Source: Deltaproteobacteria bacterium
Lineage (GTDB): Bacteria; Desulfobacterota; SM23-61
Direction: 5' to 3'
Assembly (NCBI GenBank): GCA_016875165.1
Contig: VGSF01000002.1
Span: 33,033 to 97,032 of the forward strand
DNA length: 64,000 nt
Part shown: in pieces, positions 1-64,000 of the stretch
Position numbering within the stretch: the first letter of the stretch is position 1
How the letters are laid out: the number at the start of each line of letters is the position of its first letter
Notes under the pieces: generated by a model
What the model was told of the DNA's origin: nothing
The model's input: only the letters and a program-made list of their open reading frames with translations
Databases searched by the model: none
Translations under genes and position numbers: made by a program

Positions 1-1
1 T

Positions 2-2602
2 AACGAGCTTAAAAAAGAAGAAGGGGTTTCCCCCTGGGCTATTTTTTTCAACCAGTTCAAGAATATTCTCATTGTCATTCTTCTCGTGGCCATCGGGCTT
101 TCGGCGCTGATCGGGGAGCTGGTGGATGCAGCCATCATCGCCGTGATCGTCGTCTTTTGCGCAGTCCTGGGGTTTATTCAGGAGTACCGCGCCGAGCGGG
201 CCCTGGATGCTTTGAAGAAGATGCTCTCTCCAACCATTACCGTTTTAAGAGGAGGGCGGGAAGCGGATATTCCCTCGAAAGAACTTGTCCCCGGAGACAT
301 AATGCTCCTGGAAGCGGGAGATAAGATCCCGGCCGACGCCCGCCTGGTGGAAAGCCATTCATTGAGATGCGATGAAGCTCCGCTAACAGGGGAGTCCGTG
401 CCAGTGAGCAAAAATATTCAGCCTTCATCTGAAGAGGTGCGGGTCAGCGATCGCAAAAACATGATCTTCACCGGGACCACCGTTACTTATGGACGAGGGA
501 AAGCAGTCGTCACTTCCACCGGCATGAATACGGAATTTGGCAAAATCGCCGAGGAAGTTACGAGTGTGGAGATTGAGAAGACTCCTCTGGAAAAGAGAAC
601 GGCAGAGATCGGAAAATGGCTGGGTATCGTCGCCGTGTCGATCTGTATCCTGGTTGCCGGAATCAGCATCTTCAGGGAAGCGATCTGGGGCAAAATAGAC
701 CTGCAATTCGTCATCACCATGGTGATGTTTACTGTGGCCCTCGCTGTAGCAGCAGTTCCTGAGGCGCTGGCAGCCATTGTAACAGGAGCTCTGGCCATCG
801 GGATGCATCAGATGGCCAAAAAAAATGCGCTAATAAGAAAAATGCCCGCGGTCGAGACTTTGGGATGCACCACAGTCATCTGCTCTGATAAGACCGGGAC
901 CCTCACCAAAGGAGAGATGACCGTCAGAAAGATCTTCGCCAAGGGCAAAATAGTGGAGGTGAGCGGAATTGGTTATGACCCCGTGGGTGAGTTTAAAGGA
1001 GCAGATCCAGTGGAAATCACCAAGAGCAACTCTTTACGAATGCTTTTGCAGGCAGGGATTTTATGCAGTGACGCCGACCTTCATCAGCAGAACGGAAAAT
1101 GGTTGATCAAAGGAGATCCCACCGAGGGGGCCCTGGTTGTAGCCGCAGCCAAAGCCGGCCTTTCGATCCATGAAATAAAGCTGGAGAACCCCAGGATTGA
1201 GGAAATTCCTTTTAGCTCCGAGAGGAAAAGAATGACGACCATCCATCAAATGCCCGATGGGAAAAAGGTCGCTTTCATGAAGGGAGCTCCGGAGGTTATC
1301 CTGGGAAAATGCCCTTATATTCTTGAAGACGGAGGCTGGAGAAACCTCCCTGGAGAGGAAAAAGCGGACATATTGCGGGCAAACGAGGAGATGGCCCAGG
1401 CGGCTTTGCGGGCCCTGGGGATTGCTTACCGGGATCTTCCCGATGGAACCGGCTACAGCGAGGATTTTATTGAAAAGGATTTGATCTTTCTGGGCATAGT
1501 GGGCATGATGGACCCCCCGCGGGAAGAAGCGATTGAGGCCACCAAAGTATGTAGGCAGGTGGGCATTAAACCCATTATGATTACCGGAGACCATAAGCTA
1601 ACGGCCGTGGCCGTGGCCAAGGAGATCGGATTTTACAAGGACGGCGACAAGGTGCTCACCGGAGAAGAACTGGAAAAGATGAGCGATGAGGAGTTTGAGA
1701 AGATTGTTTGTCAGGTCACGGTTTATGCTCGAGTCTCCCCTTCGGATAAATTAAAGATCGTAAAAGCCTGGAAGAAACAAGGGGAAGTCGTCGCCATGAC
1801 CGGCGACGGAGTCAACGATGCTCCGGCCCTCAAACAGGCCGACATCGGCATTGCCATGGGGATTACAGGAACCGAGGTGACCAAAGAAGCAGCGGATATG
1901 GTCCTGAGCGATGATAACTTTGCCACCATTGTAACTGCCATTGAGCGGGGAAGATGGATCTATGACAATATTAAAAAATATCTCACCTACCTCCTGAGAT
2001 GCAACATTACCGAAGTGGCCGTGATCGGAGGATTTGTTTTATTCATGGGGCCGGAGTATCTTCCTCTCCTCCCCGCAGCCATCCTGTACATCAACCTGGC
2101 GACCGATGGGCTTCCGGCCCTGGCTTTAGGGGTCGCTCCTCCTGATCCGGACATCATGCAGCGGCCGCCGCGCGACCCAAAAGAGAGCGTCTTTTCCTGG
2201 GACGTAAAAGCCTTCATACTCATGGCCCTGGTCATTGAGATCCCTCTCTTTGCCTTCCTCTTTTTTCACGAGCTAAACGATATTACCCACGCCCGGACAG
2301 AGATGTTTTTCCTTTTCATTGCTATTGAGATTATTATCGCCCTCAACTTCCGCTCCATGAGATACAGCATCTTTAAGGCCCCGCCCCATAAATGGCTCCT
2401 CATTGCCATTTTATGGGAAGTGATCCTGATTGCCATCCTGATTCAAATTCCCTCGGTGCGAGAAGCGTTTGGAATTCAAATGCCCACCGTTTCCGATCTT
2501 GGGATCGTTTTTGCCTTTGGTCTAGTAGTCTTTATATCGATGGAAGTGATCAAGGCCGTTTTGCGCAAGAAGCTGCAGCCGGGCAGGAAGATAGCCTCGT
2601 AG
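2..2602 (+). CDS. Cation-transporting P-type ATPase (type IIA, Ca2+-ATPase-like), 5' end cut by window edge
   Basis: The frame is open from base 2 (NELKKEEGVSPWAIFFNQFKNILIVILL...), so the listed GTG at 86 is internal. P-type signatures are present: PLTGES, CSDKTGTLT (phospho-Asp) and TGDGVNDAPALKQADIGIAMG. The C-terminus has TM helices. Confidence 0.9.
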   Translation, partial: NELKKEEGVSPWAIFFNQFKNILIVILLVAIGLSALIGELVDAAIIAVIVVFCAVLGFIQEYRAERALDALKKMLSPTITVLRGGREADIPSKELVPGDIMLLEAGDKIPADARLVESHSLRCDEAPLTGESVPVSKNIQPSSEEVRVSDRKNMIFTGTTVTYGRGKAVVTSTGMNTEFGKIAEEVTSVEIEKTPLEKRTAEIGKWLGIVAVSICILVAGISIFREAIWGKIDLQFVITMVMFTVALAVAAVPEALAAIVTGALAIGMHQMAKKNALIRKMPAVETLGCTTVICSDKTGTLTKGEMTVRKIFAKGKIVEVSGIGYDPVGEFKGADPVEITKSNSLRMLLQAGILCSDADLHQQNGKWLIKGDPTEGALVVAAAKAGLSIHEIKLENPRIEEIPFSSERKRMTTIHQMPDGKKVAFMKGAPEVILGKCPYILEDGGWRNLPGEEKADILRANEEMAQAALRALGIAYRDLPDGTGYSEDFIEKDLIFLGIVGMMDPPREEAIEATKVCRQVGIKPIMITGDHKLTAVAVAKEIGFYKDGDKVLTGEELEKMSDEEFEKIVCQVTVYARVSPSDKLKIVKAWKKQGEVVAMTGDGVNDAPALKQADIGIAMGITGTEVTKEAADMVLSDDNFATIVTAIERGRWIYDNIKKYLTYLLRCNITEVAVIGGFVLFMGPEYLPLLPAAILYINLATDGLPALALGVAPPDPDIMQRPPRDPKESVFSWDVKAFILMALVIEIPLFAFLFFHELNDITHARTEMFFLFIAIEIIIALNFRSMRYSIFKAPPHKWLLIAILWEVILIAILIQIPSVREAFGIQMPTVSDLGIVFAFGLVVFISMEVIKAVLRKKLQPGRKIAS

Positions 2603-3221
2603 ATTCAAGGCGGTTCCGAATAAGGGGAAAGTTTTTCCCTATTCTTCTTTTTCGGGGGGAGAGGGTGGAGATTTCCTGGCATTTCACCGAGGGGGATTTT
2701 TAAAGGCAGCTACCCGAGGGAAAAAAGGATTTTCTCTCTCTTTCCACTCCCCGTTTTTATGAGAAGAATCGATTTGTTTTTTTAGCCGGGAACACGGGGA
2801 ATTCGGCTTTTTACCTGGAGGAGGGAAAGGTCTGGATCTTTCGCATTACCCATTATGCTGGATGCCAAACAGCGGGCGATCGAGCGGGAATTGGGGGAGA
2901 AAATAAGGCTCCCGGTTTTTTATATTACGCAGTTGTTAGGGATGGCCCTGGGTATTGATCAGAAAAAATTGGGCCTTAACCGGCTGATCACTTCGCCCAA
3001 GAAATTTTTAGAGAATTTATGCCCCAGAGGAATGCTTCAAAGGGAAAAACCTTGACTTCAGGAGGAGCATTGGATATTATAAAAAAATAGATTTTATATG
3101 GGTTTCGCTCAAATAAAAGTTTTTTGACCCAGCCTGTTTACTATTCAAAAAAGATCAAAGCTTGTTATTTTACATAGCGACAAATTATTTTGCGTATATT
3201 TACAATAACCTCATATCCTCT

Positions 3222-3313
3222 GTCATTCCGGGCTTGACCCGGAATCCAGCCTACTTTCTGGATTCCCGCTTTCGCGGGAATGACGAAAATGGGACAAAAA
3301 GGACTTTTTACGA
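3222..3313. repeat. MITE/REP-like nested-palindrome repeat (GTCATTCC...GGAATGAC type), right end CTTTTTACGA
   Basis: Sequence gtcattccgggcttgacccggaatccag...ggattcccgctttcgcgggaatgac...ctttttacga. It belongs to the same family as the copies at 8249, 41094, 44491, 53661 and 63705. Confidence 0.7.
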
Positions 3314-3385
3314 ATCCAACAAGTAAGGTTGTTTATCGTTTCAGTTTTTAGGGCGTGATTGAAATAAAAAATGGAGGAGAAAGAA

Positions 3386-4582
3386 ATGGCTAAATCAGAA
3401 ACCCCGTTTTTGGATGAGCTGGAAAAAGGGGAATGGCCGAGCTTTGTGAAAGACATGAAGCAGGCCGCCGAAAAAAAGCCCATGGCCAAAGACCTCTTGC
3501 GTCAGCTCGAGCTTTCCTATAAAGAAAAGATCGGGCATTGGAAGCACGGAGGCATCGTGGGCGTCAAAGGGTATGGGGGAGGAGTGATTGGAAGATACTC
3601 CGATCGGCCGGACTTATTCCCGGGCGTGGAGCACTTCCACACCATGCGGGTCAACCACCCGACGGGATGGTTCTACACAACCAAGGCTCTACGGACACTT
3701 TGCGACATCTGGGACAAACACGGCAGCGGTCTGACCAACATGCACGGCTCTACGGGAGACATCATTTTGCTGGGAACCACCACCGACCATTTGCAGTCCT
3801 GTTTTGATGATCTCTCCGACGCCGGGTTTGACCTGGGGGGGTCAGGGTCGGCTCTGCGGACTCCCAGCGCCTGCGTCGGCCCGGCCCGTTGCGAATGGGC
3901 CTGCATCGACAGCCTAAATATCTGTTATGACATCACCATGAGTTTTCAGGATCAGCTGCACCGCCCGATGTTCCCTTACAAATTCAAAATCAAAGTTTCG
4001 GGCTGCGCCAATGACTGCGTCGCTTCCATCGCCCGGTCGGATTTTTCGATTATCGGCACCTGGAAGGGTAAGATCCAGATCGACCAAAAAGAAGTTCAGG
4101 CCTATGCGACCGCCGGACTGGATGTCAAAGCTGAGATCACGGACCTCTGCCCGACAAAATGCATGACCTGGGATGAAAAGGCGAAAACGCTGGCGATTGA
4201 AGATGCCGACTGCACCCGCTGCATGCATTGCATCAACATGATGCCCAAGGCCCTGCGCCAGGGAAAAGAAAAGGGCGCCACCCTGCTGATCGGCGGCAAG
4301 GCCCCCATTGTCCAGGGCGCGCTGCTTTCCACGGTCATCGTGCCTTTCATGAAACTGGAGCCTCCCTATCAGGAGTTGAAAGACCTGATTTTAAAGATCC
4401 TTGACTGGTGGGATGAACACGGCAAGATGCGGGAAAGAGTGGGAGAGCTGATCAATCGGCTGGGCATGCGAACATTTCTTAAGGACATAGGGTTAAAACC
4501 GGTTCCCCAGATGGTCAAGAACCCGCGAACGAACCCCTATGTGTTCTTCTGGCCCGAAGATATCAAGAAGGAGGTAAAGTAA
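3386..4582 (+). CDS. dsrA: Dissimilatory sulfite reductase alpha subunit
   Basis: The ATG at 3386 lies 6 nt after the RBS GGAGGAG (3373-3379). Sulfite-reductase hemoprotein pattern ([16 protein letters not shown]) and a ferredoxin-like [12 protein letters not shown]. It is immediately followed by dsrB and dsrD. Confidence 0.9.
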
Positions 4583-4584
4583 AA

Positions 4585-5646
4585 ATGGCCAAAACGGATA
4601 TTGGACCGCCCAACTATAAAAATTTCATGCCGCCGGTGATTCAGAAGAATTACGGGAAATGGCAATACCATGAAATTCTCCAACCGGGCCTGCTGAAACA
4701 TGTGGGCGAAACCGGTGAAGAGATCTACACCGTGCGCGCTGGTTCACCCAGGCTGATGAGCACGGATCATATCCGGGAGATCTGCGAAATCGCCGAAAAG
4801 TATTGCGATGGCTTTCTGCGCTTCACCAGCCGGCACAATATTGAGTTTCTCCTGACTGATAAAGCGAAGATTGAACCTTTGATAGCCGAATTGAAAAGCA
4901 AAAAATACCCGGTCGGCGGGACCGGCCATTGCGTAACCAATATCGTGCATACCCAGGGCTGGGTTCACTGCCATACGCCGGCAACGGACGCTTCCGGGCC
5001 GGTGAAAGCGGTCATGGACGAACTCCACGAGTATTTCTCCACCATGACCATGCCCTCCCAGGTGCGCATCGCCCTGGCCTGCTGCCTGAACATGTGCGGG
5101 GCAGTGCACTGTTCGGACATCGCCATCCTGGGGATCCACCGCACGGTACCCAAGCCGGACCATTCCCGGGTGCCCAACGTTTGCGAGATTCCCACAACAG
5201 TGGCCTCCTGCCCAACCGGAGCGATCCGACCTGACCCCAAAACCAAGAGTGTGACCATTAACGAAGATAAGTGCATGTATTGCGGAAACTGTTATACGGT
5301 CTGTCCGGCTCTTCCCCTGGCAGATCCGGAAAACGACGGAATTTCCATCTGGGTCGGCGGCAAAGTTTCCAATGCCCGGAGTGCGCCCATGTTTTCCAAA
5401 TTGGCCGTTCCCTTCCTGCCCAACAACCCGCCAAGATGGCCGGAGACGGTGGCGGCCGTGAAGAATATCGTGGAAACCTACGCCAAACACGCCCGCAAGC
5501 ATGAGCGTATGGGAGAATGGATTAACCGCATCGGCTGGGAAAGGTTCTTCCGTTTGACGGGGATTGAATTCACTGATAAGCACATTGATGACTTCACCAC
5601 GGCTTCGGAAACCTATCGCACCACTACCCAATTTAAGTGGGGTTGA
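4585..5646 (+). CDS. dsrB: Dissimilatory sulfite reductase beta subunit
   Basis: Starts 2 nt after the dsrA stop. Carries [16 protein letters not shown] and the ferredoxin insert [12 protein letters not shown]. Confidence 0.9.
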
Positions 5647-5648
5647 AA

Positions 5649-5873
5649 ATGAGCGCAGAGACCAAAGAAAAAGTATTGGAATATCTTCGGGAAAAATCCA
5701 AAGGGGATAAGAAAAAATATTACGTGAAGGAAGTAGTGAAGGGGCTTCCCAATGAAGATCGCCATGCGATTCAAGATGCGGTGAAAGAACTGCTTGACGA
5801 GGGAACCCTGAAGTATTGGTCCAGCGGCAGCACCACGTATGTTATGCTCGCCGAATTTTTCCCAAAAGAGTAG
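5649..5873 (+). CDS. dsrD: DsrD (small winged-helix protein of dsr loci)
   Basis: 74 aa, beginning MSAETKEK directly after dsrB. Lys-rich KGDKKKYYVKEV and a YWSSGSTTY motif, both typical of DsrD. Confidence 0.8.
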   Translation: MSAETKEKVLEYLREKSKGDKKKYYVKEVVKGLPNEDRHAIQDAVKELLDEGTLKYWSSGSTTYVMLAEFFPKE

Positions 5874-5885
5874 CTTTATAAAATT

Positions 5886-7316
5886 ATGAACGGGGCAATT
5901 CCTCGGCTGGTCATTGCGGCTTTGCGGGGGGGAGCGGGGAAGACCACGCTTTCCCTCGGCATGGCCGCGGCCTGGAATAGACGCGGTAAGAAAGTAGCCT
6001 CGTTTAAAAAAGGACCGGATTACATAGACGCCGCCTGGCTTTCGGTGGCTGCCGGGAATCCCTGCCACAACCTGGATACTTTTTTAATGGGAGGCAGGGA
6101 AGTCCAGCGATCGTTCTGGCAGAATGCTAAAGCAGCTGATATCGCTTTGATCGAAGGCAACCGGGGCCTTTATGACGGGGTGGATGGCGGAGGAAGCCAC
6201 AGCACCGCTGAGCTGGCCAAGCTCCTCCGCGCGCCGGTCATCCTGATTATTGACTGCAATAAAGTAACCCGGACAGCCGCGGCCATGGTTTTGGGGTGCC
6301 AGAAATTGGACCAGGAGGTGGACATCCGGGGCGTGATCCTTAACCAGGTGGCCCGCAGCCGGCACGAAGATATTTTGCGGAGGTCCATTGAGAAAATTTG
6401 CCACCTTCCAGTCATGGGGGCCGTTCCCCGGATGGAGGATTTTCCGTTTCCCGAAAGGCATCTGGGGCTTACGCCTCCGCAAGAGCATGCCCGTGTGCAA
6501 AATGCTCTGAAAAGAGCGATGGAGGTAGCTGAAAAGTATCTGAACCTAGATCAACTTTGGGAGATCGCCGAAAAAAACTCATGGCGGGTTGTCCGAATTT
6601 CCGGGATCAGGGAAGAAAAAACGGTTCTTGGTGAGCACGGAACAAGTTCAGATAAGCCGGTCATAGGGGTAGTTAAGGATTCAGCCTTTCAATTTTATTA
6701 TCCGGAAAATTTACAGGCCCTTTCTGACCGCGGGGCCAAAGTAATTGAAGTAAGCGCGATGCAGGAAAAAGAACTGCCGCCGGTGGATGCTCTTTACATC
6801 GGCGGAGGATTTCCGGAAACGCATGCTAAACGCCTAACTGAAAACATTAGCTTTCGTAATTCTCTTCGCCAAGCCGTGGAAAACGGCCTGCCAGTCTATG
6901 CGGAATGCGGCGGGTTGATGTACCTGGGGGAGAGCCTGGTTATTTCCGGCCAGAATTTTCCCATGGCCGGAGTATTACCTGTGGCTTTTCAGATGGAGAG
7001 GCGGCCCCAGGGACATGGCTATACCCTTTGGGAAATTGAAAAAGAAAATCCGTTTTTTCCAGTGGGGTTGGTTTTAAAAGGCCACGAGTTTCATTACTCG
7101 CGCCTCCTCTGGCTGCGGGAAGACGAAGCTTATCTCGCCTATGCCATGAAACGAGGAGCAGGCATCGACGGGAAGAAGGACGGGCTCTGCTGCAAGAATG
7201 TTTTGGCCACTTTTTCCCACATTCATGCCCTGGGAACCGGGGAATGGAGTCATGCCCTGGTGGAGAAAGCCCGAAAATATCGCCTGGGCAAAAAAAACAC
7301 GATGGCGGTTGTTTAA
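5886..7316 (+). CDS. dsrN: Cobyrinic acid a,c-diamide synthase homologue (DsrN, siroheme amidase-like)
   Basis: N-terminal P-loop GGAGKTT, CobB/CobQ-like glutamine amidotransferase C-terminal half (YAECGGLMYL), and a position after dsrABD. Confidence 0.8.
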   Translation: MNGAIPRLVIAALRGGAGKTTLSLGMAAAWNRRGKKVASFKKGPDYIDAAWLSVAAGNPCHNLDTFLMGGREVQRSFWQNAKAADIALIEGNRGLYDGVDGGGSHSTAELAKLLRAPVILIIDCNKVTRTAAAMVLGCQKLDQEVDIRGVILNQVARSRHEDILRRSIEKICHLPVMGAVPRMEDFPFPERHLGLTPPQEHARVQNALKRAMEVAEKYLNLDQLWEIAEKNSWRVVRISGIREEKTVLGEHGTSSDKPVIGVVKDSAFQFYYPENLQALSDRGAKVIEVSAMQEKELPPVDALYIGGGFPETHAKRLTENISFRNSLRQAVENGLPVYAECGGLMYLGESLVISGQNFPMAGVLPVAFQMERRPQGHGYTLWEIEKENPFFPVGLVLKGHEFHYSRLLWLREDEAYLAYAMKRGAGIDGKKDGLCCKNVLATFSHIHALGTGEWSHALVEKARKYRLGKKNTMAVV

Positions 7317-7321
7317 GGGAA

Positions 7322-8140
7322 ATGGAAGACATCCGGGTAGCGGCAGTGGTGATGGAATCCAAAGTGGGGAAGAAAGCGGAGAACCTGGCCCGGATGGAAT
7401 CCTTTGTGCGCCGGGCAGCTGATCAAGGCGCGCAGATTGTCTGTTTCCCGGAACTGAACATCAGCGGGTACAGCCTGCGGCAAAATATGCTTTCCTTTGC
7501 CGAGAAAATACCCGGGCCAATCACCCAGGCGGTTTTGAAGATGGCCAGAGAGCACGGCCTTTTAATCCTGGCCGGGTTAGCAGAGGAAGGACCAGAAGGA
7601 AGATTTTTTATCAGCCATTTTGCGGCCAGCCCGGAGGGACTATTGGGGATTTACCGCAAGCTCCATTTAGGCCCACCGGAAGAAGGGGTTTATCAACCCG
7701 GCGGGGATTGGCCGGTTTTTCAATTTGCCGGATGTACATTTGGCATGGAACTCTGCTTCGACGCCCATTTTCCGGAGCTAAGCACGCTGCTGGCCCTGAA
7801 GGGCGCAGAGATTATTTTTATGCCCCACGCTTCGCCGCGGGAGACCCCCGCCGATAAAAAAGAGCGCTTCTTGCGTTATCTTACGGCGCGGGCTTATGAC
7901 AACAGCGCTTATGTAGTGGCCTGCAATCAAACGGGTGAGACGGAATCGGGTTTAGCTTTCCCGGGAACGGCCCTCATTTTAAATCCCCGGGGGGAAGTGA
8001 TGGCGGCGAACGGCGATGGCGGAGAAGAAATGATCTTTGCTGATCTTAAAGGAGCCGAGCTTAAAAAAGTGAGGGAGAATCCGCAAGGATTTTTTTTAAA
8101 AAGACGGCGTCCGGCCTTATATAAAGAACTGGCAGTTTAG
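7322..8140 (+). CDS. Carbon-nitrogen hydrolase (nitrilase superfamily) protein
   Basis: Likely start is MEDIRVAAVVME at 7322; the upstream part of the listed ORF overlaps dsrN. Has the CFPEL, RKLHL and MELCFD (catalytic Cys) pattern. Confidence 0.75.
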   Translation: MEDIRVAAVVMESKVGKKAENLARMESFVRRAADQGAQIVCFPELNISGYSLRQNMLSFAEKIPGPITQAVLKMAREHGLLILAGLAEEGPEGRFFISHFAASPEGLLGIYRKLHLGPPEEGVYQPGGDWPVFQFAGCTFGMELCFDAHFPELSTLLALKGAEIIFMPHASPRETPADKKERFLRYLTARAYDNSAYVVACNQTGETESGLAFPGTALILNPRGEVMAANGDGGEEMIFADLKGAELKKVRENPQGFFLKRRRPALYKELAV

Positions 8141-8149
8141 AGGGGAAAA

Positions 8150-8210
8150 CAGAAGCCAGAAGACAGAAGTCGGGAGTCAGAAGAAGTTATTCTAAATTCT
8201 GAGTTCTATG
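8150..8210. repeat. Degenerate (A/G)GTCAGAA-type short tandem repeat with inverted partner
   Basis: Sequence cagaagccagaagacagaagtcgggagtcagaagaag followed by ttctaaattctgagttct. Same type as the repeat at 59781-59910. Confidence 0.5.
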
Positions 8211-8248
8211 AAGGGCAATTATCAATAATCAATAGGCAATAATGATGG

Positions 8249-8378
8249 TTTCGTAAAAAATAAAGAAAGCCGTCACTCCCGCGAAAGCGGGAGTCCAGAA
8301 CTCCTTGAAATAACTGGATTCCGGCTTTCGCCGGAATGACGAATTATATTGAATTTCGACTTTTTACGAGTTCATCAA
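8249..8378. repeat. MITE with TIR TTCGTAAAAA...TTTTTACGAGTTCATCAA and nested palindromes
   Basis: The ends ggtttcgtaaaaaa ... cgactttttacgagttcatcaa are inverted repeats. The interior holds gtcactcccgcgaaagcgggagtc and attccggctttcgccggaat hairpins. Confidence 0.75.
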
Positions 8379-8413
8379 TGGTCAATTATCAATAGAAAGA
8401 GGAGGATTTCAGG

Positions 8414-8734
8414 ATGCCCATAATCGAATTAGCAGGAAAATCTTATGACGTGGATGAAGATGGTTTCCTTCAGGAATTAGACAAGTGGAACGAGGAGTTT
8501 GCCAAGGCTTATGCCAAAGAAGAAGGCATCGAAGGCACCTTAACCGAAGAGCACTGGAAGGTGATTAATTATTTAAGAAATTATTACCAGCAGTTCGGCA
8601 TTGCGCCGATGATCCGGAAGCTCTGTAAAGAAACCGGTTTTGACCTGAAAAAAATCTACCAGCTCTTTCCCTCGGGACCTGCCAAGGGGGCGTGCAAACT
8701 GGCCGGATTAGCCAAGCCTACAGGCTGCGTCTGA
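8414..8734 (+). CDS. dsrC: DsrC sulfur-carrier protein
   Basis: 106 aa. The C-terminal arm GACKLAGLAKPTGCV carries the two conserved Cys. RBS GAGGAGG lies upstream. Confidence 0.9.
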   Translation: MPIIELAGKSYDVDEDGFLQELDKWNEEFAKAYAKEEGIEGTLTEEHWKVINYLRNYYQQFGIAPMIRKLCKETGFDLKKIYQLFPSGPAKGACKLAGLAKPTGCV

Positions 8735-8753
8735 AACCAAGATTTTAAAAAAA

Positions 8754-8784
8754 GGGAGGCGGGATACTCCCGGCCTCTTTTCGA
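8754..8784 (+). terminator. Putative intrinsic terminator after dsrC
   Basis: gaggcggga-tac-tcccggcctc stem followed by tttt. Confidence 0.45.
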
Positions 8785-8877
8785 AAAGGCGCTGGTTTTT
8801 ACCCTTAAACGTTGGCCAGCCTTCCGGCGGATATAAAGGGGAATTTCCCTTTTTAATTTCCGGCTAAGAGGTTCAAG

Positions 8878-9300
8878 ATGAACCTGATGACCATTAGGCA
8901 CGAGAAAGGGCTATGCTTTTCGATCCAGGTGCGGGGGCACAGGTTTCTGATGGATATGCCCAGAGAGGCCAAAGGGGGAGATCGCGGACCATCTCCGGCT
9001 GATTTCCTGGCGGCGGCGTTGGGCGGCTGTATGGGAATGCATATGCTTCTGTATGGGCAAACCTCCGGCCTTTCCTGTGAGGGAATGGAGATGAACCTGG
9101 TTTACAACATCGTGGAGGAAAAAGGCCAGAAGAGGATTGGAGCCGTCACCGTGGATGTCTCTTTGCCCCAGGATCCGGGAGCGCGGGAGGCCGCTTTCCT
9201 TAGGGCGGCTCAGCATTGCATCATCCGGAACTCTCTTACGAAGGCTCCAGAAATAGATATAGCCATCACCGGGGGAGATGGTCAGGGAAGAAATTTCTGA
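8878..9300 (+). CDS. OsmC/Ohr-family protein
   Basis: 140 aa with a GPSPADFLAAALGGCMGM motif typical of the OsmC family. Confidence 0.7.
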   Translation: MNLMTIRHEKGLCFSIQVRGHRFLMDMPREAKGGDRGPSPADFLAAALGGCMGMHMLLYGQTSGLSCEGMEMNLVYNIVEEKGQKRIGAVTVDVSLPQDPGAREAAFLRAAQHCIIRNSLTKAPEIDIAITGGDGQGRNF

Positions 9301-9333
9301 AAGCGCAGGAATATCCTTTACCGGGAGATAGAA

Positions 9334-9861
9334 GTGGGCCTGAGGGGACTTTTATCGCAGAAAAAATTATCCATTCTGACAAAATGGTTCGATGAGGTTC
9401 TGAACTCCTACCCGACAGACTCCCAAATTTTTTTAAGAAAAACGGGAGATCGTTTTGCCAACCCGGTAGGCTCCACGATCCTTGAATCCCTTGAGGGGTT
9501 GTATGGAGAGCTGGTTGGGGGTATGGAGGAAGAAAAAGTTTTACCTTTTCTCAACCCCATCATCCAGATTCAGGCAGTTCAGCAAATTTCTCCCTCCCAG
9601 GCTATTTCCTTTATCCCCTCTCTCAAAAAAATCGTTAGCCTTGAGTTAAAAGATGAAATCCAGGGGAACCGCCTCTTTAAAGAGTTAAATGAATTTGACT
9701 CTGAGGTGGATCAATTAACCCTTCTTTCCTTCGATATGTACATGGTCTGCCGGGAGAAGATCAACGAAATCAAAATTAAAGAGCTGAAAAACAGACAGGA
9801 AGAAGTTTGGCAGAGAATAAATAAGACCTATGAGAAAAAAGCTGCGAGGGGAAGTGTATGA
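9334..9861 (+). CDS. Hypothetical protein, DsrT-like by position (RsbRD-N-like)
   Basis: 175-aa ORF (GTG start) directly upstream of dsrM. The assignment rests on synteny recalled for dsrT-dsrMKJOP loci, not on a clear motif. Confidence 0.45.
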   Translation: MGLRGLLSQKKLSILTKWFDEVLNSYPTDSQIFLRKTGDRFANPVGSTILESLEGLYGELVGGMEEEKVLPFLNPIIQIQAVQQISPSQAISFIPSLKKIVSLELKDEIQGNRLFKELNEFDSEVDQLTLLSFDMYMVCREKINEIKIKELKNRQEEVWQRINKTYEKKAARGSV

Positions 9862-9903
9862 ACGGTCGCCAGGACTTATTAAGGTGAAGCGGGAGAAGGC
9901 CTT

Positions 9904-10893
9904 ATGAATATATGGTTCCCCCTTTTGGCCGTGGCCATTCTTGTTCTGATACCTCTCGGGGGGGTGGGGGGGGCCAACTGGAGTTATCTTTTCGGAATCG
10001 TAATTCCCTATATAGCCTTTGGCGCGTTCCTTATCGGTTTTATATATCGCCTTGTCCAGTGGGGAAGGTCGCCAGTACCTTTCCGCATTCCCACAACCTG
10101 CGGGCAGCAGAAATCCTTGCCGTGGATCAAGACCAATTTTTTCGATAACCCCTACAATGGGGTGGGAGTGATCGGCAGGATGGCCCTGGAGGCCCTTCTG
10201 TTCCGTTCCTTGTTCCGGAACACGAAGATGGAATTAAAAGGAGAGCGGCCGGTTTATGGAGGGGCCAAATGGCTCTGGCTGGCCGGGCTGGTTTTTCACT
10301 GGTCCTTACTCTTTATCCTGCTTAGGCACCTGAGGTTTTTTCTCACACCAGCGCCGTTCTGGGTTGATCTGTTAGCAGGTATAGATGGTTTTTTTGAAAT
10401 CGGCGTGCCCACACTTTTCCTCACCGACGCCGCTATTATGCTGGCCGTGACTTACCTTTACTTAAGAAGAGTGGTCATCCCGCAGATACGTTATATCTCG
10501 CTCCCCTCGGACTATTTTCCCCTTTTGCTCATCCTGAGTGTGCTTCTTTCCGGTTTTCTCATGAGACACTTTTACAAAGTAGATATTCTTCGGGTGAAAG
10601 AACTGGTTAGCGGATGGATCAGTTTTTCTCCGGTCGCTGTGGAGGGAATTGGCCTTTCATTTTATGTCCATCTTTTTTTAGTCTCCGTTTTGTTGGCCTA
10701 TTTTCCCATGAGTAAATTGATGCACATGGGGGGTGTTTTTTTAAGCCCCACGAGAAACCTGGCCAACAACAGCCGCCTGCGCCGGCACGTCAATCCCTGG
10801 GATTACCCGGTTAAAGTGCACACCTACGAGGAATACGAGGACGAATTCCGGGAGAAGATGAAGGCGGCCGGATTGCCCGTGGATAAGGAGTAA
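9904..10893 (+). CDS. dsrM: DsrM, membrane heme-b subunit (NarI/HdrE-like)
   Basis: Multi-TM 329-aa protein heading the MKJOP block. Confidence 0.85.
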   Translation: MNIWFPLLAVAILVLIPLGGVGGANWSYLFGIVIPYIAFGAFLIGFIYRLVQWGRSPVPFRIPTTCGQQKSLPWIKTNFFDNPYNGVGVIGRMALEALLFRSLFRNTKMELKGERPVYGGAKWLWLAGLVFHWSLLFILLRHLRFFLTPAPFWVDLLAGIDGFFEIGVPTLFLTDAAIMLAVTYLYLRRVVIPQIRYISLPSDYFPLLLILSVLLSGFLMRHFYKVDILRVKELVSGWISFSPVAVEGIGLSFYVHLFLVSVLLAYFPMSKLMHMGGVFLSPTRNLANNSRLRRHVNPWDYPVKVHTYEEYEDEFREKMKAAGLPVDKE

Positions 10894-10895
10894 AG

Positions 10896-12518
10896 ATGTC
10901 CTTAGTGAAAGTTCTTAAACCAGATGAACTCGCCCGGATCGATTTTCGCCCGCCCCGAACAGGCTGGATGGACACTCCGGCAGAATTCAAGCCGGGCACC
11001 TGGTGCTACAGCGCGGCCCCTAAAAACCTTAAATACCTCGACCTCCCCAACCCCAGGGAGTGGCAGCCCCCCGATGCGGATTGGAAATTACCGGTAAACT
11101 GGAAAGAAATCATTTTGGGAGGATTCAAAGACCGGCTGGAGAAATACCGTTCTTTCCGTCTCTTTATGGACATTTGCGTCCGCTGTGGGGCTTGCGCAGA
11201 CAAATGCCATTTTTTCATAGGATCCGGCGACCCCAAGAATATGCCCGTTCTGCGGGCCGAACTCCTGCGCTCGATTTACCGCAGGTATTTCACGCCTTCC
11301 GGCAGGGTTCTGGGGAAACTCGCCGGAGCGAGGGATCTGACGGTCGAGGTTCTGAAAGAATGGTTCTACTATTTCTACCAGTGCACCGAATGCCGCCGCT
11401 GTTCGGTTTTTTGCCCTTACGGCATCGATCAGGCGGAGATCACCATGATCGGCCGGGAGCTCCTCAACCTGGTGGGCTGCAACATCAACTGGATCATTGA
11501 ACCGGCGGCAAATTGTTTCCGGACGGGAAATCATCTCGGCCTGCAACCGCACGGGATCAAAGACATGCTGGATTTTTTTGCCGACGATATCGAAGAGCGC
11601 ACCGGGATAAGGGTGGAGGTTCCCATCAACCGGAAAGGCGCTGAAATCCTTTTTGTTACGCCGTCCGGCGATCTCTTCGCCGACCCCGGCACTTTTACCT
11701 GCATGGGATACCTGATGCTCTTTCACGAGATCGGGCTGGATTATACCTTAAGCACCTACGCCTCCGAAGGGGGAAACTTCGGTTTATTCACATCCCACGA
11801 AATGATGAAGAGGCTTAATGCCAAGATCTACGCCGAAGCGAGAAGACTTAGAGTAAAATGGATTCTCGGGGGGGAATGCGGTCATATGTGGCGGGTCATC
11901 CATCAATACATGGACACCCTGAACGGTCCCGCTGATTTTCTGGAAGAGCCGGTCTCCCCGATCACAGGCGCGAAATTTGAAAACGCCAGAGCCACCAAGA
12001 TGGTCCATATTATGGAATTTACCGCCGACCTGATCCGGCATAAAAAATTGAAATTGGAACCAAGCAGGAATGACCACCTCCGGGTAACCTTCCACGACTC
12101 CTGCAATCCTTCCCGGGCCATGGGGTTATTTGAAGAACCACGCTATGTCATGCGGAACGTGTGCAATAACTTCTATGAGATGCCGGAAAACACCATCCGG
12201 GAGCAAACTTTTTGCTGCGGTGGAGGAGCCGGTCTGGGGACGGATGAAAACCTGGAAATGAGAATGAGAGGAGGCTTGCCCAGGGCCAAGGCCGTGAAGC
12301 ATGTCCATGAAAAACACGGAGTGAACCGGCTGGCCTGCATTTGCGCGATTGACCGGGCCACCCTGCATTCCCTGATGGAGTATTGGGTTCCGGAGGTAGG
12401 GGTTACCGGCGTTCATGAGATGGTGGCCAACGCTCTGGTAATGAAGGGAGAGAAGGAAAGGACCGCCGATCTGCGCGGGGAACCCCTTAAAGGCATGGAG
12501 ACATCCCCAAATGCATGA
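10896..12518 (+). CDS. dsrK: DsrK, HdrD-like iron-sulfur subunit
   Basis: CVRCGACADKCHF and CTECRRCSVFCPY clusters, plus CCG-type motifs FHDSCNPSR and TFCCGGGAG. Confidence 0.9.
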   Translation: MSLVKVLKPDELARIDFRPPRTGWMDTPAEFKPGTWCYSAAPKNLKYLDLPNPREWQPPDADWKLPVNWKEIILGGFKDRLEKYRSFRLFMDICVRCGACADKCHFFIGSGDPKNMPVLRAELLRSIYRRYFTPSGRVLGKLAGARDLTVEVLKEWFYYFYQCTECRRCSVFCPYGIDQAEITMIGRELLNLVGCNINWIIEPAANCFRTGNHLGLQPHGIKDMLDFFADDIEERTGIRVEVPINRKGAEILFVTPSGDLFADPGTFTCMGYLMLFHEIGLDYTLSTYASEGGNFGLFTSHEMMKRLNAKIYAEARRLRVKWILGGECGHMWRVIHQYMDTLNGPADFLEEPVSPITGAKFENARATKMVHIMEFTADLIRHKKLKLEPSRNDHLRVTFHDSCNPSRAMGLFEEPRYVMRNVCNNFYEMPENTIREQTFCCGGGAGLGTDENLEMRMRGGLPRAKAVKHVHEKHGVNRLACICAIDRATLHSLMEYWVPEVGVTGVHEMVANALVMKGEKERTADLRGEPLKGMETSPNA

Positions 12519-12909
12519 CACCCCAAAAATCATCGGCGGCGTCTTGATCTTTCTAACGTTGGTGACTTTTCCTTTTTGGTACGGGAAGGGGAAAACAGCT
12601 CCCCCTCCGCTCCTCCCTATCGATACCCCTGTGATTCAGAAGCTCACTGTAAAAAAATGTATAGAGCCAGCCGCTTATATGGCAGTCAGCCATATGGAAC
12701 TGCTCAATTCCTGGCGGGATGCCGTAGTCCGGGAGGGGAATCATCTGTATGTGAACCGCGAGGGAAAGAAATTTTCCATGAGTCTTTCCCAGACCTGTCT
12801 TAGCTGCCATTCCAATAAGGATAAATTTTGCGACGCCTGCCATGGTTACGCCGGGGTCAAACCGAATTGCTGGAGCTGCCACGTGGTCCCGAAGGAGGCT
12901 AAGCGATGA
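12511..12909 (+). CDS. dsrJ: DsrJ, triheme periplasmic cytochrome c
   Basis: Signal/TM N-terminus and three CxxCH motifs (CLSCH, CDACH, CWSCH). Overlaps the dsrK stop. Confidence 0.9.
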   Translation: MHDTPKIIGGVLIFLTLVTFPFWYGKGKTAPPPLLPIDTPVIQKLTVKKCIEPAAYMAVSHMELLNSWRDAVVREGNHLYVNREGKKFSMSLSQTCLSCHSNKDKFCDACHGYAGVKPNCWSCHVVPKEAKR

Positions 12910-13673
12910 ATCATAGCCGCCGCACCTTCTTGAAAATTATGGGTCTCTCTCTGGTGGGAGTCAGCATCAAACCAGGCTTTGAGGCTCTGGGGGGAGGTGA
13001 TTCCCCAAAAATCAGCCGCTATCCGGAGAGGTTGGTGGGCAAGAGGTGGGCCATGGCAGTCAGCCCCAAGAAATGTCCCAGCAGTTGCCGGGACTGTATC
13101 GAGGCCTGCCATCGAGCGCACAACGTTCCCGACTTTAAAAATTCCAAGGACGAGATTAAATGGATCTGGAACGAACCTTTCAGGAATGTATTTCCGGAAC
13201 AGGAACACGACTGTTTGACAGAAGGGTGGAGGCGAAAACAGGTTGTCGTTCTTTGCAACCATTGCGCCAACCCCCCCTGCGTCCGGGTATGTCCCACCAA
13301 AGCCACCTTCCAAAGAAAAGATGGCGTTGTGATGATGGATTACCATCGCTGCATCGGGTGCCGATTCTGCATTGCTGGATGTCCGTATGGGGCCAGATCC
13401 ATGAATTACCGGGATCCCCGCCCATTCATCAAAGAAATCAATCCTGGTTTTCCCACCCGCACCAAAGGTGTGGTGGAAAAATGTAATTTCTGCGAGGAAA
13501 GGTTGGCCAAAGGTCTTCTTCCCGCTTGCGTGGAAGGATGTAAAGAGAAGGCTCTGGTGTTTGGAGACCTGGAGAATCCAGAGGCTGAAATCCGGAAAAT
13601 CCTTCAAGCTCATTTCACCATCCGGCGAAAACCTGGGTTGGGTACTCGGCCCCAAGTTTATTATATCGTATGA
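12906..13673 (+). CDS. dsrO: DsrO, periplasmic 4Fe-4S ferredoxin subunit
   Basis: Tat-like SRRTFLK; Cys clusters CNHCANPPCVRVCP, CIGCRFCIAGCPY and CNFCEERL. Confidence 0.9.
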   Translation: MNHSRRTFLKIMGLSLVGVSIKPGFEALGGGDSPKISRYPERLVGKRWAMAVSPKKCPSSCRDCIEACHRAHNVPDFKNSKDEIKWIWNEPFRNVFPEQEHDCLTEGWRRKQVVVLCNHCANPPCVRVCPTKATFQRKDGVVMMDYHRCIGCRFCIAGCPYGARSMNYRDPRPFIKEINPGFPTRTKGVVEKCNFCEERLAKGLLPACVEGCKEKALVFGDLENPEAEIRKILQAHFTIRRKPGLGTRPQVYYIV

Positions 13674-13680
13674 GGAATTT

Positions 13681-14838
13681 ATGCTGGAAAAAGCATTAAG
13701 CGGAAATCGAAGATACTGGGGATGGGTGGGGTTTCTAATTTTCTTTATCGGGGTTGGATTTTTTTTCTACCTTCGCCAGTTAGATTATGGATTGGGCATC
13801 ACCGGAATGAGCCGGGATGTCACTTGGGCCCTCTATATCGCCCAATTCACTTTTTTGGTGGGAGTGGCCGCATCCGCGGTCATGGTGGTCCTTCCCTACT
13901 ATCTCCACGACTACAAAGTCTTCGGTAAAATCACCATCCTGGGAGAATTTCTGGCCGTTTCTTCTGTGGTCATGTGTCTGGCTTTTGTCATCGTAGACCT
14001 GGGGCAGCCAGCCCGAGCTTTTAACCTTTTGCTCTACCCTTCTCCCAGGTCCATCCTTTTCTGGGATATGATCGTTCTTAATGGCTATCTCTTACTCAAC
14101 ATAGTGATTGGGTGGACTGTGCTGGATGCGGAGAAAAAATCCATACCCCCGCCGAAATGGGTAAAGCCGCTGATTTACCTTTCGATCCCCTGGGCCATCA
14201 GCATACATACCGTGACGGCCTTCATCTATTCCGGCCTCCCCGGCCGAAGCTTCTGGATGACGGCCATCATGGCCCCCCGCTTTCTGGCCTCGGCTTTTGC
14301 TTCCGGGCCTGCTTTGTTGATCCTTCTCTGTTTTATCTTGAGGAAGTTCACCCGCTTCAATGCCGGAAATGAGGCGATTCAGGCTCTGGCCAAGATTGTC
14401 ACTTATGCCCTGTTCATCAGCGTTTTTTTCATCTTGATGGAAATTTTTACGGTATTTTACAGCCAGATTCCGGAGCACATGCACCATTTTATTTATTGCT
14501 TTGCCGGGCTTTATGGACACTATGGGCTGGTACCATGGATGTGGGCTTTTGTCGTTCTGGCCGCAGCGGCCATGATCCTCCTGGTTAACCCCCGGACCCG
14601 CCAGAACGAAACGCTATTGGGGGTGGCCTGTGTGGCCGTCTTTGCCTCTCTCTGGATCGAGAAGGGGCTTGGTTTGGTTGTGACCGGTTTCATCCCCTCG
14701 CCCCTGGAAAAAATTACGGAATATTCGCCCACGATGCCCGAAGTGCTCATCACCCTGGGAGTCTGGGCCGCAGGATTCTTGGCCCTTACCTTCCTTTACA
14801 AAATCGCTGTCACCGTTAAAGAAGAAATAGAGGCTTAG
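13681..14838 (+). CDS. dsrP: DsrP, NrfD/PsrC-like integral membrane subunit
   Basis: Start MLEKALSGN at 13681 follows a GAGGA RBS and the dsrO stop; the listed 13468 start lies inside dsrO. About 10 TM helices. Confidence 0.85.
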   Translation: MLEKALSGNRRYWGWVGFLIFFIGVGFFFYLRQLDYGLGITGMSRDVTWALYIAQFTFLVGVAASAVMVVLPYYLHDYKVFGKITILGEFLAVSSVVMCLAFVIVDLGQPARAFNLLLYPSPRSILFWDMIVLNGYLLLNIVIGWTVLDAEKKSIPPPKWVKPLIYLSIPWAISIHTVTAFIYSGLPGRSFWMTAIMAPRFLASAFASGPALLILLCFILRKFTRFNAGNEAIQALAKIVTYALFISVFFILMEIFTVFYSQIPEHMHHFIYCFAGLYGHYGLVPWMWAFVVLAAAAMILLVNPRTRQNETLLGVACVAVFASLWIEKGLGLVVTGFIPSPLEKITEYSPTMPEVLITLGVWAAGFLALTFLYKIAVTVKEEIEA

Positions 14839-14848
14839 CCAATTCCGG

Positions 14849-14876
14849 GAAGTATTTGCCTACATAAAACATAAAT
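14849..14876 (+). repeat. 28-bp direct repeat, copy 1 (gaagtatttgcctacataaaacataaat)
   Basis: 25/28 identical to 21743-21770. Both copies sit upstream of Phd-like antitoxin genes. Confidence 0.7.
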
Positions 14877-14938
14877 CTCCATAGAATCCCAAAATATTAA
14901 CCCTCGACAGGAGATTGTGAAATGACTATAATCCAGCC

Positions 14939-15178
14939 ATGAGTAAAATTACAATAGACGAAATCAGGCGCGATCTGACAGGTTATTTGCAAAGGGTGAA
15001 AGCCGGGGAGACGTTTCTCGTCATCGATTCAGATCAGCCAGTGGCGGAGATTAAGCCCGTGACACAAAAGAATGCAGGCCTGCGTCCTTTTGCTTTGTGC
15101 TCTGGAGAATTTCGCGTGCCGGACGACTTTGACATGCCGTTGCCGGAGGAAATCATCGCGCAGTTTGAAGGACGATGA
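14939..15178 (+). CDS. Phd/YefM-type antitoxin-like protein
   Basis: N-terminus ITIDEIRRDLTGYLQRVKAGETFLVIDSDQPVAEIKPV and C-terminal VPDDFDMPLPEEIIAQFEG tail, typical of Phd/VapB-type antitoxins. Confidence 0.7.
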   Translation: MSKITIDEIRRDLTGYLQRVKAGETFLVIDSDQPVAEIKPVTQKNAGLRPFALCSGEFRVPDDFDMPLPEEIIAQFEGR

Positions 15179-15921
15179 AAAACTACCTCATGGAACAGAA
15201 TCAAATTCTTCATGAATTGACGGAAAAGACAAAGCGAGCAGTGGTCCATTATTGGGAAACACGGTCCGCGCAACGACGGAAACAAGAGCAGAGTGGCAGG
15301 GCAGATCAGGGTTTGCGCAGTGCGGTAACCGGCGGCGCGCAGATGGACGGTTTCACCGATCTTTTTACGAGACTCATAACCCGGGCGGGAATATCTGAGC
15401 GGTATATTTTCAGGAAGAAGGCCGTTGAACTTCCCGGTTTCTTCAGGCCCACCAAGGAATGGGACCTACTTGTTGTCAAGGATGGGACATTGATTGGCGC
15501 GATAGAGGCTAAATCACAAGTCGGTCCCTCATTCGGCAACAACTTCAACAATCGAACTGAGGAAGCAATAGGCAGTGCCCTTGACCTCTGGACGGCTTTC
15601 CGGGAACGAGCCTATCTCCAGAGCCCACAGCCTTTTCTCGGTTATTTTTTCATGCTTGAAGATTGCGATGCCTCCAATCGGTCCGTTTCTGTCCAGGAAC
15701 CGCATTTCAAGGTTTTCCCGGAGTTCATTGGTGCCTCGTACATGAGGCGCTATGAGTTATTTTGTCGGAAGCTTGTGTTGGAGCGTCATTATTCGGCAGC
15801 TGCCTTCATTACTTCGACGAGCCAAGATGGCATCCGAGGGAACTACAAGATGCCAGCCGAAGACCTATCTATAGAGCGGTTTGCCAAAGTTTTGGCCGCT
15901 CATGCAGCGACTTTTGCGTAA
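15175..15921 (+). CDS. Type II restriction endonuclease (XhoI/PaeR7I-family-like)
   Basis: ATGA overlap with the upstream gene. WDLLV...AIEAKSQVGPSFGNNFNNRTEEAIG core recalled from the XhoI/PaeR7I family. Followed 4 nt later by a methyltransferase. Confidence 0.6.
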   Translation: MKNYLMEQNQILHELTEKTKRAVVHYWETRSAQRRKQEQSGRADQGLRSAVTGGAQMDGFTDLFTRLITRAGISERYIFRKKAVELPGFFRPTKEWDLLVVKDGTLIGAIEAKSQVGPSFGNNFNNRTEEAIGSALDLWTAFRERAYLQSPQPFLGYFFMLEDCDASNRSVSVQEPHFKVFPEFIGASYMRRYELFCRKLVLERHYSAAAFITSTSQDGIRGNYKMPAEDLSIERFAKVLAAHAATFA

Positions 15922-15925
15922 AGAC

Positions 15926-16834
15926 ATGTTGACGACCTTTCACAGACTTATCAATGGCGATGCAAGGGATTTGTCCTTCTTGGATGATGAATCCGTCCAC
16001 CTCGTCGTTACCTCTCCGCCGTACTGGAACCTCAAACGATACCAGGAGAATCCCGATCAACTCGGGCATATCCAGGATTACGAGGCATTTCTGAATGAGC
16101 TGGAAAAGGTATGGAGGCATGTCTTTCGTGTGCTTGTCCCCGGTGGGCGATTAGTGTGTGTGGTCGGCGACGTCTGCGTGGCCAGACGTGATTTCGGACG
16201 ACACCTCGTATTTCCCCTCCACGCCGACATCTGTGTGATTTGCCGGCGGATGGGCTTCGACAACCTGAATCCCATCGTCTGGCATAAGATCGCCAATGCA
16301 TCCTATGAAGTGGCCAACGGGTCAAAGTTTTTGGGCAAGCCGTATGAACCCAACGCCATCATCAAAAACGACATGGAATTCATCCTCATGCAGCGCAAGC
16401 CCGGAGGATACCGGAAGCCTTCAGAATTGCAACGCAAAACCAGCAAGATATCGAAGGATGAGTTCGATCGCTGGTTTCAGCAAATCTGGAATATCCCCGG
16501 CGCATCAACGAAACAACATCCCGCCCCGTTTCCAATGGAACTGGCGACCCGTCTTGTCCGCATGTTTTCTTTTACAGGTGACACCGTACTCGACCCGTTT
16601 TGCGGATCTGGCACGACAATGATCGCGGCTCTCAGAACAGGCCGGAACAGCATCGGTGTTGAAATCGAGCCAGAGTATTGTCGCATGGCAGCCCGCTATT
16701 TGAAGGCCGAAAACCCCGACCTTTTTTCCAGTTCAAAGCTGATCTTTGAGAAGGCGACCACAGAGCGCGCCTGTCTTATCAGAGAAGACCAAGAGCTTTA
16801 CGAGGTCCGCCCGGCGAAGAAAAAGTTAGATTAG
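15926..16834 (+). CDS. DNA methyltransferase (beta-class N6A/N4C, DNA methylase N-4/N-6 domain)
   Basis: Motif IV TSPPYW precedes motif I DPFCGSGTT (beta-class order). The start at 15926 follows the REase stop at 15919-15921. Confidence 0.85.
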   Translation: MLTTFHRLINGDARDLSFLDDESVHLVVTSPPYWNLKRYQENPDQLGHIQDYEAFLNELEKVWRHVFRVLVPGGRLVCVVGDVCVARRDFGRHLVFPLHADICVICRRMGFDNLNPIVWHKIANASYEVANGSKFLGKPYEPNAIIKNDMEFILMQRKPGGYRKPSELQRKTSKISKDEFDRWFQQIWNIPGASTKQHPAPFPMELATRLVRMFSFTGDTVLDPFCGSGTTMIAALRTGRNSIGVEIEPEYCRMAARYLKAENPDLFSSSKLIFEKATTERACLIREDQELYEVRPAKKKLD

Positions 16835-16872
16835 CAGCGTTCTGCGGGGATAAATGTAAAAGACGGGACCTT

Positions 16873-17272
16873 TCCGTTGATTCCGTACATTTTGGACTGT
16901 TCACTAACCAATTAAATCCCTTTTGAACCTGGAAAAAAGGAATGACCCCGGAACCTAGATGTTAATCAGGGGTGACCTTCGGATCTGCTTCAGCCCCCCC
17001 TTGCATCCTTTATCAAAGAACACATAGAGAATAATTTTTATAGAAACCCGGCTGGGAAATATGTATTTTAGTGTATACTCGGGGTCTTACCTGATTTTTA
17101 AAGATCGGCTTCGAGCAGATGCCTTTTGATCGGGAGGGGGGATGAAAAGTTATCGCAAAGAACTGTGGTTCAACATTGCCGGGCGAAGGGCTTTCGTAAA
17201 TATTACGCCCCAGGTTGAAGCGTGTTTGAAAGAAAGCGGGATAAAGGAAGGGCTGATCCTAGCGAATGCCAT
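16873..17272 (+). repeat. Diverged duplicate of the yjbQ promoter and 5' region (copy 1)
   Basis: Roughly 85-90% identical by eye to 22476-22930 (tccgttgattccg...gaatgccat). Similarity stops abruptly at 17272. Confidence 0.8.
17142..17272 (+). pseudogene. Truncated 5' fragment of yjbQ (UPF0047) gene
   Basis: [43 protein letters not shown] matches the first ~43 aa of the intact copy at 22800. The rest of the listed ORF is unrelated sequence ending in a terminator. Confidence 0.8.
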
Positions 17273-17377
17273 AGCTTCTTATTTAAACAGGCCGTGCCGT
17301 TCATGGTGGCTGGTAGATATGCGGAACGCACCGCAGCGGCAAGCTGCTGAACCTGCTCCCATAATCCCCGAACTTGA

Positions 17378-17402
17378 AGCCCCAGAAATGGGGCTTTTTT
17401 TT
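17378..17402 (+). terminator. Intrinsic terminator
   Basis: agcccc-agaaat-ggggct followed by T8. Confidence 0.6.
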
Positions 17403-17443
17403 CGCCTGGAAATGTGGTAAAAGAAATTGAAGAGAGAAATGTC

Positions 17444-18238
17444 ATGGAAGAGAAAATTTGCTTTTTCATTGCCCCAATTGGTGATCCGGGAACAGAGATT
17501 CGCAAACGTTCAGATCAGATTCTAAAATATCTGATTGAACCTGTTGCGATGACCTGCGGTTATAAGGCTATACGGGCGGATAAAATTTCCGAGCCAGGAA
17601 TTATTACAAGCCAGGTTATTCAACACGTCATAGATGACCCTATGGTTGTCGCCGATTTGACGGGCTGGAATCCGAATGTTTTTTACGAATTGGCAATTCG
17701 TCATACGTTTCGAAAACCCTATGTTCAAATTATCCAAAAGGGGGAACGAATCCCATTTGATGTTTCTGGCATTCGGACGGTTGAAGTGGATCATCACGAT
17801 CTTGATAGTGTTGAAGAGGCAAAAGGAGAAATCACCCGTCAGATGAAATCGATGGAAAGACCAGAAAAAGTAATTGAAAGCCCAATCTCTGCGACTATCG
17901 ATCTTGATACTCTTCGAAAAAGTGAGAGACCTGAGCAGAGACAAATGGCTGATATATTAACTGCTTTAGCCGAATTGCGAACAGGCCAATCAGCGATTGA
18001 GAAAAGAATTACTGATCAAGAGAGGTATTTTTTCAAAGATAGAGAATTCGCGTCAGTATTAAGCCAAATAGTCGGCCCTTCGATGTCTGCTCAAGGTCAT
18101 GGCTCTTCAGGGCCGTCGGGCTTAGGGGCTCATTCAACTGGTCCTTTTGTTAAACCTACTGATTTTTTATACACGGGAAGGCTTTCTCAGGGTACGACAT
18201 TCCCCTTGACGGATGAAATTAAGAAAGATGATAAATAG
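17444..18238 (+). CDS. Hypothetical protein with N-terminal nucleoside 2-deoxyribosyltransferase-like / TIR-like Rossmannoid domain
   Basis: MEEKICFFIAPIGD...ADLTGWNPNVFYELAIRHTFRKPYVQI pattern (FxxxPFG ... ADLT..NPNV.YELG). The C-terminal half is low-complexity or coiled. Confidence 0.45.
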   Translation: MEEKICFFIAPIGDPGTEIRKRSDQILKYLIEPVAMTCGYKAIRADKISEPGIITSQVIQHVIDDPMVVADLTGWNPNVFYELAIRHTFRKPYVQIIQKGERIPFDVSGIRTVEVDHHDLDSVEEAKGEITRQMKSMERPEKVIESPISATIDLDTLRKSERPEQRQMADILTALAELRTGQSAIEKRITDQERYFFKDREFASVLSQIVGPSMSAQGHGSSGPSGLGAHSTGPFVKPTDFLYTGRLSQGTTFPLTDEIKKDDK

Positions 18239-18322
18239 TGGAACGAAATAATATGTATCCATAACCCGCCCGCAAAAACAAAAGCCCAGGGTTTAAAGGC
18301 CTAGGGTTTTTTCGGGGGGTCT

Positions 18323-18736
18323 CTACAATTGCAAGAAATTTTTAATTAAACCCCAGTTTTCCAGATATTGCTCCAAGTGGCCTATATCTTGGACACGTAT
18401 CCTTCCAGCATAGTCTTTAACCCTGTCCACAGCTTCATCGACTACTTCTCTTGGCAAAATATAAAAATTTGCTGCCTTCATTCTGAATAGACTGCCTTTT
18501 TCAATGAAAACGATGAAATTAGAACCCCAATTTTGTATTAGTTTTTTTAAACTGCCCCTTTCCACCTGGATGGTGCAATCTATGTTTTTCGCACGATTAA
18601 TAGCTATTACATCCATTCTAACAATACCACCTGCAAAAGGGTCTGGAGGCAGCAAAGCGTCGATCCCAATTCCCTTGAGGTACCCCGCAACCATATACCG
18701 GATCCGTTCAAATTCAGCCATTCTATAATTTTTCAT
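18323..18736 (-). CDS. Hypothetical protein (137 aa)
   Basis: Its ATG lies 1 nt after the stop of the upstream 62-aa ORF (TAAAATG), which suggests a two-gene operon. No recognisable motif. Confidence 0.5.
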   Translation of the reverse strand: MKNYRMAEFERIRYMVAGYLKGIGIDALLPPDPFAGGIVRMDVIAINRAKNIDCTIQVERGSLKKLIQNWGSNFIVFIEKGSLFRMKAANFYILPREVVDEAVDRVKDYAGRIRVQDIGHLEQYLENWGLIKNFLQL

Positions 18737-18737
18737 T

Positions 18738-18926
18738 TTACCTAATCGCCCTGCGTAGTTGATCAACTTCCTGCCGCAAATTTTCAATTTCACCCTGCAT
18801 TTGGATAAGACCATGAGCTAAATTAGCAAGACCGTTATAAAGGTTATACTTTTCAGGTTCCGTTTGCGCCTGCCCAAACAAGCGGATGTTTTCTTCAAAA
18901 CATTTTAAAGCCCAATCCAGGTTCAT
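18738..18926 (-). CDS. Hypothetical small helical protein (62 aa)
   Basis: ORF tightly coupled to 18323-18736, with a coiled-coil-like C-terminus. Confidence 0.4.
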   Translation of the reverse strand: MNLDWALKCFEENIRLFGQAQTEPEKYNLYNGLANLAHGLIQMQGEIENLRQEVDQLRRAIR

Positions 18927-19427
18927 GGCAGCCCCCCCTTTTTAAATATCTTCTGGCTGGCATTGTAACCGAACCGCTAAGTAGATTCAAGACCAACTTG
19001 CCAAAACATTCCTAAACGCGGAACTGGCCAAGTATGCCACGTGGGAGGAAGCCAGTCGTATGAGCAAATATGCGCATACGCTTTTTGAGAATGCTGGGAA
19101 CTTTGGGAAGGTTAAAAAAGAAGGAGTCGGCTACCGCACCATCTGCAAATTCCTATTGTGGGGGACGTTATTGCAGAATGTGTTTAATGATGTCAATGCA
19201 CGTTCTGCACGTACGTATCGGATCGCCTTATTGTCCGGAACCGTTGAGTGAAAAGGCCGAAGCATTTCTTAGGGCTCATGGGCATCCGCCAATCAGCCCC
19301 TTAACCAAGGCGAAGGTTTTAAACCAGGCGAACGGAAAAATAAAGATTTTCCCCTGAGCTACCGTCTATTATCTTAGGTCAATCGCTAAATTGACAACCC
19401 AGCCAAATGATAGTACTGTTATAGCAA

Positions 19428-20291
19428 ATGGTAGCTGAGGAACCTCTGTGTCTAAGAGGCGAGGAGCACGAGTTCTGGATCATCAGAGAAATCAAAGGGG
19501 AGGGAGAGGCTTTGAATCGGGAACAGCTTGAAAAACTTGCGGCCGACGAGCGGTTCATCCCGGGAATTTACAATTATTGCGATCGATGGTGTGAACGGTG
19601 TCCCCAAACCTCCCGCTGTTTGAATTTCACCCTTTCAGAAAGTGAATTTTCAGATCCTGAAATGAAAGATATTAGAAATGAAGCCTTCTGGAAAAAGTTA
19701 TCGGAGATCTTCATGGAAACCTTGGAGCTGCTGAGGGAAACGGGGAAAAAATGGGGAATAGAGTTAGAGAATTTGGATTCAGGGAGTGATACAGAAAGAA
19801 GTCGGGCCAATGATGAGGCTGTAGAGGTCCATGTGATTTGCCGCGCCGCCAAAAGCTACAGAATGATGGTGGAAGATTGGTTCAGAGAAAGAGAAAGATT
19901 CTTTTTTGAAACGGCAGCTTTTACTAAAGAGGAAGTTGGCGCCGAGGAAGCCTTTGAAGTGATCCGATGGTACCAATGCTTCATTTCGGCCAAAATTGCC
20001 CGAGCCATCCGGGGAAAGATGGAGGAGGAAGAGGAGAGATATGAAGAATTCGCCAGCGACGCGGATGGCTCGGCCAAGATCGCCCTTATCGCCATTGACC
20101 GTTCGATCTGCGCTTGGGCAGTAATTTTTCGGCATAACCATCTCTATGCGGAGAGCGTTTTTGAAATTATCTCTTTTCTCGGCCTTTTGCGACAGGCCGT
20201 CGAGGAAACATTTCCCAGAGCGAGGTCATTTATCCGACCCGGGTTTGATGACCTTGATTTAAATGTAATGGTTTCGGGCAGGGAGTCTTAA
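19428..20291 (+). CDS. Hypothetical protein with CDRWCERCPQTSRC motif
   Basis: 287-aa ORF carrying a Cx3CxxCx5C cluster near the N-terminus. No family recognised. Confidence 0.5.
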   Translation: MVAEEPLCLRGEEHEFWIIREIKGEGEALNREQLEKLAADERFIPGIYNYCDRWCERCPQTSRCLNFTLSESEFSDPEMKDIRNEAFWKKLSEIFMETLELLRETGKKWGIELENLDSGSDTERSRANDEAVEVHVICRAAKSYRMMVEDWFRERERFFFETAAFTKEEVGAEEAFEVIRWYQCFISAKIARAIRGKMEEEEERYEEFASDADGSAKIALIAIDRSICAWAVIFRHNHLYAESVFEIISFLGLLRQAVEETFPRARSFIRPGFDDLDLNVMVSGRES

Positions 20292-20448
20292 GAAGTGCAA
20301 ATGGTTTACCCACCATCTAATTTAGGGGCTATGCGTAAGAAGACGGGACGTTCTTTCCGAAATTGCTTTGGCTAAAAGTTGAATTTAGCAAAACGAAAAT
20401 TGATATAAAAATAACCCTCTGCCCCGATGCTCAATCAGCCATGTGAGG

Positions 20449-21615
20449 CTAAGAATTTCTATGTGACTCAACAAAATCATGAAGGGCAGTAACCATCACC
20501 CCCCTTTTTATTGGGTAGCTCTCCTTAACAGGAGCGATAACCCATCCTTCATTTATCTCCAAATCCGAAAGGGCGCCCCAGAACCCTTGGCCGACTTCCG
20601 GAGCTGGCGACAACTTGCATTCAACAGCAATGCGCTTTCTTCCCTTTTCGAGCACCAGATCTAATTCCATGCCCGTAGCCGTGCGGTAGAAATAACCGTG
20701 CCAACCGGAGAGCTCCCCAAGAATGTTTTCAATCACCCATCCTTCCCAGGATGCACCACGAACTGGATGACCCAGGAGGTCGTCATGATTTTCAATGCCC
20801 AGAAGGGAATGAAGGATCCCGGAGTCTCGGAGATAGATACGCGGTGATTTGATAAGACGCTTCCGGAGGTTGGGCAATAAAGGCGGCAAGAAACGTAACA
20901 TGAAAGTTTCTGAGAGAAGGTCAAGATAGGATCGAATGGTTGTGTGGCTGACCCCCAACGACTCTCCCAAACGAGACTGGTTCAACAGTTGCCCATGATG
21001 GTGAGCGCACATCTTCCACAGTCGCTCCAGCGTCCGGGATGGGATCCGAATCCCCAATTGGGGAATATCCCGTTCCAGAAACGTTTGAATGAAATTTTGG
21101 CGCCACTGATGGCTCTCTTTGTCTAACCGGGCAAGGTAACTATCCGGGAACCCTCCCCGGAGCCAGTGAGTCTCAAATCCTTTTGCGGATTTCTCGACCT
21201 CGGACAGGAGGAACGGAGTAAGTTCCAGATACGCAATTCGCCCCGCCAGCGTCTCCGAACTCTGGCGAATCAGGCTCGGCGATGCCGAACCGAGAATAAG
21301 GAACTGTCCTTTCCGGCGACGTTCGTCGATAACACTGCGTAGAATTGGGAAAATCTCAGGGCACCGATGGATTTCGTCCAGGCAAATTAATTTCCCTTTG
21401 TGCAAATCGAAGAATAACTCCGGTTCGGCAAGCTTCTGGAGATCAGAAGGGCGTTCAAGGTCGAGGTAGATATGATCGGCTCTTTTTTCCATGATCGCTT
21501 TAGCCAGAGTCGACTTCCCGCTCTGACGCGGTCCAAGAATGGCCACTGCAGGAAATGCTTGTAGCGATTCTGCTACTTTCTTCTCCAGATTCCGAGAGAT
21601 GTATTGATATTGCAT
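20449..21615 (-). CDS. AAA+ ATPase with DUF4143-type C-terminal domain
   Basis: Walker A GPRQSGKSTLAK and Walker B LICLDEIH. The overall architecture matches the common ATPase/DUF4143 family. Confidence 0.8.
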   Translation of the reverse strand: MQYQYISRNLEKKVAESLQAFPAVAILGPRQSGKSTLAKAIMEKRADHIYLDLERPSDLQKLAEPELFFDLHKGKLICLDEIHRCPEIFPILRSVIDERRRKGQFLILGSASPSLIRQSSETLAGRIAYLELTPFLLSEVEKSAKGFETHWLRGGFPDSYLARLDKESHQWRQNFIQTFLERDIPQLGIRIPSRTLERLWKMCAHHHGQLLNQSRLGESLGVSHTTIRSYLDLLSETFMLRFLPPLLPNLRKRLIKSPRIYLRDSGILHSLLGIENHDDLLGHPVRGASWEGWVIENILGELSGWHGYFYRTATGMELDLVLEKGRKRIAVECKLSPAPEVGQGFWGALSDLEINEGWVIAPVKESYPIKRGVMVTALHDFVESHRNS

Positions 21616-21742
21616 AGTGCAATCCTACCTTGCAATTTACATAAAGTCAACACAAATTTTGCCTTTGCCTGCTCCGAGGAGCAAAAGATTTCTGGACCTC
21701 CATCAGACCTTGAAGATCGCTGGCCTATACTCACCATTCAGC

Positions 21743-21770
21743 GAAGTATTCGCCTACATAAAACGCAAAT
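21743..21770 (+). repeat. 28-bp direct repeat, copy 2 (gaagtattcgcctacataaaacgcaaat)
   Basis: 25/28 identical to 14849-14876. Confidence 0.7.
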
Positions 21771-21784
21771 TTCTGTTGTAAAAA

Positions 21785-22036
21785 ATTAGGTTTGATCTGG
21801 CAAACATAAATGAAATCAAAGATGAGTTTTCTAAATATATGCGGCTGGCCATGAAAGAAAAAGTCATTATTACCCGGCATGGAAAGCCCGCCGGCATTTT
21901 GATAGGCTTTGCTTCGGAAGAGGATTGGTTTGATTATCGGCTGGAGCACGCCCCTCGCTTCCTGGCGCGGGTTGAACTTGCACGCCAAAGCATCTGCTCA
22001 GGACGGGGAATCAAATTGGAAGACATCAAAATATAG
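21785..22036 (+). CDS. Phd/YefM-type antitoxin
   Basis: KVIITRHGKPAGILIGF core. Antitoxin-like N-terminus (IRFDLANINEIKDEFSKY) extends upstream of the listed ATG at 21839 to the stop at 21779. The start codon is uncertain (ATT 21785 or CTG 21797). No toxin gene follows. Confidence 0.55.
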   Translation: MRFDLANINEIKDEFSKYMRLAMKEKVIITRHGKPAGILIGFASEEDWFDYRLEHAPRFLARVELARQSICSGRGIKLEDIKI

Positions 22037-22227
22037 CCAGAGCCTCTCAGTCGGCTCTCCTTTTTCCTTTTGCCTTGTTCCTCTTTCCTTTTGTTTATGG
22101 CCCATAGCCTATCGCCTGGGTTTTGGCCCAATTGCCCAAATACTTCTTGATTTATTTTTTGGCTTGATATATTTTTCAGATCATAACTGGATTGTATAGG
22201 AATTTTGTATAGGAATTTCCTTTTTTA

Positions 22228-22322
22228 TCCCCCTCCCCCCAACCCCCTCCCGCCAGGGGAGGGGAGATACTGGGGGATCCAAAATTCCCTCCCCCTGGAT
22301 GGGGGAGGGTTAGGGTGGGGGT
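22228..22322. repeat. G/C-tract nested palindrome repeat (CCCCTCCCC...GGGGAGGGG type)
   Basis: Sequence atccccctccccccaaccccctcccgccaggggagggg...ccctccccctggatgggggagggttagggtgggg. Confidence 0.6.
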
Positions 22323-22386
22323 GTTAATAACTTGAAAAGTCTTACTACTGTCGAATAAGCGGAGGGGCTTATGTGGGCCATTTAAA

Positions 22387-22417
22387 CCCCGCCTCTGGAA
22401 AAGAGGCGGGGTTTTTT
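22387..22417 (+). terminator. Intrinsic terminator
   Basis: ccccgcctct-ggaaa-agaggcgggg followed by T6. Confidence 0.7.
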
Positions 22418-22475
22418 GTTCGAAGAAACTCATCGCATTGAAATTAAGGAATTCGATTCATAAGATATAACGTAG

Positions 22476-22930
22476 CTCCGTTGATTCCGAAACTTTTGGC
22501 CTATCCGCAAACCAATTAAACCCCTTTAGAACCTTGAAAAAGGGATGCCCCCAGAACCCCAATGTTATTAGTCAGTCCATAATTGCGCAGAAATCGGAGG
22601 CTAAATCCCTCCTTCCCTCCCTTTACAAAAGGGAGGAATTCCCCTCTTTGACAAAGAGGGGTTAGGGGAGATTTGAACAGCACAAAAAATAGTTTTTGTA
22701 GAAACGCGGCTGAAAAATATGTATCTTAACGTATACTCGGGCTCTTGGCGGATTTTCGAAGATCGGCCTCAGGCAGAGGCCCTTTGATTGGGAGGGAGGA
22801 TGAAAAGTTATCGCAAGGAACTTTGGTTCAACATTGCCAGGCGAAGGGCGTTTGTGAATATAACCCCCCAGGTTGAAGCGTGTTTGCAAGAAAGCGGAAT
22901 AAAGGAAGGGATGATCCTGGTCAATGCCAT
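22476..22930 (+). repeat. Diverged duplicate of the yjbQ promoter and 5' region (copy 2, continuous with the intact gene)
   Basis: Aligns with 16873-17272. It carries an extra G/C-palindrome insertion around 22600-22680. Confidence 0.8.
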
Positions 22931-23219
22931 GCATATCACGGCGTCGGTTTTTATCAACGATGATGAATCCGGCCTCCACCAGGATTACGAGAAATGGCTC
23001 GAAAAATTAGCTCCCCATGAGCCGGTCTCACAATATCTGCACAACCGAACCGGGGAGGACAACGGGGATGCCCATCTGAAAAGGCAGATTATGGGAAGGG
23101 AAGTCGTGATCGCGGTGACGGGAGGGAAACTGGATTTCGGTCCCTGGGAGCAGATATTTTATGGGGAATTTGACGGAGGACGCCGCAAGCGAGTGTTAGT
23201 GAAAATCATTGGTGAATAA
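22800..23219 (+). CDS. yjbQ: YjbQ/UPF0047 family protein (secondary thiamine-phosphate synthase-like)
   Basis: [10 protein letters not shown]...[23 protein letters not shown]...GDAHLK...[31 protein letters not shown] precedes the ATG at 22800. Confidence 0.8.
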
Positions 23220-23387
23220 AAGTTCCTTCCGCACATATTCCGCGCGGCGCCATGTGCCACGAGCATGAATACCCGACGGAGGACAAACGAAGAATAGGCC
23301 GAAAAGGCTGATAGAAAATAGTTGATTTCCTTGTCCAACATTGAAATAATAAGGGTGAAACTTAATAAGGGCGGAGGAAACCCAACC

Positions 23388-23636
23388 ATGCCCAATATTA
23401 CTCTTAACGTCGACGAGGAAACGATCAAAAAGGTCCGGAAGGTCGCGGTCGATAAAAACACCACTTTAACGGAGATGGTCAGGGAATACCTAAAATCGAT
23501 AGCGGAAGGCGACCTGACCGGGAGAGAGCGCATGGTGAGAGAATTACAGGCCTGTTTCAAGAGTCTCAGCCGGGATATGGGCAAAAGGAAATGGACGCGG
23601 GACCAGCTCCATGAGCGATATGGTTGCAGACCGTAA
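23388..23636 (+). CDS. Ribbon-helix-helix (CopG/VapB-like) antitoxin
   Basis: Begins MPNITLNVDEETIKKVRKVAVDKNTTLTEMVREYL. The upstream part of the listed ORF is unlikely to be coding. Confidence 0.6.
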   Translation: MPNITLNVDEETIKKVRKVAVDKNTTLTEMVREYLKSIAEGDLTGRERMVRELQACFKSLSRDMGKRKWTRDQLHERYGCRP

Positions 23637-23718
23637 TCTTCTTCTTTCAGAAGATCTTCAACACGAGTTTAACTTAGCCACAGAGTACACAGAGATCACA
23701 GAGTTATTAAAACCCTGA
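23620..23718 (+). pseudogene. Remnant of a PIN (VapC-like) toxin gene, truncated after ~20 codons
   Basis: ATG overlaps the end of the antitoxin gene. MVADRNLLL resembles a VapC N-terminus, but the sequence then runs into a cacagag-type intergenic repeat and a stop. Confidence 0.35.
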
Positions 23719-23968
23719 TTAAGAAAAAGTAAAGGATAAGTGTCAGGCGTCTAAACTGATTCCGCCGCAGGCGGACTAAAGTTGAAAAAGGAAATTCCTA
23801 TACAATCAAGTTAGGGACCCTTACCATAAAAAATCCTTTTTTCTAAGCAATCTGCATATTGAAAGCTTTCCAATTAAAAGATCTTCATGATTGCTCAGTC
23901 CGACCCGAAAAAGAACGAAAAGGAAAAGACCCGAATAAGAAAAGCAGGCGAGTCGGTAGTTTGAAAGC

Positions 23969-24742
23969 ATGAAAGAAAGCATACGTTCTCATCTCAGCGA
24001 GATTGAAGTTATGGAAAACGTCAGGATAGCTTACGCCTGCGAGTCAGGCAGCCGGGCCTGGGGGTTTCCATCCGCTGATAGCGATTATGACGTGCGTTTC
24101 CTGTACGTCCGACCAGTAGAGTGCTACCTGTCCATTGACGAAAAGCGGGACGTTATCGAGCGCCTGGCCAGTGAAGGACTAGACATAAATGGATGGGATT
24201 TGAAGAAAGCCTTGGAGCTCTTCCGCAAGTCAAATCCCCCGCTCTTGGAGTGGCTTGGCTCGCCCATCGTTTATCTTGAGAAATATTCCATCACCGCTGA
24301 GATGCGGGAACTAACGCCAGTGTATTACTCTCCAACCGCCTGCTTGTATCACTATCTGCACATGGCGCGCGGCAACTTCCGAGACTATTTGAAAGGCGGA
24401 GAAGTATGGGTCAAGAAATACTTCTATGTCTTACGCCCCATTTTGGCGATGAATTGGATTGAAAAGGGATTGGGTGTTGTCCCAACTGATTTCAATGTTT
24501 TGGTCGATAAACTTGTGAGCGATCCGAAGTTGAGAGTAGAAATTGACCGGCTGCTTTCAGCGAAACGGGCTGGGGCAGAATTAGAACGAGCGCCGAGAAT
24601 TAAACCAATCAGCGAGTTTATTGAGCAGGAACTTGAACGCTGGGGGAAGAATGAGATAGTGAATCATACACGCCCGGCGGCTTCCGCCAATAAACTTGAT
24701 GAACTCTTCAGGAAGAGTCTTGGAGAAGTATGGCGGTCGTAA
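23969..24742 (+). CDS. Predicted nucleotidyltransferase (COG3541 / Nuc-transf, RlaP-like)
   Basis: CESGSRAWGFPSADSDYDVRFLYV signature. Confidence 0.7.
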   Translation: MKESIRSHLSEIEVMENVRIAYACESGSRAWGFPSADSDYDVRFLYVRPVECYLSIDEKRDVIERLASEGLDINGWDLKKALELFRKSNPPLLEWLGSPIVYLEKYSITAEMRELTPVYYSPTACLYHYLHMARGNFRDYLKGGEVWVKKYFYVLRPILAMNWIEKGLGVVPTDFNVLVDKLVSDPKLRVEIDRLLSAKRAGAELERAPRIKPISEFIEQELERWGKNEIVNHTRPAASANKLDELFRKSLGEVWRS

Positions 24743-24809
24743 TGTCATTCAGGGCGTGCGCTTAAAAACAGCATGCAGGAGATGGATCTATGAAGGAAGA
24801 AAAGCTGCT

Positions 24810-25622
24810 ATGAAATTGCTGAGGGAAGATGCCGATTTATTCTTTAAGCTAATGTGGGGACTGCAATTTTTCGTCAATCAGCATCTCCGAATCTGGCCTG
24901 ATGTCCAATCCGTTAAAGAATATGCTGCTTTGTCTACGCTGGGGAAAGCCAAGGTGCGCGATGCCTTATGGCAAAATTCGAAATTGATAAATGCGTATCT
25001 TGAATTGAACCCGGACCATTTATCAGCCTTGGAACAAGAAATAGTTTGCAAGTGGCAGCGGTTTATTGCTGACACTTTCCATATTTTCCGCTTTTTAAAG
25101 AAGAACACCATTTTTATAGGCAAGCAATCGCAGGTCTATGTTGTTTTAGGGATACAGGACAACCTGGCGGATATCTTCGATGCTCGGCCCTTACCCATTA
25201 TGGTCGAGGCGGTGTTGTTACCGTTCAAGGGACAGATCGTTTATGATGGGCTGCTGAAGATCTATAACGTATCCTTTGGTAGCGGTATCCGCTCTGATTT
25301 GCAGAAAACATATATGGTGGCCAAACAGAACGCTCGTATCATTACAAAACTTGAACCAGAGGCTGATGTAAAAGCAAGCGTTGAGAGGCCGGGAAAAGTG
25401 AGCCAAGAGTGGCTGGCAATGGTCGAGGAGATTGCCAAGGCGAGTGAACGAATGCGCGGAGGCCCGGTAGTTCAAGGGGCCGCGCTTACGTTGCTTCGGG
25501 CTAGTGCGAAGGTTGCCGAGGCGGCGTTGAAACGGATGGACGGAGAAGACCTTTGGCAGTTGACGCGATTGGCACAAAACGCACTCCGTCGGTTACAAAC
25601 CGTTTTGCAGCGCGTAAAGTAG
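24810..25622 (+). CDS. Hypothetical protein
   Basis: Start MKLLREDADLFF follows an AAGGAAG RBS. No family recognised. Confidence 0.5.
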   Translation: MKLLREDADLFFKLMWGLQFFVNQHLRIWPDVQSVKEYAALSTLGKAKVRDALWQNSKLINAYLELNPDHLSALEQEIVCKWQRFIADTFHIFRFLKKNTIFIGKQSQVYVVLGIQDNLADIFDARPLPIMVEAVLLPFKGQIVYDGLLKIYNVSFGSGIRSDLQKTYMVAKQNARIITKLEPEADVKASVERPGKVSQEWLAMVEEIAKASERMRGGPVVQGAALTLLRASAKVAEAALKRMDGEDLWQLTRLAQNALRRLQTVLQRVK

Positions 25623-25790
25623 TGAAAATGGAAATGCAGAGCGGCGCCGCATCCGCATGCACCTGCGGGCAAAAAACATGGGATGGGGAAGTGTTCGCAC
25701 TTATATGACAAGGCAAAATAGGAATGAAAATGAAAAAGAAGTACATCGGCAAATGGTGGATTAAAGAAATGGAGCTATGGGACAATGGAC

Positions 25791-26267
25791 GGGGGGACGT
25801 AGTTGAAAATTAACACTTATTCTAGGCTCCTTCCAGGTTCTGAATGGCTTTAGCAATCGCTGAAGTACATACTCCCGTTTGCCGGGCGATCTCAGCCCTC
25901 GAAATCCCGAATTCATGACTTAGATAATACGCGATCTTCGCTCGCACCCCTGAGTACTTTCTCGTCCTCACCCCCACCCGCAATTCCCGTTCCGCAACCC
26001 CTTCTTTAAGACATATCTCCTTAATGAAATTATCAATAGAATTATTAATTTCACCGGCCCGGAGATACCTCCTTACGGTCTTTTCAGCTTCTCTTATAAT
26101 CTCAGCTACAAAATCTCCCTTCCCTAAAATCCGGCTCTCATATTTCATCTTCTCCCGAGAACCTCTTAGAGATATTACCTGAGACCAACCCCCTAAGCTT
26201 CGAATCAATCCCCCACCCACTAACTTTTTCCATATCTGTAAAGTGCTATTTTTCAACTACGTCCCCC
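25791..26267. mobile_element. Decayed Y1-transposase (IS200/RAYT-like) element bounded by inverted repeats
   Basis: ggggggacgtagttgaaaa (25791-25809) is inverted at ttttcaactacgtccccc (26250-26267). Only the C-terminal HTH half of the transposase survives. Confidence 0.65.
25822..26256 (-). pseudogene. C-terminal fragment of Y1 transposase with DnaA-C-like HTH
   Basis: GGGLIRSLGGWSQVISLRGSREK...RAEIARQTGVCTSAIAKAIQ aligns with residues ~195-324 of the 29243-30217 product. The HUH/Tyr domain is missing. Confidence 0.7.
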
Positions 26268-26294
26268 ATTCGTCCCCCGTCCCCCATTCGTCCC

Positions 26295-26507
26295 TCAGAT
26301 ATTCAAGCAGGGAGGATCTTCATAGTTGAGGCAGGTCACAGGGATATCTTCCTCTTTCCCTAAGGGGATGACCTTGATTCGACCACGCCTCGCATTGCCA
26401 ACCTGGTGATGGTGGAAGGCATAGATCAATTCGCACATACGGCAGCTACTGCAGATGGTCACCGGGTCCCTGCGGTTTTCAAAATAGCCGATCCTCTGTC
26501 GAACCAT
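26295..26507 (-). CDS. Hypothetical small Cys/His-rich protein (70 aa)
   Basis: Starts 1 nt after the stop of the MoaD-like gene. Contains CSSCRMC and HHH. Confidence 0.4.
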   Translation of the reverse strand: MVRQRIGYFENRRDPVTICSSCRMCELIYAFHHHQVGNARRGRIKVIPLGKEEDIPVTCLNYEDPPCLNI

Positions 26508-26508
26508 C

Positions 26509-26808
26509 TTATCCCCCTGATATGAAATATAACAGGCTCACTCGATCCCCTTCCATCAGTGGGACGTCCTTCACGTTGAGGGCGACTCCTGTGTGGATCC
26601 GATCGTTGACCACGACCATGAGTCCGGGGAGGATGGACATTGTTCCCTTTTCAAAAAGCAGATCCTGCATTCTTTCCCCATATTTTCTGGATAGCCATCG
26701 AAGCAATCCCTCCAACGTTGCCTCCCGGTTCTCCAATTCGATCACGAGATGAGTGGATTGGCACATCGGCCGAAACGCCGCGGAAAGGTCAACATAAACT
26801 TTTTTGAT
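26509..26808 (-). CDS. MoaD/ThiS-family ubiquitin-like sulfur-carrier protein (C-terminal GG)
   Basis: 99 aa from MIKKVYVDL, ending ...DRVSLLYFISGG immediately before the stop. Confidence 0.65.
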   Translation of the reverse strand: MKKVYVDLSAAFRPMCQSTHLVIELENREATLEGLLRWLSRKYGERMQDLLFEKGTMSILPGLMVVVNDRIHTGVALNVKDVPLMEGDRVSLLYFISGG

Positions 26809-27061
26809 CATCAAGGCTTGCCTTCCTCTCCACCTCTTCTCCACGGTCCAGGGGCTCATGAAAAACCCAATTCGATTGCATACAATTTTTGATTTATTTT
26901 TGGCTGAATTTTATAATCTCTTAGCCCTTGTCACGGAAAATAATCCATAAAAGGCCTGATTTTATGATATTTGCAGTTCTGGTATAAAAGGTTCTTGACA
27001 AATTAAACTATATTTATATACACTTTGCGAAAATAATTTTTGTATCCTGTCCACCAAGCCC

Positions 27062-27434
27062 ATGATCGAACGGATCTATTCTGGACTTCGACAAGAAATT
27101 ATTAACCGCCGTATCCCCCCGGGGACGAAGCTCTCCGAGACCCATTTATCAAGAAAACAGCGAGATAAATCTTCAATTTCATATTTACATATGGAACTGG
27201 TGCGGAAATCCGTCGTTGACAAAGATCCTGAACCATCTCAGTTCCCAATTGAATCGTTTCATCATCACCGCCCTGCACCTTCCCCACCGAATGGAAAGGT
27301 CCGTGAAGGAACACCGAAAAATCGTTGAAGGCTTCAAAACAGGGAATGCCAAACTCGTTGAGAAGGCCTTAAGTATACATTTCAAGCGGGCTTCGGAGGA
27401 TTTAAAAAAGGAAATTACAAAAAAAACAGATTAA
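27062..27434 (+). pseudogene. Disrupted GntR/FadR-family regulator
   Basis: The N-terminal wHTH start (IINRRIPPGTKLSETHLS) and the C-terminal FCD end (HRKIVEGFKTGNAKLVEKALSIHF) sit in different frames, and the middle is missing. Confidence 0.55.
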
Positions 27435-27443
27435 GGAGGAGAA

Positions 27444-28805
27444 ATGATGAAAGTTGCAGAAACATTTGCGAAGTTTATTGCCCATACGGAGTTTCATGAA
27501 ATGGATCCTGGTGTTATTGAGTATGTGAAGATGCTGACATTCAAGCAGGTGATGGGGATGCTGGTAGGATCCGCGGCGCCCACCAGCAAGAAAGTGATCC
27601 ATTATGTGATGGAGAATCCTGGCAGGCCGGACTGTGGAGTTTATGGCTGTGGCTTCAAGGCCGATGTGGCTCAGGCAGCCCTGGCCAATGGTTTCTTTGG
27701 ACATGCTTCGGAAATGGAAGATGACCAGTTTCCCGGGGGAGGAATCAGTGACGTGACGACTTGGCCGGCCCTTTTGACTGCTGCCGAGAAGTACAAGCTC
27801 TCGGGCAAAGAGGCTATTGTTGCCTTGTATGTAGGCCAGGAAATGCAAAATCGAATCGCGATGTATGCCTCCGTGGGCACCGATGGCATCGGAATCTGTA
27901 ATCTCCCTTTTATTGGGATTTACGGGGCTACGGCAAGCTGTGCAAAAGCTTTTGAGTTAACAGAGGAACAGATCAAAATGGCGATAGGATTGGCCATGGT
28001 TCAGGGGTTGGGCTATATCCATACCTGGGGGACCGATGCCCATTTCTGGGAATCGGCAACCGTTTGCAGAAATGCTGTGGCCAATGCCATCCTGGCCAAG
28101 AATGGGGCGACCAGCAACCCGGTGATCGAGAAATGTTTGGATATGCTAACAGGTGGGAATAAGAATATCGAGTTCGATAAGATGATTGAAGGATTGGGGA
28201 AACCTCCTTTTTATACGAATAACACCTGGATAAAAAAATGGGGTTTCTGCTTCTTTACTCACAATTTCGTGGACGTCCTTGCGGACCTCATGGAGAAGAA
28301 TAAAGTAAAATACGTTGATATTGAGGAAGTTATCCTCCATTTCGATGAATTGAGAACCGTCGTGGACCGCCCTGACCCGAAGAATGCCGAGGACAGCCGC
28401 TTCAGCACGCAGCACATCCTCGCCTATCAGATGATTCACGGTCAATGCGGTCTGGATACCTGCATAGAAGCCTCGGTGAAGGATCCTGCTTTAGCCGAGG
28501 CCAGAAAAAAGGTCAAGGTCCTCTATCACCCGGAATATCCCAAGCGGTACTTTGCCGGAGAGGGACGGATCGATCTGAAGTTGAAGAACGGAAAGACTCT
28601 CACGCATGCCATGGATCAACCTTACGGGGGGCCCAAGTATCCTTTGACCATGGACCAGATCGTGGGGATCTACCGGAAATACACCAAAGGGATATTGTCT
28701 GATGCCCATATCGAGCGCACCAAAGAGATCATTCTGAATTTGGAAAACGAACCCGATATCCAAGAGCTGGCCGATATCTGCACCTTCAGACACGTGATCA
28801 AATGA
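27444..28805 (+). CDS. MmgE/PrpD-family protein (2-methylcitrate dehydratase-like)
   Basis: 453 aa. N-terminus VAETFAKFIAHTEFHEMDPGVIEYVKMLTFK and overall PrpD-like length. Confidence 0.7.
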   Translation: MMKVAETFAKFIAHTEFHEMDPGVIEYVKMLTFKQVMGMLVGSAAPTSKKVIHYVMENPGRPDCGVYGCGFKADVAQAALANGFFGHASEMEDDQFPGGGISDVTTWPALLTAAEKYKLSGKEAIVALYVGQEMQNRIAMYASVGTDGIGICNLPFIGIYGATASCAKAFELTEEQIKMAIGLAMVQGLGYIHTWGTDAHFWESATVCRNAVANAILAKNGATSNPVIEKCLDMLTGGNKNIEFDKMIEGLGKPPFYTNNTWIKKWGFCFFTHNFVDVLADLMEKNKVKYVDIEEVILHFDELRTVVDRPDPKNAEDSRFSTQHILAYQMIHGQCGLDTCIEASVKDPALAEARKKVKVLYHPEYPKRYFAGEGRIDLKLKNGKTLTHAMDQPYGGPKYPLTMDQIVGIYRKYTKGILSDAHIERTKEIILNLENEPDIQELADICTFRHVIK

Positions 28806-28963
28806 TAAGGGCTGGGAGAGGGATTTACCTGAGGGATCCCAAGATCTATTTGGCATTTAAGGGATGGGGTGATATTAGTTAGGAAATCATTTCTCGATTC
28901 CTTCCTTAAGAAGGGCAGCATCCGATTATACAATACGCTTGCCTATCTGATTCGGAGTAAGGG

Positions 28964-29172
28964 ATGGGTATTCTGTCTAAAGTGACCCGCACCATCAAGG
29001 AAGGAGCCTTGGCCAGTGCGATGGCGACGACCCGGAAATTGACCGGAGGGTATGACATTGCCCTAAGGATCATCGCTGTCTCCTTCAGTGTTTTCTTTCT
29101 ATACACCACTTTCTTCGGATTGATCTCTCAGGAATCCCATATCGGCCTCTATTTCCTTGGAACCTTTGTGGT
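28964..29172 (+). pseudogene. N-terminal fragment of TRAP-T (TAXI-type) fused permease, truncated by the IS element
   Basis: RKLTGGYDIALRIIAVSFSVFFLYTTFFGLISQESHIGLYFLGTF matches TRAP 4TM/12TM permease N-termini. Homology ends at the left IR of the element (29173). Confidence 0.55.
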
Positions 29173-30249
29173 AAAAAGGGACGTTGTTCATTTGGTTCAG
29201 AAACTACTTGACAGGGAGAGAAAAAAGGATTAATGGAGGGGGATGCCACGGAAAGCGCGATTAGATGTCCCTGGGACCCTGCACCACGTCATGGTATGGG
29301 GGATAGAAGGAAGTAATATTTTCCGGGACGATGAAGATCGGAAGGCTTTTGTAGATAGGATCAGGTATTTGGCCAAAGAAACCGGAACCCGTATTCTGGC
29401 TTGGGCCCTAATGGGCAATCATGTTCATTTGTTGCTTGTTAGCGGGCCGGATGGCTTATCAACTTTTATGCGGCGACTATTGACTGCCTATGCTATTGGC
29501 TTTAATCGGAAACATCGTAGATTTGGGCACCTATTCCAAAACCGTTATAAATCCATCATCTGTGAGTTGGAACCGTACTTACTGGAGTTAGTCCGTTACA
29601 TTCATCTTAATCCGTTCCGGGCTGGGGTGGTGAAGAGCTTTGAAGAATTGGAGAATTATCCTTGGTGTGGTCATGGAGTCTTGACAGGCAGGCAGAGGAA
29701 TGATTGGCAGGAAAAGGATTTTGTGCTTGGTTTTTTGGGGTCTAGAGGAAAAAAAGCAGTTCGTGCTTATCGGGGATTCATGGAGGCCGGGAAATGTTTG
29801 GGACAGAGGTTGGAGTTGGTGGGTGGTGGATTGATTCGGAGTATGGGGGGTTGGTCCCAAGTTTTGTCTCTTCGGAATAGAGGTGAGAAGGAAGCTTATG
29901 ATGAGCGGATTTTAGGGGATGGGGATTTTGTTCAAGCTATTTTGGCGGAAGCGGATCAAAAGTTAGCTCGACAAATTCGAGCCCGAAAGAAAACCGGGTC
30001 GTTATCGATAATTATTAAAGAAAGGTGTCGGGAAGCTGGAGTCAATGAAGTTGAGCTAAGATCAGGGAGCAGGCGAATGGCCGTGTCGGAGCTGCGGAGG
30101 AGGCTTTGTTTTTATTTATATCGAGAGCTGGGTATGCCGATGGCTGAAATTGCTCGTCAAGTTGGGGTAGGGACAACAGGGGTGGCTATGGCTGTTAAAG
30201 AAGCAACGACAAGATAATAATTGAATGAAATGAACAACGTCCCCTTTTT
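29173..30249 (+). mobile_element. IS200/RAYT-like Y1-transposase element with ~21-bp terminal inverted repeats
   Basis: aaaaagggacgttgttcattt (29173-29193) is inverted at aaatgaacaacgtccccttttt (30228-30249). Contains a single transposase ORF. Confidence 0.75.
29243..30217 (+). CDS. Y1 (HUH) transposase, IS200-like / REP-associated tyrosine transposase family, with C-terminal DnaA-C-like HTH
   Basis: HUH motif GNHVHLL and catalytic-Tyr region FQNRYKS. The C-terminus AEIARQVGVGTTGVAMAVK is HTH-like. Confidence 0.8.
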   Translation: MPRKARLDVPGTLHHVMVWGIEGSNIFRDDEDRKAFVDRIRYLAKETGTRILAWALMGNHVHLLLVSGPDGLSTFMRRLLTAYAIGFNRKHRRFGHLFQNRYKSIICELEPYLLELVRYIHLNPFRAGVVKSFEELENYPWCGHGVLTGRQRNDWQEKDFVLGFLGSRGKKAVRAYRGFMEAGKCLGQRLELVGGGLIRSMGGWSQVLSLRNRGEKEAYDERILGDGDFVQAILAEADQKLARQIRARKKTGSLSIIIKERCREAGVNEVELRSGSRRMAVSELRRRLCFYLYRELGMPMAEIARQVGVGTTGVAMAVKEATTR

Positions 30250-30316
30250 CCCGAACAGCTCACCGGCGGCAATGGAGCGCAGCGGAATTGCCGTCCGGTA
30301 CAGCGCCTTGTTAGAC
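30250..30316 (-). other. attC site (canonical size, 67 bp) of the methyltransferase cassette
   Basis: Minus strand reads GTCTAAC-aaggcgctgt-accggAcggcaat-loop-attgccgccggt-gagct-GTTCGGG. There is a bulged base on the R''-proximal arm. Confidence 0.65.
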
Positions 30317-30330
30317 CATTCTTTATGCGT

Positions 30331-31317
30331 CTACTTTTTAAGCACATTTACTACCACACCATTGCTTCCATAGAAAACATCCACTTCTTTGTTCTCAGGT
30401 GAATCAACCATTTCCTTTACTTCTTCCAAAGTTTTTGGAGTATCATAAGTCGCACCTAAAGCATCAAAAGTGTCCATAATTGCCCATTCTAAACGCTGCT
30501 TTTTATTAAGACCAATGCCAATGTAATTCCAACACGGAATTGGGATTAACGCGACTATTCTGGAGCCAAGCTTGGGAATTCTCCGAATGGCTGTATCTAT
30601 TGGTAAATAAAGCGGAATATACGCCTCTATGATTTTCAGTAGTGTATCAGGATTCATTCGAGATGTAATTGGACGCCAAATATACTTTGGAGTCGACCAA
30701 GGCGTAGGAATTCTCATCTTCCTATAGTAGTCAATGGAAATCTTCCCCCCAGACCTAAGCTTTGAAAAAATAGCTCTATATGCTTCTGTTGGAACGGGCG
30801 TATGTTGTAAAACCCCGTAGCAAAATACGTAATCAAAAACGCCATCTGGAAATGGAATATCATAAAGATCGCCCTGAAAAATGAAAAGATCACCTTTATT
30901 TTTATTGTTATCATAGTTAGCAGTCACAGCATTGCTATAATCAAAACTGACAACTATTGCTCCGGCCTGTAATAGGATTTCAGTAAACCTTCCTGCGCCT
31001 GACCCAACCTCCAAAACAGTTTTCCCAGAAAGTTCTTCTGCCTTCCATTTTGTGTTAGACCAAAACCGTTGGGCTGTAAGAGGAATACCTGACGCACTAT
31101 CAAGTTGTGTGGATTTGAACTTGTTCCACTGCAAACCAAAATTATCAGCATAGTTTTCGGTGGAAATAAATCGAGGAATGCCCCCAACAATATCAACGGT
31201 CTTGTGCTTGACTCTTTTAGAAAGCAATTGACCACTAATTATGGTATCATTATTAATTTCTGTAGCTTTCAGCTCATAATCTTCCGCCAAGTACTTGTCA
31301 AAGTGTGTTCGTTTCAT
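30331..31317 (-). CDS. Class I SAM-dependent methyltransferase (integron cassette)
   Basis: Motif I VLEVGSGAGRFTE. The start MKRTHFDKY at 31317 is more likely, because the listed 31488 start runs into the attC-like repeat. Confidence 0.75.
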   Translation of the reverse strand: MKRTHFDKYLAEDYELKATEINNDTIISGQLLSKRVKHKTVDIVGGIPRFISTENYADNFGLQWNKFKSTQLDSASGIPLTAQRFWSNTKWKAEELSGKTVLEVGSGAGRFTEILLQAGAIVVSFDYSNAVTANYDNNKNKGDLFIFQGDLYDIPFPDGVFDYVFCYGVLQHTPVPTEAYRAIFSKLRSGGKISIDYYRKMRIPTPWSTPKYIWRPITSRMNPDTLLKIIEAYIPLYLPIDTAIRRIPKLGSRIVALIPIPCWNYIGIGLNKKQRLEWAIMDTFDALGATYDTPKTLEEVKEMVDSPENKEVDVFYGSNGVVVNVLKK

Positions 31318-31341
31318 GAGTATTCCTTTTTGAAGGTCTAA

Positions 31342-31635
31342 TGCGGAGTTGAGCAGTGCCCCGGAGGGGCATCTGTTCGAACTCCTTGTTCTCCCCGAGC
31401 GGAGCGAGGGGAAGGAGTTCGAACCCTGCTCAACTCCGCATTCCCCCCTCGCTTCGCTCGGGGGGAATGGGCCGGATGAGCGGCGCATTCGCGTCCGTTC
31501 GATCCGGGTTGATGGGCCGCGCTTCGCGGACCATCAACCCTCCGCTAATCCGGCCCAATGGCACGACGCGAAGCGTCGGGCCATCGCAAAAATCAGCGGT
31601 GGCTGTAAGCCATCCGCTGGAGTGACAGGTTATCT
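31342..31635 (-). repeat. Composite attC-like repeat (modules M1-M2-M3-M4)
   Basis: M1 is the palindrome aatgcggagttgagcag...ctgctcaactccgcatt. M2 is cccccc-N11-gggggg. M3 is gggccggatgagcgg...ccgctaatccggccc plus cgacgcgaagcgtcg. M4 is cagcgg-N15-ccgctgg next to the AGATAAC box. Confidence 0.7.
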
Positions 31636-31648
31636 GAATCCTTTCCCA

Positions 31649-32005
31649 TCAATAATTTATACTAATTTTCTCAGTAAACTTATTCAGGGTTTTATCGAGG
31701 GTCCAAAGGAGAACACTTGTTAATACAGCGGATGCAATCAGATGGACATCTATATAGCCTAACCCCTTTCCCATCAGTTGATTATTCTTAATGAATTTTA
31801 AGACTTCTTCATCTTCGGATAAAATCATCATTGGGAGGGATTGAAGATAGGTAAGGATTTCATGTCTATGCTTGAGATTCCCACAGGCAAGCTCTCCAAC
31901 AATAAATGGGTGGCATACAACTTCTCCGTCATATAGTAATTTCTGAAGTTCTTCATTTCCGTAACGCAGGTGAGAAACCCATACCGAGGTATCAACAAGA
32001 ACCAA
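31649..32005 (-). CDS. vapC: VapC PIN-domain toxin (cassette)
   Basis: MVLVDTSVWVSHL... with PIN acidic residues. Starts 1 nt after the vapB stop. Confidence 0.8.
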   Translation of the reverse strand: MVLVDTSVWVSHLRYGNEELQKLLYDGEVVCHPFIVGELACGNLKHRHEILTYLQSLPMMILSEDEEVLKFIKNNQLMGKGLGYIDVHLIASAVLTSVLLWTLDKTLNKFTEKISINY

Positions 32006-32006
32006 T

Positions 32007-32204
32007 TTATTTCTCTGCTATTCTCCGGCGCGGTATCATTTTCAGTTCCTTTTCCGTTCCGCCCAGTTTTGCAAGCCTCTTGCTGCTTTCCATTGCAATT
32101 AATGCCTCCAACCCAAGCTTGACAAGGGTTGTTTTTTCTTTGATACCTGTCAGCTTCGAAACCTTCTTGATTAGGTTGTCTTCGATGTTTAAGGTCGTCC
32201 TCAT
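32007..32204 (-). CDS. vapB: VapB-type antitoxin (cassette)
   Basis: MRTTLNIEDNLIKKVSKLTGIKEKTTLVKLGLEALI, with a GGAGG RBS before the ATG at 32204. Confidence 0.75.
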   Translation of the reverse strand: MRTTLNIEDNLIKKVSKLTGIKEKTTLVKLGLEALIAMESSKRLAKLGGTEKELKMIPRRRIAEK

Positions 32205-32273
32205 ATTAGCCTCCGAGAAATTTATATGTATCAATATGCACGATTCATGCATATTTTGTCAAGAAATTATTAA

Positions 32274-32345
32274 TGATAACGTGCCGCATCACCGGCCGGC
32301 GGAAGCGAAGCTGGAGCCGGTCCGTTGTGCATGCGGTTGTTATGC
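32274..32345 (-). other. Canonical 72-bp attC site
   Basis: Minus strand reads GCATAAC ... imperfect hairpin ... GTTATCA. Extra (bulged) bases sit on the R''-proximal arm, as in characterised attC sites. Confidence 0.7.
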
Positions 32346-32362
32346 CATGCTCTCTTTCGTGG

Positions 32363-32623
32363 CTACTTCAACTTCGCTCGGCACTGAAGCAGAAGTTCCT
32401 CGGCTTTTTCCTTGCCGAACGTCCTCACCATCTCTTCCCACATGGGCGATTTCCTGATGCTCTCCTGGAATTTCTTCGTCATTTCTTCCAATTGGTCTGG
32501 TGATGGCGCTGTTCCTGAGGAGAGAAGGTGCATCCCTTCATCGTCCATCCAGGTGAGTGGTGGGAGGGTTGGTGGGGTCGCAGCTCGATTGGCCTTCTTG
32601 GTTTTCTTTTTGATCTTTTTCAT
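32363..32623 (-). CDS. Hypothetical cassette protein (86 aa)
   Basis: ORF between the TTATGCC cassette start and its own attC. Lys-rich N-terminus, no family recognised. Confidence 0.45.
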   Translation of the reverse strand: MKKIKKKTKKANRAATPPTLPPLTWMDDEGMHLLSSGTAPSPDQLEEMTKKFQESIRKSPMWEEMVRTFGKEKAEELLLQCRAKLK

Positions 32624-32642
32624 ATCGTCGTTTCTGGCATAA

Positions 32643-32812
32643 TGCGGAGTTGAGCAGTGCCCCGGAGGGGCATCTGTTCGAACTCCTTGTTCTCCCCGAG
32701 CGGAGCGAGGGGAAGGAGTTCGATACGGCTCAACTCCGCATTCCCCCCGAGCGGAGCGAGGGGAAGGAGTTCGATACGGCTCAACTCCGCATTCCCCCCG
32801 AGCGGAGCGAGG
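32643..32812 (-). repeat. Composite repeat (M1 with internal partial duplication, plus M2)
   Basis: The segment ccccccgagcggagcgaggggaaggagttcgatacggctcaactccgcatt occurs twice in tandem. Confidence 0.7.
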
Positions 32813-32876
32813 GGGGAACGTTGCGCTTCAGCGGGGCGCTCTTTTTTTGCGTCCGACTGAAAGCGCTTGGTTATGC
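32813..32876 (-). other. Canonical-size attC (64 bp) of the 171-aa cassette
   Basis: Minus strand reads GCATAAC (overlapping the ORF stop) ... hairpin ... GTTCCCC. Confidence 0.6.
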
Positions 32877-33386
32877 ATAGATTTTTACAGCTTGATGAAA
32901 TTTGCCAAGCTTTTCATGGAACTGTTTTTGTTGACCCGTCGAGGGAAAAAAAACTACTACGCCGTTGTTTTGAACTGTGAATCCTAGTTGCTTCAATCGT
33001 GGCTCCAGAATCCTGCATATATTTGATTTTACCAATATAATCGGTATTTGTTTGCCTGCACATGCTTTTTCAAGGTCTTCTACTAAATTGCTAAAATCGC
33101 GTAGGATCACATCATTTCTTTTCTTCCCTTTTAGTTCATTAACAGGCTGGTATGTTGCGTCTAGAAGCAAATACCCTGCCTTTTGAAATAATTTGAGTCC
33201 TCCTTCTTTATTTTTTGCTGTAACACCCAACAGTTTCATCATTTCTGCGAAAAGTGGCTCAGATGTCTTCCCACTTTCGTCATAAAAATACAACCCCGAA
33301 GCTGGCGGAGATTCTAATACAAAAATATATCTTAAGTTGTCAGGAAGATATTTATTTCTATGATGTAGGTAATACTCTCTTTTCAT
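32871..33386 (-). CDS. Hypothetical cassette protein (171 aa)
   Basis: Clean ORF filling one cassette. It faintly resembles the uracil-DNA-glycosylase fold (VLESPPASG, LLDATYQP), but this is not secure. Confidence 0.5.
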   Translation of the reverse strand: MKREYYLHHRNKYLPDNLRYIFVLESPPASGLYFYDESGKTSEPLFAEMMKLLGVTAKNKEGGLKLFQKAGYLLLDATYQPVNELKGKKRNDVILRDFSNLVEDLEKACAGKQIPIILVKSNICRILEPRLKQLGFTVQNNGVVVFFPSTGQQKQFHEKLGKFHQAVKIYA

Positions 33387-33413
33387 GGCACCCCCAATTG
33401 ACTATGTGCATAA

Positions 33414-33583
33414 TGGGCCGGATGAGCGGCGCATTAGCGTCCGTTCGATCCGGGTTGATGGGCCGCGCTTCGCGGACCATCAACCCTCCGCTCATCCGGC
33501 CCAATGGCACGACGCGAAGCGTCGGGCCATCGCCGAAGCTCAGCGGCGTGCGTCAGCATGTCCGCTGGAGCGACTTGTTGGCT
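33414..33583 (-). repeat. Composite attC-like repeat (M3-M4)
   Basis: Same M3 and M4 modules as 31342-31635, without M1/M2. Bounded by AGCCAAC (minus) and ggcccA|TTATGCA. Confidence 0.7.
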
Positions 33584-33734
33584 TCAATTTTCTCGGAGGA
33601 AGACGGATGACTTTATGTCCAGAAGCGACCTGAACGGAACGTAGGTCGGCGCAAATCGCGGAGAGGTCGCCACGAAATTTTCGAGTATGCACCATTCGAT
33701 TCTTGCGCACTTCCTCAACAATTAAGTCCTTCAT
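33540..33734 (-). CDS. Hypothetical small protein, putative partner of the PIN-like gene (cassette)
   Basis: ATGA overlap with the upstream ORF. The C-terminus runs into the attC-like repeat. Confidence 0.45.
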   Translation of the reverse strand: MKDLIVEEVRKNRMVHTRKFRGDLSAICADLRSVQVASGHKVIRLPPRKLKPTSRSSGHADARR

Positions 33735-34213
33735 TTTTCAACCTCCAACAGTTCTTCAGGCGAGCAAATTTCAGGGCAGGCATATCCCTCGTTTTCGACA
33801 ATCTGTCTCACCATCCTTCGGGTGAAGGGGTTATTCAGGTGAGCAAAATTCCACGTGATGACAACCTCGATACCATTGACTGCCGCCACAGCAATATGAA
33901 GAGCGTCTTCTGGATATTGTGCAGGTATTCCCTTTTTGGCGATAATCTTTTCGGCGAGCATTCGCGCCTCGTCGTCAATGTCGAGCATAGGGAATGGCTC
34001 AATTGCCGCAAGCCTCATTTAGACTTGCTCTGAAGCCCCTCTTCTGGCTTCTTCAACAAAGACGAGTGCTGAAATGTAGGTTTCATATTTGGCAAGCAAC
34101 TTAGGCCAAAGCTCACGCGTGGCCTCTTGATGCCCAGCAACCATGATGTCGCGGCTCGGCTTGGCAGTGAGATAACTTACCACAGTGGTTTCAATGTATA
34201 GTCGTTTTTTCAT
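33731..34213 (-). pseudogene. PIN-like nuclease gene interrupted by an in-frame TAA
   Basis: MKKRLYIETTVVSYLTAKPSRD...GASEQV*MRLAAIE...DALHIAVAAVNGIEVVITWNFAHL reads as one PIN-like protein across the stop at 34019-34021. Confidence 0.55.
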
Positions 34214-34279
34214 AATCAGGTTATCAGATGTTTTAGATTTTCTCCCCAAAAAATCTTACATTCTTGCATAGAAAGCCAA

Positions 34280-34532
34280 TGCGGAGTTGAGCAGTGCCCC
34301 GGAGGGGCATCTGTTCGAACTCCTTGTTCTCCCCGAGCGGAACGAGGGGAAGGAGTTCGAACCCTGCTCAACTCCGCATTCCCCCCGAGCGAAGTGAGGG
34401 GGGAATGGGCCGGATGAGCGGCGCATTTGCGTCCGTTCGATCCGGGTTGATGGGCCGCGCTTCGCGGCCCATCAACCCTCCGCTCATCCGGCCCAATGGC
34501 ACGACGCGAAGCGTCGGGCCATCAAGTTATTC
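34280..34532 (-). repeat. Composite attC-like repeat (M1-M2-M3)
   Basis: Near-identical to the modules at 31342-31570. Bounded by GAATAAC (minus) and ccgcA|TTGGCTT. Confidence 0.7.
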
Positions 34533-34548
34533 TATGGTTTCTGTATAT

Positions 34549-34690
34549 CTCCGCATTCCCCCCCTCCGCTTCGCTCCGGGGGGAATGCGGCGCTGAGCGG
34601 TGTGTGCCTTGTCCACCCCTCCGCTCCGCCGCGGGGAGAACAAGGCACATGAGACGGATGCCCCTCCGGGGCACCGCTCAGCGCCGCAAT
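34549..34690. repeat. M2 plus a diverged M1-like palindrome, adjacent to the intI promoter region
   Basis: Sequence ctccgcattcccccctccgcttcgctccggggggaatgcggcgctgagcgg...ccgctcagcgccgcaat. Confidence 0.6.
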
Positions 34691-34799
34691 CCATTGGGTT
34701 GTAAAGTCTGCGCCCATGAGGAGATCACCTTTCTCATTGAATACCCGGTCTCTTAAAACCCCGGAAACCCATTAACTATCGAACATATTATATAATATC

Positions 34800-34828
34800 T
34801 TGACAAGTATTTTTCAACCCTTTATTCT
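34800..34828 (+). promoter_or_regulatory. Candidate sigma70 promoter for intI
   Basis: TTGACA (34800-34805), a 17-nt spacer, then TATTCT (34823-34828), about 55 nt upstream of the intI ATG. Confidence 0.35.
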
Positions 34829-34882
34829 TATCTTTCCGCATATCATGTCGTTATTAATGTTATCCCGAATGAAGGATCCCAC

Positions 34883-35543
34883 ATGCAGACTATCCCCTCG
34901 GCATTACAGGCAAGGTTTGAAGATCATTTACGGAGCAAAAGCATTCCAGAATCTTTGTTATGGCACTTTAAGAAATGGCTTCGTTATTATTTGGACTAAG
35001 GGTGTCGGCAACGACGCAAAACCAGGCGTTCAATTCCCTGTTATTCTTTTACCGCCACGTTTTGCATAAGGAATTCGGCCAGGTTGAAGGCGTCGTCCGA
35101 GCAAAACGAAAACCTTATATCCCTTTGGGTCATTGAAAGTGCTGCATCAGAACGACTTGCATCGCGGGTATGCCGGTGTATTCCTGGTAAATGCCCTGGA
35201 GCAAAAATACAAAAATGCGGCCGGGGAGTTTATCTGGCAATGGTTTTTCCCGGCCAAGCAGTTGACCTTCGATAGCAACGCAGGAGAATATCGTCGCTAT
35301 CATCTGCACGAAACCCATGTGCAACACGCCATCAAACAAGCGGTGGGCAAGGCAAGAATAACCAAGCGGGCAACGGCCCATACTTTTCGTCACAGTTTTG
35401 CCAGCCACCTGCTCCAGGACAACTATGACATCCGGACGATCCAGGAATTACTGGGGCATAGCGATGTCCGGACCACAATGATTTACACGCATACCGTAAA
35501 GAGCGTCACCATAAAGGACGCCAGAAGTCCGCTGGATTTTTGA
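34883..35543 (+). pseudogene. intI: Integron integrase with two internal deletions and frame changes
   Basis: Three fragments in three frames. Fragment 1: MQTIPSALQARFEDHLRS...WLRYYLD*. Fragment 2: VSATTQNQALNSLLFFYRHVL...[10 protein letters not shown]. Fragment 3: [21 protein letters not shown]...[12 protein letters not shown]...[15 protein letters not shown]. The IntI-specific insertion (ALExKY..W.W.FP) is present, but the segment with the first catalytic Arg is missing. Confidence 0.8.
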
Positions 35544-35677
35544 TTCAATGAAGGTGTGTCATGGGTCTGTCATGGGGTCGAGCCATGCCAGGTATTTGAT
35601 ATGACATAAAATTATGCTATTTCTGCCAGTTAAAATGGGCCTATAATGAGTTTTTAGGAGGCAAGAAGGCAAAGCTT

Positions 35678-36015
35678 ATGGCAAGAGCAAAGCGGCATTA
35701 CATCCCGGGGTTTATCTGGCATATCACCCATCGTTGCCATGAACGGGAATTCCTCCCCAAATTTTCAAAGGATAGGCGTCGGTGGCTGCAGTGGTTGTAT
35801 AAAGCGAGGAAGCGATATGGTTTGACGATCTTGAACTATATGGCAACCTGCAATCACATCCACTTGCTTGTCGTTGATGATGGGGAAAAGGACATCATCC
35901 CCAATTCAACGCGATTAATGGCAAGACGAACTGGCCAGGAGTACAACTATGACGCGTGCCGGCGTGGTTAAACATCCGACGATGTGGCCATTTTGCGGTT
36001 AAAATGAGATCCAGG
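35678..36015 (+). pseudogene. Y1 (IS200/RAYT-like) transposase remnant with internal deletion
   Basis: MARAKRHYIPGFIWHITHRCHEREFL...CNHIHLLVV (HUH), then a jump to RAGVVKHP..WPF..NEIQ in another frame. Confidence 0.65.
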
Positions 36016-36068
36016 ATCACCGAAGGAAGAGCGTATTGATCGATTACGATAGACTACAAAGGTTGATG

Positions 36069-36226
36069 GTTTCGTAAAAAGTCCATCTGCCCCGCTATTA
36101 GCGGGATTGCGCCTCACTTTCGTCGTTGCGGCGCACCTAAAAGTACGCTACACTCCTCAGTCCCGCTCTGAGCGGGATTGCGCGCCTTGTCCCGCCTCGG
36201 CGAGAGAGCTTTTTACGAGATCAGCA
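36069..36226. repeat. MITE of the TTCGTAAAAAG...CTTTTTACGA family (variant interior)
   Basis: Ends ggtttcgtaaaaagtcc ... gagctttttacgagatcagcaa. Interior hairpins ccccgctattagcggg and tcccgctctgagcggga. Confidence 0.7.
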
Positions 36227-36441
36227 AGGTTGCTTTGATTGGAACACCCCAAAATTTCTTTATCTGAAGAAAGAGAGTAAACAGAATAGCTAACGCCTCG
36301 GATACAAAATCCATTCAATTTAGGCCAATAAAATTCTCTTTACCTTTTTCAAAATTTCAGTAAACTGGCAGAAGAATTCCTAAGTATGGCATCTCCCAAA
36401 GCTTTGATCTGTTTTACAGAACGGAAAGGAGGAACGGCATT

Positions 36442-38277
36442 ATGAAAGGACACACAGGAAAAATTCTGCGGGTGGACTTGAGCAAAGGACGCGTCGAAAC
36501 GGAAGCGTTGGATGAATTCCTGGCCAAAAAATTTATCGGCGGCAGCGGCCTGGGGGCAAAAATTTTGCACGATGAGACCGGGCCGGAGACCGACCCTCTC
36601 GGGCCTGAAAACCGGCTGATTTTTATGACCGGGCCTTTTGCGGCTACGCCGGTAATCACCTCCGGCCGGCACGCCGTGGTTACCAAGTCTCCTCTCACCG
36701 GAATTTTTGCGGAATCAGACTCGGGAGGAACATGGGGGGCTTTCCTCAAACGAGCTGGTTTCGACGGCATTGTGGTTTCGGGAAAATCCACAAAACCTGT
36801 TTACCTCTGGGTCTCGGACGGGAAGGCTGAAATTAGGGATGCCGCCCATCTCTGGGGCAAAGATACCTATGAATTGGACGGGCTCATCCGAAAAGCGACG
36901 AAAGATGAAGCGGTGGTAGCCTCCATCGGGCCGGCAGGAGAGAAGGGCGTCCGCTACGCCAGCATAATGAACGATGGCCAGGATGGGAGGGCTGCCGGGC
37001 GGGGCGGAACGGGCGCGGTCATGGGATCGAAGAACCTGAAGGCCATCGCCGTCCATGGCAGCCGGGAGATGGAGATTGCCGATCCCGAAGGCTTGCGGGC
37101 TTCGTTAAAGGAAATAAGTCCAATGGTGGCCAAGAACGCCGAGGGGATGCGCAAAAACGGGACTGCCGGGGGGGTGGCCACATTTGAAACCCTGGGCAGC
37201 CTCCCTTTGCAAAACTGGAAATATCAGGGGCGCTGGGAGCAGGGAGCGGCCAAAATCTCCGGGCCAACCATGACCGAAAAAATTCTTACCGGGATTTATC
37301 ATTGTGAGAAGTGCGTCATCGGCTGCGGGAGAAGAGTAAAAATCGACAAAGGCCCTTATGCCGGCGTGGAAGGCGCCGGGCCAGAGTATGAAACCATTGC
37401 TCTCCTCGGCAGTCTTTGTCTGGTGGATAATCTGGAAGCCATCGCCAAAGCCAATGAACTTTGCAATCGTTATGGAATGGATACCATATCCTGCGGGGCG
37501 GCCATTGCCTTTGCCATGGAAGCTTATGAAAAAGGGCTGATCACCACAAAGGATACCGGAGGGATTGAGCTTCTCTGGGGCCGGGGGGATGTGGTGGTGA
37601 ATCTGGTGGAGAAAATTGGCAAACGTGAGGGCCTGGGCCAGCTTTTGGGAGAGGGAGTACGCATCGCTGCCGAGAAGATTGGCAGAAACGCCGTGGAATA
37701 TTCCCTGCACGTGAAAGGTATGGAAATTCCCGGCCACGACCCCAGATGTTACAACGCCGGAGCAGTAAGCTACGCCACCTCCAACCGGGGCGCCTGCCAT
37801 CTGGCCGGGTTCAGCCATACATTTGAACGGGTGCTTTCCCTGCCGGAAATTGGGGTGGAGAAACCTCTGAACAGGCTGGAAGTGCAGGGGAAAGGAGAAT
37901 TAGCCGCCAAAACCCAGAATGTCATGGGCATGTTCGATTCCTTGAAGCTTTGCAAATTTATCCTTTTTGGGGGCGTAAAGCTTACGCCCATTACATCCTG
38001 GTACACCATGGTCACCGGCGTTCCGATGGATGTCGCCGAGTTTCTGAAAACGGGAGAGAGGATCTTTAACCTAAAGAGGCTCTACAACGTGCGTTGCGGC
38101 ATCAGCCGCAAAGATGATTTCCTGCCTGCTCGTTTTCTCACTTTGCAGCGGGAGGGTGAAGGCCTTACTCCCAACCTTCCTCCTCTTGGTGAGATACTCA
38201 GTCAATATTACCGGGTTAGAGGGTGGAGCGAGGAAGGCATCCCCCTGCCGGAAAAGTTGAAAGAATTAGGCCTTTAG
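36442..38277 (+). CDS. aor: Aldehyde:ferredoxin oxidoreductase (tungsten/molybdopterin AOR family)
   Basis: MKGHTGKILRVDLSKG...FIGGSGLGAKIL N-terminal domain, CEKCVIGCGR cluster ligands, EYETIALLGS. 611 aa. Confidence 0.9.
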   Translation: MKGHTGKILRVDLSKGRVETEALDEFLAKKFIGGSGLGAKILHDETGPETDPLGPENRLIFMTGPFAATPVITSGRHAVVTKSPLTGIFAESDSGGTWGAFLKRAGFDGIVVSGKSTKPVYLWVSDGKAEIRDAAHLWGKDTYELDGLIRKATKDEAVVASIGPAGEKGVRYASIMNDGQDGRAAGRGGTGAVMGSKNLKAIAVHGSREMEIADPEGLRASLKEISPMVAKNAEGMRKNGTAGGVATFETLGSLPLQNWKYQGRWEQGAAKISGPTMTEKILTGIYHCEKCVIGCGRRVKIDKGPYAGVEGAGPEYETIALLGSLCLVDNLEAIAKANELCNRYGMDTISCGAAIAFAMEAYEKGLITTKDTGGIELLWGRGDVVVNLVEKIGKREGLGQLLGEGVRIAAEKIGRNAVEYSLHVKGMEIPGHDPRCYNAGAVSYATSNRGACHLAGFSHTFERVLSLPEIGVEKPLNRLEVQGKGELAAKTQNVMGMFDSLKLCKFILFGGVKLTPITSWYTMVTGVPMDVAEFLKTGERIFNLKRLYNVRCGISRKDDFLPARFLTLQREGEGLTPNLPPLGEILSQYYRVRGWSEEGIPLPEKLKELGL

Positions 38278-38336
38278 AATTGAGGGGAAAAAGAGTTCGG
38301 AGTGATTTAATACGAGCGTGATAAATGTCTTTACAA

Positions 38337-38411
38337 GTCATTGCGAGCCCAAGGGGCGCGGCAATCTCATTCTTCATGGGATTGCTTCGTCGTTCCACTC
38401 CTCGCAATGAC
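38337..38411. repeat. Palindromic repeat gtcattgcgagc...ctcgcaatgac
   Basis: Long inverted repeat around an internal ggcaatc/gattgc hairpin. Related to the GTCATTCC family. Confidence 0.6.
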
Positions 38412-38487
38412 AGGTTATTTAATGCGTCGGTATTAATTCGGAGTTCGGAATTTAGGAGTTAAAATTTTTAACCTTAGAACTTAGAAC

Positions 38488-38751
38488 TTTTGTAACACTT
38501 TAGTTCTTTGAAGAAAGGTTTGTCGCCAGGGCCAAGGGATTCCAGGGCCCGGGGGCCAGGCCGGCCTGCTTGGAATCATAAGGCGCTGGTTTCTCCTTGG
38601 AGGAGGCGGGGAAAATACCCCCGCCTCCTCTGGAGGAAACGAGCTTTGATCCTCGGGGACAAGGGGCAACCCAACCGATGCTTCCGGCGCGGGGCGGCCT
38701 GGCCCCCGGGCCCAAACAGAGACGTTATCACCATTTTTCAAAACTCTAAAG
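38488..38751 (-). repeat. ~270-nt structured repeat family R2, copy A
   Basis: Aligns end to end with 42075-42346 (reverse complement). An 18-bp stem forms between GGGCCCGGGGGCCAGGCC (38545-38562) and GGCCTGGCCCCCGGGCCC (38696-38713). Confidence 0.8.
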
Positions 38752-38944
38752 TGAGCCTCTTGCAAAAGTATTTTTTTGTAGTTCGACAAGCTTGTCCTGA
38801 GCGAACCGTTCACCCTTCGAGAACCTCAGGGCGAACGGTGAGTCGAAGGGCTCACCACGAACGGAAAAACTAAATAATTTCAACTTAAGCCCGTTCACCC
38901 TGAGCCTGTCGAAGGGTAAATTACGGACTTTTGCATGAAGATCA
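38752..38944. repeat. MITE with TIR TGAGCCTCTTGCAAAAG...CTTTTGCATGAAGATCA (ttcgacaagc/ctgtcgaagg interior)
   Basis: Terminal inverted repeats. The interior motif also occurs at 54745-54810. Confidence 0.6.
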
Positions 38945-38967
38945 ACTGATACGAACTTTTTTAAAAA

Positions 38968-39004
38968 GGGCGGACTTTTAAAAAAAATAGTCCGCTTTTT
39001 TTTT
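38968..39004 (+). terminator. Intrinsic terminator-like hairpin (possibly bidirectional)
   Basis: gggcggact-loop-agtccgc followed by T9, with an A-run on the left side. Confidence 0.5.
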
Positions 39005-39055
39005 ATGGTCAATTCCATTGAGAAAATGGCCGAGGTTGGGTAAAATATTATCATA

Positions 39056-39892
39056 ATGGGCAAATCGAAGAGGAAGAAACAACGCAGAAAAAAAAATAAT
39101 CGCAGGTTGACTTTAATAATCATTCCGGCCCTCCTTATCCTATGTCTGGTCTTTTTTTTCACGCTGAAGCCGCCAGTGCCTGAAAAACCTGAAAATAAGG
39201 GCGTGCGGTTGCCCATGCCGGGGATTTCGACTCCCATGCTGGCCTTGATCATAGACGATGGCGGGTATAATATGGAATATTTCGAAAATATGCTGGGGAT
39301 GGGTAAACGGATGACCTTTGCCATCCTGCCCGATATCCCACATACCCGGGAGGCCGCTCTAAAGGCCTATGAGGATGGCGCCGAGGTCATGCTCCACTTG
39401 CCTATGGAACCTAAAGAAGGCGAGAAGTACTCCCTGGAGAAGGAAACCGTGCGCACCGGCATGGATCCTATGAAGATACAGAAAATAGTGAAGGGCGCCC
39501 TGAACCAGATTCCCCATGTGCGGGGAGTCAATAATCACATGGGCTCTAAAGCCACTGAAGACCCGCAGGTGATGGGATCTCTGATGGAGGTTTTGAAGAA
39601 AGAGGGGCTTTATTTCATCGATAGCAACACCAGTCCCCATACAATTGGCCCGGAGATGGCTCACCGGGCAGGGATTGCCGTAGGCCGCAACGACCAGTTC
39701 ATAGATAATGAAAAAAATATCAAGGCGATAAAAGAAGCAATTCGTTTGGCCATAAGGAAAGCCAAACAGGAGGGAAAAGCAGTAGCCATCGGCCATCCCC
39801 ATCCATTGACCGCCCAGGCCATTAAAGATATGATCCCGGAGATCGAAAAGGAAGGAATCAGGCTGGTTTTCGCCTCTGAGGTTGTGAGATGA
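39056..39892 (+). CDS. Divergent polysaccharide deacetylase (YibQ family)
   Basis: Lys/Arg-rich N-terminus with a TM segment, ALIIDDGGYN and NNHMGS motifs. Confidence 0.75.
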   Translation: MGKSKRKKQRRKKNNRRLTLIIIPALLILCLVFFFTLKPPVPEKPENKGVRLPMPGISTPMLALIIDDGGYNMEYFENMLGMGKRMTFAILPDIPHTREAALKAYEDGAEVMLHLPMEPKEGEKYSLEKETVRTGMDPMKIQKIVKGALNQIPHVRGVNNHMGSKATEDPQVMGSLMEVLKKEGLYFIDSNTSPHTIGPEMAHRAGIAVGRNDQFIDNEKNIKAIKEAIRLAIRKAKQEGKAVAIGHPHPLTAQAIKDMIPEIEKEGIRLVFASEVVR

Positions 39893-41085
39893 AGAAATGG
39901 TTTTTTGTCCCGATTATTTTGCTGAGCGCCTTTTGTATATTGGGTGAATTATCGACAGGGGAAGCTTCGGCTGTTTTTCGGCTATTAGAAATCCGTCATT
40001 GGTCCGCTCCCGATCATACCAGAGTGGTCATCGACCTGACCGGTCCCCCTGTTTACGATATCCCTCAGCCGGAAAATCCACTGATCATGACCTTGAAATT
40101 TTCGAGGATTATTCTGCCGAAAGGTAAGGGGGAGATTTCCGTCAATGACCGGGTGATCCAGAAGATCAGGGTAAATCCATGGGGAAAAGAAGGGGCGGAA
40201 GTTGCTTTATTTTTGGTTAAACCGGCGCAGTGGAAAGTTTTCAGCCTGAAACCTTACCAGGACAAACCCGAACGGCTGGTCATCGACATCTTCAGGCCGG
40301 ATTTGGAAGAAAAGGAGAAAGTGGAAAAGCAGATCAGCCAGGCGTTGAAAGCCAAAAGGAAGAAGATTATCGTTCTCGATCCTGGACACGGCGGCGAGGA
40401 CCCGGGAGCAATCGGCCCCCGAGGAACCCGTGAAAAAGATATAGTTTTGAATTTAGCCAGAAAGTTACAGAAATCTTTGGATGAAAGCGGCGAAGTTCGG
40501 GCCTTCCTGACTCGCCGGGGTGATTATTTCGTTCCGCTGAATAAAAGAATTAAGATCGCCCAGGAATATGGAGCGGATCTTTTTGTCAGTTTGCATACCA
40601 ATGGAAGCCCGAAACGCCAAACCCGCGGCACATCTGTTTATTGCCTGTCGCTCAAAGGAGCCACCGATAAAGCAACCCAACTCTTGGCCCAGAAGGAGAA
40701 CGCCTCGGATATGATAGGGGGAATTTCTCTTGCCGCGGAGCAAAAAGACCTGGATTCGATTCTGCTGGATTTGGAGATGACTCATACCATAAATGAAAGC
40801 CTCCAGTTAGGAGGGTTGATGCTCAAAGAGTTGAGCCGCATCAATCAAATTCAATTTTCCCAACCGCTACAAGCTGGTTTTGCGGTTCTGAAAGCGCCCA
40901 GCTTTCCATCGGTGCTGGTAGAGACAGCCTACATCACCCATCCGCTTGAAGAGAAGTTGTTAAAGAAAGAGAGCTTTCAGATGGACTTAACCAAGGCCAT
41001 CTTCAGCGCTGTGAAAAAATTTATTCCCCTAATCGTGGTGAAGGAAGAAGGGACCAGAACGGGAGTGTTTAAAGAAAAGGGATAA
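39889..41085 (+). CDS. amiC: N-acetylmuramoyl-L-alanine amidase (AMIN domain plus Amidase_3)
   Basis: Signal peptide, AMIN-like LLEIRHWSAPDHTRVVIDL, and VLDPGHGGEDPGA...SLHTNG...ETAYITH. Confidence 0.85.
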   Translation: MKKWFFVPIILLSAFCILGELSTGEASAVFRLLEIRHWSAPDHTRVVIDLTGPPVYDIPQPENPLIMTLKFSRIILPKGKGEISVNDRVIQKIRVNPWGKEGAEVALFLVKPAQWKVFSLKPYQDKPERLVIDIFRPDLEEKEKVEKQISQALKAKRKKIIVLDPGHGGEDPGAIGPRGTREKDIVLNLARKLQKSLDESGEVRAFLTRRGDYFVPLNKRIKIAQEYGADLFVSLHTNGSPKRQTRGTSVYCLSLKGATDKATQLLAQKENASDMIGGISLAAEQKDLDSILLDLEMTHTINESLQLGGLMLKELSRINQIQFSQPLQAGFAVLKAPSFPSVLVETAYITHPLEEKLLKKESFQMDLTKAIFSAVKKFIPLIVVKEEGTRTGVFKEKG

Positions 41086-41093
41086 AAGATGAA

Positions 41094-41268
41094 TTCGTAA
41101 AAAGTCTGAAAATGCGTCTTTCTGTCATTCCGGCGAACCCCGGATCGGGTCCGGGGCAGGCGCCGGAATCCAGTTCTTTCAAATAGTTATAAATTCTCTG
41201 GACTCCGGTTTTCACCTGTCTGCCAGGCACAGGCAGGCCGGAATGACGGCTTTTTACGAGATCATCAA
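41094..41268. repeat. MITE, TTCGTAAAAAG...CTTTTTACGAGATCATCAA family
   Basis: Terminal inverted repeats. The interior has gtcattccggcg...ccggaatgac around nested hairpins. Confidence 0.75.
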
Positions 41269-41294
41269 AAACAAGGGAAGAAGGGGAGAAAGCC

Positions 41295-41972
41295 ATGGAG
41301 AAGGTGTTGCAGCCGGAATGCGCAAAGTGTAACGTCGAGATTAGACTTTGCCGGTCTAAGGAGGGGACCGGGCCGCAATTTTGCCCGACCAGGACCAAAG
41401 AGAAGGAACTGCAAACGGCTTTGGAGAAATACAAAGACCAGAATACCATGCGCTTTGCCAAAGCCGCTTCCCTGCAGGAAGCTGAATGTTACGTGCGCCG
41501 GGATGAGAAGCCCTTTGTCATGAGGCCGACGAAAACGCGCGTGGAGGAGATCATAGAGTTTGCCCATAAAATGAATTATCGGAAATTGGGGGTGGGGTTC
41601 TGCGCCGGCCTGTTTTCCGAAGGAAACACCTTCGTGCGCATCCTGGAGAAACATGGATTTGAGGTCGTTTCCGTCTGTTGCAAAGTGGGCGGAGTTCCCA
41701 AGGAATTCCTGGGCCTGGGGGATGATGAGAAGGTGAGAGTGGGAACATACGAGACCATGTGCAACCCCATTACCCAGGCGGAGATTCTGAACGAAGCTGG
41801 GACTGATTTTAACATTCTGGTGGGGCTTTGCGTGGGCCACGACGCCCTTCTCCTGAAGCACGCCAGGGCTTTAACCACGGTCCTGGTGGTCAAAGACCGG
41901 GTTTTAGGACATAATCCGATGGCTGCCCTTTACGGGGTAAAGGGGTATTTCCAGCGCCTGATGAATCCGTAA
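41295..41972 (+). CDS. DUF1847-family metal-binding protein
   Basis: N-terminal CAKCNVEIRLCRS...FCPT Cys cluster and a GLCVGHD motif recalled for DUF1847. Confidence 0.55.
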   Translation: MEKVLQPECAKCNVEIRLCRSKEGTGPQFCPTRTKEKELQTALEKYKDQNTMRFAKAASLQEAECYVRRDEKPFVMRPTKTRVEEIIEFAHKMNYRKLGVGFCAGLFSEGNTFVRILEKHGFEVVSVCCKVGGVPKEFLGLGDDEKVRVGTYETMCNPITQAEILNEAGTDFNILVGLCVGHDALLLKHARALTTVLVVKDRVLGHNPMAALYGVKGYFQRLMNP

Positions 41973-42074
41973 AAAAATACTCACCGCAGAGATCGCAGAG
42001 CGCGCAGAGGTAAAATTGGATCAAAAAAGCTAAAATAAATTTTAGAATCTGATGGCATTACAATTTTGGATCAA

Positions 42075-42346
42075 TTTAGCGGTTTGAAAAAGTGGTTTTA
42101 CCACCTTTGTTGAGGTCCGGGGGCCTGGGTGGAACGCGCCGGAAGCATCGGCTGGGTTCCCGCTTGGCCACGAAGAACCACGCTCGTTTCCGTCGGAGGA
42201 GGGGGGGGGCGTTTTCCCCGCCCCACCCGCGAAGAGATCAACGCCTTATGATTCCAATCCCGCCATGGCGGGACCAGGCCCCCGGACCATGGATTCCCTC
42301 TGACCTTACGCCTCACCTCTTTTCAAAGGGCTAAAGTGTTACAAAA
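42075..42346 (+). repeat. ~270-nt structured repeat family R2, copy C
   Basis: A perfect 15-bp stem forms between GGTCCGGGGGCCTGG (42114-42128) and CCAGGCCCCCGGACC (42274-42288). Conserved core cgcgccggaagcatcgg.tgggtt and cgccttatgattccaa; 3' end ctaaagtgttacaaaa. Confidence 0.8.
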
Positions 42347-42456
42347 TTTTGGATTATGGTTTGGACACTTGATATTCGAATCTTGATTATGTTTCTCTCT
42401 GCGTTCAGAGCGTACTCCGCGGTTAAAGAATTTAACGAAGAAGTGAAGGGAGGCTT

Positions 42457-43146
42457 GTGAAAGATTTGCGCTTTGAAAAGGCCATGATTATTTTTGCCCA
42501 TCCGGATGACGCTGAAGTCCAGTGCGCCGGAACAATCGCCCTCTGGATCGAGGCTGGCGTCAAAGTGACCTATGTAGTTTTAACCAAGGGAGATAAGGGG
42601 ACGCAGGATCCGGCGATGACCGGAGAAGCCCTGGCCAGGCTTCGCCGGGAAGAGCAGCTTCGGGCGGCCGAAGTGCTGGGAGTGGAAAAAGTTCTTTTCC
42701 TGGATAACGGAGACGGCGAGCTGGAGGTGACCATGGAAAAGCGCAGGTCCTTGACTAGGATAATCCGGGAGTATCAGCCGGAAGTTCTGGTTACCCATGA
42801 TCCCTGGATGCGTTATCAGTTGCATCCGGATCACCGGGCCTGTGGGACTTTAGCGCTGGACGCCATGATTTCTTCCCGGGATCGACTCTATTTTTCAGAG
42901 CAGATCGACCAGGGGCTGAAGCCCTGCCGGATTCGCCGAGTTCTGCTCTTTGCTTCGGATCAGCCTGATTTCTGGGTGGACATTGGGTCAACTTTGGATA
43001 AGAAGATGAGAGCCCTGGGGCAGCATCAGAGTCAGGTGACCCAGTGGCCTAAATGGGAAGAATGGTTGCGGAAGAGGACGGAAAATGCCGGCGCTTCCCA
43101 GGGAATTAAATTAGCTGAGCCTTTTAAACGGCTGGTGTTAGGCTGA
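42457..43146 (+). CDS. PIG-L/LmbE-family deacetylase
   Basis: AHPDDAE motif and HPDH. GTG start. Confidence 0.75.
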   Translation: MKDLRFEKAMIIFAHPDDAEVQCAGTIALWIEAGVKVTYVVLTKGDKGTQDPAMTGEALARLRREEQLRAAEVLGVEKVLFLDNGDGELEVTMEKRRSLTRIIREYQPEVLVTHDPWMRYQLHPDHRACGTLALDAMISSRDRLYFSEQIDQGLKPCRIRRVLLFASDQPDFWVDIGSTLDKKMRALGQHQSQVTQWPKWEEWLRKRTENAGASQGIKLAEPFKRLVLG

Positions 43147-43213
43147 TGGCCAAGTGGTGATTTAAGGCCGCACTCTACCCGGTGTTTTCAATCTGCAATC
43201 TTCAATTATTGAA

Positions 43214-43347
43214 CTTCGCATAAATAATGGAACGCTGTGCCGCACTTAAATTGCCCCACTCACCTTTCTCCTCTCCCCCCAAAAGGGGGGAGAGGGCGGG
43301 GTGAGGGGGGAATAGTAGAACGGATGAAGCTCCATTACTTTTGCGAA
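43214..43347. repeat. MITE with TIR CTTCGCATAAATAATGGAAC and a G/C palindrome interior
   Basis: cttcgcataaataatggaac ... gctccattacttttgcgaa. Interior ccactcacctttctcctctcccc...ggggagagggcggggtgagggg. Confidence 0.65.
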
Positions 43348-43511
43348 ACTCAATAAAGAAGGTGGATGTTATGAACAAGGAAGAATTGGAAAAAGGTAAT
43401 TCCGGAATGATCGAAATATTGCCAATGGCCCCCGCAGGGGAAACCTGCTGACCCTCGAGCCTCCCGGCTCAGTTGAGCCGGCCATGACTGGATCAGCCCT
43501 TTGTTGTAGGC

Positions 43512-43958
43512 GTGATGGAGGCGCCAGCGGCTAAAATTCCCCAAGTTTCTTCTGCCTTGAAATGGGAGGATCAATGGGGAAGCTACAAGGCCCGCTGGGG
43601 AGTAGGGCGTATGCATTATATGGTTGACGCGGGCCTTTACGCCCTGGGCCAGCCCAACCATTCTTCCCCGGTTTTTGTAACGGCTAACTATAAGATGAGC
43701 TTTGACAGGCTGCGCCAGGCAGTCCCTGACCGGAATGCCTGGATTCTGGTTTTGGATACTAAAGGGATCAACGTCTGGTGCGCCGCCGGCAAAGGCACCT
43801 TTGGGACTGAGGAACTGGTCAGCCGAATCAAAACCAGTGGCCTGGAACGAGCAGCGGGGTTACATTTCAGAATAATTCTGGTGGGGTTTAATGCCCCGCT
43901 GGAATTTCTAACGGGGTTTACTGTCCGTTTGAGAGGACCACAGGCCATTCAATTTTGA
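43512..43958 (+). pseudogene. hgcA-like corrinoid-protein gene, C-terminally truncated (no TM domain)
   Basis: WGVGRMHYMVDAGLYALG...VFVTANYKMSFD...LDTKGINVWCAAGKGTFGTEEL contains the HgcA cap-helix signature N(V/I)WCA(A/G)GK. The ORF stops after ~148 aa, where HgcA proteins continue into ~5 TM helices. Confidence 0.6.
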
Positions 43959-44409
43959 TTGCGCATTTTAGATTAGGGCGTATGTCCTCCACCACATTAG
44001 GAACACAATATGTTATGGAGGATCATATGCCCTAATAGCAAATAAGGGACTTATGTACGGTAGGATACCGAACATAGGCGCTTATTTAGATATTTGGATT
44101 TCTGATTTCCAATCTTTCTTGGTTCTGGCTACACCAGGTAAGGATTTATGGATGACTGCGGAGAACTATCTTCCCAATGGTACCCTTCGGCAACCCCGGA
44201 GAGTCCCCCGGGCATAAACCATTCCGATGGGAGCGTATCACGGAATGTCTCTTGTGGAATACTTCCCCGGGGATTAGCGAAAAATAAAAAGTTACGGGTG
44301 TGTAAAAAATTGGGAAAAAAGAGAAAAATACTTCCACTTTTAAACATCAATTAAATACGAGATAATTTAAAATATTAATAAAAACAGTATATTATAAATT
44401 ATCAAGTTT

Positions 44410-44425
44410 TGGTATGGGATTTGCG
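44410..44425 (+). promoter_or_regulatory. Candidate sigma54 (-24/-12) promoter
   Basis: TGGTATGGGATTTGCG fits TGGCAC-N5-TTGCW spacing (GG and GC 12 nt apart). It lies in an AT-rich region upstream of the PEP-CTERM gene. Confidence 0.4.
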
Positions 44426-44490
44426 TATTAAATTAATATAAAAGTTTGGTAAAATAAGAAGAATATTACGAAAAAAATCTTTTTTTACAG

Positions 44491-44656
44491 TGAGGTTCTT
44501 GCAAATCTTAAAATCGGGCGCTCAATCGTCATTCCGGGCAAGCGAAGCGCGACCCGGAATCCAGATTTTTCAGGCTGCCCTGGATTCCCGCTGAAGTTTA
44601 CCCTCGCGAAAGCGGGGGCGGGAATGACGGTGTTTAAGAGTTTTGCAAGAGCCTCA
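44491..44656. repeat. MITE with TIR TGAGGTTCTTGCAAA...TTTGCAAGAGCCTCA (GTCATTCC interior)
   Basis: Terminal inverted repeats. The interior has cgtcattccgggcaagcg...cccggaatcc and ggattcccgc...gcgggaatgacg. Confidence 0.75.
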
Positions 44657-44705
44657 AGTATAATCCTATTTTTAAATTTTTGCAAAATACAAAGGAGGTA
44701 TAAAA

Positions 44706-45464
44706 ATGAAAAAAATTTTTATTATTCCATTATTAATAATATTTCTTTTGGGTTTTTCAGGAATCAGTGGTGGAACTCCAATAAATCAGGTTCCTTATGC
44801 ATCTTTGACGGGATCGGGGTTAGTAACATTCGATGATATTCCGGGTGGCTGGGCGCCTGGAACAAACTACGATGCGATAATTAAGTTTTATGAAGCCGAC
44901 TTTGGAGAACGATTTGTAGGACAAACTCTTTTAACAAGTGGTGATTTTGATATTCTTTCCGGTTCTCCAACGGGCCCCCTTAGCTTAGCTGCAGGGGCTC
45001 CCAACCAGAATTTGAATGTCTTTTTAGCCACCTCTGGTGGTATTACTTCGCAAGTTCTTGCTGGGTTAGGGCCAAAAGAATATCCAAATTTTAAGGCAAT
45101 TGGCGAGGGATCAATTGCTGTACTTTTCCATTATGATCAATCTGATTTCGGATTCAGGATTTTAGGCGGCAATGAGGGAGATGCTTATCTCTCCTTTTTC
45201 CGTCGAGATGGCTCATTAATTCAAGACATCACCCTGAGTGGTCTTAGCAATAGTACTTTCTATGGTTTTCAAAGAGAGGGTGGCATTAAAGATATTGGCG
45301 GGATATCGATTTATAACACTGATCCTGGCGGTATTGCTTTTGATTCTTTTATAGATGATGTACCAGCAGGAGCAGGTCAATCTGCCCCCGAACCCGCCAC
45401 CCTGATCCTTCTAGGTTCCGGTCTACTTGGGCTTGCTGGGTTCAGGAGGAAGTTTAAAAAATAA
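44706..45464 (+). CDS. PEP-CTERM sorting-domain secreted protein
   Basis: N-terminal signal peptide. The C-terminus is PEPATLILLGSGLLGLAGFRRKFKK. Confidence 0.85.
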   Translation: MKKIFIIPLLIIFLLGFSGISGGTPINQVPYASLTGSGLVTFDDIPGGWAPGTNYDAIIKFYEADFGERFVGQTLLTSGDFDILSGSPTGPLSLAAGAPNQNLNVFLATSGGITSQVLAGLGPKEYPNFKAIGEGSIAVLFHYDQSDFGFRILGGNEGDAYLSFFRRDGSLIQDITLSGLSNSTFYGFQREGGIKDIGGISIYNTDPGGIAFDSFIDDVPAGAGQSAPEPATLILLGSGLLGLAGFRRKFKK

Positions 45465-45717
45465 ATTAATATTCAAATGTCAAAGAACAAAGGCGGGGTC
45501 AGAAATGGCTCTGCCTTTTTTTTCCATGCTCCCTAACCCCGCTCCTTTCCTAACCTACAAGCTCCCTTCCCCAATTTTTCTCCAAATCTTTTTTTATAAA
45601 GTATGGTAATATTTACCCATAGGGAGCCTGGACCACATGGTGGGGATCTGTCCACCGACGTGAAGTCAATTAGGGTCAGCGCCTATGCACCGGCACGTAA
45701 GAAAGGAGGATCTGCCC

Positions 45718-46032
45718 ATGGAGGATAAACCAGTAGCAAATCCCATGGTAGTACTCAGGGAAGAATTTGATGACTGGGCAATCCTGTTTGATCCGGATAC
45801 AGCCCAAGCATATGGACTTAATCCTGTGGGCGTATTCGTATGGAAGCGGCTTGACGGCAACCACACCTTAAGCGAAATTTTACAGGAATTACGGGCAACC
45901 TGCGAGGATTCCCCGGCAGAAGCCAATGATCATATGAATAATTTTGTGAAAAAATTGGTGGAAAAGGGATTAGCGGGGTATGAGATAACCAAGGTGGATC
46001 ATCTCCAAATACCACATGGAGAACCAGGATGA
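45718..46032 (+). CDS. PqqD-family peptide chaperone (RRE)
   Basis: Start MEDKPVANP lies 8 nt after AGGAGG. LNPVGVFVWKRLDGNHTLSEILQEL pattern. ATGA overlap with the next gene. Confidence 0.75.
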   Translation: MEDKPVANPMVVLREEFDDWAILFDPDTAQAYGLNPVGVFVWKRLDGNHTLSEILQELRATCEDSPAEANDHMNNFVKKLVEKGLAGYEITKVDHLQIPHGEPG

Positions 46033-47144
46033 AGTTGATGGCCGCCCCCAGGTTTGTCGATATTGACATCATAAGCAAATGCAATCTTAAGTGCCTTTAT
46101 TGCGCCCATTTTACAAGCGCCGGGGATGTAGAAAGCGATCTGCCGACAGATGCATGGCTCAACTTCTTTGAGGAGCTTGGCCGCTGCGCGGTAATGATTG
46201 CATCTCTTGGCGGTGGTGAGCCGTTCTTACGGAAGGATTTAAAGGAACTGCTTCTGGGGATTGTCAAAAATCGGATGCGTTTCGCAATCTTGAGCAATGG
46301 CACGTTAATTACGGAAGAGATCGCTGCTTTTATAAAAGCAACCGGCCGGTGCAATTATGTTCAAGTCTCCATTGACGGTTCGGGCCCTCTTGCCCATGAG
46401 GTTTACAGGGGCGAGGGGAATTTTGAGCGGACAATGAATGGCCTAAGAGTCCTACAGAAGTACGGGGTGCCTGTTACAGCGCGGGTTACCATACACCGAC
46501 ATAACGTCCATGACCTTGAGGGGATTGCCAGGCTGTTACTGGAAGATACTGGGCTTCCGTCTTTTTCAACGAACGCGGCTTCCTATATGGGGCTGTGCAG
46601 GCAAAATACCGAGGAGGTGCAGCTTACCGTCGATGAAAGAACCCTTGCTATGGAAACTCTTTTAAAGCTAGGTAAAAAATACAACGGCCGCATTACTGCG
46701 AATGCCGGACCGCTGGCAGAGGCGCGGATGTGGACGGAGATGGAAAGGGCGCGAAGAGAAGGTAAAGAAAGCCTTCCGGGAAGGGGCTATTTGCGGTCAT
46801 GCGGCGGGGTGTTCAGCAAGATCGCAGTTCGTGCGGATGGGGTGATTGTCCCTTGTATCCAGATGGGCCACATTGACCTGGGGCAAGTGGAGGAGGACAA
46901 TCTCAGGGATGTCTGGCAGAACCATGCAGCGCTGAATTGTTTGAGACAACGGCAGGGTATTCACCTGGGTGATTTTGAATTTTGCGCGGGCTGTGTTTAT
47001 ATCCCGTTCTGTTCAGGGAATTGTCCCGCCCTCGCTTATAATCTCCTCGGCAAGGAAAACCATCCCAGCCCGGATGCATGTCTGCGGCGGTTTCTGGCAG
47101 AAGGAGGAAGACTGCCAATGGAACAAGCATTGGCATTGCTTTAA
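46029..47144 (+). CDS. Radical SAM / SPASM-domain peptide maturase 1
   Basis: CNLKCLYC (Cx3Cx2C). C-terminal SPASM Cys clusters CGGVFSKIAVRADGVIVPC and CAGCVYIPFCSGNCPA. Confidence 0.85.
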   Translation: MKLMAAPRFVDIDIISKCNLKCLYCAHFTSAGDVESDLPTDAWLNFFEELGRCAVMIASLGGGEPFLRKDLKELLLGIVKNRMRFAILSNGTLITEEIAAFIKATGRCNYVQVSIDGSGPLAHEVYRGEGNFERTMNGLRVLQKYGVPVTARVTIHRHNVHDLEGIARLLLEDTGLPSFSTNAASYMGLCRQNTEEVQLTVDERTLAMETLLKLGKKYNGRITANAGPLAEARMWTEMERARREGKESLPGRGYLRSCGGVFSKIAVRADGVIVPCIQMGHIDLGQVEEDNLRDVWQNHAALNCLRQRQGIHLGDFEFCAGCVYIPFCSGNCPALAYNLLGKENHPSPDACLRRFLAEGGRLPMEQALALL

Positions 47145-47145
47145 A

Positions 47146-47201
47146 CCCCCTCACCTTTATCCTCTCCCCCGATTTGGGGGGAGAGGGGAGGGTGAGGGGG
47201 G
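47146..47201. repeat. G/C nested-palindrome REP-like insert between the two rSAM genes
   Basis: ccccctcacctttatcctctccccc gattt ggggggagaggggagggtgagggggg. Confidence 0.7.
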
Positions 47202-47227
47202 CTCAATAATAGGAAGCAGGAGCATAC

Positions 47228-48325
47228 ATGACATCGGGAAGCTCTTCTTTTCCTCTCGGAATGGTCTATTTCTACCTCACCGAGGGGTGTAATCTCCGTT
47301 GCCGGCACTGCTGGATAAATCCGAAATACCAATCGGGGGATAGAGCCTCTCTGGCGCTGGATTTTGAGTTGTTCTGCCATATCATCAGGCAGGCAAAGCT
47401 GCTGGGATTAGACGGCGTGAAGCTTACCGGTGGAGAGCCGTTAATCCATCCGGATATAGACCGGATCCTAACTTTTCTAGGCTCAGAGGAGATAAGAGTT
47501 ACGGTTGAGACGAACGGATTACTCTGCACAAAGGAAATTGCCAAAAGCATAAGCAAATGCAAAACTCCCTTTGTTTCGGTGAGTCTTGACGGGGCAGAGG
47601 CGGAAACTCACGAATGGGTGCGCGGTGTAGACGGCTCATTTGAGGCGGCGATTCAAGGCATCCGCAACCTTGTAACTGCAGGGCTAAGACCTCAGGTCAT
47701 CCTGACGGTGATGAGGCGCAACAAAGACCAAATGGAAGGGGTTGTCCGTCTTGCGGAGTCGCTCGGCGCCGGCTCGGTAAAATTCAACATCGTTCAGCCT
47801 ATTTCCAGGGGTGAACACCTGAAAGAGGCAGGTGAGTCCCTAAGGATAAATGAGCTGGTGGAGCTTGGAAGGTGGGTAGAAAATATCCTCTCCAGGGACG
47901 CTAAACTACGTCTGATATACAGTCATCCCCCTGCTTTTAAGCCTTTAGGTAATATCTTCGGTAAAGAAGGGGACGGTTGTGGGATATGCAGAATACGTAA
48001 CATCATAGGGGTATTATCGAACGGTTGCTATGCGATGTGCGGGATAGGTGAAACGGCGCCCGATTTAGTCTTTGGACAGGCTGAAAGGGACTGCCTTGAG
48101 GAGGTATGGAATGATACTCCTTTGCTGCTTGAGCTTCGCAAGGGACTTCCGGAGAGACTGGGAGGCATTTGCGGGGGTTGTGTCATGAAAAGGCTCTGCC
48201 TGGGGAACTGTATTTCCCAGAACTATTATAGCAATAAAAATTTGTGGGCTCCGTTTTGGTATTGTGAGGAGGCGCGGAGCGCGGGGCTGTTTCCGAAAAG
48301 CAGATTGGAAGAAACCGCTGGTTAA
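47228..48325 (+). CDS. Radical SAM / SPASM-domain peptide maturase 2
   Basis: CNLRCRHC (Cx3Cx2C). SPASM clusters CGICRIRNIIGVLSNGCYAMC and CGGCVMKRLCLGNC. Confidence 0.85.
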   Translation: MTSGSSSFPLGMVYFYLTEGCNLRCRHCWINPKYQSGDRASLALDFELFCHIIRQAKLLGLDGVKLTGGEPLIHPDIDRILTFLGSEEIRVTVETNGLLCTKEIAKSISKCKTPFVSVSLDGAEAETHEWVRGVDGSFEAAIQGIRNLVTAGLRPQVILTVMRRNKDQMEGVVRLAESLGAGSVKFNIVQPISRGEHLKEAGESLRINELVELGRWVENILSRDAKLRLIYSHPPAFKPLGNIFGKEGDGCGICRIRNIIGVLSNGCYAMCGIGETAPDLVFGQAERDCLEEVWNDTPLLLELRKGLPERLGGICGGCVMKRLCLGNCISQNYYSNKNLWAPFWYCEEARSAGLFPKSRLEETAG

Positions 48326-48438
48326 ATATCTTAAAAGAGCAGAAACAAGAACCCAGGATAATCCCGCTCGATTGGGAATTAGGAGTTGGCAGAAAAAATT
48401 TTAAACCTATTCGAAATCCAACATCAGGGTGGCATGGA

Positions 48439-49368
48439 ATGAACGGTTATTTTCTCAGGCTGTCAGACGGCCAGGCCTGGCAACTTATGGCGCCCCCGGG
48501 GAGAAGAGAAGCGTCTGATTTTTTAAAAAAATTTGCTTCCATAATGGAATTGAAGCCCTCCGGGCCATACGATATTGAAAAAATATTGTTTTGCGGCCAG
48601 GATGATTTCCTTTCCATCAAAGACGGCTGTACGAAAAAATACCTGGGTTCTGGGTCGGGGGAAGGCGATAATGGATGGTTTGTGTATGACCACAAAAATC
48701 TAAGGGTTTGGAATCACGCCCAGATCCCCGAGGTGATCTGTGAAATATGCGATAACGGCAGGGATGACGTAGAAATCCTAAATATGTGGTTTGCCCTGCA
48801 ACCAATTTTTCAGAAAGCGCAAAACAGAGGGGGGCTGCCCATGCACGCTGCCCTGCTCGAACTGGCCGGGAAGGGAATACTTATATCTGCTCCGGGGAAT
48901 ACTGGCAAGTCTACCTGCTGCCGCCGCGTCCCAGGTTACTGGAAGGCTCTTTGCGATGATGAGACCCTCATTGTGCACAGCAAGAAGGAAGGTTACCGGG
49001 CACATCCTTTTCCAACCTGGAGCGATTATCTGTGGAGAAACTCGCAAAAGAGGTGGCCTGTAGAATCCTCAGTCCTCCTTTCGGCAATCTTCTTTCTGGA
49101 ACAGGCTGAAGCAACCGAAATTTTAGCGATCGGTAAAGGTGAAGCAGCAGCATTGATCAATCAGTCAACCAACCAGGTATGCGAGAAGTTCTGGAGACCA
49201 TCAGATAAAGCAACCAAGACCATGCAGGTGAAAAGGCTCTTGGATAACGCTTGCGAAATGGCCAAGAAAGTGCCAGCCTATAAGCTACGGGCCAGCTTGA
49301 ACGGCAGGTTCTGGGAAGAAATAGAACGGGTATTACGGGTGGCCCAGGGGATTGAACAACTGGGGTAG
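48439..49368 (+). CDS. HPr-kinase-related P-loop protein (ScmC/HprK-like)
   Basis: HAALLELAGKGILISAPGNTGKSTCC resembles the HprK C-terminal kinase-domain P-loop. Confidence 0.6.
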   Translation: MNGYFLRLSDGQAWQLMAPPGRREASDFLKKFASIMELKPSGPYDIEKILFCGQDDFLSIKDGCTKKYLGSGSGEGDNGWFVYDHKNLRVWNHAQIPEVICEICDNGRDDVEILNMWFALQPIFQKAQNRGGLPMHAALLELAGKGILISAPGNTGKSTCCRRVPGYWKALCDDETLIVHSKKEGYRAHPFPTWSDYLWRNSQKRWPVESSVLLSAIFFLEQAEATEILAIGKGEAAALINQSTNQVCEKFWRPSDKATKTMQVKRLLDNACEMAKKVPAYKLRASLNGRFWEEIERVLRVAQGIEQLG

Positions 49369-49370
49369 AC

Positions 49371-49514
49371 TTAGAACTTGTCCGTAAATAATATTCCCCC
49401 CTTTGCAAAGGGGGGCGAGGGGGGATTTTGATCAGGAATCCCAAGGTAAATCCCCCTATGTCCCCCTTTTTCAAAGGGGGATTCAAGATCGCGACTTATT
49501 TAAGAATAAGCTCT
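49371..49514 (+). repeat. ~145-bp MITE 'E', copy 1
   Basis: TIR agaacttgtccgtaaataat ... acttatttaagaataagctct. Interior cccctttgcaaagggg and cccctttttcaaagggg hairpins. Near-identical to 52411-52560. Confidence 0.75.
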
Positions 49515-49563
49515 TACTTTCGAAAGCATTGCGCCTGGGGAAGAAGGATTAAAAAGCGAAGGG

Positions 49564-50226
49564 ATGGACGAGGTAAAGGCAAAGGAAACGCATCTTGGAG
49601 AGGGTGCTTCTCAAGCTCGGGGCTGGCCTGGTTTAACTTACTCCGGGCCGAGCATGCATCCGATTTTCAAAGCCGCTGATTGGCTGATCGTCCGCCCTTA
49701 TGCAAAAAAAGAAATAAAAGCAGGTGATGTGGTGGTTTTCCGTCGCCCTGGCGAAGTACATAGAGTTGTTCACAGGGTTGTGGAGGCCAACATATCGGGT
49801 ATTATTACCCGGGGTGATAATAACAATACCAATGACCCATGGATATTAAAATCCGAAGATATTATCGGGCGTGTGGTATCCGCAAAGAGAAGAAACAAAA
49901 CCCTTAAAGTGCATGGTGGTAAGACAGGCATCCTGTTGTCGATAATATGGAGGGTAAAGAAACTCTTCGCCAATAGATTATCTTTGGCATTACATCCTGC
50001 CTATCACGGGCTCGTGAATGCTGGCTTCTTTCACAGATGGTTATCCCCTTTCGTGAGAGCGAAAATACTGTATTTTCATCGGCCTAATGGCACGGAGATG
50101 CAACTGGTTCTTGGTCGGCGGGTGATCGGGAGGCGCATGCCTGGAACAACCAGGTGGCTGATAACTCGGCCTTTCAGGTTGTTCATCGATGAGTCTTCAT
50201 TACCGCAAAGTAATACTGATGGTTAA
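49564..50226 (+). CDS. S26-family (Sec11/archaeal-type signal peptidase I-like) peptidase
   Basis: GPSMHP (Ser nucleophile), HRVV, RGDNNNTND. Confidence 0.7.
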   Translation: MDEVKAKETHLGEGASQARGWPGLTYSGPSMHPIFKAADWLIVRPYAKKEIKAGDVVVFRRPGEVHRVVHRVVEANISGIITRGDNNNTNDPWILKSEDIIGRVVSAKRRNKTLKVHGGKTGILLSIIWRVKKLFANRLSLALHPAYHGLVNAGFFHRWLSPFVRAKILYFHRPNGTEMQLVLGRRVIGRRMPGTTRWLITRPFRLFIDESSLPQSNTDG

Positions 50227-50357
50227 AACCTTTTCAGTTCATTCAATGAGCAAATGCCCCGGAATTTAAAATCTACCAGGGTAAAATAAGGCAGAGGGCA
50301 GGATAACAGAGAGGAGGACGCAAGAGGAACTGATGCGAAAAGGCGGAAGGTTACTCG

Positions 50358-51593
50358 ATGGATGAGAATAGAATCAAGGAATTATTAGTCAGTTGCCTAA
50401 GAAGGGAAGATGGCAGCTCAAAGATTGAGAAACTAAGCAAACTATCGACCCCTGATTGGGAAACCATCGTAAAATCATCAATCAGGCACGATCTTGCCCC
50501 ATTGTTTTATCACAGGTTAAAACCTCTTATACCGGAGATACATTTGCCTGCAAGCATTGCCGACAAATTAAGGGAAATTTATCTGCGTTCTGTGGCAAGA
50601 AATATTCGCATGTACAAGCAGCTATCGGAGTTCATAATGGCGCTTTGGGGCGCAGGGATTCAGGTAATCCCTTTAAAAGGGGCGCACCTTGCCAAATTCG
50701 TGTATGGGAATGTCGCTTTAAGACCGATGTCCGATGTGGACCTCCTTGTAAGGAGGGAAAATATGCCAAAGGTATGTGAAATATTAGTTGGAAAAGGATA
50801 TACCCATGCCGGGCATTTAAATATTCACGAAACCTGCGAGGTATTCCAACACCTTCCCCCTTTTGAGAAACCCGGGGGATTGGCTATGGAACTTCATTGG
50901 AATCTCGAGACTCCGACTTATCCCCTTAGGATTGATGTGGAAGGATTATGGGAAAGGGCCCAAATTTCCTCATTAGACGGCATCGATGTGCCTACTTTAT
51001 CCCCGGAAGATCAATTACTCCATCTTTGCCTGCATGTTTCCCTCCACCATGGTTTTGCCAACGGGCTGAAAGCATTATGCGATATAAACGAAATCATTGA
51101 ACGTTACAGGGGCAACATGGACTGGGGAAAAATAATAGATAGAAGCCAAAAATGGGCTGCAAACAAATGCGTGTTTATAACCATGCTCCAGGCAAAAAAC
51201 CTCATCGGCGCGCCAGTTCCCGATGCCGTATTAAATCAACTCAAACCTGAAAAATCAGATTATTCCAATATGGAAGCGCTTTCTAAGGAACTTATTTTTA
51301 GGGGCGGCACCAACCTTTCACCTCATATTGCTCGCTTATGGGGGCAATACCGGGGCATTGACAAATTGAAGATTTTTATCAAGCGGGTTTTCCCGGTCAT
51401 CGAAGAGATGGCTGCGATGTATCCTGTTTCATCAAGATCCATGAAGGTTTACCTATACTACCCAAATCGTTTAAAAGATCTCCTTTTTAGACATGGCCGC
51501 CATGTAAAGCGTTTATTCCTGCATGACCAAGAAATGTCAACCTGCCTTCAAATTGGAAACATGCAAAACAGGCTAAAGGACTGGCTTCTATAA
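50358..51593 (+). CDS. Uncharacterised nucleotidyltransferase family protein (NTP_transf_5-like)
   Basis: 411 aa with MSDVDLLV and an ELHWNL pattern recalled for the PF14907-type family found in lasso/HprK-associated clusters. Confidence 0.55.
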   Translation: MDENRIKELLVSCLRREDGSSKIEKLSKLSTPDWETIVKSSIRHDLAPLFYHRLKPLIPEIHLPASIADKLREIYLRSVARNIRMYKQLSEFIMALWGAGIQVIPLKGAHLAKFVYGNVALRPMSDVDLLVRRENMPKVCEILVGKGYTHAGHLNIHETCEVFQHLPPFEKPGGLAMELHWNLETPTYPLRIDVEGLWERAQISSLDGIDVPTLSPEDQLLHLCLHVSLHHGFANGLKALCDINEIIERYRGNMDWGKIIDRSQKWAANKCVFITMLQAKNLIGAPVPDAVLNQLKPEKSDYSNMEALSKELIFRGGTNLSPHIARLWGQYRGIDKLKIFIKRVFPVIEEMAAMYPVSSRSMKVYLYYPNRLKDLLFRHGRHVKRLFLHDQEMSTCLQIGNMQNRLKDWLL

Positions 51594-51784
51594 ATTTGGC
51601 CAAAGCGCTCGGCATAGGCCTTCTTTTCGGCTCGAACAAAATGGGCTTTCAAAAAGGGTGGTAAAAGTTGACTGGGTATGCTACAAAATGATTTATAAAT
51701 GACCCTTATTTTCGTGAGCTTTTTTAAAGGAAATTGCCGTGAGAGCCAGAGAGCGCATAGCTGAGCTATGAAAGGAGGAGGAAT

Positions 51785-51937
51785 ATGGAGAGAAAGGCCG
51801 AAGACAACAAGGAGAAAGAGGAGAAGATGACATATGAGCCTCCGGAGTTAATTGATTTGTCAGGAGAGGTAGCAAAGGGGGAATGTTCTTTTGGATCAGT
51901 GCCTAATGGTGGATGCACCGCGGGGGTCCTTAACTAA
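51785..51937 (+). CDS. Candidate RiPP precursor peptide (51 aa; not in the supplied ORF track)
   Basis: MERKAEDNKEKEEKMTYEPPELIDLSGEVAKGECSFGSVPNGGCTAGVLN. A strong RBS AAAGGAGGAGG ends ~4-5 nt before the ATG. Charged leader, YEPPELIDL motif, and a Gly/Cys-rich 19-aa C-terminus. Confidence 0.55.
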   Translation: MERKAEDNKEKEEKMTYEPPELIDLSGEVAKGECSFGSVPNGGCTAGVLN

Positions 51938-52410
51938 GCATCGAGGCACAGTCCGTGCACATGGACGCGCTAAAGGCGCTTGGGTTCAAGGCCTGGACCC
52001 GGGTATATATGCCAGATGGCCGGCGCCGGTAGCCCACCCGCGCCATCTATGGATGTACTCTCCGAGTCGCCTCATCTTCCGGTGGGGCGGCTCCTCCCCA
52101 TAAAGCCGGAGAGCCTTTTGAAGAAATTTTCAAGTGTTCTTTCAGCCTAAGGAAATCCTCCCCAGTCCGCAATGAAAGCTGAGAAGATCGATACGGAAGT
52201 ACGGGCAGATGTCTCCGGTGGTCTGTGTGAAGTGGGAAGGCGGAAAAGACCCTGATTCGGAACAATAAATAAAGACAGTCCCATATTTATTGAAATTTCC
52301 AAAATAGGGGCGTACGTCAAGGGGGACGCGTCCGGGGGAATATGGGGATGTCCTCCCTTTTTTGGCCTCAAACAATTTAACCAATGCCTTCTGCTCGATG
52401 ACGTTGCTTA

Positions 52411-52560
52411 TTAAGAACTTGTCCGTAAATAGAATTCCCCCCTTTGCAAAGGGGGGGCGAGGGGGGATTTTGCTCGGAAATCCCAAATCAAACAAATCCC
52501 CCTATGTCCCCCTTTTTCAAAGGGGGATTTAAAACCACGACTTATTTAAGGATAAGCTCT
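52411..52560 (+). repeat. ~145-bp MITE 'E', copy 2
   Basis: Same orientation and near-identical sequence to 49371-49514. Confidence 0.75.
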
Positions 52561-52655
52561 AAGAGTTCTTCAAAGGGGGCTGTTTCTTTGGAATCAAATT
52601 TCTCGGCCATCATTATAACCCTTTATCCCCCCTCAAATGAGGTCACTTCTACACC

Positions 52656-53378
52656 TTATTTAACAATATGTTTGTCGGTGCTCTGGGGTTCCTTATCAGA
52701 AAGTTTTTGCAATTTTTTTAGGATGTCATCCAGATAGCTCTCGTATGTGGCCAGGCGGGTTTTTGTTTTACACACCTCTTCGACCAAATGCGCCATTTTT
52801 ATGGCAATAGAAACATGGTAGGCAAAGCTGGAAAAGAATTGCAAACTTTTCTCGTTGAAACTGTACTTTTCATTGATTAGCACCGCACTGAGTACCCCTT
52901 TCATTTTCCCCTGAGGGGGAATGGGAATACTCATGAGGGAAGTGATTTTCGATTCTTTTCCCCTATATTGAAAAAATCCCGAGAAATCCTCTGGTTGTCG
53001 CAACAACACTGGGCTGTTCTGCTGGAAGGCTTTATAGGCTACCTCCTTTTCTTCATTTAGACCTACCTGCCCATATAGTGGATTAAAAGCATAGATAAAA
53101 TGGGTTTCCAGATTCTCGTTCTTCTCATCCACGAAAAAAATTGTAGAGCGGTCTGCCTTCAGGCAGTGCAGGGATTCCTGGGCAATGACTTCAAAGATTT
53201 TGTTTAGGTCTTTGTGGGCGTTGATCATAGAACTAATTTTCAAGAAAGCTGCCTCCAGACGCGTAACATACATCAACGCCTTCTTTCCCTTAAATTCTTG
53301 ATTGATAATCTCCCGCTTTGACAATTGTTTTAAAATGTTCTTAAAAAACATTTTATATGAACTTCCTTTTAACAACAT
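52656..53378 (-). CDS. GAF-domain-like protein
   Basis: 240-aa ORF. IFEVIAQESLHCLKADRSTIFFVDEK and the following segment are GAF-like. Weak assignment. Confidence 0.45.
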   Translation of the reverse strand: MLLKGSSYKMFFKNILKQLSKREIINQEFKGKKALMYVTRLEAAFLKISSMINAHKDLNKIFEVIAQESLHCLKADRSTIFFVDEKNENLETHFIYAFNPLYGQVGLNEEKEVAYKAFQQNSPVLLRQPEDFSGFFQYRGKESKITSLMSIPIPPQGKMKGVLSAVLINEKYSFNEKSLQFFSSFAYHVSIAIKMAHLVEEVCKTKTRLATYESYLDDILKKLQKLSDKEPQSTDKHIVK

Positions 53379-53487
53379 TCCCTATAGGATAAGAGAAGCT
53401 TTGATAGAATTGGTTTGCCTTTATGGCCTCCCTCCTGAATTTTTCTGTTTTCCCTTTCTTTAAAAATTTTATCCTTCCATCCTACAC

Positions 53488-53519
53488 AAAAAAACCCCAT
53501 CTCCTTTTAAGAAATGGGG
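53488..53519 (-). terminator. Intrinsic terminator with no annotated upstream gene
   Basis: On the minus strand: ccccatttc-ttaaaag-gagatgggg followed by T7. Confidence 0.5.
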
Positions 53520-53660
53520 TGTTAATGATCTACAAGCCATTTCTTGAGCGCAAATTAGATCCTCCAAGAACGCGAAAAGTAGAGCGCTAGTGGTGTTTCA
53601 CATATGTTTTGGTATGTTTGTAACCTCGTACATGGCCGTTAAATCTATGGAAAATCATCT

Positions 53661-53963
53661 TTGATGTCTTCGTAAAAAGTCGTCACTCCGGCCTGCCTGT
53701 GCCTGGCAGACAGGTGAAAACCGGAGTCCAGAGGTTTGATAACTCCTTGAAATAACTTGATTGTATAGGAATTTCCTTTTTGGACACGGATGTACACAGA
53801 TTATCGGGATAAAAAAAAGAAATAATTATCTGCGGTTATCTGTGAAAATCTGTGTCCCAATAAATTTAAATAAATTTATTCCGGCTTTCGCCGGAATGCT
53901 GCCTATTCCGGTGATATCGGAATGCCGGGAAAAGGGGCTTTCGGACTTTTTACGAGTTCATCA
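53661..53963. repeat. MITE (TTGATGTCTTCGTAAAAAG...CTTTTTACGAGTTCATCA) carrying a nested second repeat
   Basis: The flanks are colinear with the 8249-8378 copy. An extra ~120 bp (53757-53875: ttgattgtataggaatttccttttt...ctgtgaaaatctgtgtcc) interrupts it. Confidence 0.7.
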
Positions 53964-54856
53964 TCTTTGAAATATAGCCATATTTTTGTGCTACACCACT
54001 AGCCTATTAGTAGGCGAGTTAGCGGGGGTTTAACATTTTGAAGTCTAACAAAAAAGCATTCGCGGATCAAGATGAGATTTTTCATCCTTTGAGCTGGGTT
54101 AATAATAATCTTTTTCCCTCCCATAGAAACTATGCTTTTCCGCAACCTTGCGCGGAAAAAGTGGCCCGCCTCAGGCGGGCAACGAAAAGTCCTGAAATCC
54201 CCCCTAACCCCCCTTTGGCAAAGGGGGGAAGGGGGGATTTATCGGCAGACATTTCCTTCTTACAAACATGTTTGTATTAATGAGGCGCTAAGCGCCTATT
54301 ATTGATCGGTGAAAGGAAAATTGACTAATACCAAAAACCCTGATTCAAGTTTCGTCATAGATTCCTTCCTCAGGATCTTTCCATTCAGAAAAAGCGCTCT
54401 CTGATGCTTTGGAATATGCCATTGTCTCTAAATATTCATGTTATTTGAGATCTAATTCCAAAATCTCAGGCCCAGAAAAGGCCTACTGAGAGAATGGGCG
54501 CTTAAAAAGCTCGTCGGAGCAGTCGCTATCCTCTTAGTCTTTGTATAACCATATATTTGGGGTACCCACTCTAAATCCGGAAGGACCAATTATAAATTTC
54601 CGGGGAAAAAGGGATATCTTGCATTGCCTTATGAGGAAAAGGGGAACGTTGGATCTTAAACAACCAACAGAAAAAACAGGCCACAATTTTCAGGTGACAG
54701 GCTATTTGTGTAGTGTTTCAGTAATATATTTATATATACCGTTATCCCTGAGCTTGTCGAATGGTGAAATATTTCAATAGGTTCCTATCATGGTTCGACA
54801 AGCTCACCACGAACAGTGTGTAAAGGAATTTATGAATCATTATACTAGGACACAAA

Positions 54857-55279
54857 TTAAACGCCTTTTTCTCTTTGGAATAAGGAGTTCAAGGCTTCAA
54901 AAAACTTACCGATCTCATTATCCAAACTGGACCGGATTTGGGGCATGGCCAGGAGGAGTTTCTTAAGCTTTTGCCAATCGAGTTCAAACCCGTACCTTTT
55001 ACGAAATAAATGGCGGAACCCAAGATACTCACGAAGTTTCTTTTCCATCCTGGCAGTTATTACCTGCGGTCGCAGGCCGGGTATATCCAGAGTCATCTGG
55101 TGCAGGAGTTCGCTGTGCCATTCTTCTCCCACAGGTAATCGTTTGTCTACCTCTTTGGCAATACTTTCGAAAATTTTTTCAATACCCGTATAGAAATCGT
55201 GAAGAATCGATCCACCTGCGCGGACGACGTAGTTCGAAGGCTGTCTCTTTAAAAGAGGGTTTTTCTCTTTATCCAGCAT
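54857..55279 (-). CDS. HEPN-domain protein (HepT-like putative toxin)
   Basis: 140 aa with LGFRHLFRKRYG (R-x4-H-like HEPN region), downstream of a minimal nucleotidyltransferase. Confidence 0.55.
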   Translation of the reverse strand: MLDKEKNPLLKRQPSNYVVRAGGSILHDFYTGIEKIFESIAKEVDKRLPVGEEWHSELLHQMTLDIPGLRPQVITARMEKKLREYLGFRHLFRKRYGFELDWQKLKKLLLAMPQIRSSLDNEIGKFFEALNSLFQREKGV

Positions 55280-55326
55280 CTAATTTGTTGATTTCGTCCT
55301 TTGTGGAAAACTCTAAAACTTTGAAG

Positions 55327-55674
55327 TTACGCAAGGCGCAATCCCTCCTTCAAAGCTCTATTTTTAATGGATGGCCACGCCTTCTCATAGGGAATTAGGT
55401 CTACATGAAAGGGATAGGAAATTAGTGAGATATCGGCCAGGATTTCAAAATATCTTTGATCTTCCAGCCCTCTAACGATCAAGTCAATATCTGTTCCTAT
55501 CCACAAAAAATCTGGCCTCCAGATGAGAGAACCAAAAAGAATTACTTCTTCAGCTTGATACTTCTCCTTAAGAGTCTTTGCCACCGCTTTGGCCTTCTTG
55601 ATAGCGAACTGTCTCCTTCTATTTTCTTCTTTCTGCCTTTCTTTCCAGATGCTGAAATATTCAGGATTTTTCAT
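55327..55674 (-). CDS. Minimal nucleotidyltransferase (MNT-type antitoxin)
   Basis: VILFGSLIW...GTDIDLIV (GS...DxD). The start is uncertain (ATG at 55674 or 55683; the listed 55737 is unlikely). Confidence 0.65.
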   Translation of the reverse strand: MKNPEYFSIWKERQKEENRRRQFAIKKAKAVAKTLKEKYQAEEVILFGSLIWRPDFLWIGTDIDLIVRGLEDQRYFEILADISLISYPFHVDLIPYEKAWPSIKNRALKEGLRLA

Positions 55675-55819
55675 AAGATACATTTTAGCATAACTCAGAA
55701 AAAAATAAAAAAGGCAATGTTTGTGTGTCCCTTTCATCCTTGCTTAATAAAAAAGGAGATGGTAAATTATTGGTTGTAACTCGCTGAAAAAGTAAAATAT
55801 TCTGGAGGATACATCTGCC

Positions 55820-56653
55820 ATGCCGGTGATTGATTTTCATATCCATATCGGGGATGCGGGGGGAATGAAGCCCTGGGTGACTTCTTTTTTTCAAAATTAT
55901 GGGAAAGGTTCGGGGGCGGAAGAGGTCATTGGCAAAGATGGGCGGATGGACCCGGCGGCCCTGGTAGGTATGTTACGAAAAAACGGAGTGGATTATGCCG
56001 TAATCCTGGCTGAGCTCAGCCCGATCACCACCGGCATGACCAGCAACGAAGACGTGGCCGAGTTTTGTAAAAGCCGAAAAGAGTTGATTCCCTTTGCCAA
56101 TTTAAACCCTTATCTCAGCAGCCGGCTGGGAGAGGAATTGGAGCGATGTGTTCGGGACCTGGGGATGAGAGGAATAAAGCTTTATCCAACCTATCAGCAG
56201 TTTTATCCCAATGACCGCATGCTTTACCCGCTTTACGCCAAAGCCCAGGATCTCAAGATTCCGGTGATGGTGCACACCGGCTCATCCTTATTCCGCGGCT
56301 CTCGCATGAAGTATGGGGATCCGGTGTTGTTAGATGATGTGGCCGTTGATTTTCCCGAACTCGTCCTGCTTCTGGTGCATAGCGGTCGGGGTTTCTGGTA
56401 TGATGCGGCTTTTTTCCTGGCCCAGCTCCATCCCCATGTATATATGGAAATTGCCGGCCTTCCGCCGCAAAATCTTTTGAAGTATTTTCCGGACCTGGAG
56501 AAGAACGCGGACAAGATTATCTTCGGCTCGGACTGGCCGGGGGTCCCCGGGATCGGCAAGAATATCGAAACTATTCGATCGCTGCCGATCAAAGAAGAAA
56601 CCAAAAGGAAAATTCTGGGAGATACTGCCGCCAGGATTCTCGGAATTCCTTAA
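55820..56653 (+). CDS. Amidohydrolase-2 family metal-dependent hydrolase
   Basis: MPVIDFHIHIG, VHTGS, HSGRG and FGSDWP motifs. Confidence 0.75.
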   Translation: MPVIDFHIHIGDAGGMKPWVTSFFQNYGKGSGAEEVIGKDGRMDPAALVGMLRKNGVDYAVILAELSPITTGMTSNEDVAEFCKSRKELIPFANLNPYLSSRLGEELERCVRDLGMRGIKLYPTYQQFYPNDRMLYPLYAKAQDLKIPVMVHTGSSLFRGSRMKYGDPVLLDDVAVDFPELVLLLVHSGRGFWYDAAFFLAQLHPHVYMEIAGLPPQNLLKYFPDLEKNADKIIFGSDWPGVPGIGKNIETIRSLPIKEETKRKILGDTAARILGIP

Positions 56654-56711
56654 CCGCAGAGACGGCCGGGAGCGCTAAGCAAAGAAATATTTATTTTATG
56701 GGACTTCGTTT

Positions 56712-56977
56712 TTTTGTAACACTTTAGTTCTTTGAAGAAAGGTGTGTCATTAGGGCCAAGGGATTCCAGGTCCCAGGGGACAGACCGGCTCGCTTGGAAT
56801 CATAAGGCGCTGATTTCTCCGTGGATGGGGCGGGGAAGATACCCCCCGCCTCCTCCGGCGGAAACGGGCTTTTATCCTCGATGACAAGGGGAAACCCAAC
56901 CGATGCTTCCGGCGCGTTCCGGCCTGGCCCCCGGGCCCAAACAGAGGCATTGCCGCCATTTTTAAGAAACTCTAAAC
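56712..56977 (-). repeat. ~270-nt structured repeat family R2, copy B
   Basis: Aligns with copies A and C. The long stem here has 2 mismatches and 2 positions that are G-U only in the copy-C orientation. Confidence 0.8.
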
Positions 56978-57082
56978 TGATACGTTTTTTAAAGGCTTTA
57001 GGAACATGATTTAGTTTTTCTCTGGGTTCTCCGCGTACTCTGCGGTGAAGGGTTTTGAAAAATTAAAAGAAGGGAAAAGGTC

Positions 57083-57670
57083 ATGGGGCGTAAGGCAATA
57101 GTTTCCCGCGAAACCAAAGAGACAGCGATAAAAATTGAGTTGAACCTGGACGGAACGGGCATGCAGCGCATCTCCACAACGATTCCCTTCCTTGATCATA
57201 TGCTCAGCCTGCTTGCGGCTCATGGACTCTTTGACCTGACCGTGCAGGCCAAGGGAGACACGGATATTGATTTTCATCATACGGTGGAAGACGTGGGCAT
57301 TTGCCTGGGAAAGGCTCTGAAGCAGGCCGTAGGCGGGAAAGAAGGAATTAGGCGGTACGGCTCGGCCTTTATTCCCATGGATGAGAGCCTGGCCTCTGTG
57401 CACATAGATCTTTCGGGGCGCCCATACCTGGTCTATGACCTGCCGTTGCGCAGAAGAAAGATCGGAGATTTCGACACGGAGTTGGTAAAGGAATTTTTCC
57501 AGGCCCTGGCCAACAATGCAGCCATAACCCTTCATGCGAAAGCGGCCTACGGGAGCAATGGACATCACATGGTGGAAGCACTATTCAAGGCCTTCGGCAG
57601 GGCCTTACGCCAGGCTGTGTCGCCGGATGAACGGGTGCGGGGTGTTCCTTCAACCAAAGGGAAATTATGA
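57083..57670 (+). CDS. hisB: Imidazoleglycerol-phosphate dehydratase
   Basis: [48 protein letters not shown]. Confidence 0.9.
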
Positions 57671-58305
57671 TCGCCATCGTTGATTATGGCATGGGTAATT
57701 TGCGCAGCGTAAACAAGGCGTTTGAACGAGTTGGCTTCCAGGCTTTGGTAACCCAGGACCCGGGTGAGGTGAAGAAGGCTTCCGGCCTGGTCGTTCCGGG
57801 GGTGGGCGCTTTCAAAAAGGCCATGGAAAACCTTCAGGAGATAGGATTGATTGACCCCATCGTGGATTTCATTGAAAGCGGAAAACCGTTCCTGGGCATC
57901 TGCCTGGGCCTGCAACTCCTTTTTTCCGGAAGCGAAGAATTTGGCTTTCAGAGAGGGCTGGGGATTTTCCAGGGGCGGGTGGTTCGCTTTCCTTTTTCCG
58001 ATCCGGCGGAAGTGAAGCTTAAAAAATCACTGAAAGTCCCGCACATGGGGTGGAATGCTCTGCATATCCATAAACGCCCGCCGGCCCTAAAGGGCATCGA
58101 AGAAGGAACATATTTTTATTTTGTGCATTCTTATTTTCCTGTTCCTGAAGATCGGGAGATTGTGGCCACCACCACGGATTATGGAGAAGAATTTGTTTCC
58201 AGCGTCTGCCGGGGGAATCTTTTTGCCTGCCAGTTCCATCCTGAGAAGAGCCAGGCCGCGGGTTTAAAGATCCTGCAAAACTTTGGGCGCATGGTGTATC
58301 GATGA
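57667..58305 (+). CDS. hisH: Imidazole glycerol phosphate synthase, glutamine amidotransferase subunit
   Basis: [24 protein letters not shown] (catalytic Cys), QFHPEKS. Confidence 0.9.
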
Positions 58306-58964
58306 AATATTACCCCGTACTGCTTAATCTCTACGGGAAACTTTGCGTGGTAGTGGGCGGGGGGCCGGTGGCTGAACGAAAAGTCCGCAGCCTCCTTCGC
58401 TCCGGAGCCCGGGTCAAAGTGGTCAGCCCGAGATTGAGCCAGGCTCTTTCCCGTTTTAAAAATAGCGGGAAAATCACTCACCAACCCCGCCCCTTCCGCT
58501 CCGGGGATTTGCGCGGCGCCTTCCTGGCCATTGCCGCAACCGATGAACGCAGGGCGAATGAACGCGTTTTTCGCCAGGCAATCAGCCTGAAGATCCCGGT
58601 CAATGTGGTTGATGACCCGGCCTTAAGCAGTTTTATCGTTCCATCGGTCATAGAAAGAGGGGACCTGCTGATAGCTATTTCGACATCCGGACAGAGCCCG
58701 GCCCTGGCCAAAGCTCTCAGGCAAAAGCTTAAGAAGGAATTTGGGCCTGAGTATGCCTTTTTTCTTAAGCTTCTGGGAGCCGTGCGCCAGAAAATAATAG
58801 CCATGGGGTTGGGCCAGAAGCGCAACCAGAAAATGTTTAAGAATTTAGTCAGGGGCGATCTTCTTTCCCTGATTCGGCAAAAAGATTTCAAGGGCGTAGA
58901 GACAGGGATAGAAAGTTTATCAGGTCTTAAAATTACTTTGAAAGAGTTGGGGCTTAGGCCATGA
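58302..58964 (+). CDS. Precorrin-2 dehydrogenase / sirohydrochlorin ferrochelatase (SirC / CysG N-terminal-like)
   Basis: Rossmann VVVGGGPVAERKVRSLL, ISTSGQSPALAKALRQKL. Confidence 0.8.
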   Translation: MKYYPVLLNLYGKLCVVVGGGPVAERKVRSLLRSGARVKVVSPRLSQALSRFKNSGKITHQPRPFRSGDLRGAFLAIAATDERRANERVFRQAISLKIPVNVVDDPALSSFIVPSVIERGDLLIAISTSGQSPALAKALRQKLKKEFGPEYAFFLKLLGAVRQKIIAMGLGQKRNQKMFKNLVRGDLLSLIRQKDFKGVETGIESLSGLKITLKELGLRP

Positions 58965-59776
58965 ACATAATTTTTTTTATGGCAGCTCTAATTATTTACC
59001 TCTTGGGCACAGCAGCCTCTCTGGCTTACCTAGTATCCCTGCGCCGGCTCTTTTCCAAATTGGGGAAATTCACCCTGGCAGCGGGGTTCGCCGTTCACTC
59101 GGCAGCCCTGGTTGTAAGGTACCTCGAAGCCGGTTACACACCCATCACCAACCTGCATGAATCCCTCTCCTTTTTCGCCTGGTCGATAGTTGGGGTTTAT
59201 CTGGTTATAAATGTCAAATATCAGGTGGAAGTTCTGGCGGCGTTCGTCTCCCCGGTGGCCGCAGTACTGATCATCCTGGCCTCCCTTTTTCCCAAAGAGA
59301 TATTGCCTCTGGCTCCGGTTCTGGAAAGCTACTGGCTGCCCATTCATGTGACCCTGGCGTTTTTCGGGAACGCCATGTTTACCCTGGCTTTTGCCGCCGG
59401 GGTCATGTACCTGATCCAGGAACGGCAGATTAAATCCAAAAAAATCGGAGCTTTTTATCACCGCCTGCCTGCTCTCAAGATACTTGATGACTTGAACTAC
59501 CGCTGCCTGACCTTCGGCTTTCCCCTGTTGACCCTGGGGATCATCAGCGGTTCGGTCTGGGCCGAAAGCGCCTGGGGAGCCTACTGGAGCTGGGACCCCA
59601 AAGAAACCTGGTCGCTTATCACCTGGTTCCTTTACGCCGCCCTCCTCCACGGGAGGTTGACCGTGGGATGGCGCGGGCGCAGAGCAGCCATATTCGCCAT
59701 TGTGGGATTCGCTGTTCTGGTCTTTACTTTCCTGGGGGTGAACCTTCTTCTGACCGGCCTGCATGCGTATAATTAA
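58961..59776 (+). CDS. Cytochrome c assembly protein (CcsA/ResC-like; hemX-position gene)
   Basis: Multi-TM protein with the W-rich motif WGAYWSWDPKETWSLITW. Sits upstream of hemA. Confidence 0.75.
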   Translation: MNIIFFMAALIIYLLGTAASLAYLVSLRRLFSKLGKFTLAAGFAVHSAALVVRYLEAGYTPITNLHESLSFFAWSIVGVYLVINVKYQVEVLAAFVSPVAAVLIILASLFPKEILPLAPVLESYWLPIHVTLAFFGNAMFTLAFAAGVMYLIQERQIKSKKIGAFYHRLPALKILDDLNYRCLTFGFPLLTLGIISGSVWAESAWGAYWSWDPKETWSLITWFLYAALLHGRLTVGWRGRRAAIFAIVGFAVLVFTFLGVNLLLTGLHAYN

Positions 59777-59780
59777 GAAA

Positions 59781-59851
59781 GAGGTCAGAGGTCGGAAGTC
59801 AGAGGTCAGAGGTCAGAAGTCAGAGATCAGAAGTCAGAGGGCAGAAGTTAG
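59781..59851. repeat. Tandem octamer repeat, about 9 x (A/G)GTCAGA(G/A)
   Basis: Sequence gaggtcagaggtcggaagtcagaggtcagaggtcagaagtcagagatcagaagtcagagggcagaagttaga. A partial inverted partner ttctgacccctgaattctg lies at 59886-59904. Confidence 0.75.
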
Positions 59852-59924
59852 AATAATGGAGCATAGTTACATCAGCTATGCTGTATTCTGACCCCTGAAT
59901 TCTGTATTCTTTATTTGCCAAGGT

Positions 59925-61205
59925 ATGGAAATTATTTTAATCGGGTTAAGCCATAAGACTGCTCCCGTGGAAATCCGGGAAAAATTTTCAATTCCCGCAG
60001 ATCAGATGGGAGATTTTCGCAGCCGGCTGGCCGGCCTGGCCGGTGTACGGGAAAATATGTTCCTCTCCACCTGTAACCGGATGGAAGTATTGAGTGTGGT
60101 GGAGGACAGGGAGGAGAGCGCCGGCCGGATAAAGGATTTTTTGGGGGGAGTTGCCGGCATGTCCGGCGACGAACTCACCCCTTACCTCTATGTCTGCAAA
60201 GGGGAGGAGGCAGTGGCCCACCTTTTCCGGGTTACGGCAAGCCTGGATTCGATGGTCCTGGGGGAACCACAGATATTAGGACAGGTGAAAGAGGCCTACA
60301 GGCAAGCCGTGGAAAACAAAGCCGCGGGTTTAGTTTTGAATAAGCTCTTCCACCGCTCTTTCTTTGTGGCCAAACGCGTCCGCACGGAGACGAAGATTGC
60401 CAGCCAGGCTGTTTCAGTGAGTTTTGCGGCCGTGGAGCTGGCCAAAAAGATCATGGGCAGCCTGAATGATAAGCGAGCCATGCTCGTCGGCGCAGGAGAA
60501 ATGTCCGAGCTGGCCGCCAGGCATCTCATCAGCCAGGGAGTGCGCGAAATCATCGTGGCCAACCGCACCCATTCCCGGGCCTTGGAGCTTGCCCAGAGCC
60601 TTAGGGGCAAGGCCATCCCCTTCGCCGACTTTCCCGGGATGTTAAAAGACGTGGACATTGTGTTGAGCTCAACCGGATCAGCTCATTACATCATCCATAA
60701 GGAACATCTGACGGGAATAATCCGCGCCCGCAAAAACAAGCCGATGTTTTTCATTGACATCGCCGTACCCAGGGACGTGGACCCGGCGATCAACGAAATC
60801 GAAAACGTCTACGTTTACGACATCGATGATCTGCAAGGGGTAGTGGAGTCGAACAAAGAAGATAGAAGGAAAGAAATTCAGAAGGCTGAGGAAATCGTCC
60901 GGCAGGGGGTGGAAGCATTCCAGCGCTGGCTGAGCAGCCTGGAAGTGGTCCCGACTATTTTGGAACTTCGCCAGCGCCTGGAAAAAATACGGCAGCGGGA
61001 GGTAGAGAAGACCCTAACCCTGTTGAAAAACGCTTCGAAAGATGAACGGAAAATTTTAGACATTCTTACTCAATCGATTATCAACAAAATCCTCCATCAC
61101 CCCATCTCCCTGCTGAAACATCAGGAGGGGAGGGGCGAGGGGAAGCTTTATGTGGATTTGACCAGGAAAATTTTTCACCTGGATAATGAAGAAGAAGATG
61201 ACTGA
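59925..61205 (+). CDS. hemA: Glutamyl-tRNA reductase
   Basis: GLSHKTAPVEIREKF, STCNRMEV, NAD-binding MLVGAGEMSE. Confidence 0.9.
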   Translation: MEIILIGLSHKTAPVEIREKFSIPADQMGDFRSRLAGLAGVRENMFLSTCNRMEVLSVVEDREESAGRIKDFLGGVAGMSGDELTPYLYVCKGEEAVAHLFRVTASLDSMVLGEPQILGQVKEAYRQAVENKAAGLVLNKLFHRSFFVAKRVRTETKIASQAVSVSFAAVELAKKIMGSLNDKRAMLVGAGEMSELAARHLISQGVREIIVANRTHSRALELAQSLRGKAIPFADFPGMLKDVDIVLSSTGSAHYIIHKEHLTGIIRARKNKPMFFIDIAVPRDVDPAINEIENVYVYDIDDLQGVVESNKEDRRKEIQKAEEIVRQGVEAFQRWLSSLEVVPTILELRQRLEKIRQREVEKTLTLLKNASKDERKILDILTQSIINKILHHPISLLKHQEGRGEGKLYVDLTRKIFHLDNEEEDD

Positions 61206-62139
61206 TAAGCGTCATAAAAGTACGCTCCGGCTGGGCACCCGGGCCAGCCTTTTGGCTTTGCGCCAGGCCAACTGGATAAAACATAAGCTGGAAGACCAAT
61301 ACCCGGAAGTTGAGGTGGACTTAGTGCACATCAAAACTGAGGGAGATAAGATTGATGTTCCCCTCTTTGCTCTGGGGGGAAAAGGACTGTTCGTCAAGGA
61401 GATTGAGGAAGCCTTGCTCCGGGGTGAAGTGGATATGGCCGTACACAGCGGCAAAGATCTTCCCGTCGTCATGCCGCAAGCGCTGGCCCTGATCGCTTTT
61501 CCGGAGAGGGAAGATCCCCGGGATATTCTCATTTCCAGAAATGGCCGGCCCTTCGCTGAAATTCCTCCAGGAGGAAAAGTGGGGACGAGCAGCCTTAGAA
61601 GGCAGGCCCAGCTTCTTTATTTGCGCCCGGACCTGAAAATCGTCCCCCTGCGGGGCAATCTGGACACGCGTATCAAGAAACTTTCGTCGTTAAATCTGGA
61701 TGCCGTTATCCTGGCTTCAGCGGGTTTGCGCCGGATGGGATGGGAGGACCGGGTATCAGAATTCTTCGAACCCGAAGTGATGCTGCCGGCCATTGGCCAG
61801 GGAGTTTTGGCCATCGAAGCCCGGGTAAAGGATGAGCGGGTTCATCATCTGTTGGCTTTCCTGAACCATCTCCCCACCCAACTATCCTTAATGGCTGAGA
61901 GGGCGTTTCTTAAGAGATTGGGGGGAGGATGTCAGGTGCCCATTGCCGGATTGGCCCAGGTTAGCGCCGACAGATTGCATTTGACCGGTCTTGTAGCTAC
62001 GTTAGACGGACAAAAGGTAGTGCGCGGGAAAGTAGAGGGTCATTTATCGAAGGGTGAAGATATAGGTGGAGAACTGGCTGAAGAATTAATGGAGAAAGGG
62101 GCCAGGGAGATTTTAAGCGAGGTTTATAAAAAGGGATGA
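61186..62139 (+). CDS. hemC: Hydroxymethylbilane synthase (porphobilinogen deaminase)
   Basis: LRLGTRASLLALRQA, GNLDTR, GGCQVPIAG. Overlaps the hemA end; the start could also be 61198. Confidence 0.9.
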   Translation: MKKKMTDKRHKSTLRLGTRASLLALRQANWIKHKLEDQYPEVEVDLVHIKTEGDKIDVPLFALGGKGLFVKEIEEALLRGEVDMAVHSGKDLPVVMPQALALIAFPEREDPRDILISRNGRPFAEIPPGGKVGTSSLRRQAQLLYLRPDLKIVPLRGNLDTRIKKLSSLNLDAVILASAGLRRMGWEDRVSEFFEPEVMLPAIGQGVLAIEARVKDERVHHLLAFLNHLPTQLSLMAERAFLKRLGGGCQVPIAGLAQVSADRLHLTGLVATLDGQKVVRGKVEGHLSKGEDIGGELAEELMEKGAREILSEVYKKG

Positions 62140-63695
62140 AAAGCGGAAAAGTTTACCTGATCGGCGCCGGGCCCGGGGACCCCGGGCTGATCACAGTCAA
62201 GGGCATGGCCTGTCTTAAGAAAGCGGATGTGGTGGTCTATGACTACTTAGCCAACGAACAGTTGCTAAGCCAGGCGCAAGAGGGGGCGGAGCTGGTTTAC
62301 GTGGGGAAAAAAGGCGGGGATCACACGCTCTCCCAGAAGGAAATAAATTCTTTGATCGCTCTGAAGGCCAGGGCCGGGAAAACCGTTGCCCGCCTCAAAG
62401 GCGGGGATCCCTTTATCTTCGGCAGGGGAGGGGAGGAAGCGGAGGAGTTGGCCGAAGCCGGCATTCCCTTCGAGGTTGTGCCGGGGGTTACCTCGGCCAT
62501 CGCCGTTCCGGCCTATGCCGGGATTCCTTTGACCCACCGGGACTTCACTTCAACGGTGGCTTTTATCACCGGCCACGAAGATCCGACAAAAGAGGAAACG
62601 AAGATCGATTGGAGTAAAATTGCCACCGGAGTGGGAACGCTTGTCTTCCTGATGGGGGCGGGAAATCTCCCCACGATCGCCGCCGAATTGATGAAAAATG
62701 GCCGGGATCCGGAAACCCCGGTGGCCCTGATCCGCTGGGGGACTTTTCCCGAGCAAGAGACGATTATCGGAAAACTTTCCAACATCGAGGAGATTGCCCG
62801 ATCGAAGAAAATCAAGCCCCCGGTCATCATCCTGATCGGTGAAGTGGTTGCCCTGCGGGATAAGCTGAATTGGTTTGAAAAACTTCCCCTTTTCGGAAAG
62901 ACAATCCTGGTGACCCGGTCCAGGGAGCAGGCCAGCGAGCTTTCTGAAAGATTGCGGGAATTAGGCGCGGCGCCCGTTGAGTTTCCGACCATAGAGCTTT
63001 CGCCCCCGGAGAGCTGGGCTGATGCGGATCATTGCCTGGCCCAGATGGTGTCGTATGATTGGATCATATTCACCAGCGCCAATGGAGTAAAATATTTTCT
63101 GGAAAGGCTTTTGGCCCTGGGTGGCGACCTGAGGGACTTAAAAGGCCCGCGAGTCTGCGCCATCGGCCCGCAAACCGCGGAGGCTCTAAAAAATTTAAAG
63201 ATAAGGGTGGATTTTGTCCCCGCGGAATACCGGGCAGAATCCATTTTCGAAGGACTTAGCAAAGGGAATCTAAAAGGGAAGAGAATTTTAATACCCCGGG
63301 CAAAAGTGGCCAGGGATATTCTTCCGGAAGAGTTGAAGAAAGCCGGGGCCCTGGTGGATGTGGTGGAAGTATATCGCACGATTTGCCCGGAAAGCCAGGG
63401 GAGAGAGATCAAGGAACTTTTGAAAAAAAGGGCGGTTTCTGCGGTCACCTTTACTAGTTCTTCGACGGTAAGTAATTTTGCGGAGATAATAGGAATGAAA
63501 GAAGCACGGGAGCTGACAGAGGGAGTTCCCGTTGCCTCCATCGGCCCCATAACAGCGGAAAAAGCCCGGAGCCTGGGAATTGAGACAACGATTATGCCGG
63601 AAGAATATACCATCCCTGCGCTGGTTGATGCCCTGGTCAAGTATTTCACGGCAGAGAGCGCAGAGATTGCCTTTAAAATGAACTCGAAAAAATAA
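62136..63695 (+). CDS. cobA/hemD: Fused uroporphyrinogen-III C-methyltransferase / uroporphyrinogen-III synthase
   Basis: [23 protein letters not shown]-terminal half and a HemD-like C-terminal half ([17 protein letters not shown]...FTSSSTV). Confidence 0.85.
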
Positions 63696-63704
63696 AAAGA
63701 AAAA

Positions 63705-63849
63705 TGAGGCTCTTGCAAAAGTCGCTTACTCCGTCATTCCGACGAAAGCCGGAATCCAGAATTTCTTGAAAATCCTGGATTCCGGGTCGCTCTTCGCTTG
63801 CCCGGAATGACGACTTCTCCATGCTTTCGAGAGTTTTGCAAGATCCTCA
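63705..63849. repeat. MITE with TIR TGAGGCTCTTGCAAAAG...TTTTGCAAGATCCTCA
   Basis: Same family as 44491-44656. Interior gtcattccgacgaaagccggaatcc...cccggaatgacg. Confidence 0.75.
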
Positions 63850-63864
63850 AATGAAAATAAAAAG

Positions 63865-64000
63865 TTTGTAACAGTTTAGCGGTGTGAAAAAGTGGTATAA
63901 AAGCCTTTGTTGAGAGCCGGGGGTTAGAGCGGAACGCGCCGGAAGCATCGGTTGGGTTTCCGCTTGGCCACGAAGACAGAAGATCTTTTCCTTCGGAGGA
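63865..64000 (+). repeat. ~270-nt structured repeat family R2, copy D (cut by window end)
   Basis: Begins tttgtaacagtttagcgg (a full 5' inverted copy of the 3' end ctaaagtgttacaaa) and carries the conserved cgcgccggaagcatcggttgggtt core. Confidence 0.75.

Follow-up and report, generated by a model that had tools for sequence, protein, structure and literature searches.

The window, by which we mean the whole 64-kb stretch of DNA that was analysed, very probably carries a sedentary chromosomal integron that no longer recombines alone, and in which small ORF-less cassettes (mini-cassettes) are passengers inserted by an integron integrase. The integron is genuine but ordinary, and its sole oddity is that half of its slots are taken by these tiny gene-less hairpin cassettes. 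The same mini-cassettes occur in many environmental integrons.

The intI Remnant and Its Genomic Setting

An intI-like remnant was located at 34883-35543 on the plus strand, divergent from ORF blocks on the minus strand and decayed, as the preliminary description of this DNA had proposed. Using as tblastn query a 504-aa IntI reconstructed from locus L035, three collinear fragments in three different frames were placed: 34883-34996 (plus strand; reference residues 1-38, the start of a clade-specific N-terminal extension), 34981-35127 (plus strand; residues 241-289, the end of the SAM-like domain; TIGR02249 positions 56-99, PF13495), and 35130-35543 (plus strand; residues 368-504, the IntI-specific additional domain and the C-terminal catalytic region; TIGR02249). 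When integron integrase and XerC/D models were compared, IntI won: fragment 3 scored 167.9 bits with TIGR02249 over profile positions 181-313 versus 84.6 bits with XerC, and the IntI-specific stretch N-terminal to the catalytic core aligned to integron-integrase models only. Intact IntI orthologues in isolates have 442-444 aa; 224 of about 440 codons remain here, the losses being two internal deletions plus frame changes, and the deleted reference residues 290-367 comprise the first catalytic Arg box and the HDGKGxKDR segment. Since half of intI and its first catalytic arginine region have been lost, the cassettes would be movable only with an integrase acting in trans. A sigma-70-like promoter directed into intI (TTGACA-17-TATTCT; 34800-34828, plus strand) was predicted by consensus scan only, and the scan of the locus identified no cassette promoter.

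A genome scan confirmed at least 599 stretches as relatives; the best 80 of them belonged mostly to Desulfobacteraceae, Syntrophobacteraceae, Desulfocapsaceae, anammox bacteria, and Nitrospirota, and included cultured isolates. Desulfobacterota were already among the listed integron hosts (PMC8618304). Since integrons of the same IntI clade are common in this phylum, the earlier notion that a sulfate-reducer-like genome is a remarkable place for an integron fails. Nor does the integron adjoin the dsr locus, as had been stated, the dsr genes being about 25 kb away.

attI, attC Sites, and ORF Cassettes

The attI core (GGAGATATACAGAAACCATAGAATAACTTG, as minus strand) lies at 34523-34552 on the minus strand, with the crossover between 34523 and 34522. 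Next to intI of the same clade, this core was found in 22 loci (23 distinct junctions), and the sequences following it diverge right behind the G. From attI the array runs on the minus strand away from intI, an orientation that had been correctly recognized. It contains five ordinary ORF cassettes, all on the minus strand; the preliminary description spoke of six blocks and listed five, and five is correct.

The ten inverted boxes that had been reported were all present and are given below in plus-strand coordinates. Nearest to attI is a cassette with a PIN-domain gene (PF01850) and a 64-aa ORF (33531-34279; attC 33531-33583, 39.3 bits, E 3e-7; boxes GTTGGCTT at 33577-33584 and AAGCCAAT at 34273-34280). 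Its PIN gene is in two parts, 34019-34249 and 33731-34018, split by one in-frame TAA (34019-34021), and the 64-aa ORF beside it occupies 33540-33734. Another cassette (32819-33413; attC 32819-32876, 30.6 bits, E 3.9e-5; boxes GTTATGCA at 32870-32877 and TGCATAAT at 33407-33414) codes for a 171-aa protein of unknown function (32871-33386), and another (32280-32642; attC 32280-32345, 33.4 bits, E 8.3e-6; boxes GTTATGCC at 32339-32346 and GGCATAAT at 32636-32643) for an 86-aa ORF (32363-32623) without family match in the profile search. The vapB-vapC toxin-antitoxin pair (PF09957 and PF01850; vapB 32007-32252, vapC 31649-32005) forms the cassette at 31585-32279 (attC 31585-31635, 32.9 bits, E 1.1e-5; boxes GTTATCT at 31629-31635 and TGATAAC at 32274-32280), which has its own promoter-like site (32262-32233). 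The last cassette (30256-31341) contains a SAM-dependent methyltransferase gene (PF08241; 30331-31320), and its boxes are GTTAGACC at 30310-30317 and GGTCTAAT at 31335-31342; in its attC (30256-30316, 38.5 bits, E 4.6e-7) the 3' limit of the R' box is approximate.

The attC sites were searched with a covariance model, R1, built in this analysis from 14 attC sites of other loci only. In the 64 kb it gave exactly five matches with E <1e-4, all on the minus strand and at the 3' end of the ORF cassettes, the next-best match having E 0.35; all the short sites proposed earlier were recovered in this way. As a control, R1 was applied to 40 loci of named genomes that were anchored on intI: all 27 matches were on the opposite strand to intI and 26 of them lay on its 5' side, one of the 27 (in L107) being a training sequence itself. 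Model alignment and DNA folding placed the bulges on the L'' side of the L''/R'' arm in the bottom strand (here the plus strand of the window), in line with the earlier description.

Each ordinary cassette opens with TT, continues with bases that are the complement of its own R'' box, and closes with a canonical attC of 57-72 nt. This complementarity, already claimed from inspection, held in all five cases (7, 7, 8, 5, and 7 uninterrupted bases, counted from the crossover). In a 5x5 matrix of own versus other sites, the own R'' gave the best value in each row, and 24 positions at fixed places beyond the shared TT were matched, for which the chance is about 4^-24. Independent mobility was borne out for one block, the 171-aa cassette, which recurs with 88% identity in a different integron (L116), where the homology spans window positions 33413-32816, as compared with predicted boundaries of 33413-32819, and so starts and stops at the crossovers. 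Its gene is not the orphan that it had been taken for, as at least 129 homologues were found; it belongs to a family of unknown function. Four near-identical contigs were compared, and none of the five window cassettes was present in some and absent from others.

ORF-Less Mini-Cassettes

The long junctions between ORF cassettes are not long attC sites. They consist instead of a canonical attC followed by one or two separate mini-cassettes, so that the array has 11 slots and not five or six. The mini-cassettes, five to six in number, make up about half of the slots, and had been missed: the terminal T of four "...AAT" boxes, which had been assigned to the preceding attC, belongs to them. They fall into two families, A (C hairpin plus A module; 126-176 nt) and B (D hairpin plus B module; 117 nt). 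The first slot after attI is a family B unit (34406-34522, minus strand; fold -58.5 kcal/mol, z -11.1), followed by a family A unit with an A1 module (34280-34405, minus strand; fold -48.9 kcal/mol, z -9.4). Further minus-strand copies are those of family B at 33414-33530 and 31468-31584 and those of family A at 32643-32818, with an internal 51-nt tandem duplication, and 31342-31467. One more unit, of the A2 subfamily (34556-34688, plus strand; fold -48.5 kcal/mol, z -7.2), is inverted and separates the attI core from the intI promoter region.

In anatomy, a mini-cassette resembles an attC site alone, with the layout R''-5 nt-L''...L'-5 nt-R'. Its stem is perfectly paired, with neither extrahelical bases nor an unpaired spacer, and ends in a three-way-junction tip; DNA folding was very stable (z -7 to -11). 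The "cargo" is just 3-13 nt, so that in the integrated form the cassette start and the R'' box make a small hairpin. To our knowledge, AAC/GTT is present in all described attC sites; the window copies have AAT/ATT (family A) or ATT/AAT (family B), and the canonical attC model gave only 13.7 bits (E 0.5) on the A and B modules.

The family A module was also detected in metagenomes, at 27 loci and in each case at an integron crossover point, and R1 found attC matches in all 20 of these loci that were searched. The units always lie between the G of attC or attI and the TTRRRY of the next cassette, and in 9 of the 23 distinct attI junctions a mini-cassette is the first slot. In 20 of 20 distinct copies the last base (G/A) covaries with the third R'' base (C/T), and the outer stem shows further compensatory changes. 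Since the left junction retains the G of the preceding site, a target-site duplication is excluded and the crossover is at the integron position. In L006, the R'' box of a canonical attC carries an inverted unit, inserted precisely at its AA|C.

These features suggest that an integron integrase would insert mini-cassettes at the G|TT of either attI or a preceding attC, and that they may act as self-propagating passengers of integrons. Their lack of bulges implies weak strand selectivity, which would account for the inverted copies. They may in addition benefit the array, as insulators or RNA stabilizers for instance.

Alternative Explanations

That the locus is no integron, and represents a decayed Xer- or phage-type recombinase gene beside small genes spaced by palindromes, is next to inconceivable. 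The recombinase is only fragmentary and its catalytic end is also matched by Xer models, but IntI models score double and extend over the IntI-specific domain, the locus has a conserved attI core, the five attC matches have the right polarity, each cassette start is the complement of its own R'', and one cassette recurs in another integron with exact boundaries; this candidate was refuted by these tests. It is improbable that RAYT-like Y1 (HUH) transposases encoded nearby have spread the A and B modules as REP/BIME-like or MITE-like repeats, which would then just have accumulated in a hairpin-rich array. RAYT-like genes do flank the locus on either side (29243-30217, and a truncated one, 35678-35971), similar genes are found beside the arrays in L014 and L027, and single-stranded hairpins are what Y1 transposases act on. 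However, no A or B modules were found in the remaining 59 kb or so of the window, all insertions are at integron crossovers without a conserved target tetranucleotide, the covariation of the terminal base agrees with integron strand exchange, and the RAYT-like gene has 30-bp inverted repeats of its own (29170-29199 and 30222-30251), unrelated to A and B. There is even less to be said for each long junction being a single composite attC with an elaborate terminal structure, in an array of only five or six cassettes. The attC repeats of chromosomal integrons may be long and conserved, and in the window the modules invariably adjoin a canonical site. Nevertheless, modules lie directly behind attI without a canonical attC, canonical sites stand alone at 32280-32345, 30256-30316, and many junctions of other loci, combinations differ (A only, B only, or B plus A), and the canonical part forms a complete site that has a G|TT of its own. 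Moreover, these junctions (178-300 nt) exceed the known attC range of 57-141 nt (PMC5027507).

A somewhat better, though still unlikely, explanation is that the modules are first of all RNA structures of cassette-gene 5' leaders (regulators, stabilizers, or attenuators), placed by transcript function and not by DNA mobility. They sit 15-40 nt upstream of start codons, their helices carry compensatory changes, and regulatory roles of gene-less cassettes are on record, promoter activity having been reported (bioRxiv 10.1101/2023.11.21.568050). Against this, Rfam gave no match to the mini-cassettes except a sub-threshold one (E 0.71), the exact crossover boundaries and inverted copies indicate movement at the DNA level, and a folded single-stranded DNA site predicts the covariation equally well. 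As an added function, such a role is compatible with the modules being integrase-inserted passengers.

Comparison With Known Systems

In some sedentary chromosomal integrons, such as those of Xanthomonas, the integrase gene is disabled and the array frozen (PMC8618304). The present integron is likewise chromosomal, with divergent intI and array, species-typical attC sites, and cassettes for toxin-antitoxin systems and proteins of unknown function. It differs in that half of its slots are ORF-less and in its integrase clade, which has an N-terminal extension of about 130-200 aa and is common in Desulfobacterota, anammox bacteria, and Nitrospirota. Compared with REP/BIME and RAYT systems, the repeats are also short, GC-rich, and highly structured, with Y1 transposase genes nearby, but they are confined to integron crossovers instead of being dispersed, and they are much larger, branched, and unrelated to the inverted repeats of the RAYT-like gene.

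Non-coding paralogous cassettes as such are already known from Vibrio superintegrons (PMC1382264), and, like the units described here, they have no ORF, come in several paralogous copies within one array, and are highly conserved in nucleotide sequence from host to host; Boucher et al. (2006) weighed both readings, selfish element or array helper (PMC1382264). Unlike them, the present units are a recombination site alone, fully paired and without AAC in the window copies, often occur as the first slot behind attI, and had no promoter-like sequence inside in a consensus scan. Fully paired stems are shared with engineered attC sites: without extrahelical bases, attCoxa2 and attCaadA7 still recombine efficiently but lose the bottom-strand preference (Nivina et al., 2016, PMC5027507). 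The engineered sites are IntI1 substrates mutated in the laboratory, whereas the units here are natural and also lack the unpaired central spacer, having a large three-way-junction tip. The loss of strand preference in bulge-free sites fits the natural inverted copies, both in the window and in L006.

The integrase gene

Analysis of the plus-strand intI region revealed a C-terminal ORF of 136 aa (35133-35543) that matched the integron integrase model TIGR02249 with 167.9 bits, over profile positions 181-313 of 315, and XerC with 84.6 bits. Xer models covered only residues 54-123 of this fragment, with half the score of the integron model, and residues 1-55, the IntI-specific stretch, aligned to integron integrase models only. 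Since the Xer alignment starts at residue 54, the stretch preceding it is recognized by integron models alone. This ruled out XerC/XerD as the identity of the integrase: Xer is not its best match, and the remnant of this tyrosine recombinase contains the integron-specific additional domain. An ORF of 53 aa (34975-35136) matched positions 56-99 of TIGR02249. Using a 504-aa IntI orthologue reconstructed from contig L035 as reference for tblastn, three collinear fragments, each in another frame, were located at 34883-34996 (reference residues 1-38), 34981-35127 (residues 241-289) and about 35130-35540 (residues 368-504). Residues 39-240 and 290-367 are deleted, and the second of these gaps held the LLYGCGLRLSE arginine box (first catalytic Arg region) and the HDGKGxKDR segment. 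Hydrosulfovibrio ferrireducens CB1MN has an intact IntI orthologue of 442 aa and Desulfocicer vacuolatum DSM 3385 one of 444 aa; compared with these, the three frames and the deleted residues indicate that the intI of the window is a pseudogene and not an intact gene.

Both intact orthologues carry an N-terminal extension ahead of the usual IntI start. Proteins of this clade (442-504 aa) contain at this place an extra N-terminal domain with a KWLRYYLDFC motif, followed by a variable linker; genes with this domain were found at L035 1289-2798, L048 5389-6717 and L085 232-1566. The 120 database proteins most closely related to the C-terminal fragment were all short (121-238 aa), which was explained by frameshifts or a stop codon in the two longer contigs inspected. 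A database look-up of the exact sequence of the 136-aa fragment returned no record.

The attI site and the canonical attC sites

The attI core was located by the 5' end of intI, on the minus strand at 34552-34523 (GGAGATATACAGAAACCATAGAATAACTTG). A core ending in GAATAACTTG| was found at 23 distinct junctions in 22 loci having intI of the same clade, and beyond its final G the sequences part at once in all 23 of them. This divergence places the attI crossover of the window between 34523 and 34522. The crossover is of the G|TT type, and the first slot of the window starts with AT instead of TT. The first cassettes of arrays sharing this attI are entirely different. With regard to a cassette promoter (Pc) upstream of attI, a simple sigma-70 scan showed one site directed at intI and one promoter-like site at vapBC, and no others. 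A separate observation was made in locus L001, in which a second copy of the attI region (about 170 nt, 85-90% identical to the first and about 1650 nt apart from it) lies within the array, where it immediately follows the attC of a cassette encoding 399 aa; this copy resembles a cassette ending in an attI-type site.

All the inverted boxes listed in the preliminary description were found at their positions. The attC sites were then searched with a covariance model made by ourselves (not that of IntegronFinder) from 14 attC sites, all from other loci. MAFFT re-alignment of 12 attC sites yielded no consensus structure, and the structure of the model, 12 base pairs made up of the AAC/GTT pairs plus an L box of 9 bp whose 5' arm has a one-base bulge, was set by hand on the 14-sequence alignment after a row-by-row check. 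An unfiltered search of both strands of the whole 64 kb gave five matches that scored 30.6-39.3 bits with E values from 3e-7 to 4e-5. Each lay on the minus strand, directly behind one of the five ORF cassettes: 33529-33583, 32817-32876, 32278-32345, 31583-31635 and 30254-30316. The short sites proposed from sequence inspection thus passed the covariance test with this home-made model. The next-best match (22241-22315, minus strand, 14.4 bits, E 0.35) was non-significant and far from the array. As a control, 40 intI-anchored loci from named genomes were searched; all 27 attC matches lay on the strand opposite intI and 26 of them 5' of that gene; the match in L107, counted among these 27, was a training sequence of the model.

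Measured with both the R'' box and the complete R' box included, the canonical attC sites have lengths of 57-72 nt, known sites ranging from 57 to 141 nt (PMC5027507). DNA folding of the bottom strands, which correspond to the plus strand of the window, placed the bulges on the 3' arm, that is, the L''/R'' arm, as had been described; the extrahelical bases of known attC sites lie on that same arm (PMC5027507). The expected complementarity between the TTRRRY start of each cassette and its own R'' box held in all five cassettes, with 7, 7, 8, 5 and 7 uninterrupted complementary bases from the crossover. Compared against all five R'' boxes, each start matched its own one best (5/5), and the 24 matched positions at fixed places besides the shared TT are far beyond chance. 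The 3' end of the last attC, that of the methyltransferase cassette, falls within 30250-30256 and abuts the inverted repeat of a unit carrying a RAYT-like gene. ATC/GAT replaces AAC/GTT in some of the canonical attC sites and cassette starts of other loci (L006 1218-1430, L002 and L024), for example R'' GCCTATC with the cassette start G|ATAGGCC, and therefore the 'universally conserved' attC triplet varies in this integron clade.

ORF cassettes and their mobility

The ORF block reads wholly on the minus strand, as first described. From attI onward it contains a PIN gene in two halves (34019-34249 and 33731-34018) that share one frame with a single TAA between them, a 64-aa ORF (33540-33734), a 171-aa ORF (32871-33386) and an 86-aa ORF (32363-32623), the latter two with no family match, vapB (32007-32252, PF09957), vapC (31649-32005, PIN) and a SAM-dependent methyltransferase gene (30331-31320, PF08241). 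Four contigs encoding the 171-aa protein belong to the same strain (99.96-99.99% identity) and give no presence/absence information on the cassettes. The source metagenomes are JGI 3300020084, 3300020109, 3300020220 and 3300020221. Contigs L116 and L117, which come from two of these four samples, encode a protein with 87% identity to the 171-aa product; its gene is the first cassette of a different integron, the intI of which is apparently uninterrupted (the contig end cuts the gene) and co-oriented with the cassettes. Nucleotide homology between the window and L116 (88% over 599 nt) runs from 33413 to 32816, the predicted cassette being 33413-32819: the 5' end of the homology is exact to the base, and the 3' overshoot consists of a shared TTC only. 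Upstream, this cassette is preceded by the end of a mini-cassette in the window and by its own attI in L116; downstream, it is followed by a mini-cassette in the window and by a LysE cassette in L116. Independent mobility at the predicted boundaries was thereby shown for one of the five cassettes. One cassette is also common to locus L009 and a Desulfobacteraceae MAG. The array of a further locus, L118, carries a homologue of the 171-aa protein and, at 5790-6941, a reverse transcriptase gene (RVT_1) that also encodes the maturase domain of group II introns (GIIM); it may represent an attC-targeting group II intron.

Mini-cassettes at the junctions

The anatomy derived from sequence inspection was correct but incomplete, the mini-cassettes at the junctions having been missed. 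Three junctions (31342-31635, 32643-32876 and 33414-33583) and the stretch from the first ORF cassette to attI (34280-34522) are overlong for an attC and are built of repeated modules. Read in gene orientation, each long junction begins with an entire canonical attC, the last base of which is G, continues with one or two discrete units and leads into the TTRRRY of the next cassette. Family A units comprise TTCCCCCC-(11-13 nt)-GGGGGGAA(C/T), a module of about 100 nt and a final G or A (34280-34405; 32643-32818, with a 51-nt internal duplication; 31342-31467). Those of family B comprise ATGGCCCGACGC-TTC-GCGTCGTGCCATT, a module of about 88 nt and a final A (34406-34522, 33414-33530 and 31468-31584). 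An inverted copy of the A2 subfamily lies between the attI core and intI (34556-34688).

Both modules have the layout of an attC site. In A this is R'' GGGGAA(C/T), spacer GCGGC and L'' GCTGAGCGG, then L' CCGCTCAGC, spacer GCCGC and R' (G/A)TT. The arms of A and B pair perfectly through the spacer positions, with no bulges and with a three-way junction at the tip, so that extrahelical bases and an unpaired central spacer are absent. In the window, the triplets are AAT/ATT in A and ATT/AAT in B instead of the canonical AAC/GTT, which is present in A-family copies of other loci. Fold energies of the mini-cassettes ranged from -48.5 to -58.5 kcal/mol (z -7 to -11), and the canonical attC model scored the modules at 13.7 bits (E 0.5). 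Scans of the junctions revealed no tRNA and a single sub-threshold Rfam match (GA-cis, E 0.71). Short perfect D-like hairpins, as at the starts of family B, also open some ORF cassettes (L014 4463-4510; L058 after attI), which shows that this type of start extends beyond ORF-less units.

The mini-cassettes are bounded by crossovers, contain no ORF, are multicopy (five direct copies and one inverted in the window) and are conserved across hosts, as non-coding paralogous cassettes are. The exact 26-base A pattern was found at 27 loci from many metagenomes, and attC model matches were detected in 20 of the 20 such loci searched. Many junctions in these loci contain an attC without a unit, indicating that units occur at some junctions only. 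A diverged copy is present in a Thermodesulfovibrionales MAG. An exact-pattern scan for the A module across 185,579 species-representative genomes gave zero matches, from which it follows that this set contains neither the source genome nor close relatives of it. Every unit was positioned either at the G|TT of an attC or at attI itself, and at 9 of 23 distinct attI junctions a mini-cassette is in the first slot, including A-like and B-like variants of different sequence in L073 and L040.

The last base of the unit (G or A) pairs with the third R'' base (C or T) in 20 of 20 distinct copies; such pairing is predicted if single strands are exchanged between R' bases 1 and 2. Further compensatory changes were observed in the outer stem between two A subfamilies. 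From this junction anatomy we infer that the A and B modules are recombined by IntI at the R' box. In locus L006, a unit is inserted in inverted orientation exactly at AA|C in the R'' box of a canonical attC, as top-strand recombination would produce. This agrees with experimental data showing that attC sites devoid of extrahelical bases continue to recombine and lose strand selectivity (PMC5027507).

Other origins of the units were considered. The left junction retains the G of the preceding site even where the unit ends in A, and left and right junction bases differ in all such cases; together with the covariation of the last base, this excluded a target-site duplication (GTT...GTT). Insertion of the IS200/IS605 type, 3' of a fixed tetranucleotide, was also rejected, the left flanks having the final G alone in common. 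RAYT-like genes recur at array ends (in the window, L014 and L027), as would be the case if the units were REP/BIME repeats moved by a RAYT-like transposase. This origin is unlikely, since the 30-bp inverted repeats of the RAYT-like gene itself are unrelated to A or B and no fixed target tetranucleotide precedes the units; in addition, dispersed copies are lacking, no A or B module having been found outside the array in the 64 kb. Each long junction could also be regarded as a single composite attC, with the modules as parts of one site, and this was excluded because the parts occur independently. The reading of the units as IntI-recombined modules leaves room for an added role, and they may also serve as structured RNA in cassette leaders.

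Genes and repeats around the array

Inverted repeats of 30 bp, 87% complementary (29170-29199 and 30222-30251), enclose a RAYT-like Y1 transposase gene (29243-30217) whose 324-aa product has a DnaA-C-like HTH; at most about 4 nt separate the resulting unit (29170-30251) from the last attC. In the same-strain contigs L028 and L030, homology to the window stops at about 29527, being followed by an IS21 element (rve + IstB) in L028 and by the contig end in L030. A truncated RAYT-like ORF of 97 aa (35678-35971) lies just past the 3' end of intI, and the integron is thus flanked by RAYT-like genes on both sides. The arrays of L014 and L027 are also bordered by such genes. The dsr locus, initially placed next to the integron, turned out to be roughly 25 kb away: genes similar to the sulfite reductase genes dsrA/dsrB, to cobyrinic-acid diamide synthase and to Fer4/NrfD (dsrMKJOP-like) are located at 3371-14838. 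Four other dispersed repeat families of two copies each (81-93% identity), unrelated to the integron modules, were detected at 17023-17272/22681-22930, 38479-38743/56703-56968, 42057-42200/63857-64000 and 49373-49514/52414-52560; two of the four contain C-run/G-run hairpins.

Comparison with known systems

The locus is a genuine integron; its kind is known and its integrase is dead. The view that an integron is noteworthy in a sulfate-reducer-like genome could not be maintained: a scan of species-representative genomes gave at least 599 confirmed relatives of the window IntI, the best 80 of which come mostly from Desulfobacteraceae, Syntrophobacteraceae, Desulfocapsaceae, anammox and Nitrospirota genomes, and Desulfobacterota are already among the listed integron hosts (PMC8618304). 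Inactivated integrases are likewise well documented (PMC8618304). The integron itself adds little: sulfate reducers and their neighbours frequently carry integrons of its integrase clade, and frozen arrays beside dead integrases are familiar; the moderate interest of the locus rests on the mini-cassettes.

According to experiments, three unpaired features of attC sites control the efficiency and orientation of recombination, and the AAC triplet is reported to be the sole sequence that all attC sites share. The mini-cassettes are natural recombination sites reduced to a perfect hairpin without the three unpaired features, the window copies being even without AAC, and they are nonetheless found at exact crossovers in dozens of arrays, often in the first slot after attI. 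If the integrase of this clade really moves them, they would provide a natural test of the minimal requirements of integron integrases and an example of selfish DNA living inside integrons. A much bolder proposal, to which we give little credence, would be that the two families are widespread autonomous 'attC-only' elements, near-wholly self-complementary circles of about 120 nt that parasitize integrons of many phyla and recombine without AAC triplet, bulges or unpaired spacer; by landing next to genes, they could be the long-sought attC donors in the birth of new cassettes.

No account of cassettes that consist of an attC alone, with a fully paired stem and triplets other than AAC, was found within the incomplete coverage of our literature search. 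In contrast to REP/BIME sequences with their RAYT, the modules of the window are not dispersed, and the RAYT-like gene is flanked by different repeats. A parallel comes from Vibrio, in which paralogous non-coding cassettes conserved across species were reported in 2006 and interpreted as selfish or as array helpers (PMC1382264); the mini-cassettes of the window are likewise ORF-less, multicopy and conserved across hosts.

Follow-up and report, generated by a model that had tools for sequence, protein, structure and literature searches.

Cassette arrays of integrons are punctuated by attC sites, and the small integron in the 64-kb stretch of DNA analyzed here (the window) raises the question of what stands at its junctions. 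A preliminary description of this stretch had recorded three canonical attC sites and, at the other junctions, long repeats composed of four hairpin modules (M1 to M4), which end in A↓TT instead of G↓TT (the arrow marks the crossover). We conclude that these long repeats are probably ordinary short attC sites concatenated with one or two ORF-less mini-cassettes that consist of an attC site only and belong to two families, termed type A and type B.

Organization of the array

The window contains a small chromosomal integron in which every cassette ORF lies to the left of an intI remnant and on the - strand; the array thus reads along the - strand, from attI (~34523) to 30256. Its cassettes encode three small ORFs including a PIN fragment, a 171-aa ORF, an 86-aa ORF, vapB-vapC, and a SAM methyltransferase, the last cassette (31341-30256) being the one with methyltransferase matches in Pfam. 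The integron is decayed and its array frozen, since intI is a remnant: ORF 35133-35543 matched only positions 181-313 of the 315-position TIGR02249 profile (integron integrase), and in a tblastn comparison with the intact IntI of contig L222, only amino acids 197-247 and 323-461 were covered, residues 1-196 and 248-322 being absent. The features, from intI to the gene beyond the last attC, are as follows.

34884..35543, + strand: intI remnant (integron integrase pseudogene), divergent from the array
34523..34883, - strand: attI region, crossover base G at 34523 (...ACAGAAACCATAGAATAACTTG↓)
34556..34688, + strand: diverged type A unit (M2 + M1b) in inverse orientation to the array, inside attI and off the crossover
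34406..34522, - strand: type B mini-cassette (M3b + M3), first at attI; junctions G↓ATGGCCC and GGCCCA↓TT
34280..34405, - strand: type A mini-cassette (M2 + M1); junctions A↓TTCCCCCC and CTCCGCA↓TTGGCTT
33531..34279, - strand: three-ORF cassette, start TTGGCTT
33531..33583, - strand: ordinary attC (M4) of the three-ORF cassette; R'' AAGCCAAC, complementary to the start TTGGCTT
33414..33530, - strand: type B mini-cassette; junctions G↓ATGGCCC and GGCCCA↓TTATGCA
32819..33413, - strand: 171-aa ORF cassette, start TTATGCA
32819..32877, - strand: ordinary attC of the 171-aa ORF cassette; R'' TGCATAAC; fold with bulged bases
32643..32818, - strand: type A mini-cassette with two extra 51-bp partial repeats; junctions G↓TTCCCCCC and CTCCGCA↓TTATGCC
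32280..32642, - strand: 86-aa ORF cassette, start TTATGCC, R'' GGCATAAC
32280..32346, - strand: ordinary attC of the 86-aa ORF cassette, matched by the covariance model
31585..32279, - strand: vapBC cassette, start TTATCAT
31585..31636, - strand: ordinary attC (M4) of the vapBC cassette; R'' CAGATAAC
31468..31584, - strand: type B mini-cassette (M3b + M3)
31342..31467, - strand: type A mini-cassette, ending in the A (opposite T at 31342) that the preliminary description noted as "A instead of G"
30256..31341, - strand: methyltransferase cassette, start TTAGACC
30256..30317, - strand: ordinary attC of the methyltransferase cassette and last attC of the array; R'' GGTCTAAC
29243..30217, + strand: Y1_Tnp + DnaA_C gene (IS200-like, Pfam), past the last attC and abutting the array

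Each of the five ORF cassettes opens with a sequence reverse complementary to the R'' box that it carries (TTAGACC/GGTCTAAC, TTATGCC/GGCATAAC, TTATGCA/TGCATAAC, TTGGCTT/AAGCCAAC, and TTATCAT/CAGATAAC), and this complementarity fixes the crossovers to the base. The type A and type B units of the window occupy exactly the gaps between successive crossovers. The interval 31342-31635 accordingly consists of a type A unit, a type B unit, and the attC of the vapBC cassette.

All modules were found where they had been reported. M1 is present at 31340-31443, at 32641-32743 (followed by two 51-bp partial repeats up to 32814), and at 34278-34381, with a diverged, inverted copy (M1b) at 34577-34692; the M2 hairpin, CCCCCC-N11-GGGGGG, lies beside every M1 of the window. 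M3 was observed at 31467-31560, 33413-33506, and 34405-34498, each copy being followed by a 27-nt hairpin (M3b), and M4 at 31593-31635 and 33540-33583. According to a blastn-short search of the window, the modules are confined to 31340-34692. Folded as single-stranded DNA, the four long stretches were far more stable than shuffled sequences (z = -7.4 to -16.9). The 51-bp repeats in 32643-32818 (repeat spacing of 51) correspond to a duplication between M2 and the M2-like tip of hairpin b of M1, and they are explained by the homology of these two elements.

The sequence also confirmed the three canonical attC sites as well as the A↓TT junctions, the latter being ...CTCCGCA↓TTAGACC (31342/31341), ...CTCCGCA↓TTATGCC (32643/32642), ...GGCCCA↓TTATGCA (33414/33413), and ...CTCCGCA↓TTGGCTT (34280/34279). 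A further junction type, G↓AT, where an attC or attI is followed by type B, had escaped the preliminary description. What did not hold was the notion of four freely recombining modules: they form instead two fixed two-part units, M2 + M1 (type A) and M3b + M3 (type B), and M4 is a normal attC.

Attribution of attC sites to the ORF cassettes

To locate attC sites independently of the cassette borders, we used a home-made covariance model (R1; 7 base pairs) built from 23 canonical attC sites, all of which came from other contigs. On the window, R1 produced exactly five significant matches, all on the array strand and including both M4 hairpins: 33529-33583 (M4; 32 bits, E = 1.6e-6), 32278-32345 (30.6 bits, E = 3.9e-6), 32817-32876 (28.1 bits, E = 2e-5), 31588-31635 (M4; 22.1 bits, E = 1e-3), and 30254-30316 (20.2 bits, E = 3.3e-3). 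Each ORF cassette thus owns a normal attC, to which the units of types A and B are additional. In accordance, a hairpin identical to the M4 of vapBC forms a complete attC elsewhere, with a G↓TT junction in a Nitrospirae metagenome-assembled genome (MAG; L009) and a G↓AT junction in contig L150. To regard the long repeats as noncanonical attC sites in attC positions was therefore misleading.

Anatomy and folding of the units

Type A comprises ~126 nt and reads, on the array strand, TTCyCCCC, 11 nt, GGGGrGAA, a pyrimidine (Y), the M1 palindrome, and a purine (R), followed by the TT of the next cassette. The palindrome consists of a 14-17-bp stem, hairpin b, a conserved linker (GAGACGGAT), and hairpin a. 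The units of the window have TTCCCCCC, 11 nt, GGGGGGAA, T, M1, and A. Type B comprises 117 nt and reads AT, GGCcCGACGC-TTC-GCGTCGtGCC, AT, T, the M3 palindrome, and A, again followed by TT. Both types start with the reverse complement of their own R'', namely, TTCCCCCC/GGGGGGAA in the M2 stem of type A and ATGGCCC/GTGCCAT in the M3b stem of type B.

This anatomy can be read as that of a cassette. The first arm of M2 or M3b would be the remainder of R' and the second arm the R'' box of the mini-cassette itself, elements present in any cassette; with only 11-13 nt of "cargo" between them, the two arms fold together in the integrated state. M1 or M3 would then represent the remainder of the attC site of the mini-cassette.

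The alignment of type A units revealed compensatory changes in the M2 stem and in further stems, and the M2 loops were found in either orientation (for example, GAGCGAAGCGA versus TCGCTTCGCTC). Hairpin b of M1 terminates in an M2-like box (TTCTCCCC-N11-GGGGAGAAC) with an almost invariant 3' arm. Conserved in type A are the near-invariant arm GGGAGAACCAGGCAC and the linker GAGACGGAT, which is single stranded. One may speculate that the box on hairpin b and the conservation of the linker reflect two integrase-binding boxes placed on separate hairpins.

Several features count against a simple attC reading of the palindromes. When folded with restored R boxes, M1 and M3 each formed an uninterrupted 23-bp stem leading to a branched tip (-53.6 and -52.4 kcal/mol, respectively), in which neither an unpaired central spacer nor extrahelical bases were present, whereas the canonical attC at 32819-32877 adopted a bulged fold of -12.9 kcal/mol. 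R1, which is home-made and rests on 7 base pairs and 23 sites, matched the 3' half of M1 with only 14 bits (E = 0.18) and M3 not at all. In these models, the palindromes thus appear without the hallmarks of functional attC sites. M1 can also be parsed otherwise, with GGAGAAC of hairpin b taken as R'', hairpin a supplying the L boxes, and R↓TT serving as R'; this parse corresponds to the 14-bit match and was rejected because it clashes with the edges defined by empty sites; it may possibly be a relic of the origin of M1. No Rfam family reached its gathering threshold in the window, and a consensus scan detected no promoter- or terminator-like sites inside the units, the region being no richer in such sites than shuffled sequences.

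Type A and type B units in other contigs

A metagenome scan with both arms of the M1 stem retrieved more than 116 contigs, and the matches listed provided 111 nonidentical contexts of type A. Among these, the unit started with TT in 110 of 111 contexts and was preceded by G in 103 and by A in 8. The bases on its 3' side were, in the matches listed, T (98/106), T (104/106), and a purine (99/106), which corresponds to the cassette start TTRRRY. An M2-type hairpin was always located beside M1, on one side, and in none of the matches listed was there an ORF between the two. A sense ORF of at least 50 aa began no more than 120 nt downstream in 76 of the 90 assessable cases, indicating that the polarity of type A is that of the array.

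Upstream, type A adjoined an attC-like hairpin in no fewer than 52 contexts and an attI end in no fewer than 18, and 5 contexts had a further mini-cassette there; these numbers are lower bounds given a crude, hand-made detector that yielded 20% false positives at random GTT positions and was complemented by visual judgment. By eye, most of the 28 neighbors left unclassified resemble imperfect attC sites or attI ends. Where a full-length intI was present (L127, L222, and L234), type A was the first cassette, 149-161 nt from the start of the divergent intI; the L218 contig contains the N terminus of intI only. The IntI of L222 scored 385 bits against TIGR02249 (cutoff of 265), and the IntI proteins adjoining type A were 38-72% identical to it. 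The frequent first position at attI, which is the main integration site, fits recent capture.

Carriers of type A include a Nitrospirae MAG (L009), a Thermodesulfovibrionia MAG (L094), and a Desulfobacterales MAG (L099). These three were the real cases in a scan of a genome collection with AATGCGGMGYTGAGCRG, a loose pattern that returned 119 stretches, nearly all of them single chance matches. Judging by their names, the contigs with units derive from groundwater, sediment, soil, and lake samples. For type B, the only copies seen were the three of the window and those of contigs L150 and L184, all of which belong to one lake series. Type B stood alone (33414-33530, L150, and L184), before type A, or after type A, but always at a crossover, following either the ...G↓ of an attC or attI or the ...A↓ of a type A unit and preceding TTA.... 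Searches for the units in plasmids and in viral contigs returned no match.

The edges of the units could be determined by comparing contigs with and without them. The 22-mer ACAGAAACCATAGAATAACTTG, which ends the attI of the window, also terminates that of L167, L199, and L235. What comes next differs: a type A unit in L167 and L199, type B in the window, and, in L235, an ordinary ORF cassette (TTAAGTC...). After the attC end ...CGGCGGCCCGAGACGGCGAGCG↓, contig L189 has type A where L223 has an ORF cassette, and a cassette beginning with TTGAGGCTGTAGG... has type A on its upstream side in L191 but adjoins an attC directly in L209. These comparisons, none of which involves a pair with both flanks in common, place both edges at the crossover, and they revealed no target duplication, the TT after the unit being that of the next cassette. 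The window locus itself was 99.98-99.99% identical in four metagenome samples of one lake series, with no local polymorphism, as judged from protein look-ups with Y1 and AFOR; exact-protein look-ups with the methyltransferase and VapC gave no matches. Since the look-ups returned the same locus alone, the data contain no strain-level empty site.

The crossover base and the cleavage triplet

The M1 stem is closed, on the array strand, by a pair that consists of Y, located between M2 and M1, and R, after M1 (alignment columns 34-146). In a circular cassette, this pair would be the first pair of the AAC/GTT cleavage triplet. Among the 111 type A contexts in the matches listed, 51 had T·A at this pair, 51 had C·G, and 9 were mixed. 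The canonical AAC/GTT triplet is absent from the units of the window, which carry AAT...ATT (type A) or ATT...AAT (type B). The A-for-G replacement at the crossover was therefore observed correctly; it pairs with a T-for-C replacement in R'' and is thus part of a compensated variant, AAT/ATT. By the same token, the AAT/ATT triplets that had been taken for separators of the modules are the variant AAC/GTT triplets of the units and not spacers. In type B, two of the three positions are altered, and the triplet is again self-complementary.

Both T·A and C·G occurred within at least four clusters of near-identical units, and some pairs of opposite state differed at only one further position, so the switch appears to be recurrent. 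In all eight cases where the preceding site ended in A, Y was T; in the integrated state, the preceding A can pair with Y across the M2 hairpin. Judging from the aligned units, the switching would fit palindrome-perfecting mutation (quasipalindrome correction) or selection for pairing, either of which most simply accounts for the origin of the T·A state.

For IntI1, Frumerie et al. (2010, PMC2811028) reported that the first nucleotide of GTT can be any base provided that the partner sites match, that a mismatch at this nucleotide costs 10^3- to 10^4-fold, and that only one of the partners may deviate at the second or third position. The triplet variants of the units are thus within the known tolerance of an integrase. 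However, 44 of the 51 T·A units in the matches listed come after a G-type site, an arrangement that the IntI1 rule disfavors, which implies that the integrases concerned differ or that the switch took place after insertion. A tentative and rather doubtful extension of the IntI1 rule is that the variant triplets (AAT/ATT and ATT/AAT) of parasitic mini-cassettes define recombination-compatibility classes, an A-type unit locking its neighbors. As IntI1 needs the same first nucleotide in both partners, an A-type unit amid G-type sites would block the excision of itself and of the cassette behind it, and four of the five ORF cassettes of the window stand behind an A-type unit.

Evaluation of alternative explanations

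The units share the anatomy, position, polarity, and insertion-site behavior of integron cassettes, as far as the sequences compared here reveal these properties. Crossover edges, array polarity, and the complementarity of start and R'' support the ORF-less mini-cassette, which was one of two proposals in the preliminary description. Such units would depend on integron integrases for their excision and integration at the usual crossover, both at attI and at attC, and they would be non-autonomous, as they contain no gene, and probably selfish passengers of the integron system. The inverted unit at 34556-34688 counts against this reading, since simple IntI integration leaves it unexplained: it lies off the crossover and splits a sequence (...CAATGGA / GAGATATACAG...) that is uninterrupted in L199, L231, and L235.

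Very long attC sites with complex loops are known in chromosomal integrons, and each long repeat could be conceived as a single noncanonical attC with a large branched variable region that belongs to the preceding ORF cassette. The long repeats indeed stand at the place expected for attC and begin with a proper R'' (AGATAAC and AGCCAAC). This explanation is hardly credible, however, and already contradicted by the independence of the parts: M4 alone is a complete attC in L009 and L150, type A stands alone after attI or an unrelated attC in more than 100 contigs, and type B occurs alone as well. Moreover, R1 places a complete attC on M4 only and not on the whole long repeat, and the minimum free energy folds of the long repeats show side-by-side hairpins with the outer R'' and R' ends unpaired. 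More plausible than this, though still quite improbable, are REP/REPIN- or MITE-like units that are moved by a neighboring RAYT-like Y1 (IS200-type) enzyme or by an unknown enzyme targeting the crossover. A Y1_Tnp + DnaA_C gene abuts the array (29243-30217; 68 bits with the NCBIfam model REP_Tyr_transpos, below the cutoff of 80), a second Y1 fragment lies behind intI (35678-35971), and in L099 a Y1 gene is found at a distance of ~1 kb from a truncated unit. Unlike attC, the GC-rich palindromes of the units are perfect and free of bulges, and the two orientations of the M2 loops would suit hairpin-based DNA transactions. Yet Y1 homologs were detected at only 3 of 117 unit-bearing loci, and the Y1 gene of the window is flanked by its own 30-nt inverted repeats, unrelated to the units. 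The units were not found outside arrays in the 64-kb window, in viral contigs, or in plasmids, which speaks against generic dispersed hairpins, and their ends match the IntI crossover to the base at attC (folded) and at attI (duplex). The preserved array polarity and the absence of a target duplication argue against transposase-moved units. Much the same evidence disfavors the other proposal made initially, namely, that hairpin elements home to R' in the manner of IS1111-attC or group IIC-attC introns, because the units are noncoding, are also present at the attI crossover, cause no duplication, and follow the polarity of the array.

A different possibility, which we consider unlikely, concerns the reason for which mini-cassettes persist: they may be kept for a host function, as an insulator, as a modulator of transcription or translation, or as a folding aid for a nearby attC. 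The strong conservation of type A, including the single-stranded linker and the near-invariant arm GGGAGAACCAGGCAC, would suit such a role, as would the frequent position of the units as first cassette, between Pc/attI and the first gene. Gene-less Vibrio cassettes are able to act as promoters (PMC11014356), and a T·A closing pair beside G-type sites should, by the IntI1 rule, block the excision of neighbors. On the other hand, the consensus scan gave no promoter- or terminator-like site in the units and no enrichment over shuffled sequences, and an element that has spread recently would be equally conserved.

Comparison with known systems

The closest known counterparts are the highly paralogous families of noncoding cassettes in Vibrio superintegrons, for which a selfish or regulatory nature was proposed (Boucher et al. 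2006, PMC1382264); several gene-less cassettes of Vibrio act as promoters (Blanco et al. 2024, PMC11014356). Like the Vibrio families, the units lack an ORF, extend from crossover to crossover, recur in the same and in different arrays, and are highly conserved. They differ in that their cargo amounts to only 11-13 nt, which makes them essentially bare attC sites with self-folding R half-sites; in that their attC part is a perfect three-way-junction palindrome; and in their cleavage triplet, which is AAT/ATT in half of the type A units and ATT/AAT in type B. Furthermore, the Vibrio families are restricted to vibrios, whereas type A extends across integrons with IntI proteins that are only ~40-70% identical.

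With canonical attC sites (59-base elements), the units share inverse R'' and R' boxes, a crossover between bases 1 and 2 of a GTT-type triplet, the conservation of stem structure rather than sequence, and a fixed orientation in the array. In contrast to canonical sites, M1 and M3 possess neither spacer nor extrahelical bases, form an unbroken 23-bp stem (~-53 versus ~-13 kcal/mol), are matched weakly or not at all by the home-made R1, and occur in units whose sequence is highly conserved across contigs. REP, REPIN, and BIME elements, which are mobilized by RAYT/Y1 enzymes, resemble the units in being short, GC-rich palindromes that combine in mosaics near a RAYT-like gene; the units differ from them by standing only at integron crossovers with array polarity, by not flanking the Y1 gene, and by not being dispersed in the sequence examined. 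MITEs have terminal inverted repeats and a target-site duplication, and the units lack the latter. IS1111-attC elements and group IIC-attC introns are likewise mobile DNA specific to integron recombination sites. They encode a transposase or a reverse transcriptase-ribozyme and insert within attC, off the crossover, whereas the units (117-126 nt) are too short for such a gene, have no Rfam match, and are also present at attI.

A literature search of incomplete coverage returned descriptions of gene-less cassettes but none of attC-only cassettes or of these repeats. What appears to be new is the bare attC with a cargo of 11-13 nt, the perfect-palindrome architecture, the compensated triplets other than AAC/GTT, and the breadth of type A.

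Implications for integron biology

The usual concept of an integron cassette is that of a gene plus a recombination site. The units described here correspond to a cassette stripped to the site alone, of ~120-130 nt, abundant and distributed across divergent integrases. They will confuse attC finders and metagenome cassette counts, because tandem attC-like hairpins inflate the numbers and lead to wrong borders; they also provide a ready marker for one large environmental integron pool. If the units are moved by integrases, we know of no smaller cassettes, and they would likely constitute a selfish layer on integrons. They would also be natural evidence that the "invariant" AAC/GTT triplet is replaceable by compensated variants and would represent recombination sites devoid of the bulged bases thought to be necessary for strand choice. 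Should the A-type units in addition lock their neighbors, mini-cassettes would serve as natural insulators against recombination that keep arrays frozen or, conversely, as sites where a separate pool of A-type cassettes docks.

A Y1 element at the end of the array

A gene of the RAYT-like Y1 transposase family (IS200-type) lies immediately beyond the last attC of the array, that of the methyltransferase cassette (30256-30317, minus strand). It is bounded by inverted repeats of which the window contains these two copies only:

29170-29199, left 30-nt inverted repeat
29243-30217, RAYT-like Y1_Tnp + DnaA_C gene
30222-30251, right 30-nt inverted repeat, 87% complementary to the left one

At the last attC the crossover is G|TTCGGG; the right arm starts directly past it, and the Y1 element thus occupies the position expected for the next cassette. 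In two other versions of this locus (L240 and L241), the called gene is truncated (248 amino acids) and the similarity to the window ends at 29527; IS21-like genes are found immediately upstream at this locus in L240. The window contains further Y1-type open reading frames (ORFs) and a hairpin near the integrase (intI) remnant:

25822-26256 (minus strand), third Y1-type ORF, corresponding to a DnaA_C-like Y1 C-terminal part
35678-35971, second Y1_Tnp ORF, truncated, just behind the intI remnant
36086-36112 and 36157-36183, CCCGCT-N-AGCGGGATTGCGC hairpin, present twice past the truncated ORF

Inverted units and possible rearrangements of cassette blocks

Type A units are ORF-less mini-cassettes of about 126 nt that consist of the M2 hairpin (C6-N11-G6) and the M1 palindrome. 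A diverged unit of this type (34556-34688) is inverted within the attI region, approximately 35 nt off the crossover, and is directed toward intI. Its borders (...CTCCGCA| and |ATCCATT) do not correspond to a normal crossover, and its placement may reflect a secondary-site insertion or a rearrangement. Another unit directed toward intI, 64 nt from the intI start, was observed in contig L221. In a Nitrospirae MAG contig (L009), two separate fragments of the intI C terminus (2143-2223 and 2837-2896) are interleaved with cassettes, which suggests rearranged or nested integron remnants. Contig L223 harbors two type A units in opposite orientation (2582-2713, plus strand; 3842-3967, minus strand) with near-identical flanking attC and downstream sequences, as if a block of cassettes had been duplicated in inverted orientation.

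Repeats outside the integron and the M2 loop

Intergenic C6-N-G6 hairpin repeats, such as ATTCCCCCCTTTGCAAAGGGGGGCGAGGGGGGATTTT, also occur outside the integron:

43255-43310, C6-N-G6 repeat
47146-47201, C6-N-G6 repeat
49373-49514, C6-N-G6 repeat
52414-52560, C6-N-G6 repeat

They have only the C and G runs in common with M2, their loops and flanks being different, and M1 was found beside none of these four. They appear to form an unrelated repeat family. Three dispersed direct-repeat pairs (144-270 nt, 81-87% identity) showed no relation to the integron modules:

17023-17272 and 22681-22930, direct repeats
38479-38743 and 56703-56968, direct repeats
42057-42200 and 63857-64000, direct repeats

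The alignment of type A copies revealed that the 11-nt M2 loop, which includes GCGAAGC, a very stable DNA mini-hairpin motif, is present in two orientations, GAGCGAAGCGA versus TCGCTTCGCTC (e.g., 31441-31469 versus 34377-34405). Further examples come from L122, L192, L210, and L211. This pattern resembles the flip/flop loop inversion of a hairpin.

Follow-up and report, generated by a model that had tools for sequence, protein, structure and literature searches.

A probable SynChlorMet cassette with a very short candidate precursor peptide

Seven genes at positions 45718–51937 of the window, by which the whole 64-kb stretch of analysed DNA is meant, resemble a peptide-modifying RiPP cluster and raise the question of which system they represent and whether the small ORF at their end encodes its substrate. 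All seven lie on the + strand, and an ORF check located the co-oriented reading frames, the ATGA coupling and the ribosome-binding site (RBS) of the small ORF where the preliminary description had placed them.

Gene content and identity of the cassette

The features of the locus are as follows.

45489..45518, + strand: terminator-like hairpin behind the upstream PEP-CTERM gene, with a 13-bp stem and then a T-run (consensus match only)
45718..46032, + strand: scmD, PqqD-family RRE (peptide-leader chaperone), 104 aa; TIGR04248 134 bits (cut-off 100), PF05402 57.6 bits
46029..47144, + strand: scmE, radical-SAM/SPASM protein, 371 aa; TIGR04250 603.5 bits (cut-off 400), PF04055, PF13186
47228..48325, + strand: scmF, second radical-SAM/SPASM protein, 365 aa; TIGR04251 571 bits (cut-off 400)
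48439..49368, + strand: scmC, PEPCK/HprK-fold P-loop protein, 309 aa; TIGR04249 304 bits (cut-off 125)
49564..50226, + strand: soluble S26 (Sec11/SipW-type, Ser-His) peptidase, 220 aa; TIGR02228 71 bits (cut-off 51.85), PF00717, PF10502
50358..51593, + strand: PF14907 (NTP_transf_5) nucleotidyltransferase-fold protein (NTase), 411 aa; PF14907 204.5 bits
51785..51937, + strand: candidate scmA-like precursor, 50 aa; RBS, homologues, family HMM

HMM scans bore out the earlier domain calls for all genes, and four proteins (ScmD, ScmE, ScmF and ScmC) exceed their NCBIfam/TIGRFAM equivalog cut-offs. Of the two identities initially suggested, SynChlorMet or GeoRSP, the former thus stands, whereas GeoRSP was dropped because the window proteins score far below the cut-offs of its models in the NCBIfam scan. 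SynChlorMet (Scm) is a gene set already catalogued in NCBIfam/TIGRFAM which is predicted to modify a small ribosomal peptide, and a search of the searchable literature library returned no paper naming it. The earlier statement that the system has no defined substrate is outdated, as NCBIfam holds the precursor model TIGR04252 (SCM_precur_ScmA). Judged from sequence, the best reading of the locus (probability about 75%) is a complete Scm cassette in the order scmD-scmE-scmF-scmC, S26 peptidase, PF14907 NTase and scmA, working by the pathway outlined below. The entire seven-gene set is also conserved in a relative at ~78% identity. It offers a compact test case for the Scm system.

The start of scmD is preceded at a distance of 8 nt by AGGAGG (45704–45709), an alternative ATG at 45685 would give a longer ORF, and its stop codon overlaps the scmE start as ATGA. 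The upstream hairpin probably delimits the scm transcription unit at its 5′ end.

For comparison, 80 Scm loci were taken from other genomes, including 48 complete cassettes. The D-E-F-C-peptidase order, which the window shares, is found in 30 of 47 complete loci, and the peptidase adjoins scmC in 51 of the 75 loci having room for it. The preliminary description had regarded the cassette as extended here; however, the S26 peptidase is present in 45/48 complete cassettes, NTase homologues in at least 26/48 and precursor-like ORFs in 45/48, so these are standard parts. Together with the ABC exporter (27/47 complete GTDB cassettes), peptidase and NTase are ordinary cassette members; peptidase, NTase and a precursor family accompany the cassette across phyla. 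What is peculiar to the window is a short, two-Cys precursor that escapes TIGR04252 and is placed after the NTase rather than between scmF and scmC, and the lack of an exporter gene.

The candidate precursor

The 50-aa ORF is preceded by the RBS AAAGGAGGAGG at 51771–51781, which ends 4 nt before the ATG, its AGGAGG core 6 nt before; an alternative start, M15, lies at 51827. Its predicted leader (residues 1–32/33) contains Y17-E-P-P-E-L22 behind a charged 14-residue N-terminal extension that sets it apart from other Scm precursors, and its predicted core, (E)C34-SFG-SVPNGG-C44-TAG-VLN, consists of two C-x2-G-x3 units. Ten close homologues of 49–53 aa exist in public data, in which the leader is near-invariant while the hypervariable core keeps only C34, C44 and G47. 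The curated ScmA model TIGR04252 does not match this peptide. A family HMM trained only on cassette-linked peptides of other genomes, leaving out the window precursor and its close relatives, matched this one alone among 921 window ORFs, at 41.8 bits (E 3.8e-12), the runner-up reaching 6.5 bits. The ten homologues and this independent score rule out a spurious reading frame. One peptide of the cassettes scores above the TIGR04252 cut-off (39.1 vs 35), which ties the cassette-linked set to ScmA.

Across the family, the leader motif [YW]-E-K/P-P-x-L corresponds to the lasso-type YxxPxL motif, which the RREs of lasso peptides recognise, the first Cys follows it by 11–14 residues, and 6–8 residues follow the last Cys. 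Core units read C-x2-G-x3, with G at C+3 in 403 units and a modal spacing of C-x9-C; precursors carry 2 to 21 Cys units, and several paralogous precursors may occur per locus. The window peptide agrees with the family in all these respects (leader, first-Cys distance, G at C+3, C-x9-C and tail length). It belongs to the ScmA family by these comparisons and is probably a real, if very short, precursor overlooked by TIGR04252, which upholds the initial view of the small ORF as a genuine precursor candidate.

It could be argued from the negative TIGR04252 result and from the position of the ORF outside the canonical site upstream of scmC that the true target is another protein or a distant precursor, the S26 enzyme being a housekeeping signal peptidase. 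A PEP-CTERM protein would be one such target, as L001, a close relative, also conserves its gene beside the cluster. This is highly improbable in view of the independent HMM score, the leader/core conservation typical of a precursor, and the same gene following the NTase in L001 and L002. Furthermore, none of the 80 distant cassettes has a PEP-CTERM gene, the hairpin lies between that of the window and scmD, and the peptidase lacks a membrane anchor and keeps its linkage to scmC in different phyla.

Modifying enzymes and possible maturation pathway

Both radical-SAM enzymes carry the previously noted Cx3Cx2C motif and C-terminal cysteines, the latter resolving into seven conserved SPASM cysteines each. 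In ScmE, C18/C22/C25 are conserved in 46/49 homologues and C258, C276, C319, C322, C328, C332 and C351 in 49/49; in ScmF, C21/C25/C28 and C254, C271, C315, C318, C324, C328 and C346 are invariant (n = 53). Neither enzyme has a fused RRE domain. The nearest solved relatives are SkfB, BlsE and PqqE for ScmE, and BlsE, PqqE, SkfB, SuiB and CteB for ScmF. Outside Scm, their matches are scattered at similarly low scores over SPASM enzymes that form thioethers or C-C cross-links or tailor haem; the chemistry of ScmE and ScmF is not readable from sequence, and thioether formation is what we infer.

ScmC retains H136, G156-K157-S158-T159 and D173-D174 in all of 24 diverse homologues. HPr kinase/phosphorylases are its only sequence-level PDB matches, the alignment covering exactly these motifs (E 0.05), and Foldseek places PEP carboxykinases on top (E 4e-8, TM ~0.5) for its AF2 model (pLDDT 91.3), corroborating the earlier assignment as HPr-kinase-like. 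ScmC is hence predicted to be a phosphotransferase; its kinship to HprK is distant, with a profile E of 0.05 and a TIGR04352 score of 16.6 bits (cut-off 200), which leaves room for a non-kinase ATP-dependent role. Duplicated scmC copies adjoin duplicated scmA copies at three loci (L045, L068 and L072). The Pfam family of ScmC is PF27840.

The Sec11-type call for the peptidase is likewise sustained. Among 59 cassette-linked homologues, S30, H70-R71, G84-D85 and D91 are each conserved in 59/59 and M31 in 58/59, and the best PDB matches of its AF2 model are human SEC11C and SEC11A. It contains no hydrophobic segment (maximum KD(19) 0.97) and ends in a conserved ~110-residue extension of a long helix and β-sheet. 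The protein is predicted to be the leader peptidase. In the NTase, G108, D126-x-D128 and D242 are invariant in 19–33 homologues; a PDB sequence search returned no informative relative.

These parts would allow a pathway in which the core is cross-linked through Cys, ScmC transfers a phosphoryl group and the S26 enzyme removes the leader. After translation of the 50-aa ScmA, the stand-alone RRE ScmD would bind Y17-x-x-P20-x-L22 of the leader and present the core to ScmE and ScmF, both with complete sets of auxiliary-cluster cysteines, which would modify each heptad unit C-x2-G-x3. Most likely, the Cys sulfur would be joined by a thioether to a carbon of one of the six residues that follow it (sacti/ranthi-type), the second radical-SAM enzyme introducing a different link or modification. 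ScmC, with its HprK His, Walker-A and Asp-Asp residues, may catalyze ATP-driven phosphorylation, with a Ser/Thr hydroxyl of the peptide as the probable site, like the HprK-like kinases of lasso precursors, and the NTase, where present, may further decorate the phosphorylated group. The peptidase would cut at the small-residue junction A30-K-G32↓E-C34 (-3/-1 rule); in the family, G/A occupies first-Cys-2 in 64/84 peptides and A/G/S position -4 in 50/84. An ABC exporter would secrete the product in most genomes; none is encoded at the window locus.

Ser/Thr residues are enriched right after the invariant Gly, at C+4 in 196 and C+5 in 175 units. With the phosphotransfer residues kept in ScmC, this would also suit a lanthionine-like route, in which phosphorylation at C+4/C+5 and elimination yield dehydro-amino acids to which Cys thiols add, leaving epimerisation, C-C links or methylation to the radical-SAM pair. 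Such a route is unlikely, as HMM scans detected no lyase or cyclase homologue in the cassette and many units, including the second of the window (CTAGVLN) and those of several close homologues, lack Ser/Thr at these positions: frequent as these residues are, invariance is confined to Cys and Gly(+3). Ser/Thr at C+4/C+5 does not track with NTase presence across cassettes.

Related systems and state of the operon

Under the preferred reading of a cross-linked Scm peptide, close parallels are the ranthi- and sactipeptides (PapB/freyrasin, CteB/SCIFF, SkfB, AlbA), in which radical-SAM/SPASM enzymes with two auxiliary clusters likewise act with an RRE on Cys-repeat cores, SkfB and CteB being among the nearest solved relatives of the Scm enzymes. 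In contrast, Scm combines two paralogous radical-SAM enzymes with a stand-alone RRE, a PEPCK/HprK-fold protein that is obligatory, and a predicted leader peptidase of the S26 type, and its proteins score far below the cut-offs of the PapB, StsB, AlbA and SkfB models.

Phosphorylated and phosphoglycosylated lasso peptides (paeninodin, pseudomycoidin, Bsf) and the HPr-rel-A system (TIGR04352/TIGR04353) share with Scm the trio of PqqD-type RRE, HprK-like kinase and nucleotidyltransferase, as well as a YxxPxL motif at about -17 to -12. The second-best NCBIfam match of ScmD is a lasso PqqD chaperone (30 bits). Scm lacks the Asn-synthetase-like lasso cyclase and the B2 transglutaminase-type protease, and has radical-SAM enzymes instead; ScmC is but a remote relative of the lasso kinases (16.6 bits, cut-off 200). 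In line with the preliminary description, some lasso-peptide clusters do contain HprK-like kinases and nucleotidyltransferases (PMC8498205), and lasso precedent extends to the leader motif (PMC8498205, PMC10368454).

The small RRE gene translationally coupled to a SPASM gene is also seen in PQQ (PqqD/PqqE) and mycofactocin (MftB/MftC) biosynthesis, where the peptide is consumed for a small redox cofactor. For Scm such a fate is barely credible, despite the shared architecture and PqqE and MftC appearing among the weaker matches of ScmE/F: both models stay far under cut-off (92 vs 381 and 115 vs 265, respectively), an exporter is a frequent cassette member beside peptidase, kinase-fold and NTase partners, and Scm precursors, often paralogous within a locus, have hypervariable cores of 2 to 21 Cys units, whereas cofactor-precursor cores are invariant. 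From the ER/archaeal signal peptidases (Sec11, SipW; MEROPS S26B), whose Ser-His pair, GDN box and fold it shares, the Scm peptidase differs by its missing transmembrane anchor, its C-terminal extension and its RiPP-operon location.

Palindromic repeats have inserted into the scmE–scmF and scmC–peptidase gaps, whereas the genes of L001 are tightly packed, and the 64-kb window contains no ABC exporter; both observations temper the presumed activity of this copy. That the operon is decaying or silent behind intact reading frames is nonetheless very unlikely. Functional operons often contain repeats between their genes, none of the seven ORFs is truncated or lacks a catalytic residue, and several independent contigs and samples show this gene arrangement again.

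Gene content and assignment of the scm cluster

The ORF listing and direct reading confirm seven co-oriented genes within 6.2 kb, and their products were identified by NCBIfam and Pfam scans against model cut-offs.

Genes of the scm cluster and features directly upstream, with model matches
44706-45464 (+): PEP-CTERM sorting-signal protein, directly upstream of the cluster; TIGR02595, 24 bits (cut-off 16)
45489-45518: terminator-like hairpin, 3' of the PEP-CTERM gene
45718-46032 (+): ScmD, PqqD-like, AGGAGG 8 nt upstream; TIGR04248, full-length match, 134.2 bits (cut-off 100)
46029-47144 (+): ScmE, rSAM/SPASM enzyme, start overlapping the preceding stop as ATGA; TIGR04250, profile positions 1-358 of 358, 603.5 bits (cut-off 400)
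47228-48325 (+): ScmF, second rSAM/SPASM enzyme; TIGR04251, profile positions 1-353 of 353, 571 bits (cut-off 400)
48439-49368 (+): ScmC, P-loop protein; TIGR04249, profile positions 1-292 of 292, 304 bits (cut-off 125)
49564-50226 (+): S26-type peptidase; TIGR02228 (archaeal-type signal peptidase I), 71 bits (cut-off 51.85)
50358-51593 (+): nucleotidyltransferase (NTase); PF14907, 204.5 bits (cut-off 31.2)
51785-51937 (+): scmA-like ORF of 50 aa, preceded by AAAGGAGGAGG

ScmD, ScmE, ScmF and ScmC are equivalog-level matches to the SynChlorMet models, and the genes are clustered and co-oriented as in that cassette. The preliminary description was thus correct in naming the SynChlorMet cassette, while the GeoRSP system it named as an alternative is excluded, all GeoRSP models lying far below cut-off (the rSAM enzymes reach 105 and 103 bits against 400 for TIGR04303, and the PqqD protein 19 bits against 100 for TIGR04302). 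PQQ and mycofactocin systems were likewise rejected (at best 92 bits against 381 for PqqE, TIGR02109, and 115 against 265 for MftC, TIGR03962), as were the PapB, SkfB and AlbA models, for which the cluster proteins score far below the cut-offs. Neither the Asn-synthetase-like cyclase (C) nor the transglutaminase-like protease (B2) of lasso peptide clusters occurs among the seven proteins, and the likeness to those systems is confined to the RRE and the YxxPxL motif. The rSAM/SPASM maturase, RRE and Cys-bearing core of sactipeptide and ranthipeptide systems are all present.

Both ScmE and ScmF carry Cx3Cx2C within their first 30 residues and therefore have no fused RRE; each also has seven SPASM cysteines, which are kept across 49 and 53 homologues, respectively. 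Their nearest solved structures, all with low scores, are the SPASM peptide modifiers SkfB, PqqE, SuiB and CteB, plus BlsE. In ScmC, H136, a Walker-A motif G-x-T-G-K-S-T (G153-T159) and D173-D174 are invariant in 24 diverse homologues, and the family profile retrieves just four sequences from the PDB, all of them HPr kinase/phosphorylases whose alignments cover exactly the same motifs. The AF2 model of ScmC (pLDDT 91) matches PEP carboxykinases in Foldseek (E ~4e-8); PEPCK and the HprK catalytic domain belong to one fold superfamily in structural classification. ScmC thus displays the HprK-like constellation of His, Walker-A GxxGxGKS/T and Asp-Asp on a PEPCK-like fold, with the catalytic residues assigned as in the HprK/P literature. 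It scores 16.6 bits against the cut-off of 200 for TIGR04352 (HprK-related kinase A), and PF27840 is present in its relatives.

The peptidase has the catalytic Ser (SM box), general base (His or Lys in this family) and GDN box of S26 signal peptidases: S30, H70-R71, G84-D85 and D91 are each conserved in 59 of 59 homologues and M31 in 58 of 59. Human SEC11C and SEC11A are the best matches of its structural model. The N-terminal membrane anchor that places the active site of signal peptidase I outside the cell was sought and is absent: no stretch of the protein is hydrophobic (maximum KD 0.97), and the ORF has no possible upstream extension. Owing to the conserved catalytic residues, the SEC11 fold match and the lack of an anchor, the enzyme is assigned as a soluble Ser-His (Sec11/SipW-type) S26 peptidase with a conserved C-terminal extension. 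Homologue alignments of the NTase show conservation of G108, D126-x-D128 and D242; its profile retrieves a single match among PDB sequences, at a meaningless 12.8 bits.

A close relative with the cassette, L001 (~78% protein identity), has the same eight genes in identical order, with the peptide gene after the NTase gene. The PEP-CTERM gene was weighed as a possible part of the cluster and rejected: it is kept only in close relatives such as L001, is absent beside distant cassettes and is followed by the hairpin before scmD. In a sigma-70 scan, promoter-like sites were scarcer than in shuffled sequence, with no site preceding scmD or scmA, and Rfam at gathering thresholds returned nothing in the window.

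G+C-rich palindromic interspersed repeats (REP/MITE-like; e.g., CCCCCCTTTGCAAAGGGGGG) occupy intergenic positions 43255-43310, 47146-47201, 49373-49514, 52414-52560 and 54195-54230. Two of them are inserted in the scm cluster, in the scmE/scmF and scmC/peptidase gaps, and L001 lacks the gaps that hold these repeats in the window. When translated, the repeats yield spurious ORFs such as ...PPFAKGG.... Further repeats include a ~270-bp element in four copies of 73-87% identity, two of them inverted (38479-38743, 42057-42349 [inverted], 56703-56968 and 63857-64000), with no Rfam match in the window, and 84-nt and 246-nt units at 31339-34523, up to 100% identical, 1-2 kb apart and with internal palindromes. 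Downstream of the cluster lie a GAF-domain gene (52656-53378, -) and a HepT-like and MNT-type nucleotidyltransferase pair of toxin-antitoxin type (54857-55279 and 55327-55737, both -; annotated from the Pfam labels of the identical contig L003).

The window peptide and the ScmA family

The 50-aa peptide has ten homologues of 49-53 aa, in which residues 1-32 are near-invariant (MERKPEDNKEKxEKMTYEPPELIDLAGEVAKG) and the last 18 residues are free to vary except C34, C44 and G47. At the DNA level, conservation begins at the RBS, spans the leader and breaks down in the core. Judged from these alignments, an invariant leader followed by a variable tail is the classic pattern of a RiPP precursor.

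The precursor family already bears a name, ScmA, because one cassette-linked peptide of another genome passes TIGR04252 (SCM_precur_ScmA; 39.1 bits against a cut-off of 35); three more match below the cut-off. The window peptide itself gives no match to this model at E<=10 from either the M1 or the alternative M15 start, and no ScmA peptide is covered by a Pfam family. A family HMM was built from 92 cassette-linked peptides of other genomes, the window peptide and its close relatives being excluded. Among 921 window ORFs, it assigns the window peptide 41.8 bits (E = 3.8e-12), with the runner-up at 6.5 bits, and no further precursor copies are found in the 64 kb.

Cassette-linked peptides share the leader consensus [YW]-[EQ]-K-P-x-L-[IV]-x-L, and the first Cys follows 11-14 residues past this motif, preceded by G or A at -2 in 64 of 84 peptides and by A, G or S at -4 in 50 of 84. 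The core consists of 2-21 units of C-x2-G-[S/T/G]-x-[A/P]-x3 with a modal C-x9-C spacing; Gly stands at C+3 in 403 units, and the length of the tail beyond the last Cys is tightly constrained to 6-8 residues. All of these rules are obeyed by the window peptide, with 11 residues from L22 to C34, C-x9-C spacing, each Cys followed by Gly at +3, and six residues left beyond C44. It comprises two units, the family minimum, in an 18-residue core with two Cys, and its gene lies at the 3' end of the cluster, an unusual position for the family. A subfamily profile searched against 1.84 billion representative proteins recovered the subfamily as one 50%-identity cluster, together with a further 22 ScmA-like peptides, of which several have similar Lys/Glu-rich N-terminal extensions.

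Scm loci in other genomes

With a ScmC alignment, 80 loci were retrieved from GTDB species representatives, and the window proteins were mapped onto them by phmmer. The hosts are Desulfobacterota, Nitrospirota, Chlorobi, Aminicenantes, Omnitrophota, Saganbacteria, Bacillota, Methanocella, Methanothrix and Methanogenium. Complete cassettes number 48, namely 47 GTDB loci and L001; for exporters and gene order, the counts cover just the 47 GTDB loci. The order D-E-F-C-peptidase is found in 30 of 47, and an S26 gene adjoins scmC in 51 of the 75 loci with room for it. An S26 gene is present in 45/48 complete cassettes and a PF14907 homologue in at least 26/48, so both are ordinary members, and the earlier claim that the cassette is extended in this genome is not borne out. 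The finding is sound, yet less exceptional than first thought. A fused ABC exporter is encoded in 32 loci, among them 27 of the 47 complete ones; none is encoded anywhere in the 64-kb window.

Small ORFs with Y-x-x-P-x-L and a Cys-rich tail number 59 within 1.5 kb of the cassettes versus 12 in the remainder of these loci; of these 12, about four appear genuine. For 33 of the 59, scmC is the next downstream gene. With an HMM that also catches W-x-x-P-x-L variants, at least one precursor-like ORF is detected in 45 of 48 complete cassettes. ScmA cores of loci with and without the NTase (35 vs 16) showed no difference in Ser/Thr content, in C-terminal residue or in composition.

Three expanded loci (L045, 4518-11967; L068, 4832-9161; L072, 9539-13863) contain two to four scmC paralogues, each beside its own scmA paralogue or paralogues of up to ~130 aa, and retain a single scmD/E/F set. 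This pairing suggests that ScmC is the substrate-specific component. Another locus, L012 (11428-12484 and 18490-18918), encodes very Cys-rich ScmA-like peptides with up to 21 Cys and CC pairs, irregular relative to C-x9-C, which may form a distinct sub-class.

Proposed maturation and significance

The SynChlorMet cassette is widespread and has been catalogued for over a decade; more than 1,100 ScmC clusters at 90% identity were found, spread over Desulfobacterota, Nitrospirota, Chlorobi, Aminicenantes, Omnitrophota, Saganbacteria and methanogenic archaea. Literature searches of the available library for SynChlorMet, its models and its partners returned nothing relevant and no published substrate, product or function; for PF14907, they returned only an unrelated phosphonate paper. 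SynChlorMet is known solely as a computational family, of which the window locus is a new, compact member.

The leader motif corresponds to the YxxPxL of lasso-peptide leaders, located there at positions -17 to -12 (PMC10368454), and the best non-Scm match of ScmD is a lasso PqqD chaperone. Because of these two likenesses, ScmD would be expected to bind the leader motif and present the core to ScmE and ScmF. As Cys and Gly(+3) are the sole invariant positions and six residues are enough behind the last Cys, each heptad is probably a self-contained modification unit. The modification would most likely be a thioether joining Cys to a carbon of one of the six residues that follow it; i/i+3 and i/i+4 rings exist in ranthipeptides.

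HprK homologues place phosphate on Ser of lasso precursors, and in pseudomycoidin an adjacent nucleotidyltransferase adds hexoses to the phosphate (PMC8498205, PMC10368454). By analogy, ScmC probably transfers phosphate to the peptide, and the duplication of scmC beside scmA in the three expanded loci fits direct, peptide-specific recognition. The signal-peptidase rule calls for small residues at -3 and -1. Since the A-K-G|E-C junction conforms to this rule, the soluble S26 enzyme may remove the leader there.

Taken together, Scm products could represent a structurally new RiPP class, a tentative reading with a probability of roughly one in three. Here, the two dedicated SPASM enzymes would jointly install one modification per C-x2-G-x3 heptad, the obligatory PEPCK/HprK-fold ScmC would add a phosphoryl group (and, in loci with the NTase, a nucleotidyl or glycosyl-phosphate group) and the cytoplasmic Sec11-type S26 protease would act as leader peptidase, with the two-unit window peptide as minimal natural substrate. 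To our knowledge, there is no precedent in RiPP biosynthesis for such a protease in this role. If the chemistry is new, it would define a RiPP class and assign a new function to Sec11-type peptidases and HprK/PEPCK-fold enzymes. The family comparison places the S26 peptidase, NTase and ABC exporter within the SynChlorMet system and provides testable rules, namely a leader motif, a junction at which cleavage is predicted and a heptad in which Cys and Gly are invariant. With the smallest natural substrate seen here and a single copy of each enzyme in 6.2 kb, the window locus is suited to heterologous reconstitution.

Second, unrelated groups of rSAM, PqqD and S24/S26-like genes lie beside some Scm cassettes, in L017 (8837-11576), L078 (13657-19928) and L082 (12820-18697), and soluble S26-type peptidases may therefore serve more than one rSAM-RiPP system.

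Follow-up and report, generated by a model that had tools for sequence, protein, structure and literature searches.

The analyzed stretch of DNA, a window of 64,000 nucleotides, contains a SynChlorMet (Scm) gene cassette followed by a small open reading frame (ORF) for a peptide (Table 1). The genes upstream of the ORF were named with Pfam and NCBIfam equivalog models. ScmC, ScmD, ScmE, and ScmF all scored above the cutoffs of their models, and their genes are located on the strand of the peptide gene, within 6.1 kb upstream of it. The initial annotation had reported two radical SAM (rSAM)/SPASM enzymes upstream of the ORF, and these are ScmE and ScmF, whose scores are well above the NCBIfam cutoffs. 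ScmE contains a CxxxCxxC motif and the full 7-Cys SPASM motif, and ScmF contains a CxxxCxxC motif and the full SPASM Cys pattern. Among the flanking genes, neither an exporter or transporter gene nor an immunity gene adjoining the cassette was found with Pfam and NCBIfam.

Table 1. Features of the Scm cassette and of the adjoining peptide gene in the window
Feature	Position	Strand	Basis or remark
PEP-CTERM protein gene directly 5′ of scmD	44706..45464	+	cassette membership doubtful
scmD, discrete PqqD-family RRE protein	45685..46032	+	TIGR04248, 134 bits (cutoff 100); PF05402
scmE, radical SAM/SPASM	46029..47144	+	TIGR04250, 603 bits (cutoff 400)
scmF, second radical SAM/SPASM	47228..48325	+	TIGR04251, 571 bits (cutoff 400)
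scmC, P-loop protein, PEPCK/HPr-kinase-like fold	48439..49368	+	TIGR04249, 304 bits (cutoff 125)
soluble Sec11/SipW-type S24/S26 signal-peptidase-I-like protease	49564..50226	+	TIGR02228, 71 bits (cutoff 51.9)
PF14907 "uncharacterised nucleotidyltransferase" gene	50358..51593	+	PF14907, E 2.6e-60
conserved 40-nt block 5′ of the peptide gene	51663..51702	+	alignment of relatives
Shine-Dalgarno sequence AAAGGAGGAGG	51771..51781	+	kept in 11 loci
scmA-like precursor peptide gene	51785..51937	+	50 aa + stop; ten homologs; hhalign 98%
leader, codons 1–32	51785..51880	+	near-invariant in 11 sequences
leader parts: charged N-terminal extension 1–14; family motif Y17-E-P-P-E-L-I-D-L25; junction A30-K31-G32			
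predicted core, codons 33–50, ECSFGSVPNGGCTAGVLN	51881..51934	+	two C-x-x-G units

A second locus (L082) carries the same eight genes in the same order as the window, namely those for the PEP-CTERM protein, ScmD, ScmE, ScmF, ScmC, the protease, the PF14907 protein, and the peptide, and its enzymes are 78–90% identical to those of the window. The PEP-CTERM proteins of the two loci, encoded directly 5′ of scmD (551-1357 in L082), share 73% identity; none was seen in the 80 other scmC loci. In L083 and L086, the 3′ end is arranged as in the window.

The genes flanking the cassette are housekeeping or unrelated ones, including those for a GAF protein, a HepT/MNT pair, and his and hem genes. The stand-alone GAF-domain protein gene (52656-53378, − strand) is convergent with the peptide gene and lies 0.7 kb 3′ of it. 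The genes for a HepT-like protein (54857-55279, − strand) and a Pol-beta/MNT-type nucleotidyltransferase (55327-55737, − strand) look like a HepT/MNT toxin-antitoxin pair. Upstream of the cassette, an ORF of 148 aa (43512-43958, + strand) resembles the mercury-methylation protein HgcA, but solely in the N-terminal region that binds the corrinoid (NF040863 positions 1-119 of 325; 182 bits, cutoff 275). The small ORFs downstream of this gene encode neither a transmembrane half nor an HgcB-like ferredoxin, and the small ORFs near it and 3′ of the peptide gene gave no NCBIfam matches.

The peptide ORF consists of 51 codons, that is, 50 amino acid residues (MERKAEDNKEKEEKMTYEPPELIDLSGEVAKGECSFGSVPNGGCTAGVLN) and a stop codon; the length of 51 residues given initially had counted the latter. 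Its tail contains exactly two Cys residues, as had been described, but these are Cys34 and Cys44 with a spacing of C-x9-C rather than C-x11-C. The Shine-Dalgarno (SD) purine run, followed by AAT-ATG, has two overlapping GGAGG cores that end 6 nt and 3 nt 5′ of the Met1 ATG, so that the strong ribosome-binding site of the initial annotation was found in place, but not at the distance of about 4–5 nt given for it. An AGGAGG-type purine run at this position was kept in 11/11 homologous loci, and the ORF with its strong ribosome-binding site is real. The gene lies on the expected strand and at the expected position; the gap in front of it, however, is 191 nt instead of 190 and is counted from the end of the PF14907 gene (51593).

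A search of 5.8 billion proteins yielded ten homologs of the peptide, all of which were metagenomic and 49–53 aa long. Scanning metagenomes with the peptide alignment confirmed only a single locus, and the homolog DNA was taken protein by protein. The DNA of all ten homologs was compared with that of the window by the Nei-Gojobori method (11 sequences, 55 pairs). The peptide frame was open in all 11 sequences, including one with an in-frame codon insertion (L089). Residues 1–32 were near-invariant (MERKPEDNKEKxEKMTYEPPELIDLAGEVAKG), whereas nearly all positions of the C-terminal 17–21 residues varied, with only Cys34, Cys44, and Gly47 fixed among these close relatives. The pS, pN, and pN/pS values were 0.28, 0.028, and 0.10 for the leader and 0.56, 0.51, and 0.90 for the core, respectively. 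Among 31 leader codon columns, 12 were invariant, 12 showed synonymous changes only, and seven showed amino acid changes, and third codon positions held 16 of the 24 variable leader nucleotides. The mean pairwise DNA identities of the leader, core, upstream non-coding DNA, and downstream non-coding DNA were 93%, 50%, 82%, and 71%, respectively, and the core DNA diverges faster than the adjoining non-coding DNA. Because of its low pN/pS, third-position bias, and high DNA identity, the leader is constrained at the protein level. The peptide ORF is protein-coding and evolves under purifying selection, and the comparison with relatives that had been suggested initially came out on the side of conservation and not of drift. 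The peptide thus shows the conserved leader, variable core, and coding-level selection of a RiPP precursor.

Two other origins of the open frame were rejected. A chance ORF was ruled out by the codon-position bias and the pN/pS values, and an ORF on the opposite strand (51766-51918 or 51693-51875) was ruled out by the variation at the third positions of the + frame.

The DNA on both sides of the gene is also conserved. The 40-nt block upstream was kept in all relatives having that sequence, mostly in the form TTGTCA-N17-TACAAA, and is possibly a dedicated promoter or operator. A sigma-70 scan did not score the window copy of the block as a promoter and returned no promoter in the window, and a terminator scan returned none directly 3′ of the peptide ORF. 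About 100 nt 3′ of the gene (51938-52040) were conserved at 71%; RNAalifold gave no covariation support for this block (covariation term +2.49), and Rfam gave only sub-threshold chance matches around the ORF.

To place the peptide among other Scm cassettes, the ScmC alignment was used to retrieve 80 genomic loci, which belong to methanogens and to anaerobic bacteria of many phyla. ScmC has more than 1100 homologs, with sources in Thermodesulfobacteriota, Nitrospirota, Chlorobi, Omnitrophota, Aminicenantes, and methanogens. A profile based solely on the window clade detected small same-strand ORFs in 20/80 scmC loci in the first pass. Iterated to convergence, the profile recovered 92 ORFs, which came from 64 of 81 sources (the window and 63 of the 80 scmC loci); 86 of these ORFs were on the scmC strand. 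A motif scan added six loci, and related small ORFs were thus present in 69/80 scmC loci; in eight of the 11 loci with no related ORF, the sequence upstream of scmC is shorter than 1.1 kb. The genes usually follow the order ScmD-ScmE-ScmF-A-ScmC-protease, and about half of the loci include PF14907. The peptide gene is mostly located between scmF and scmC, and in a few loci (the window, L065, and L023) it is located at the 3′ end.

The family peptides share a common plan. The N-terminus is short and often Lys/Glu-rich, and the leader motif is [YW]-x-x-P-x-L-[IV]-x-L; the window peptide has it as YEPPELIDL, and no other motif is as conserved within the family. The motif and an A-x-G junction are common to 86 family members, and the first Cys follows 1–2 residues after the junction. 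A Gly precedes the first Cys by two or three positions in 68/86 peptides, and position −2 relative to this junction Gly is occupied by a small residue in 71/77 peptides. The core is built of units of the form C-x-x-G-[ST]-x-[AP]-x(2-4) with a modal spacing of C-x9-C; Gly occupies the +3 position in 92% of terminal and 75% of internal units. Family-wide, the peptides extend 6–8 residues beyond the last Cys. The window peptide matches all of these features, with two units. An hhalign comparison of the window clade with 22 cassette-adjacent peptides gave a probability of 98% (E 1.3e-13). The clade profile had 23 matches among 1.84 billion representative proteins, of which 22 were 51–84 aa long and one was 266 aa long, and the architecture was the same in all 12 of these sequences that were read. 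By these profile and motif comparisons, the peptide was shown to be homologous to small ORFs encoded with scmC/D/E/F in many anaerobic bacteria and archaea.

Several variants of this plan were observed. Some cassettes contain arrays of 3–8 paralogous ScmA genes, additional copies of scmC, and long cores in which the number of Cys residues reaches 19 (L006 10792-12481 and 18484-18915; L039 5481-12272; L062 4820-9158), and CC pairs in some long cores depart from the C-x9-C unit. The 266-aa protein, P0203, consists of an ScmA-like leader, about nine KCQPG-type units, and a FlgD-Ig/T9SS sorting-like domain (PF13860, E 1e-10; PF18962, sub-threshold), which suggests a secreted or surface-bound variant. 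In L084 (678-836), a window-type peptide gene lies beside a DDE transposase gene on a 3.3-kb contig that carries no Scm gene; it has a different upstream sequence and may be an orphan or mobilised copy.

The start codon was considered in the light of this family. If translation began at Met15, which the initial annotation had raised as the possible true start, the product would be an ScmA-type precursor beginning with MTYEPPEL, and codons 1–14 would be mainly a 5′ leader or SD region. Many canonical ScmA peptides indeed begin only 2–6 residues before the Y/W of the motif, and a GAGGAG is found 3 nt 5′ of the Met15 ATG (GAGGAG-AAG-ATG). However, the strong SD before Met1 is the one kept in every locus compared, codons 1–14 remain open despite the in-frame insertion in L089 and are conserved at the protein level, six of their eight variable sites are at the third codon position (binomial p about 0.02), and Lys/Glu-rich N-termini of 10–20 residues occur in other family members as well. 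In view of the conserved SD, the maintained frame, and the third-position changes, a start at Met15 is less likely than one at Met1, and we consider it rather unlikely. Met15 may, judging from the sequence, serve as a second start besides Met1.

NCBIfam already defines the SynChlorMet precursor as TIGR04252 (SCM_precur_ScmA; cutoff 35 bits). Neither the full-length window peptide nor its Met15 form matched this model at E<=10, whereas a sister peptide, P0010, matched model positions 1-34 with 22.7 bits (E 8e-5). Of 11 cassette-adjacent peptides from other loci, four matched the model, all below the cutoff (15–32 bits), and seven did not match. Since only these four matched, and all below the cutoff, the model is narrow, and the comparison shows that it misses most of the predicted precursors. 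The window peptide does not reach the cutoff score for ScmA, but it is encoded together with ScmC/D/E/F and is homologous to small scmC-adjacent ORFs by profile, hhalign, and motif features. With TIGR04252 ScmA, it shares this genomic setting, a [YW]-E-x-P-x-L-[IV]-x-L leader, the A-x-G junction, and a core of C-x-x-G-[ST]-x-A repeats. It differs in its extra conserved, charged N-terminus of 14 residues and in having only two units, and its gene, unlike those of canonical ScmA peptides, lies 3′ of the protease and PF14907 genes and not between scmF and scmC. Where the sources name such peptides, the name given is "hypothetical protein." In the literature searched on SynChlorMet/Scm genes and on PF14907 with RiPPs, no experimental study was found, and the rSAM-RiPP overviews consulted do not mention the Scm system. 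Because of the missing TIGR04252 match, the "hypothetical protein" naming, and this absence of papers, the window ORF is placed in a bioinformatically defined family, of which it is a divergent and so far unannotated member.

We therefore favor, with a probability of roughly 85%, the reading that the ORF encodes a divergent ScmA, the precursor for the SynChlorMet cassette in a minimal two-unit form, with the maturation route proposed below. The proposal that it is the precursor peptide of the adjacent cassette is borne out by the conserved leader with its hypervariable core and by the homologs found beside scmC. Alternatively, the ORF might be a decaying or orphan ScmA remnant that no longer serves as a substrate, or else an unmodified small Cys peptide with, for example, a metal-binding or regulatory role. 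The minimum number of units, the location outside the canonical scmF-scmC position, the failure to match TIGR04252, and the orphan copy beside the transposase in L084 would agree with such an origin. On the other hand, the leader is under strong purifying selection, both Cys residues and a +3 Gly were kept in 11/11 sequences, the position and the cassette were kept in L082, L083, and L086, and two-Cys ScmA peptides are encoded at canonical positions in L055, L059, and L063, which makes this alternative highly improbable. The genome from which the window derives may encode an additional canonical multi-Cys ScmA elsewhere. Under the preferred reading, the lineage of the window would represent a minimal two-unit version whose precursor gene has been relocated to the cassette's 3′ end.

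In the proposed route, ScmD, as a stand-alone PqqD protein, would bind the leader motif Y17–L25 and present the core to ScmE and ScmF; the conservation of YEPPELIDL fits recognition by an RRE. ScmE and ScmF would then act on each C-x-x-G unit, namely C34-S-F-G and C44-T-A-G. It had been proposed initially that each of the two enzymes installs exactly one sactionine- or ranthionine-type thioether, one per Cys. This would match the two Cys residues and two rSAM/SPASM enzymes at the window locus, and the best solved relative of ScmE is the sactisynthase SkfB, with both Scm enzymes carrying full SPASM motifs. However, family peptides encoded with the same ScmE and ScmF pair contain 2–19 Cys residues, most often 3–5; therefore, there is no one-enzyme-per-Cys relation, and the enzymes would act repeatedly on the repeat units. 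Furthermore, ScmE and ScmF scored only 71–84 bits against the PapB, StsB, AlbA, and SkfB models (cutoffs 300–850), similarity to SkfB is confined to the rSAM core, and PqqE, AhbD/NirJ, MftC, BlsE, and SuiB, which perform other chemistry, are about equally close, all far below the family cutoffs. One thioether per enzyme is thus a quite improbable arrangement.

Instead of dividing the Cys residues between them, ScmE and ScmF probably perform two different reactions. Since the first Cys is near the start of the core and the last one has 6–8 residues after it, each Cys should find its partner downstream in the same unit, and the modified partner would be within about 6 residues on the C-terminal side. 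The reaction is most likely the formation of a small thioether ring within the unit, or else some other radical reaction centred on Cys, the thioether chemistry as such being a guess. The Scm system resembles sactipeptide and ranthipeptide precursors (SkfA/SkfB and PapA/PapB) in its Cys core, repeated Cys units, and rSAM/SPASM maturases, and also in RRE-dependent leader recognition, which is predicted for Scm. It differs from them in having two different rSAM enzymes, a discrete PqqD protein, a kinase-fold protein, and a signal-peptidase-I (SPase-I)-like protease. ScmE and ScmF score far below the model cutoffs of the characterised thioether-forming rSAM families.

The remaining cassette proteins may act on the peptide as well. 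In the AF2 model of ScmC (pLDDT 90), the top Foldseek matches were to PEPCK (E 1e-7, TM about 0.5), and its sequence matches to HprK were weak. H136, K157 (P-loop), D173, and D174 of ScmC were invariant among 22 homologs, and the protein combines a kinase fold with the conserved His-Lys-Asp-Asp set of HprK-like kinases. A His-Lys-Asp-Asp motif has been described for the HprK-like kinases by which lasso precursors are tailored (PMC9266682). By analogy, ScmC probably phosphorylates the peptide, which would thereby be tailored further, and the PF14907 protein, whose gene is found within 9 kb of scmC in 31/65 loci, may act on it too. Lasso-tailoring clusters (PadeK/PsmK and PsmN; PMC9266682, PMC6993621) resemble the Scm cassette in combining a PqqD-type RRE, a kinase with an HprK/PEPCK fold, and an "uncharacterised nucleotidyltransferase," although the PF14907 protein and PsmN are likened solely on their descriptions as "uncharacterised" NTP- or nucleotidyltransferases. 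Unlike those clusters, the Scm cassette has neither a lasso cyclase nor a B2 protease. The lasso kinases PadeK and PsmK act on a conserved C-terminal Ser, whereas no conserved terminal Ser was found across the Scm peptide family; the peptides of the window clade end in N, G, A, or T, and that of the window in Asn.

The best PDB match of the protease was SEC11, and no hydrophobic segment was found in this protein. Its residues S30, H70, D85, and D91 were invariant among 63 homologs, and its gene adjoins scmC in 50/73 loci. Signal peptidases I follow a −3/−1 small-residue rule. On the basis of this rule, cleavage is predicted after A30-K31-G32, and the soluble SPase-I-like protease is probably the leader peptidase, which would remove the leader at this point and release ECSFGSVPNGGCTAGVLN.

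What the analysis adds for the window is the annotation of a gene rather than a new type of system. Scm cassettes occur widely in anaerobes. They regularly include the soluble SPase-I-like protease, whose likely cleavage site is the A-x-G junction, and the modified unit is predicted to be a short C-x-x-G module. It is conceivable, though we would put this at less than even odds, that the cassette represents a RiPP class with undescribed chemistry, in which two different rSAM/SPASM enzymes, a kinase-fold protein, and in some cassettes a PF14907 protein process each C-x-x-G unit before a cytoplasmic signal-peptidase-like protease releases the product. If so, the hypervariability of the core among close relatives would suggest diversifying selection on an antagonistic or recognition function, and no natural substrate for solving the Scm chemistry would be simpler than the two-unit window peptide. 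Its 18-residue core is a practical substrate for reconstitution.
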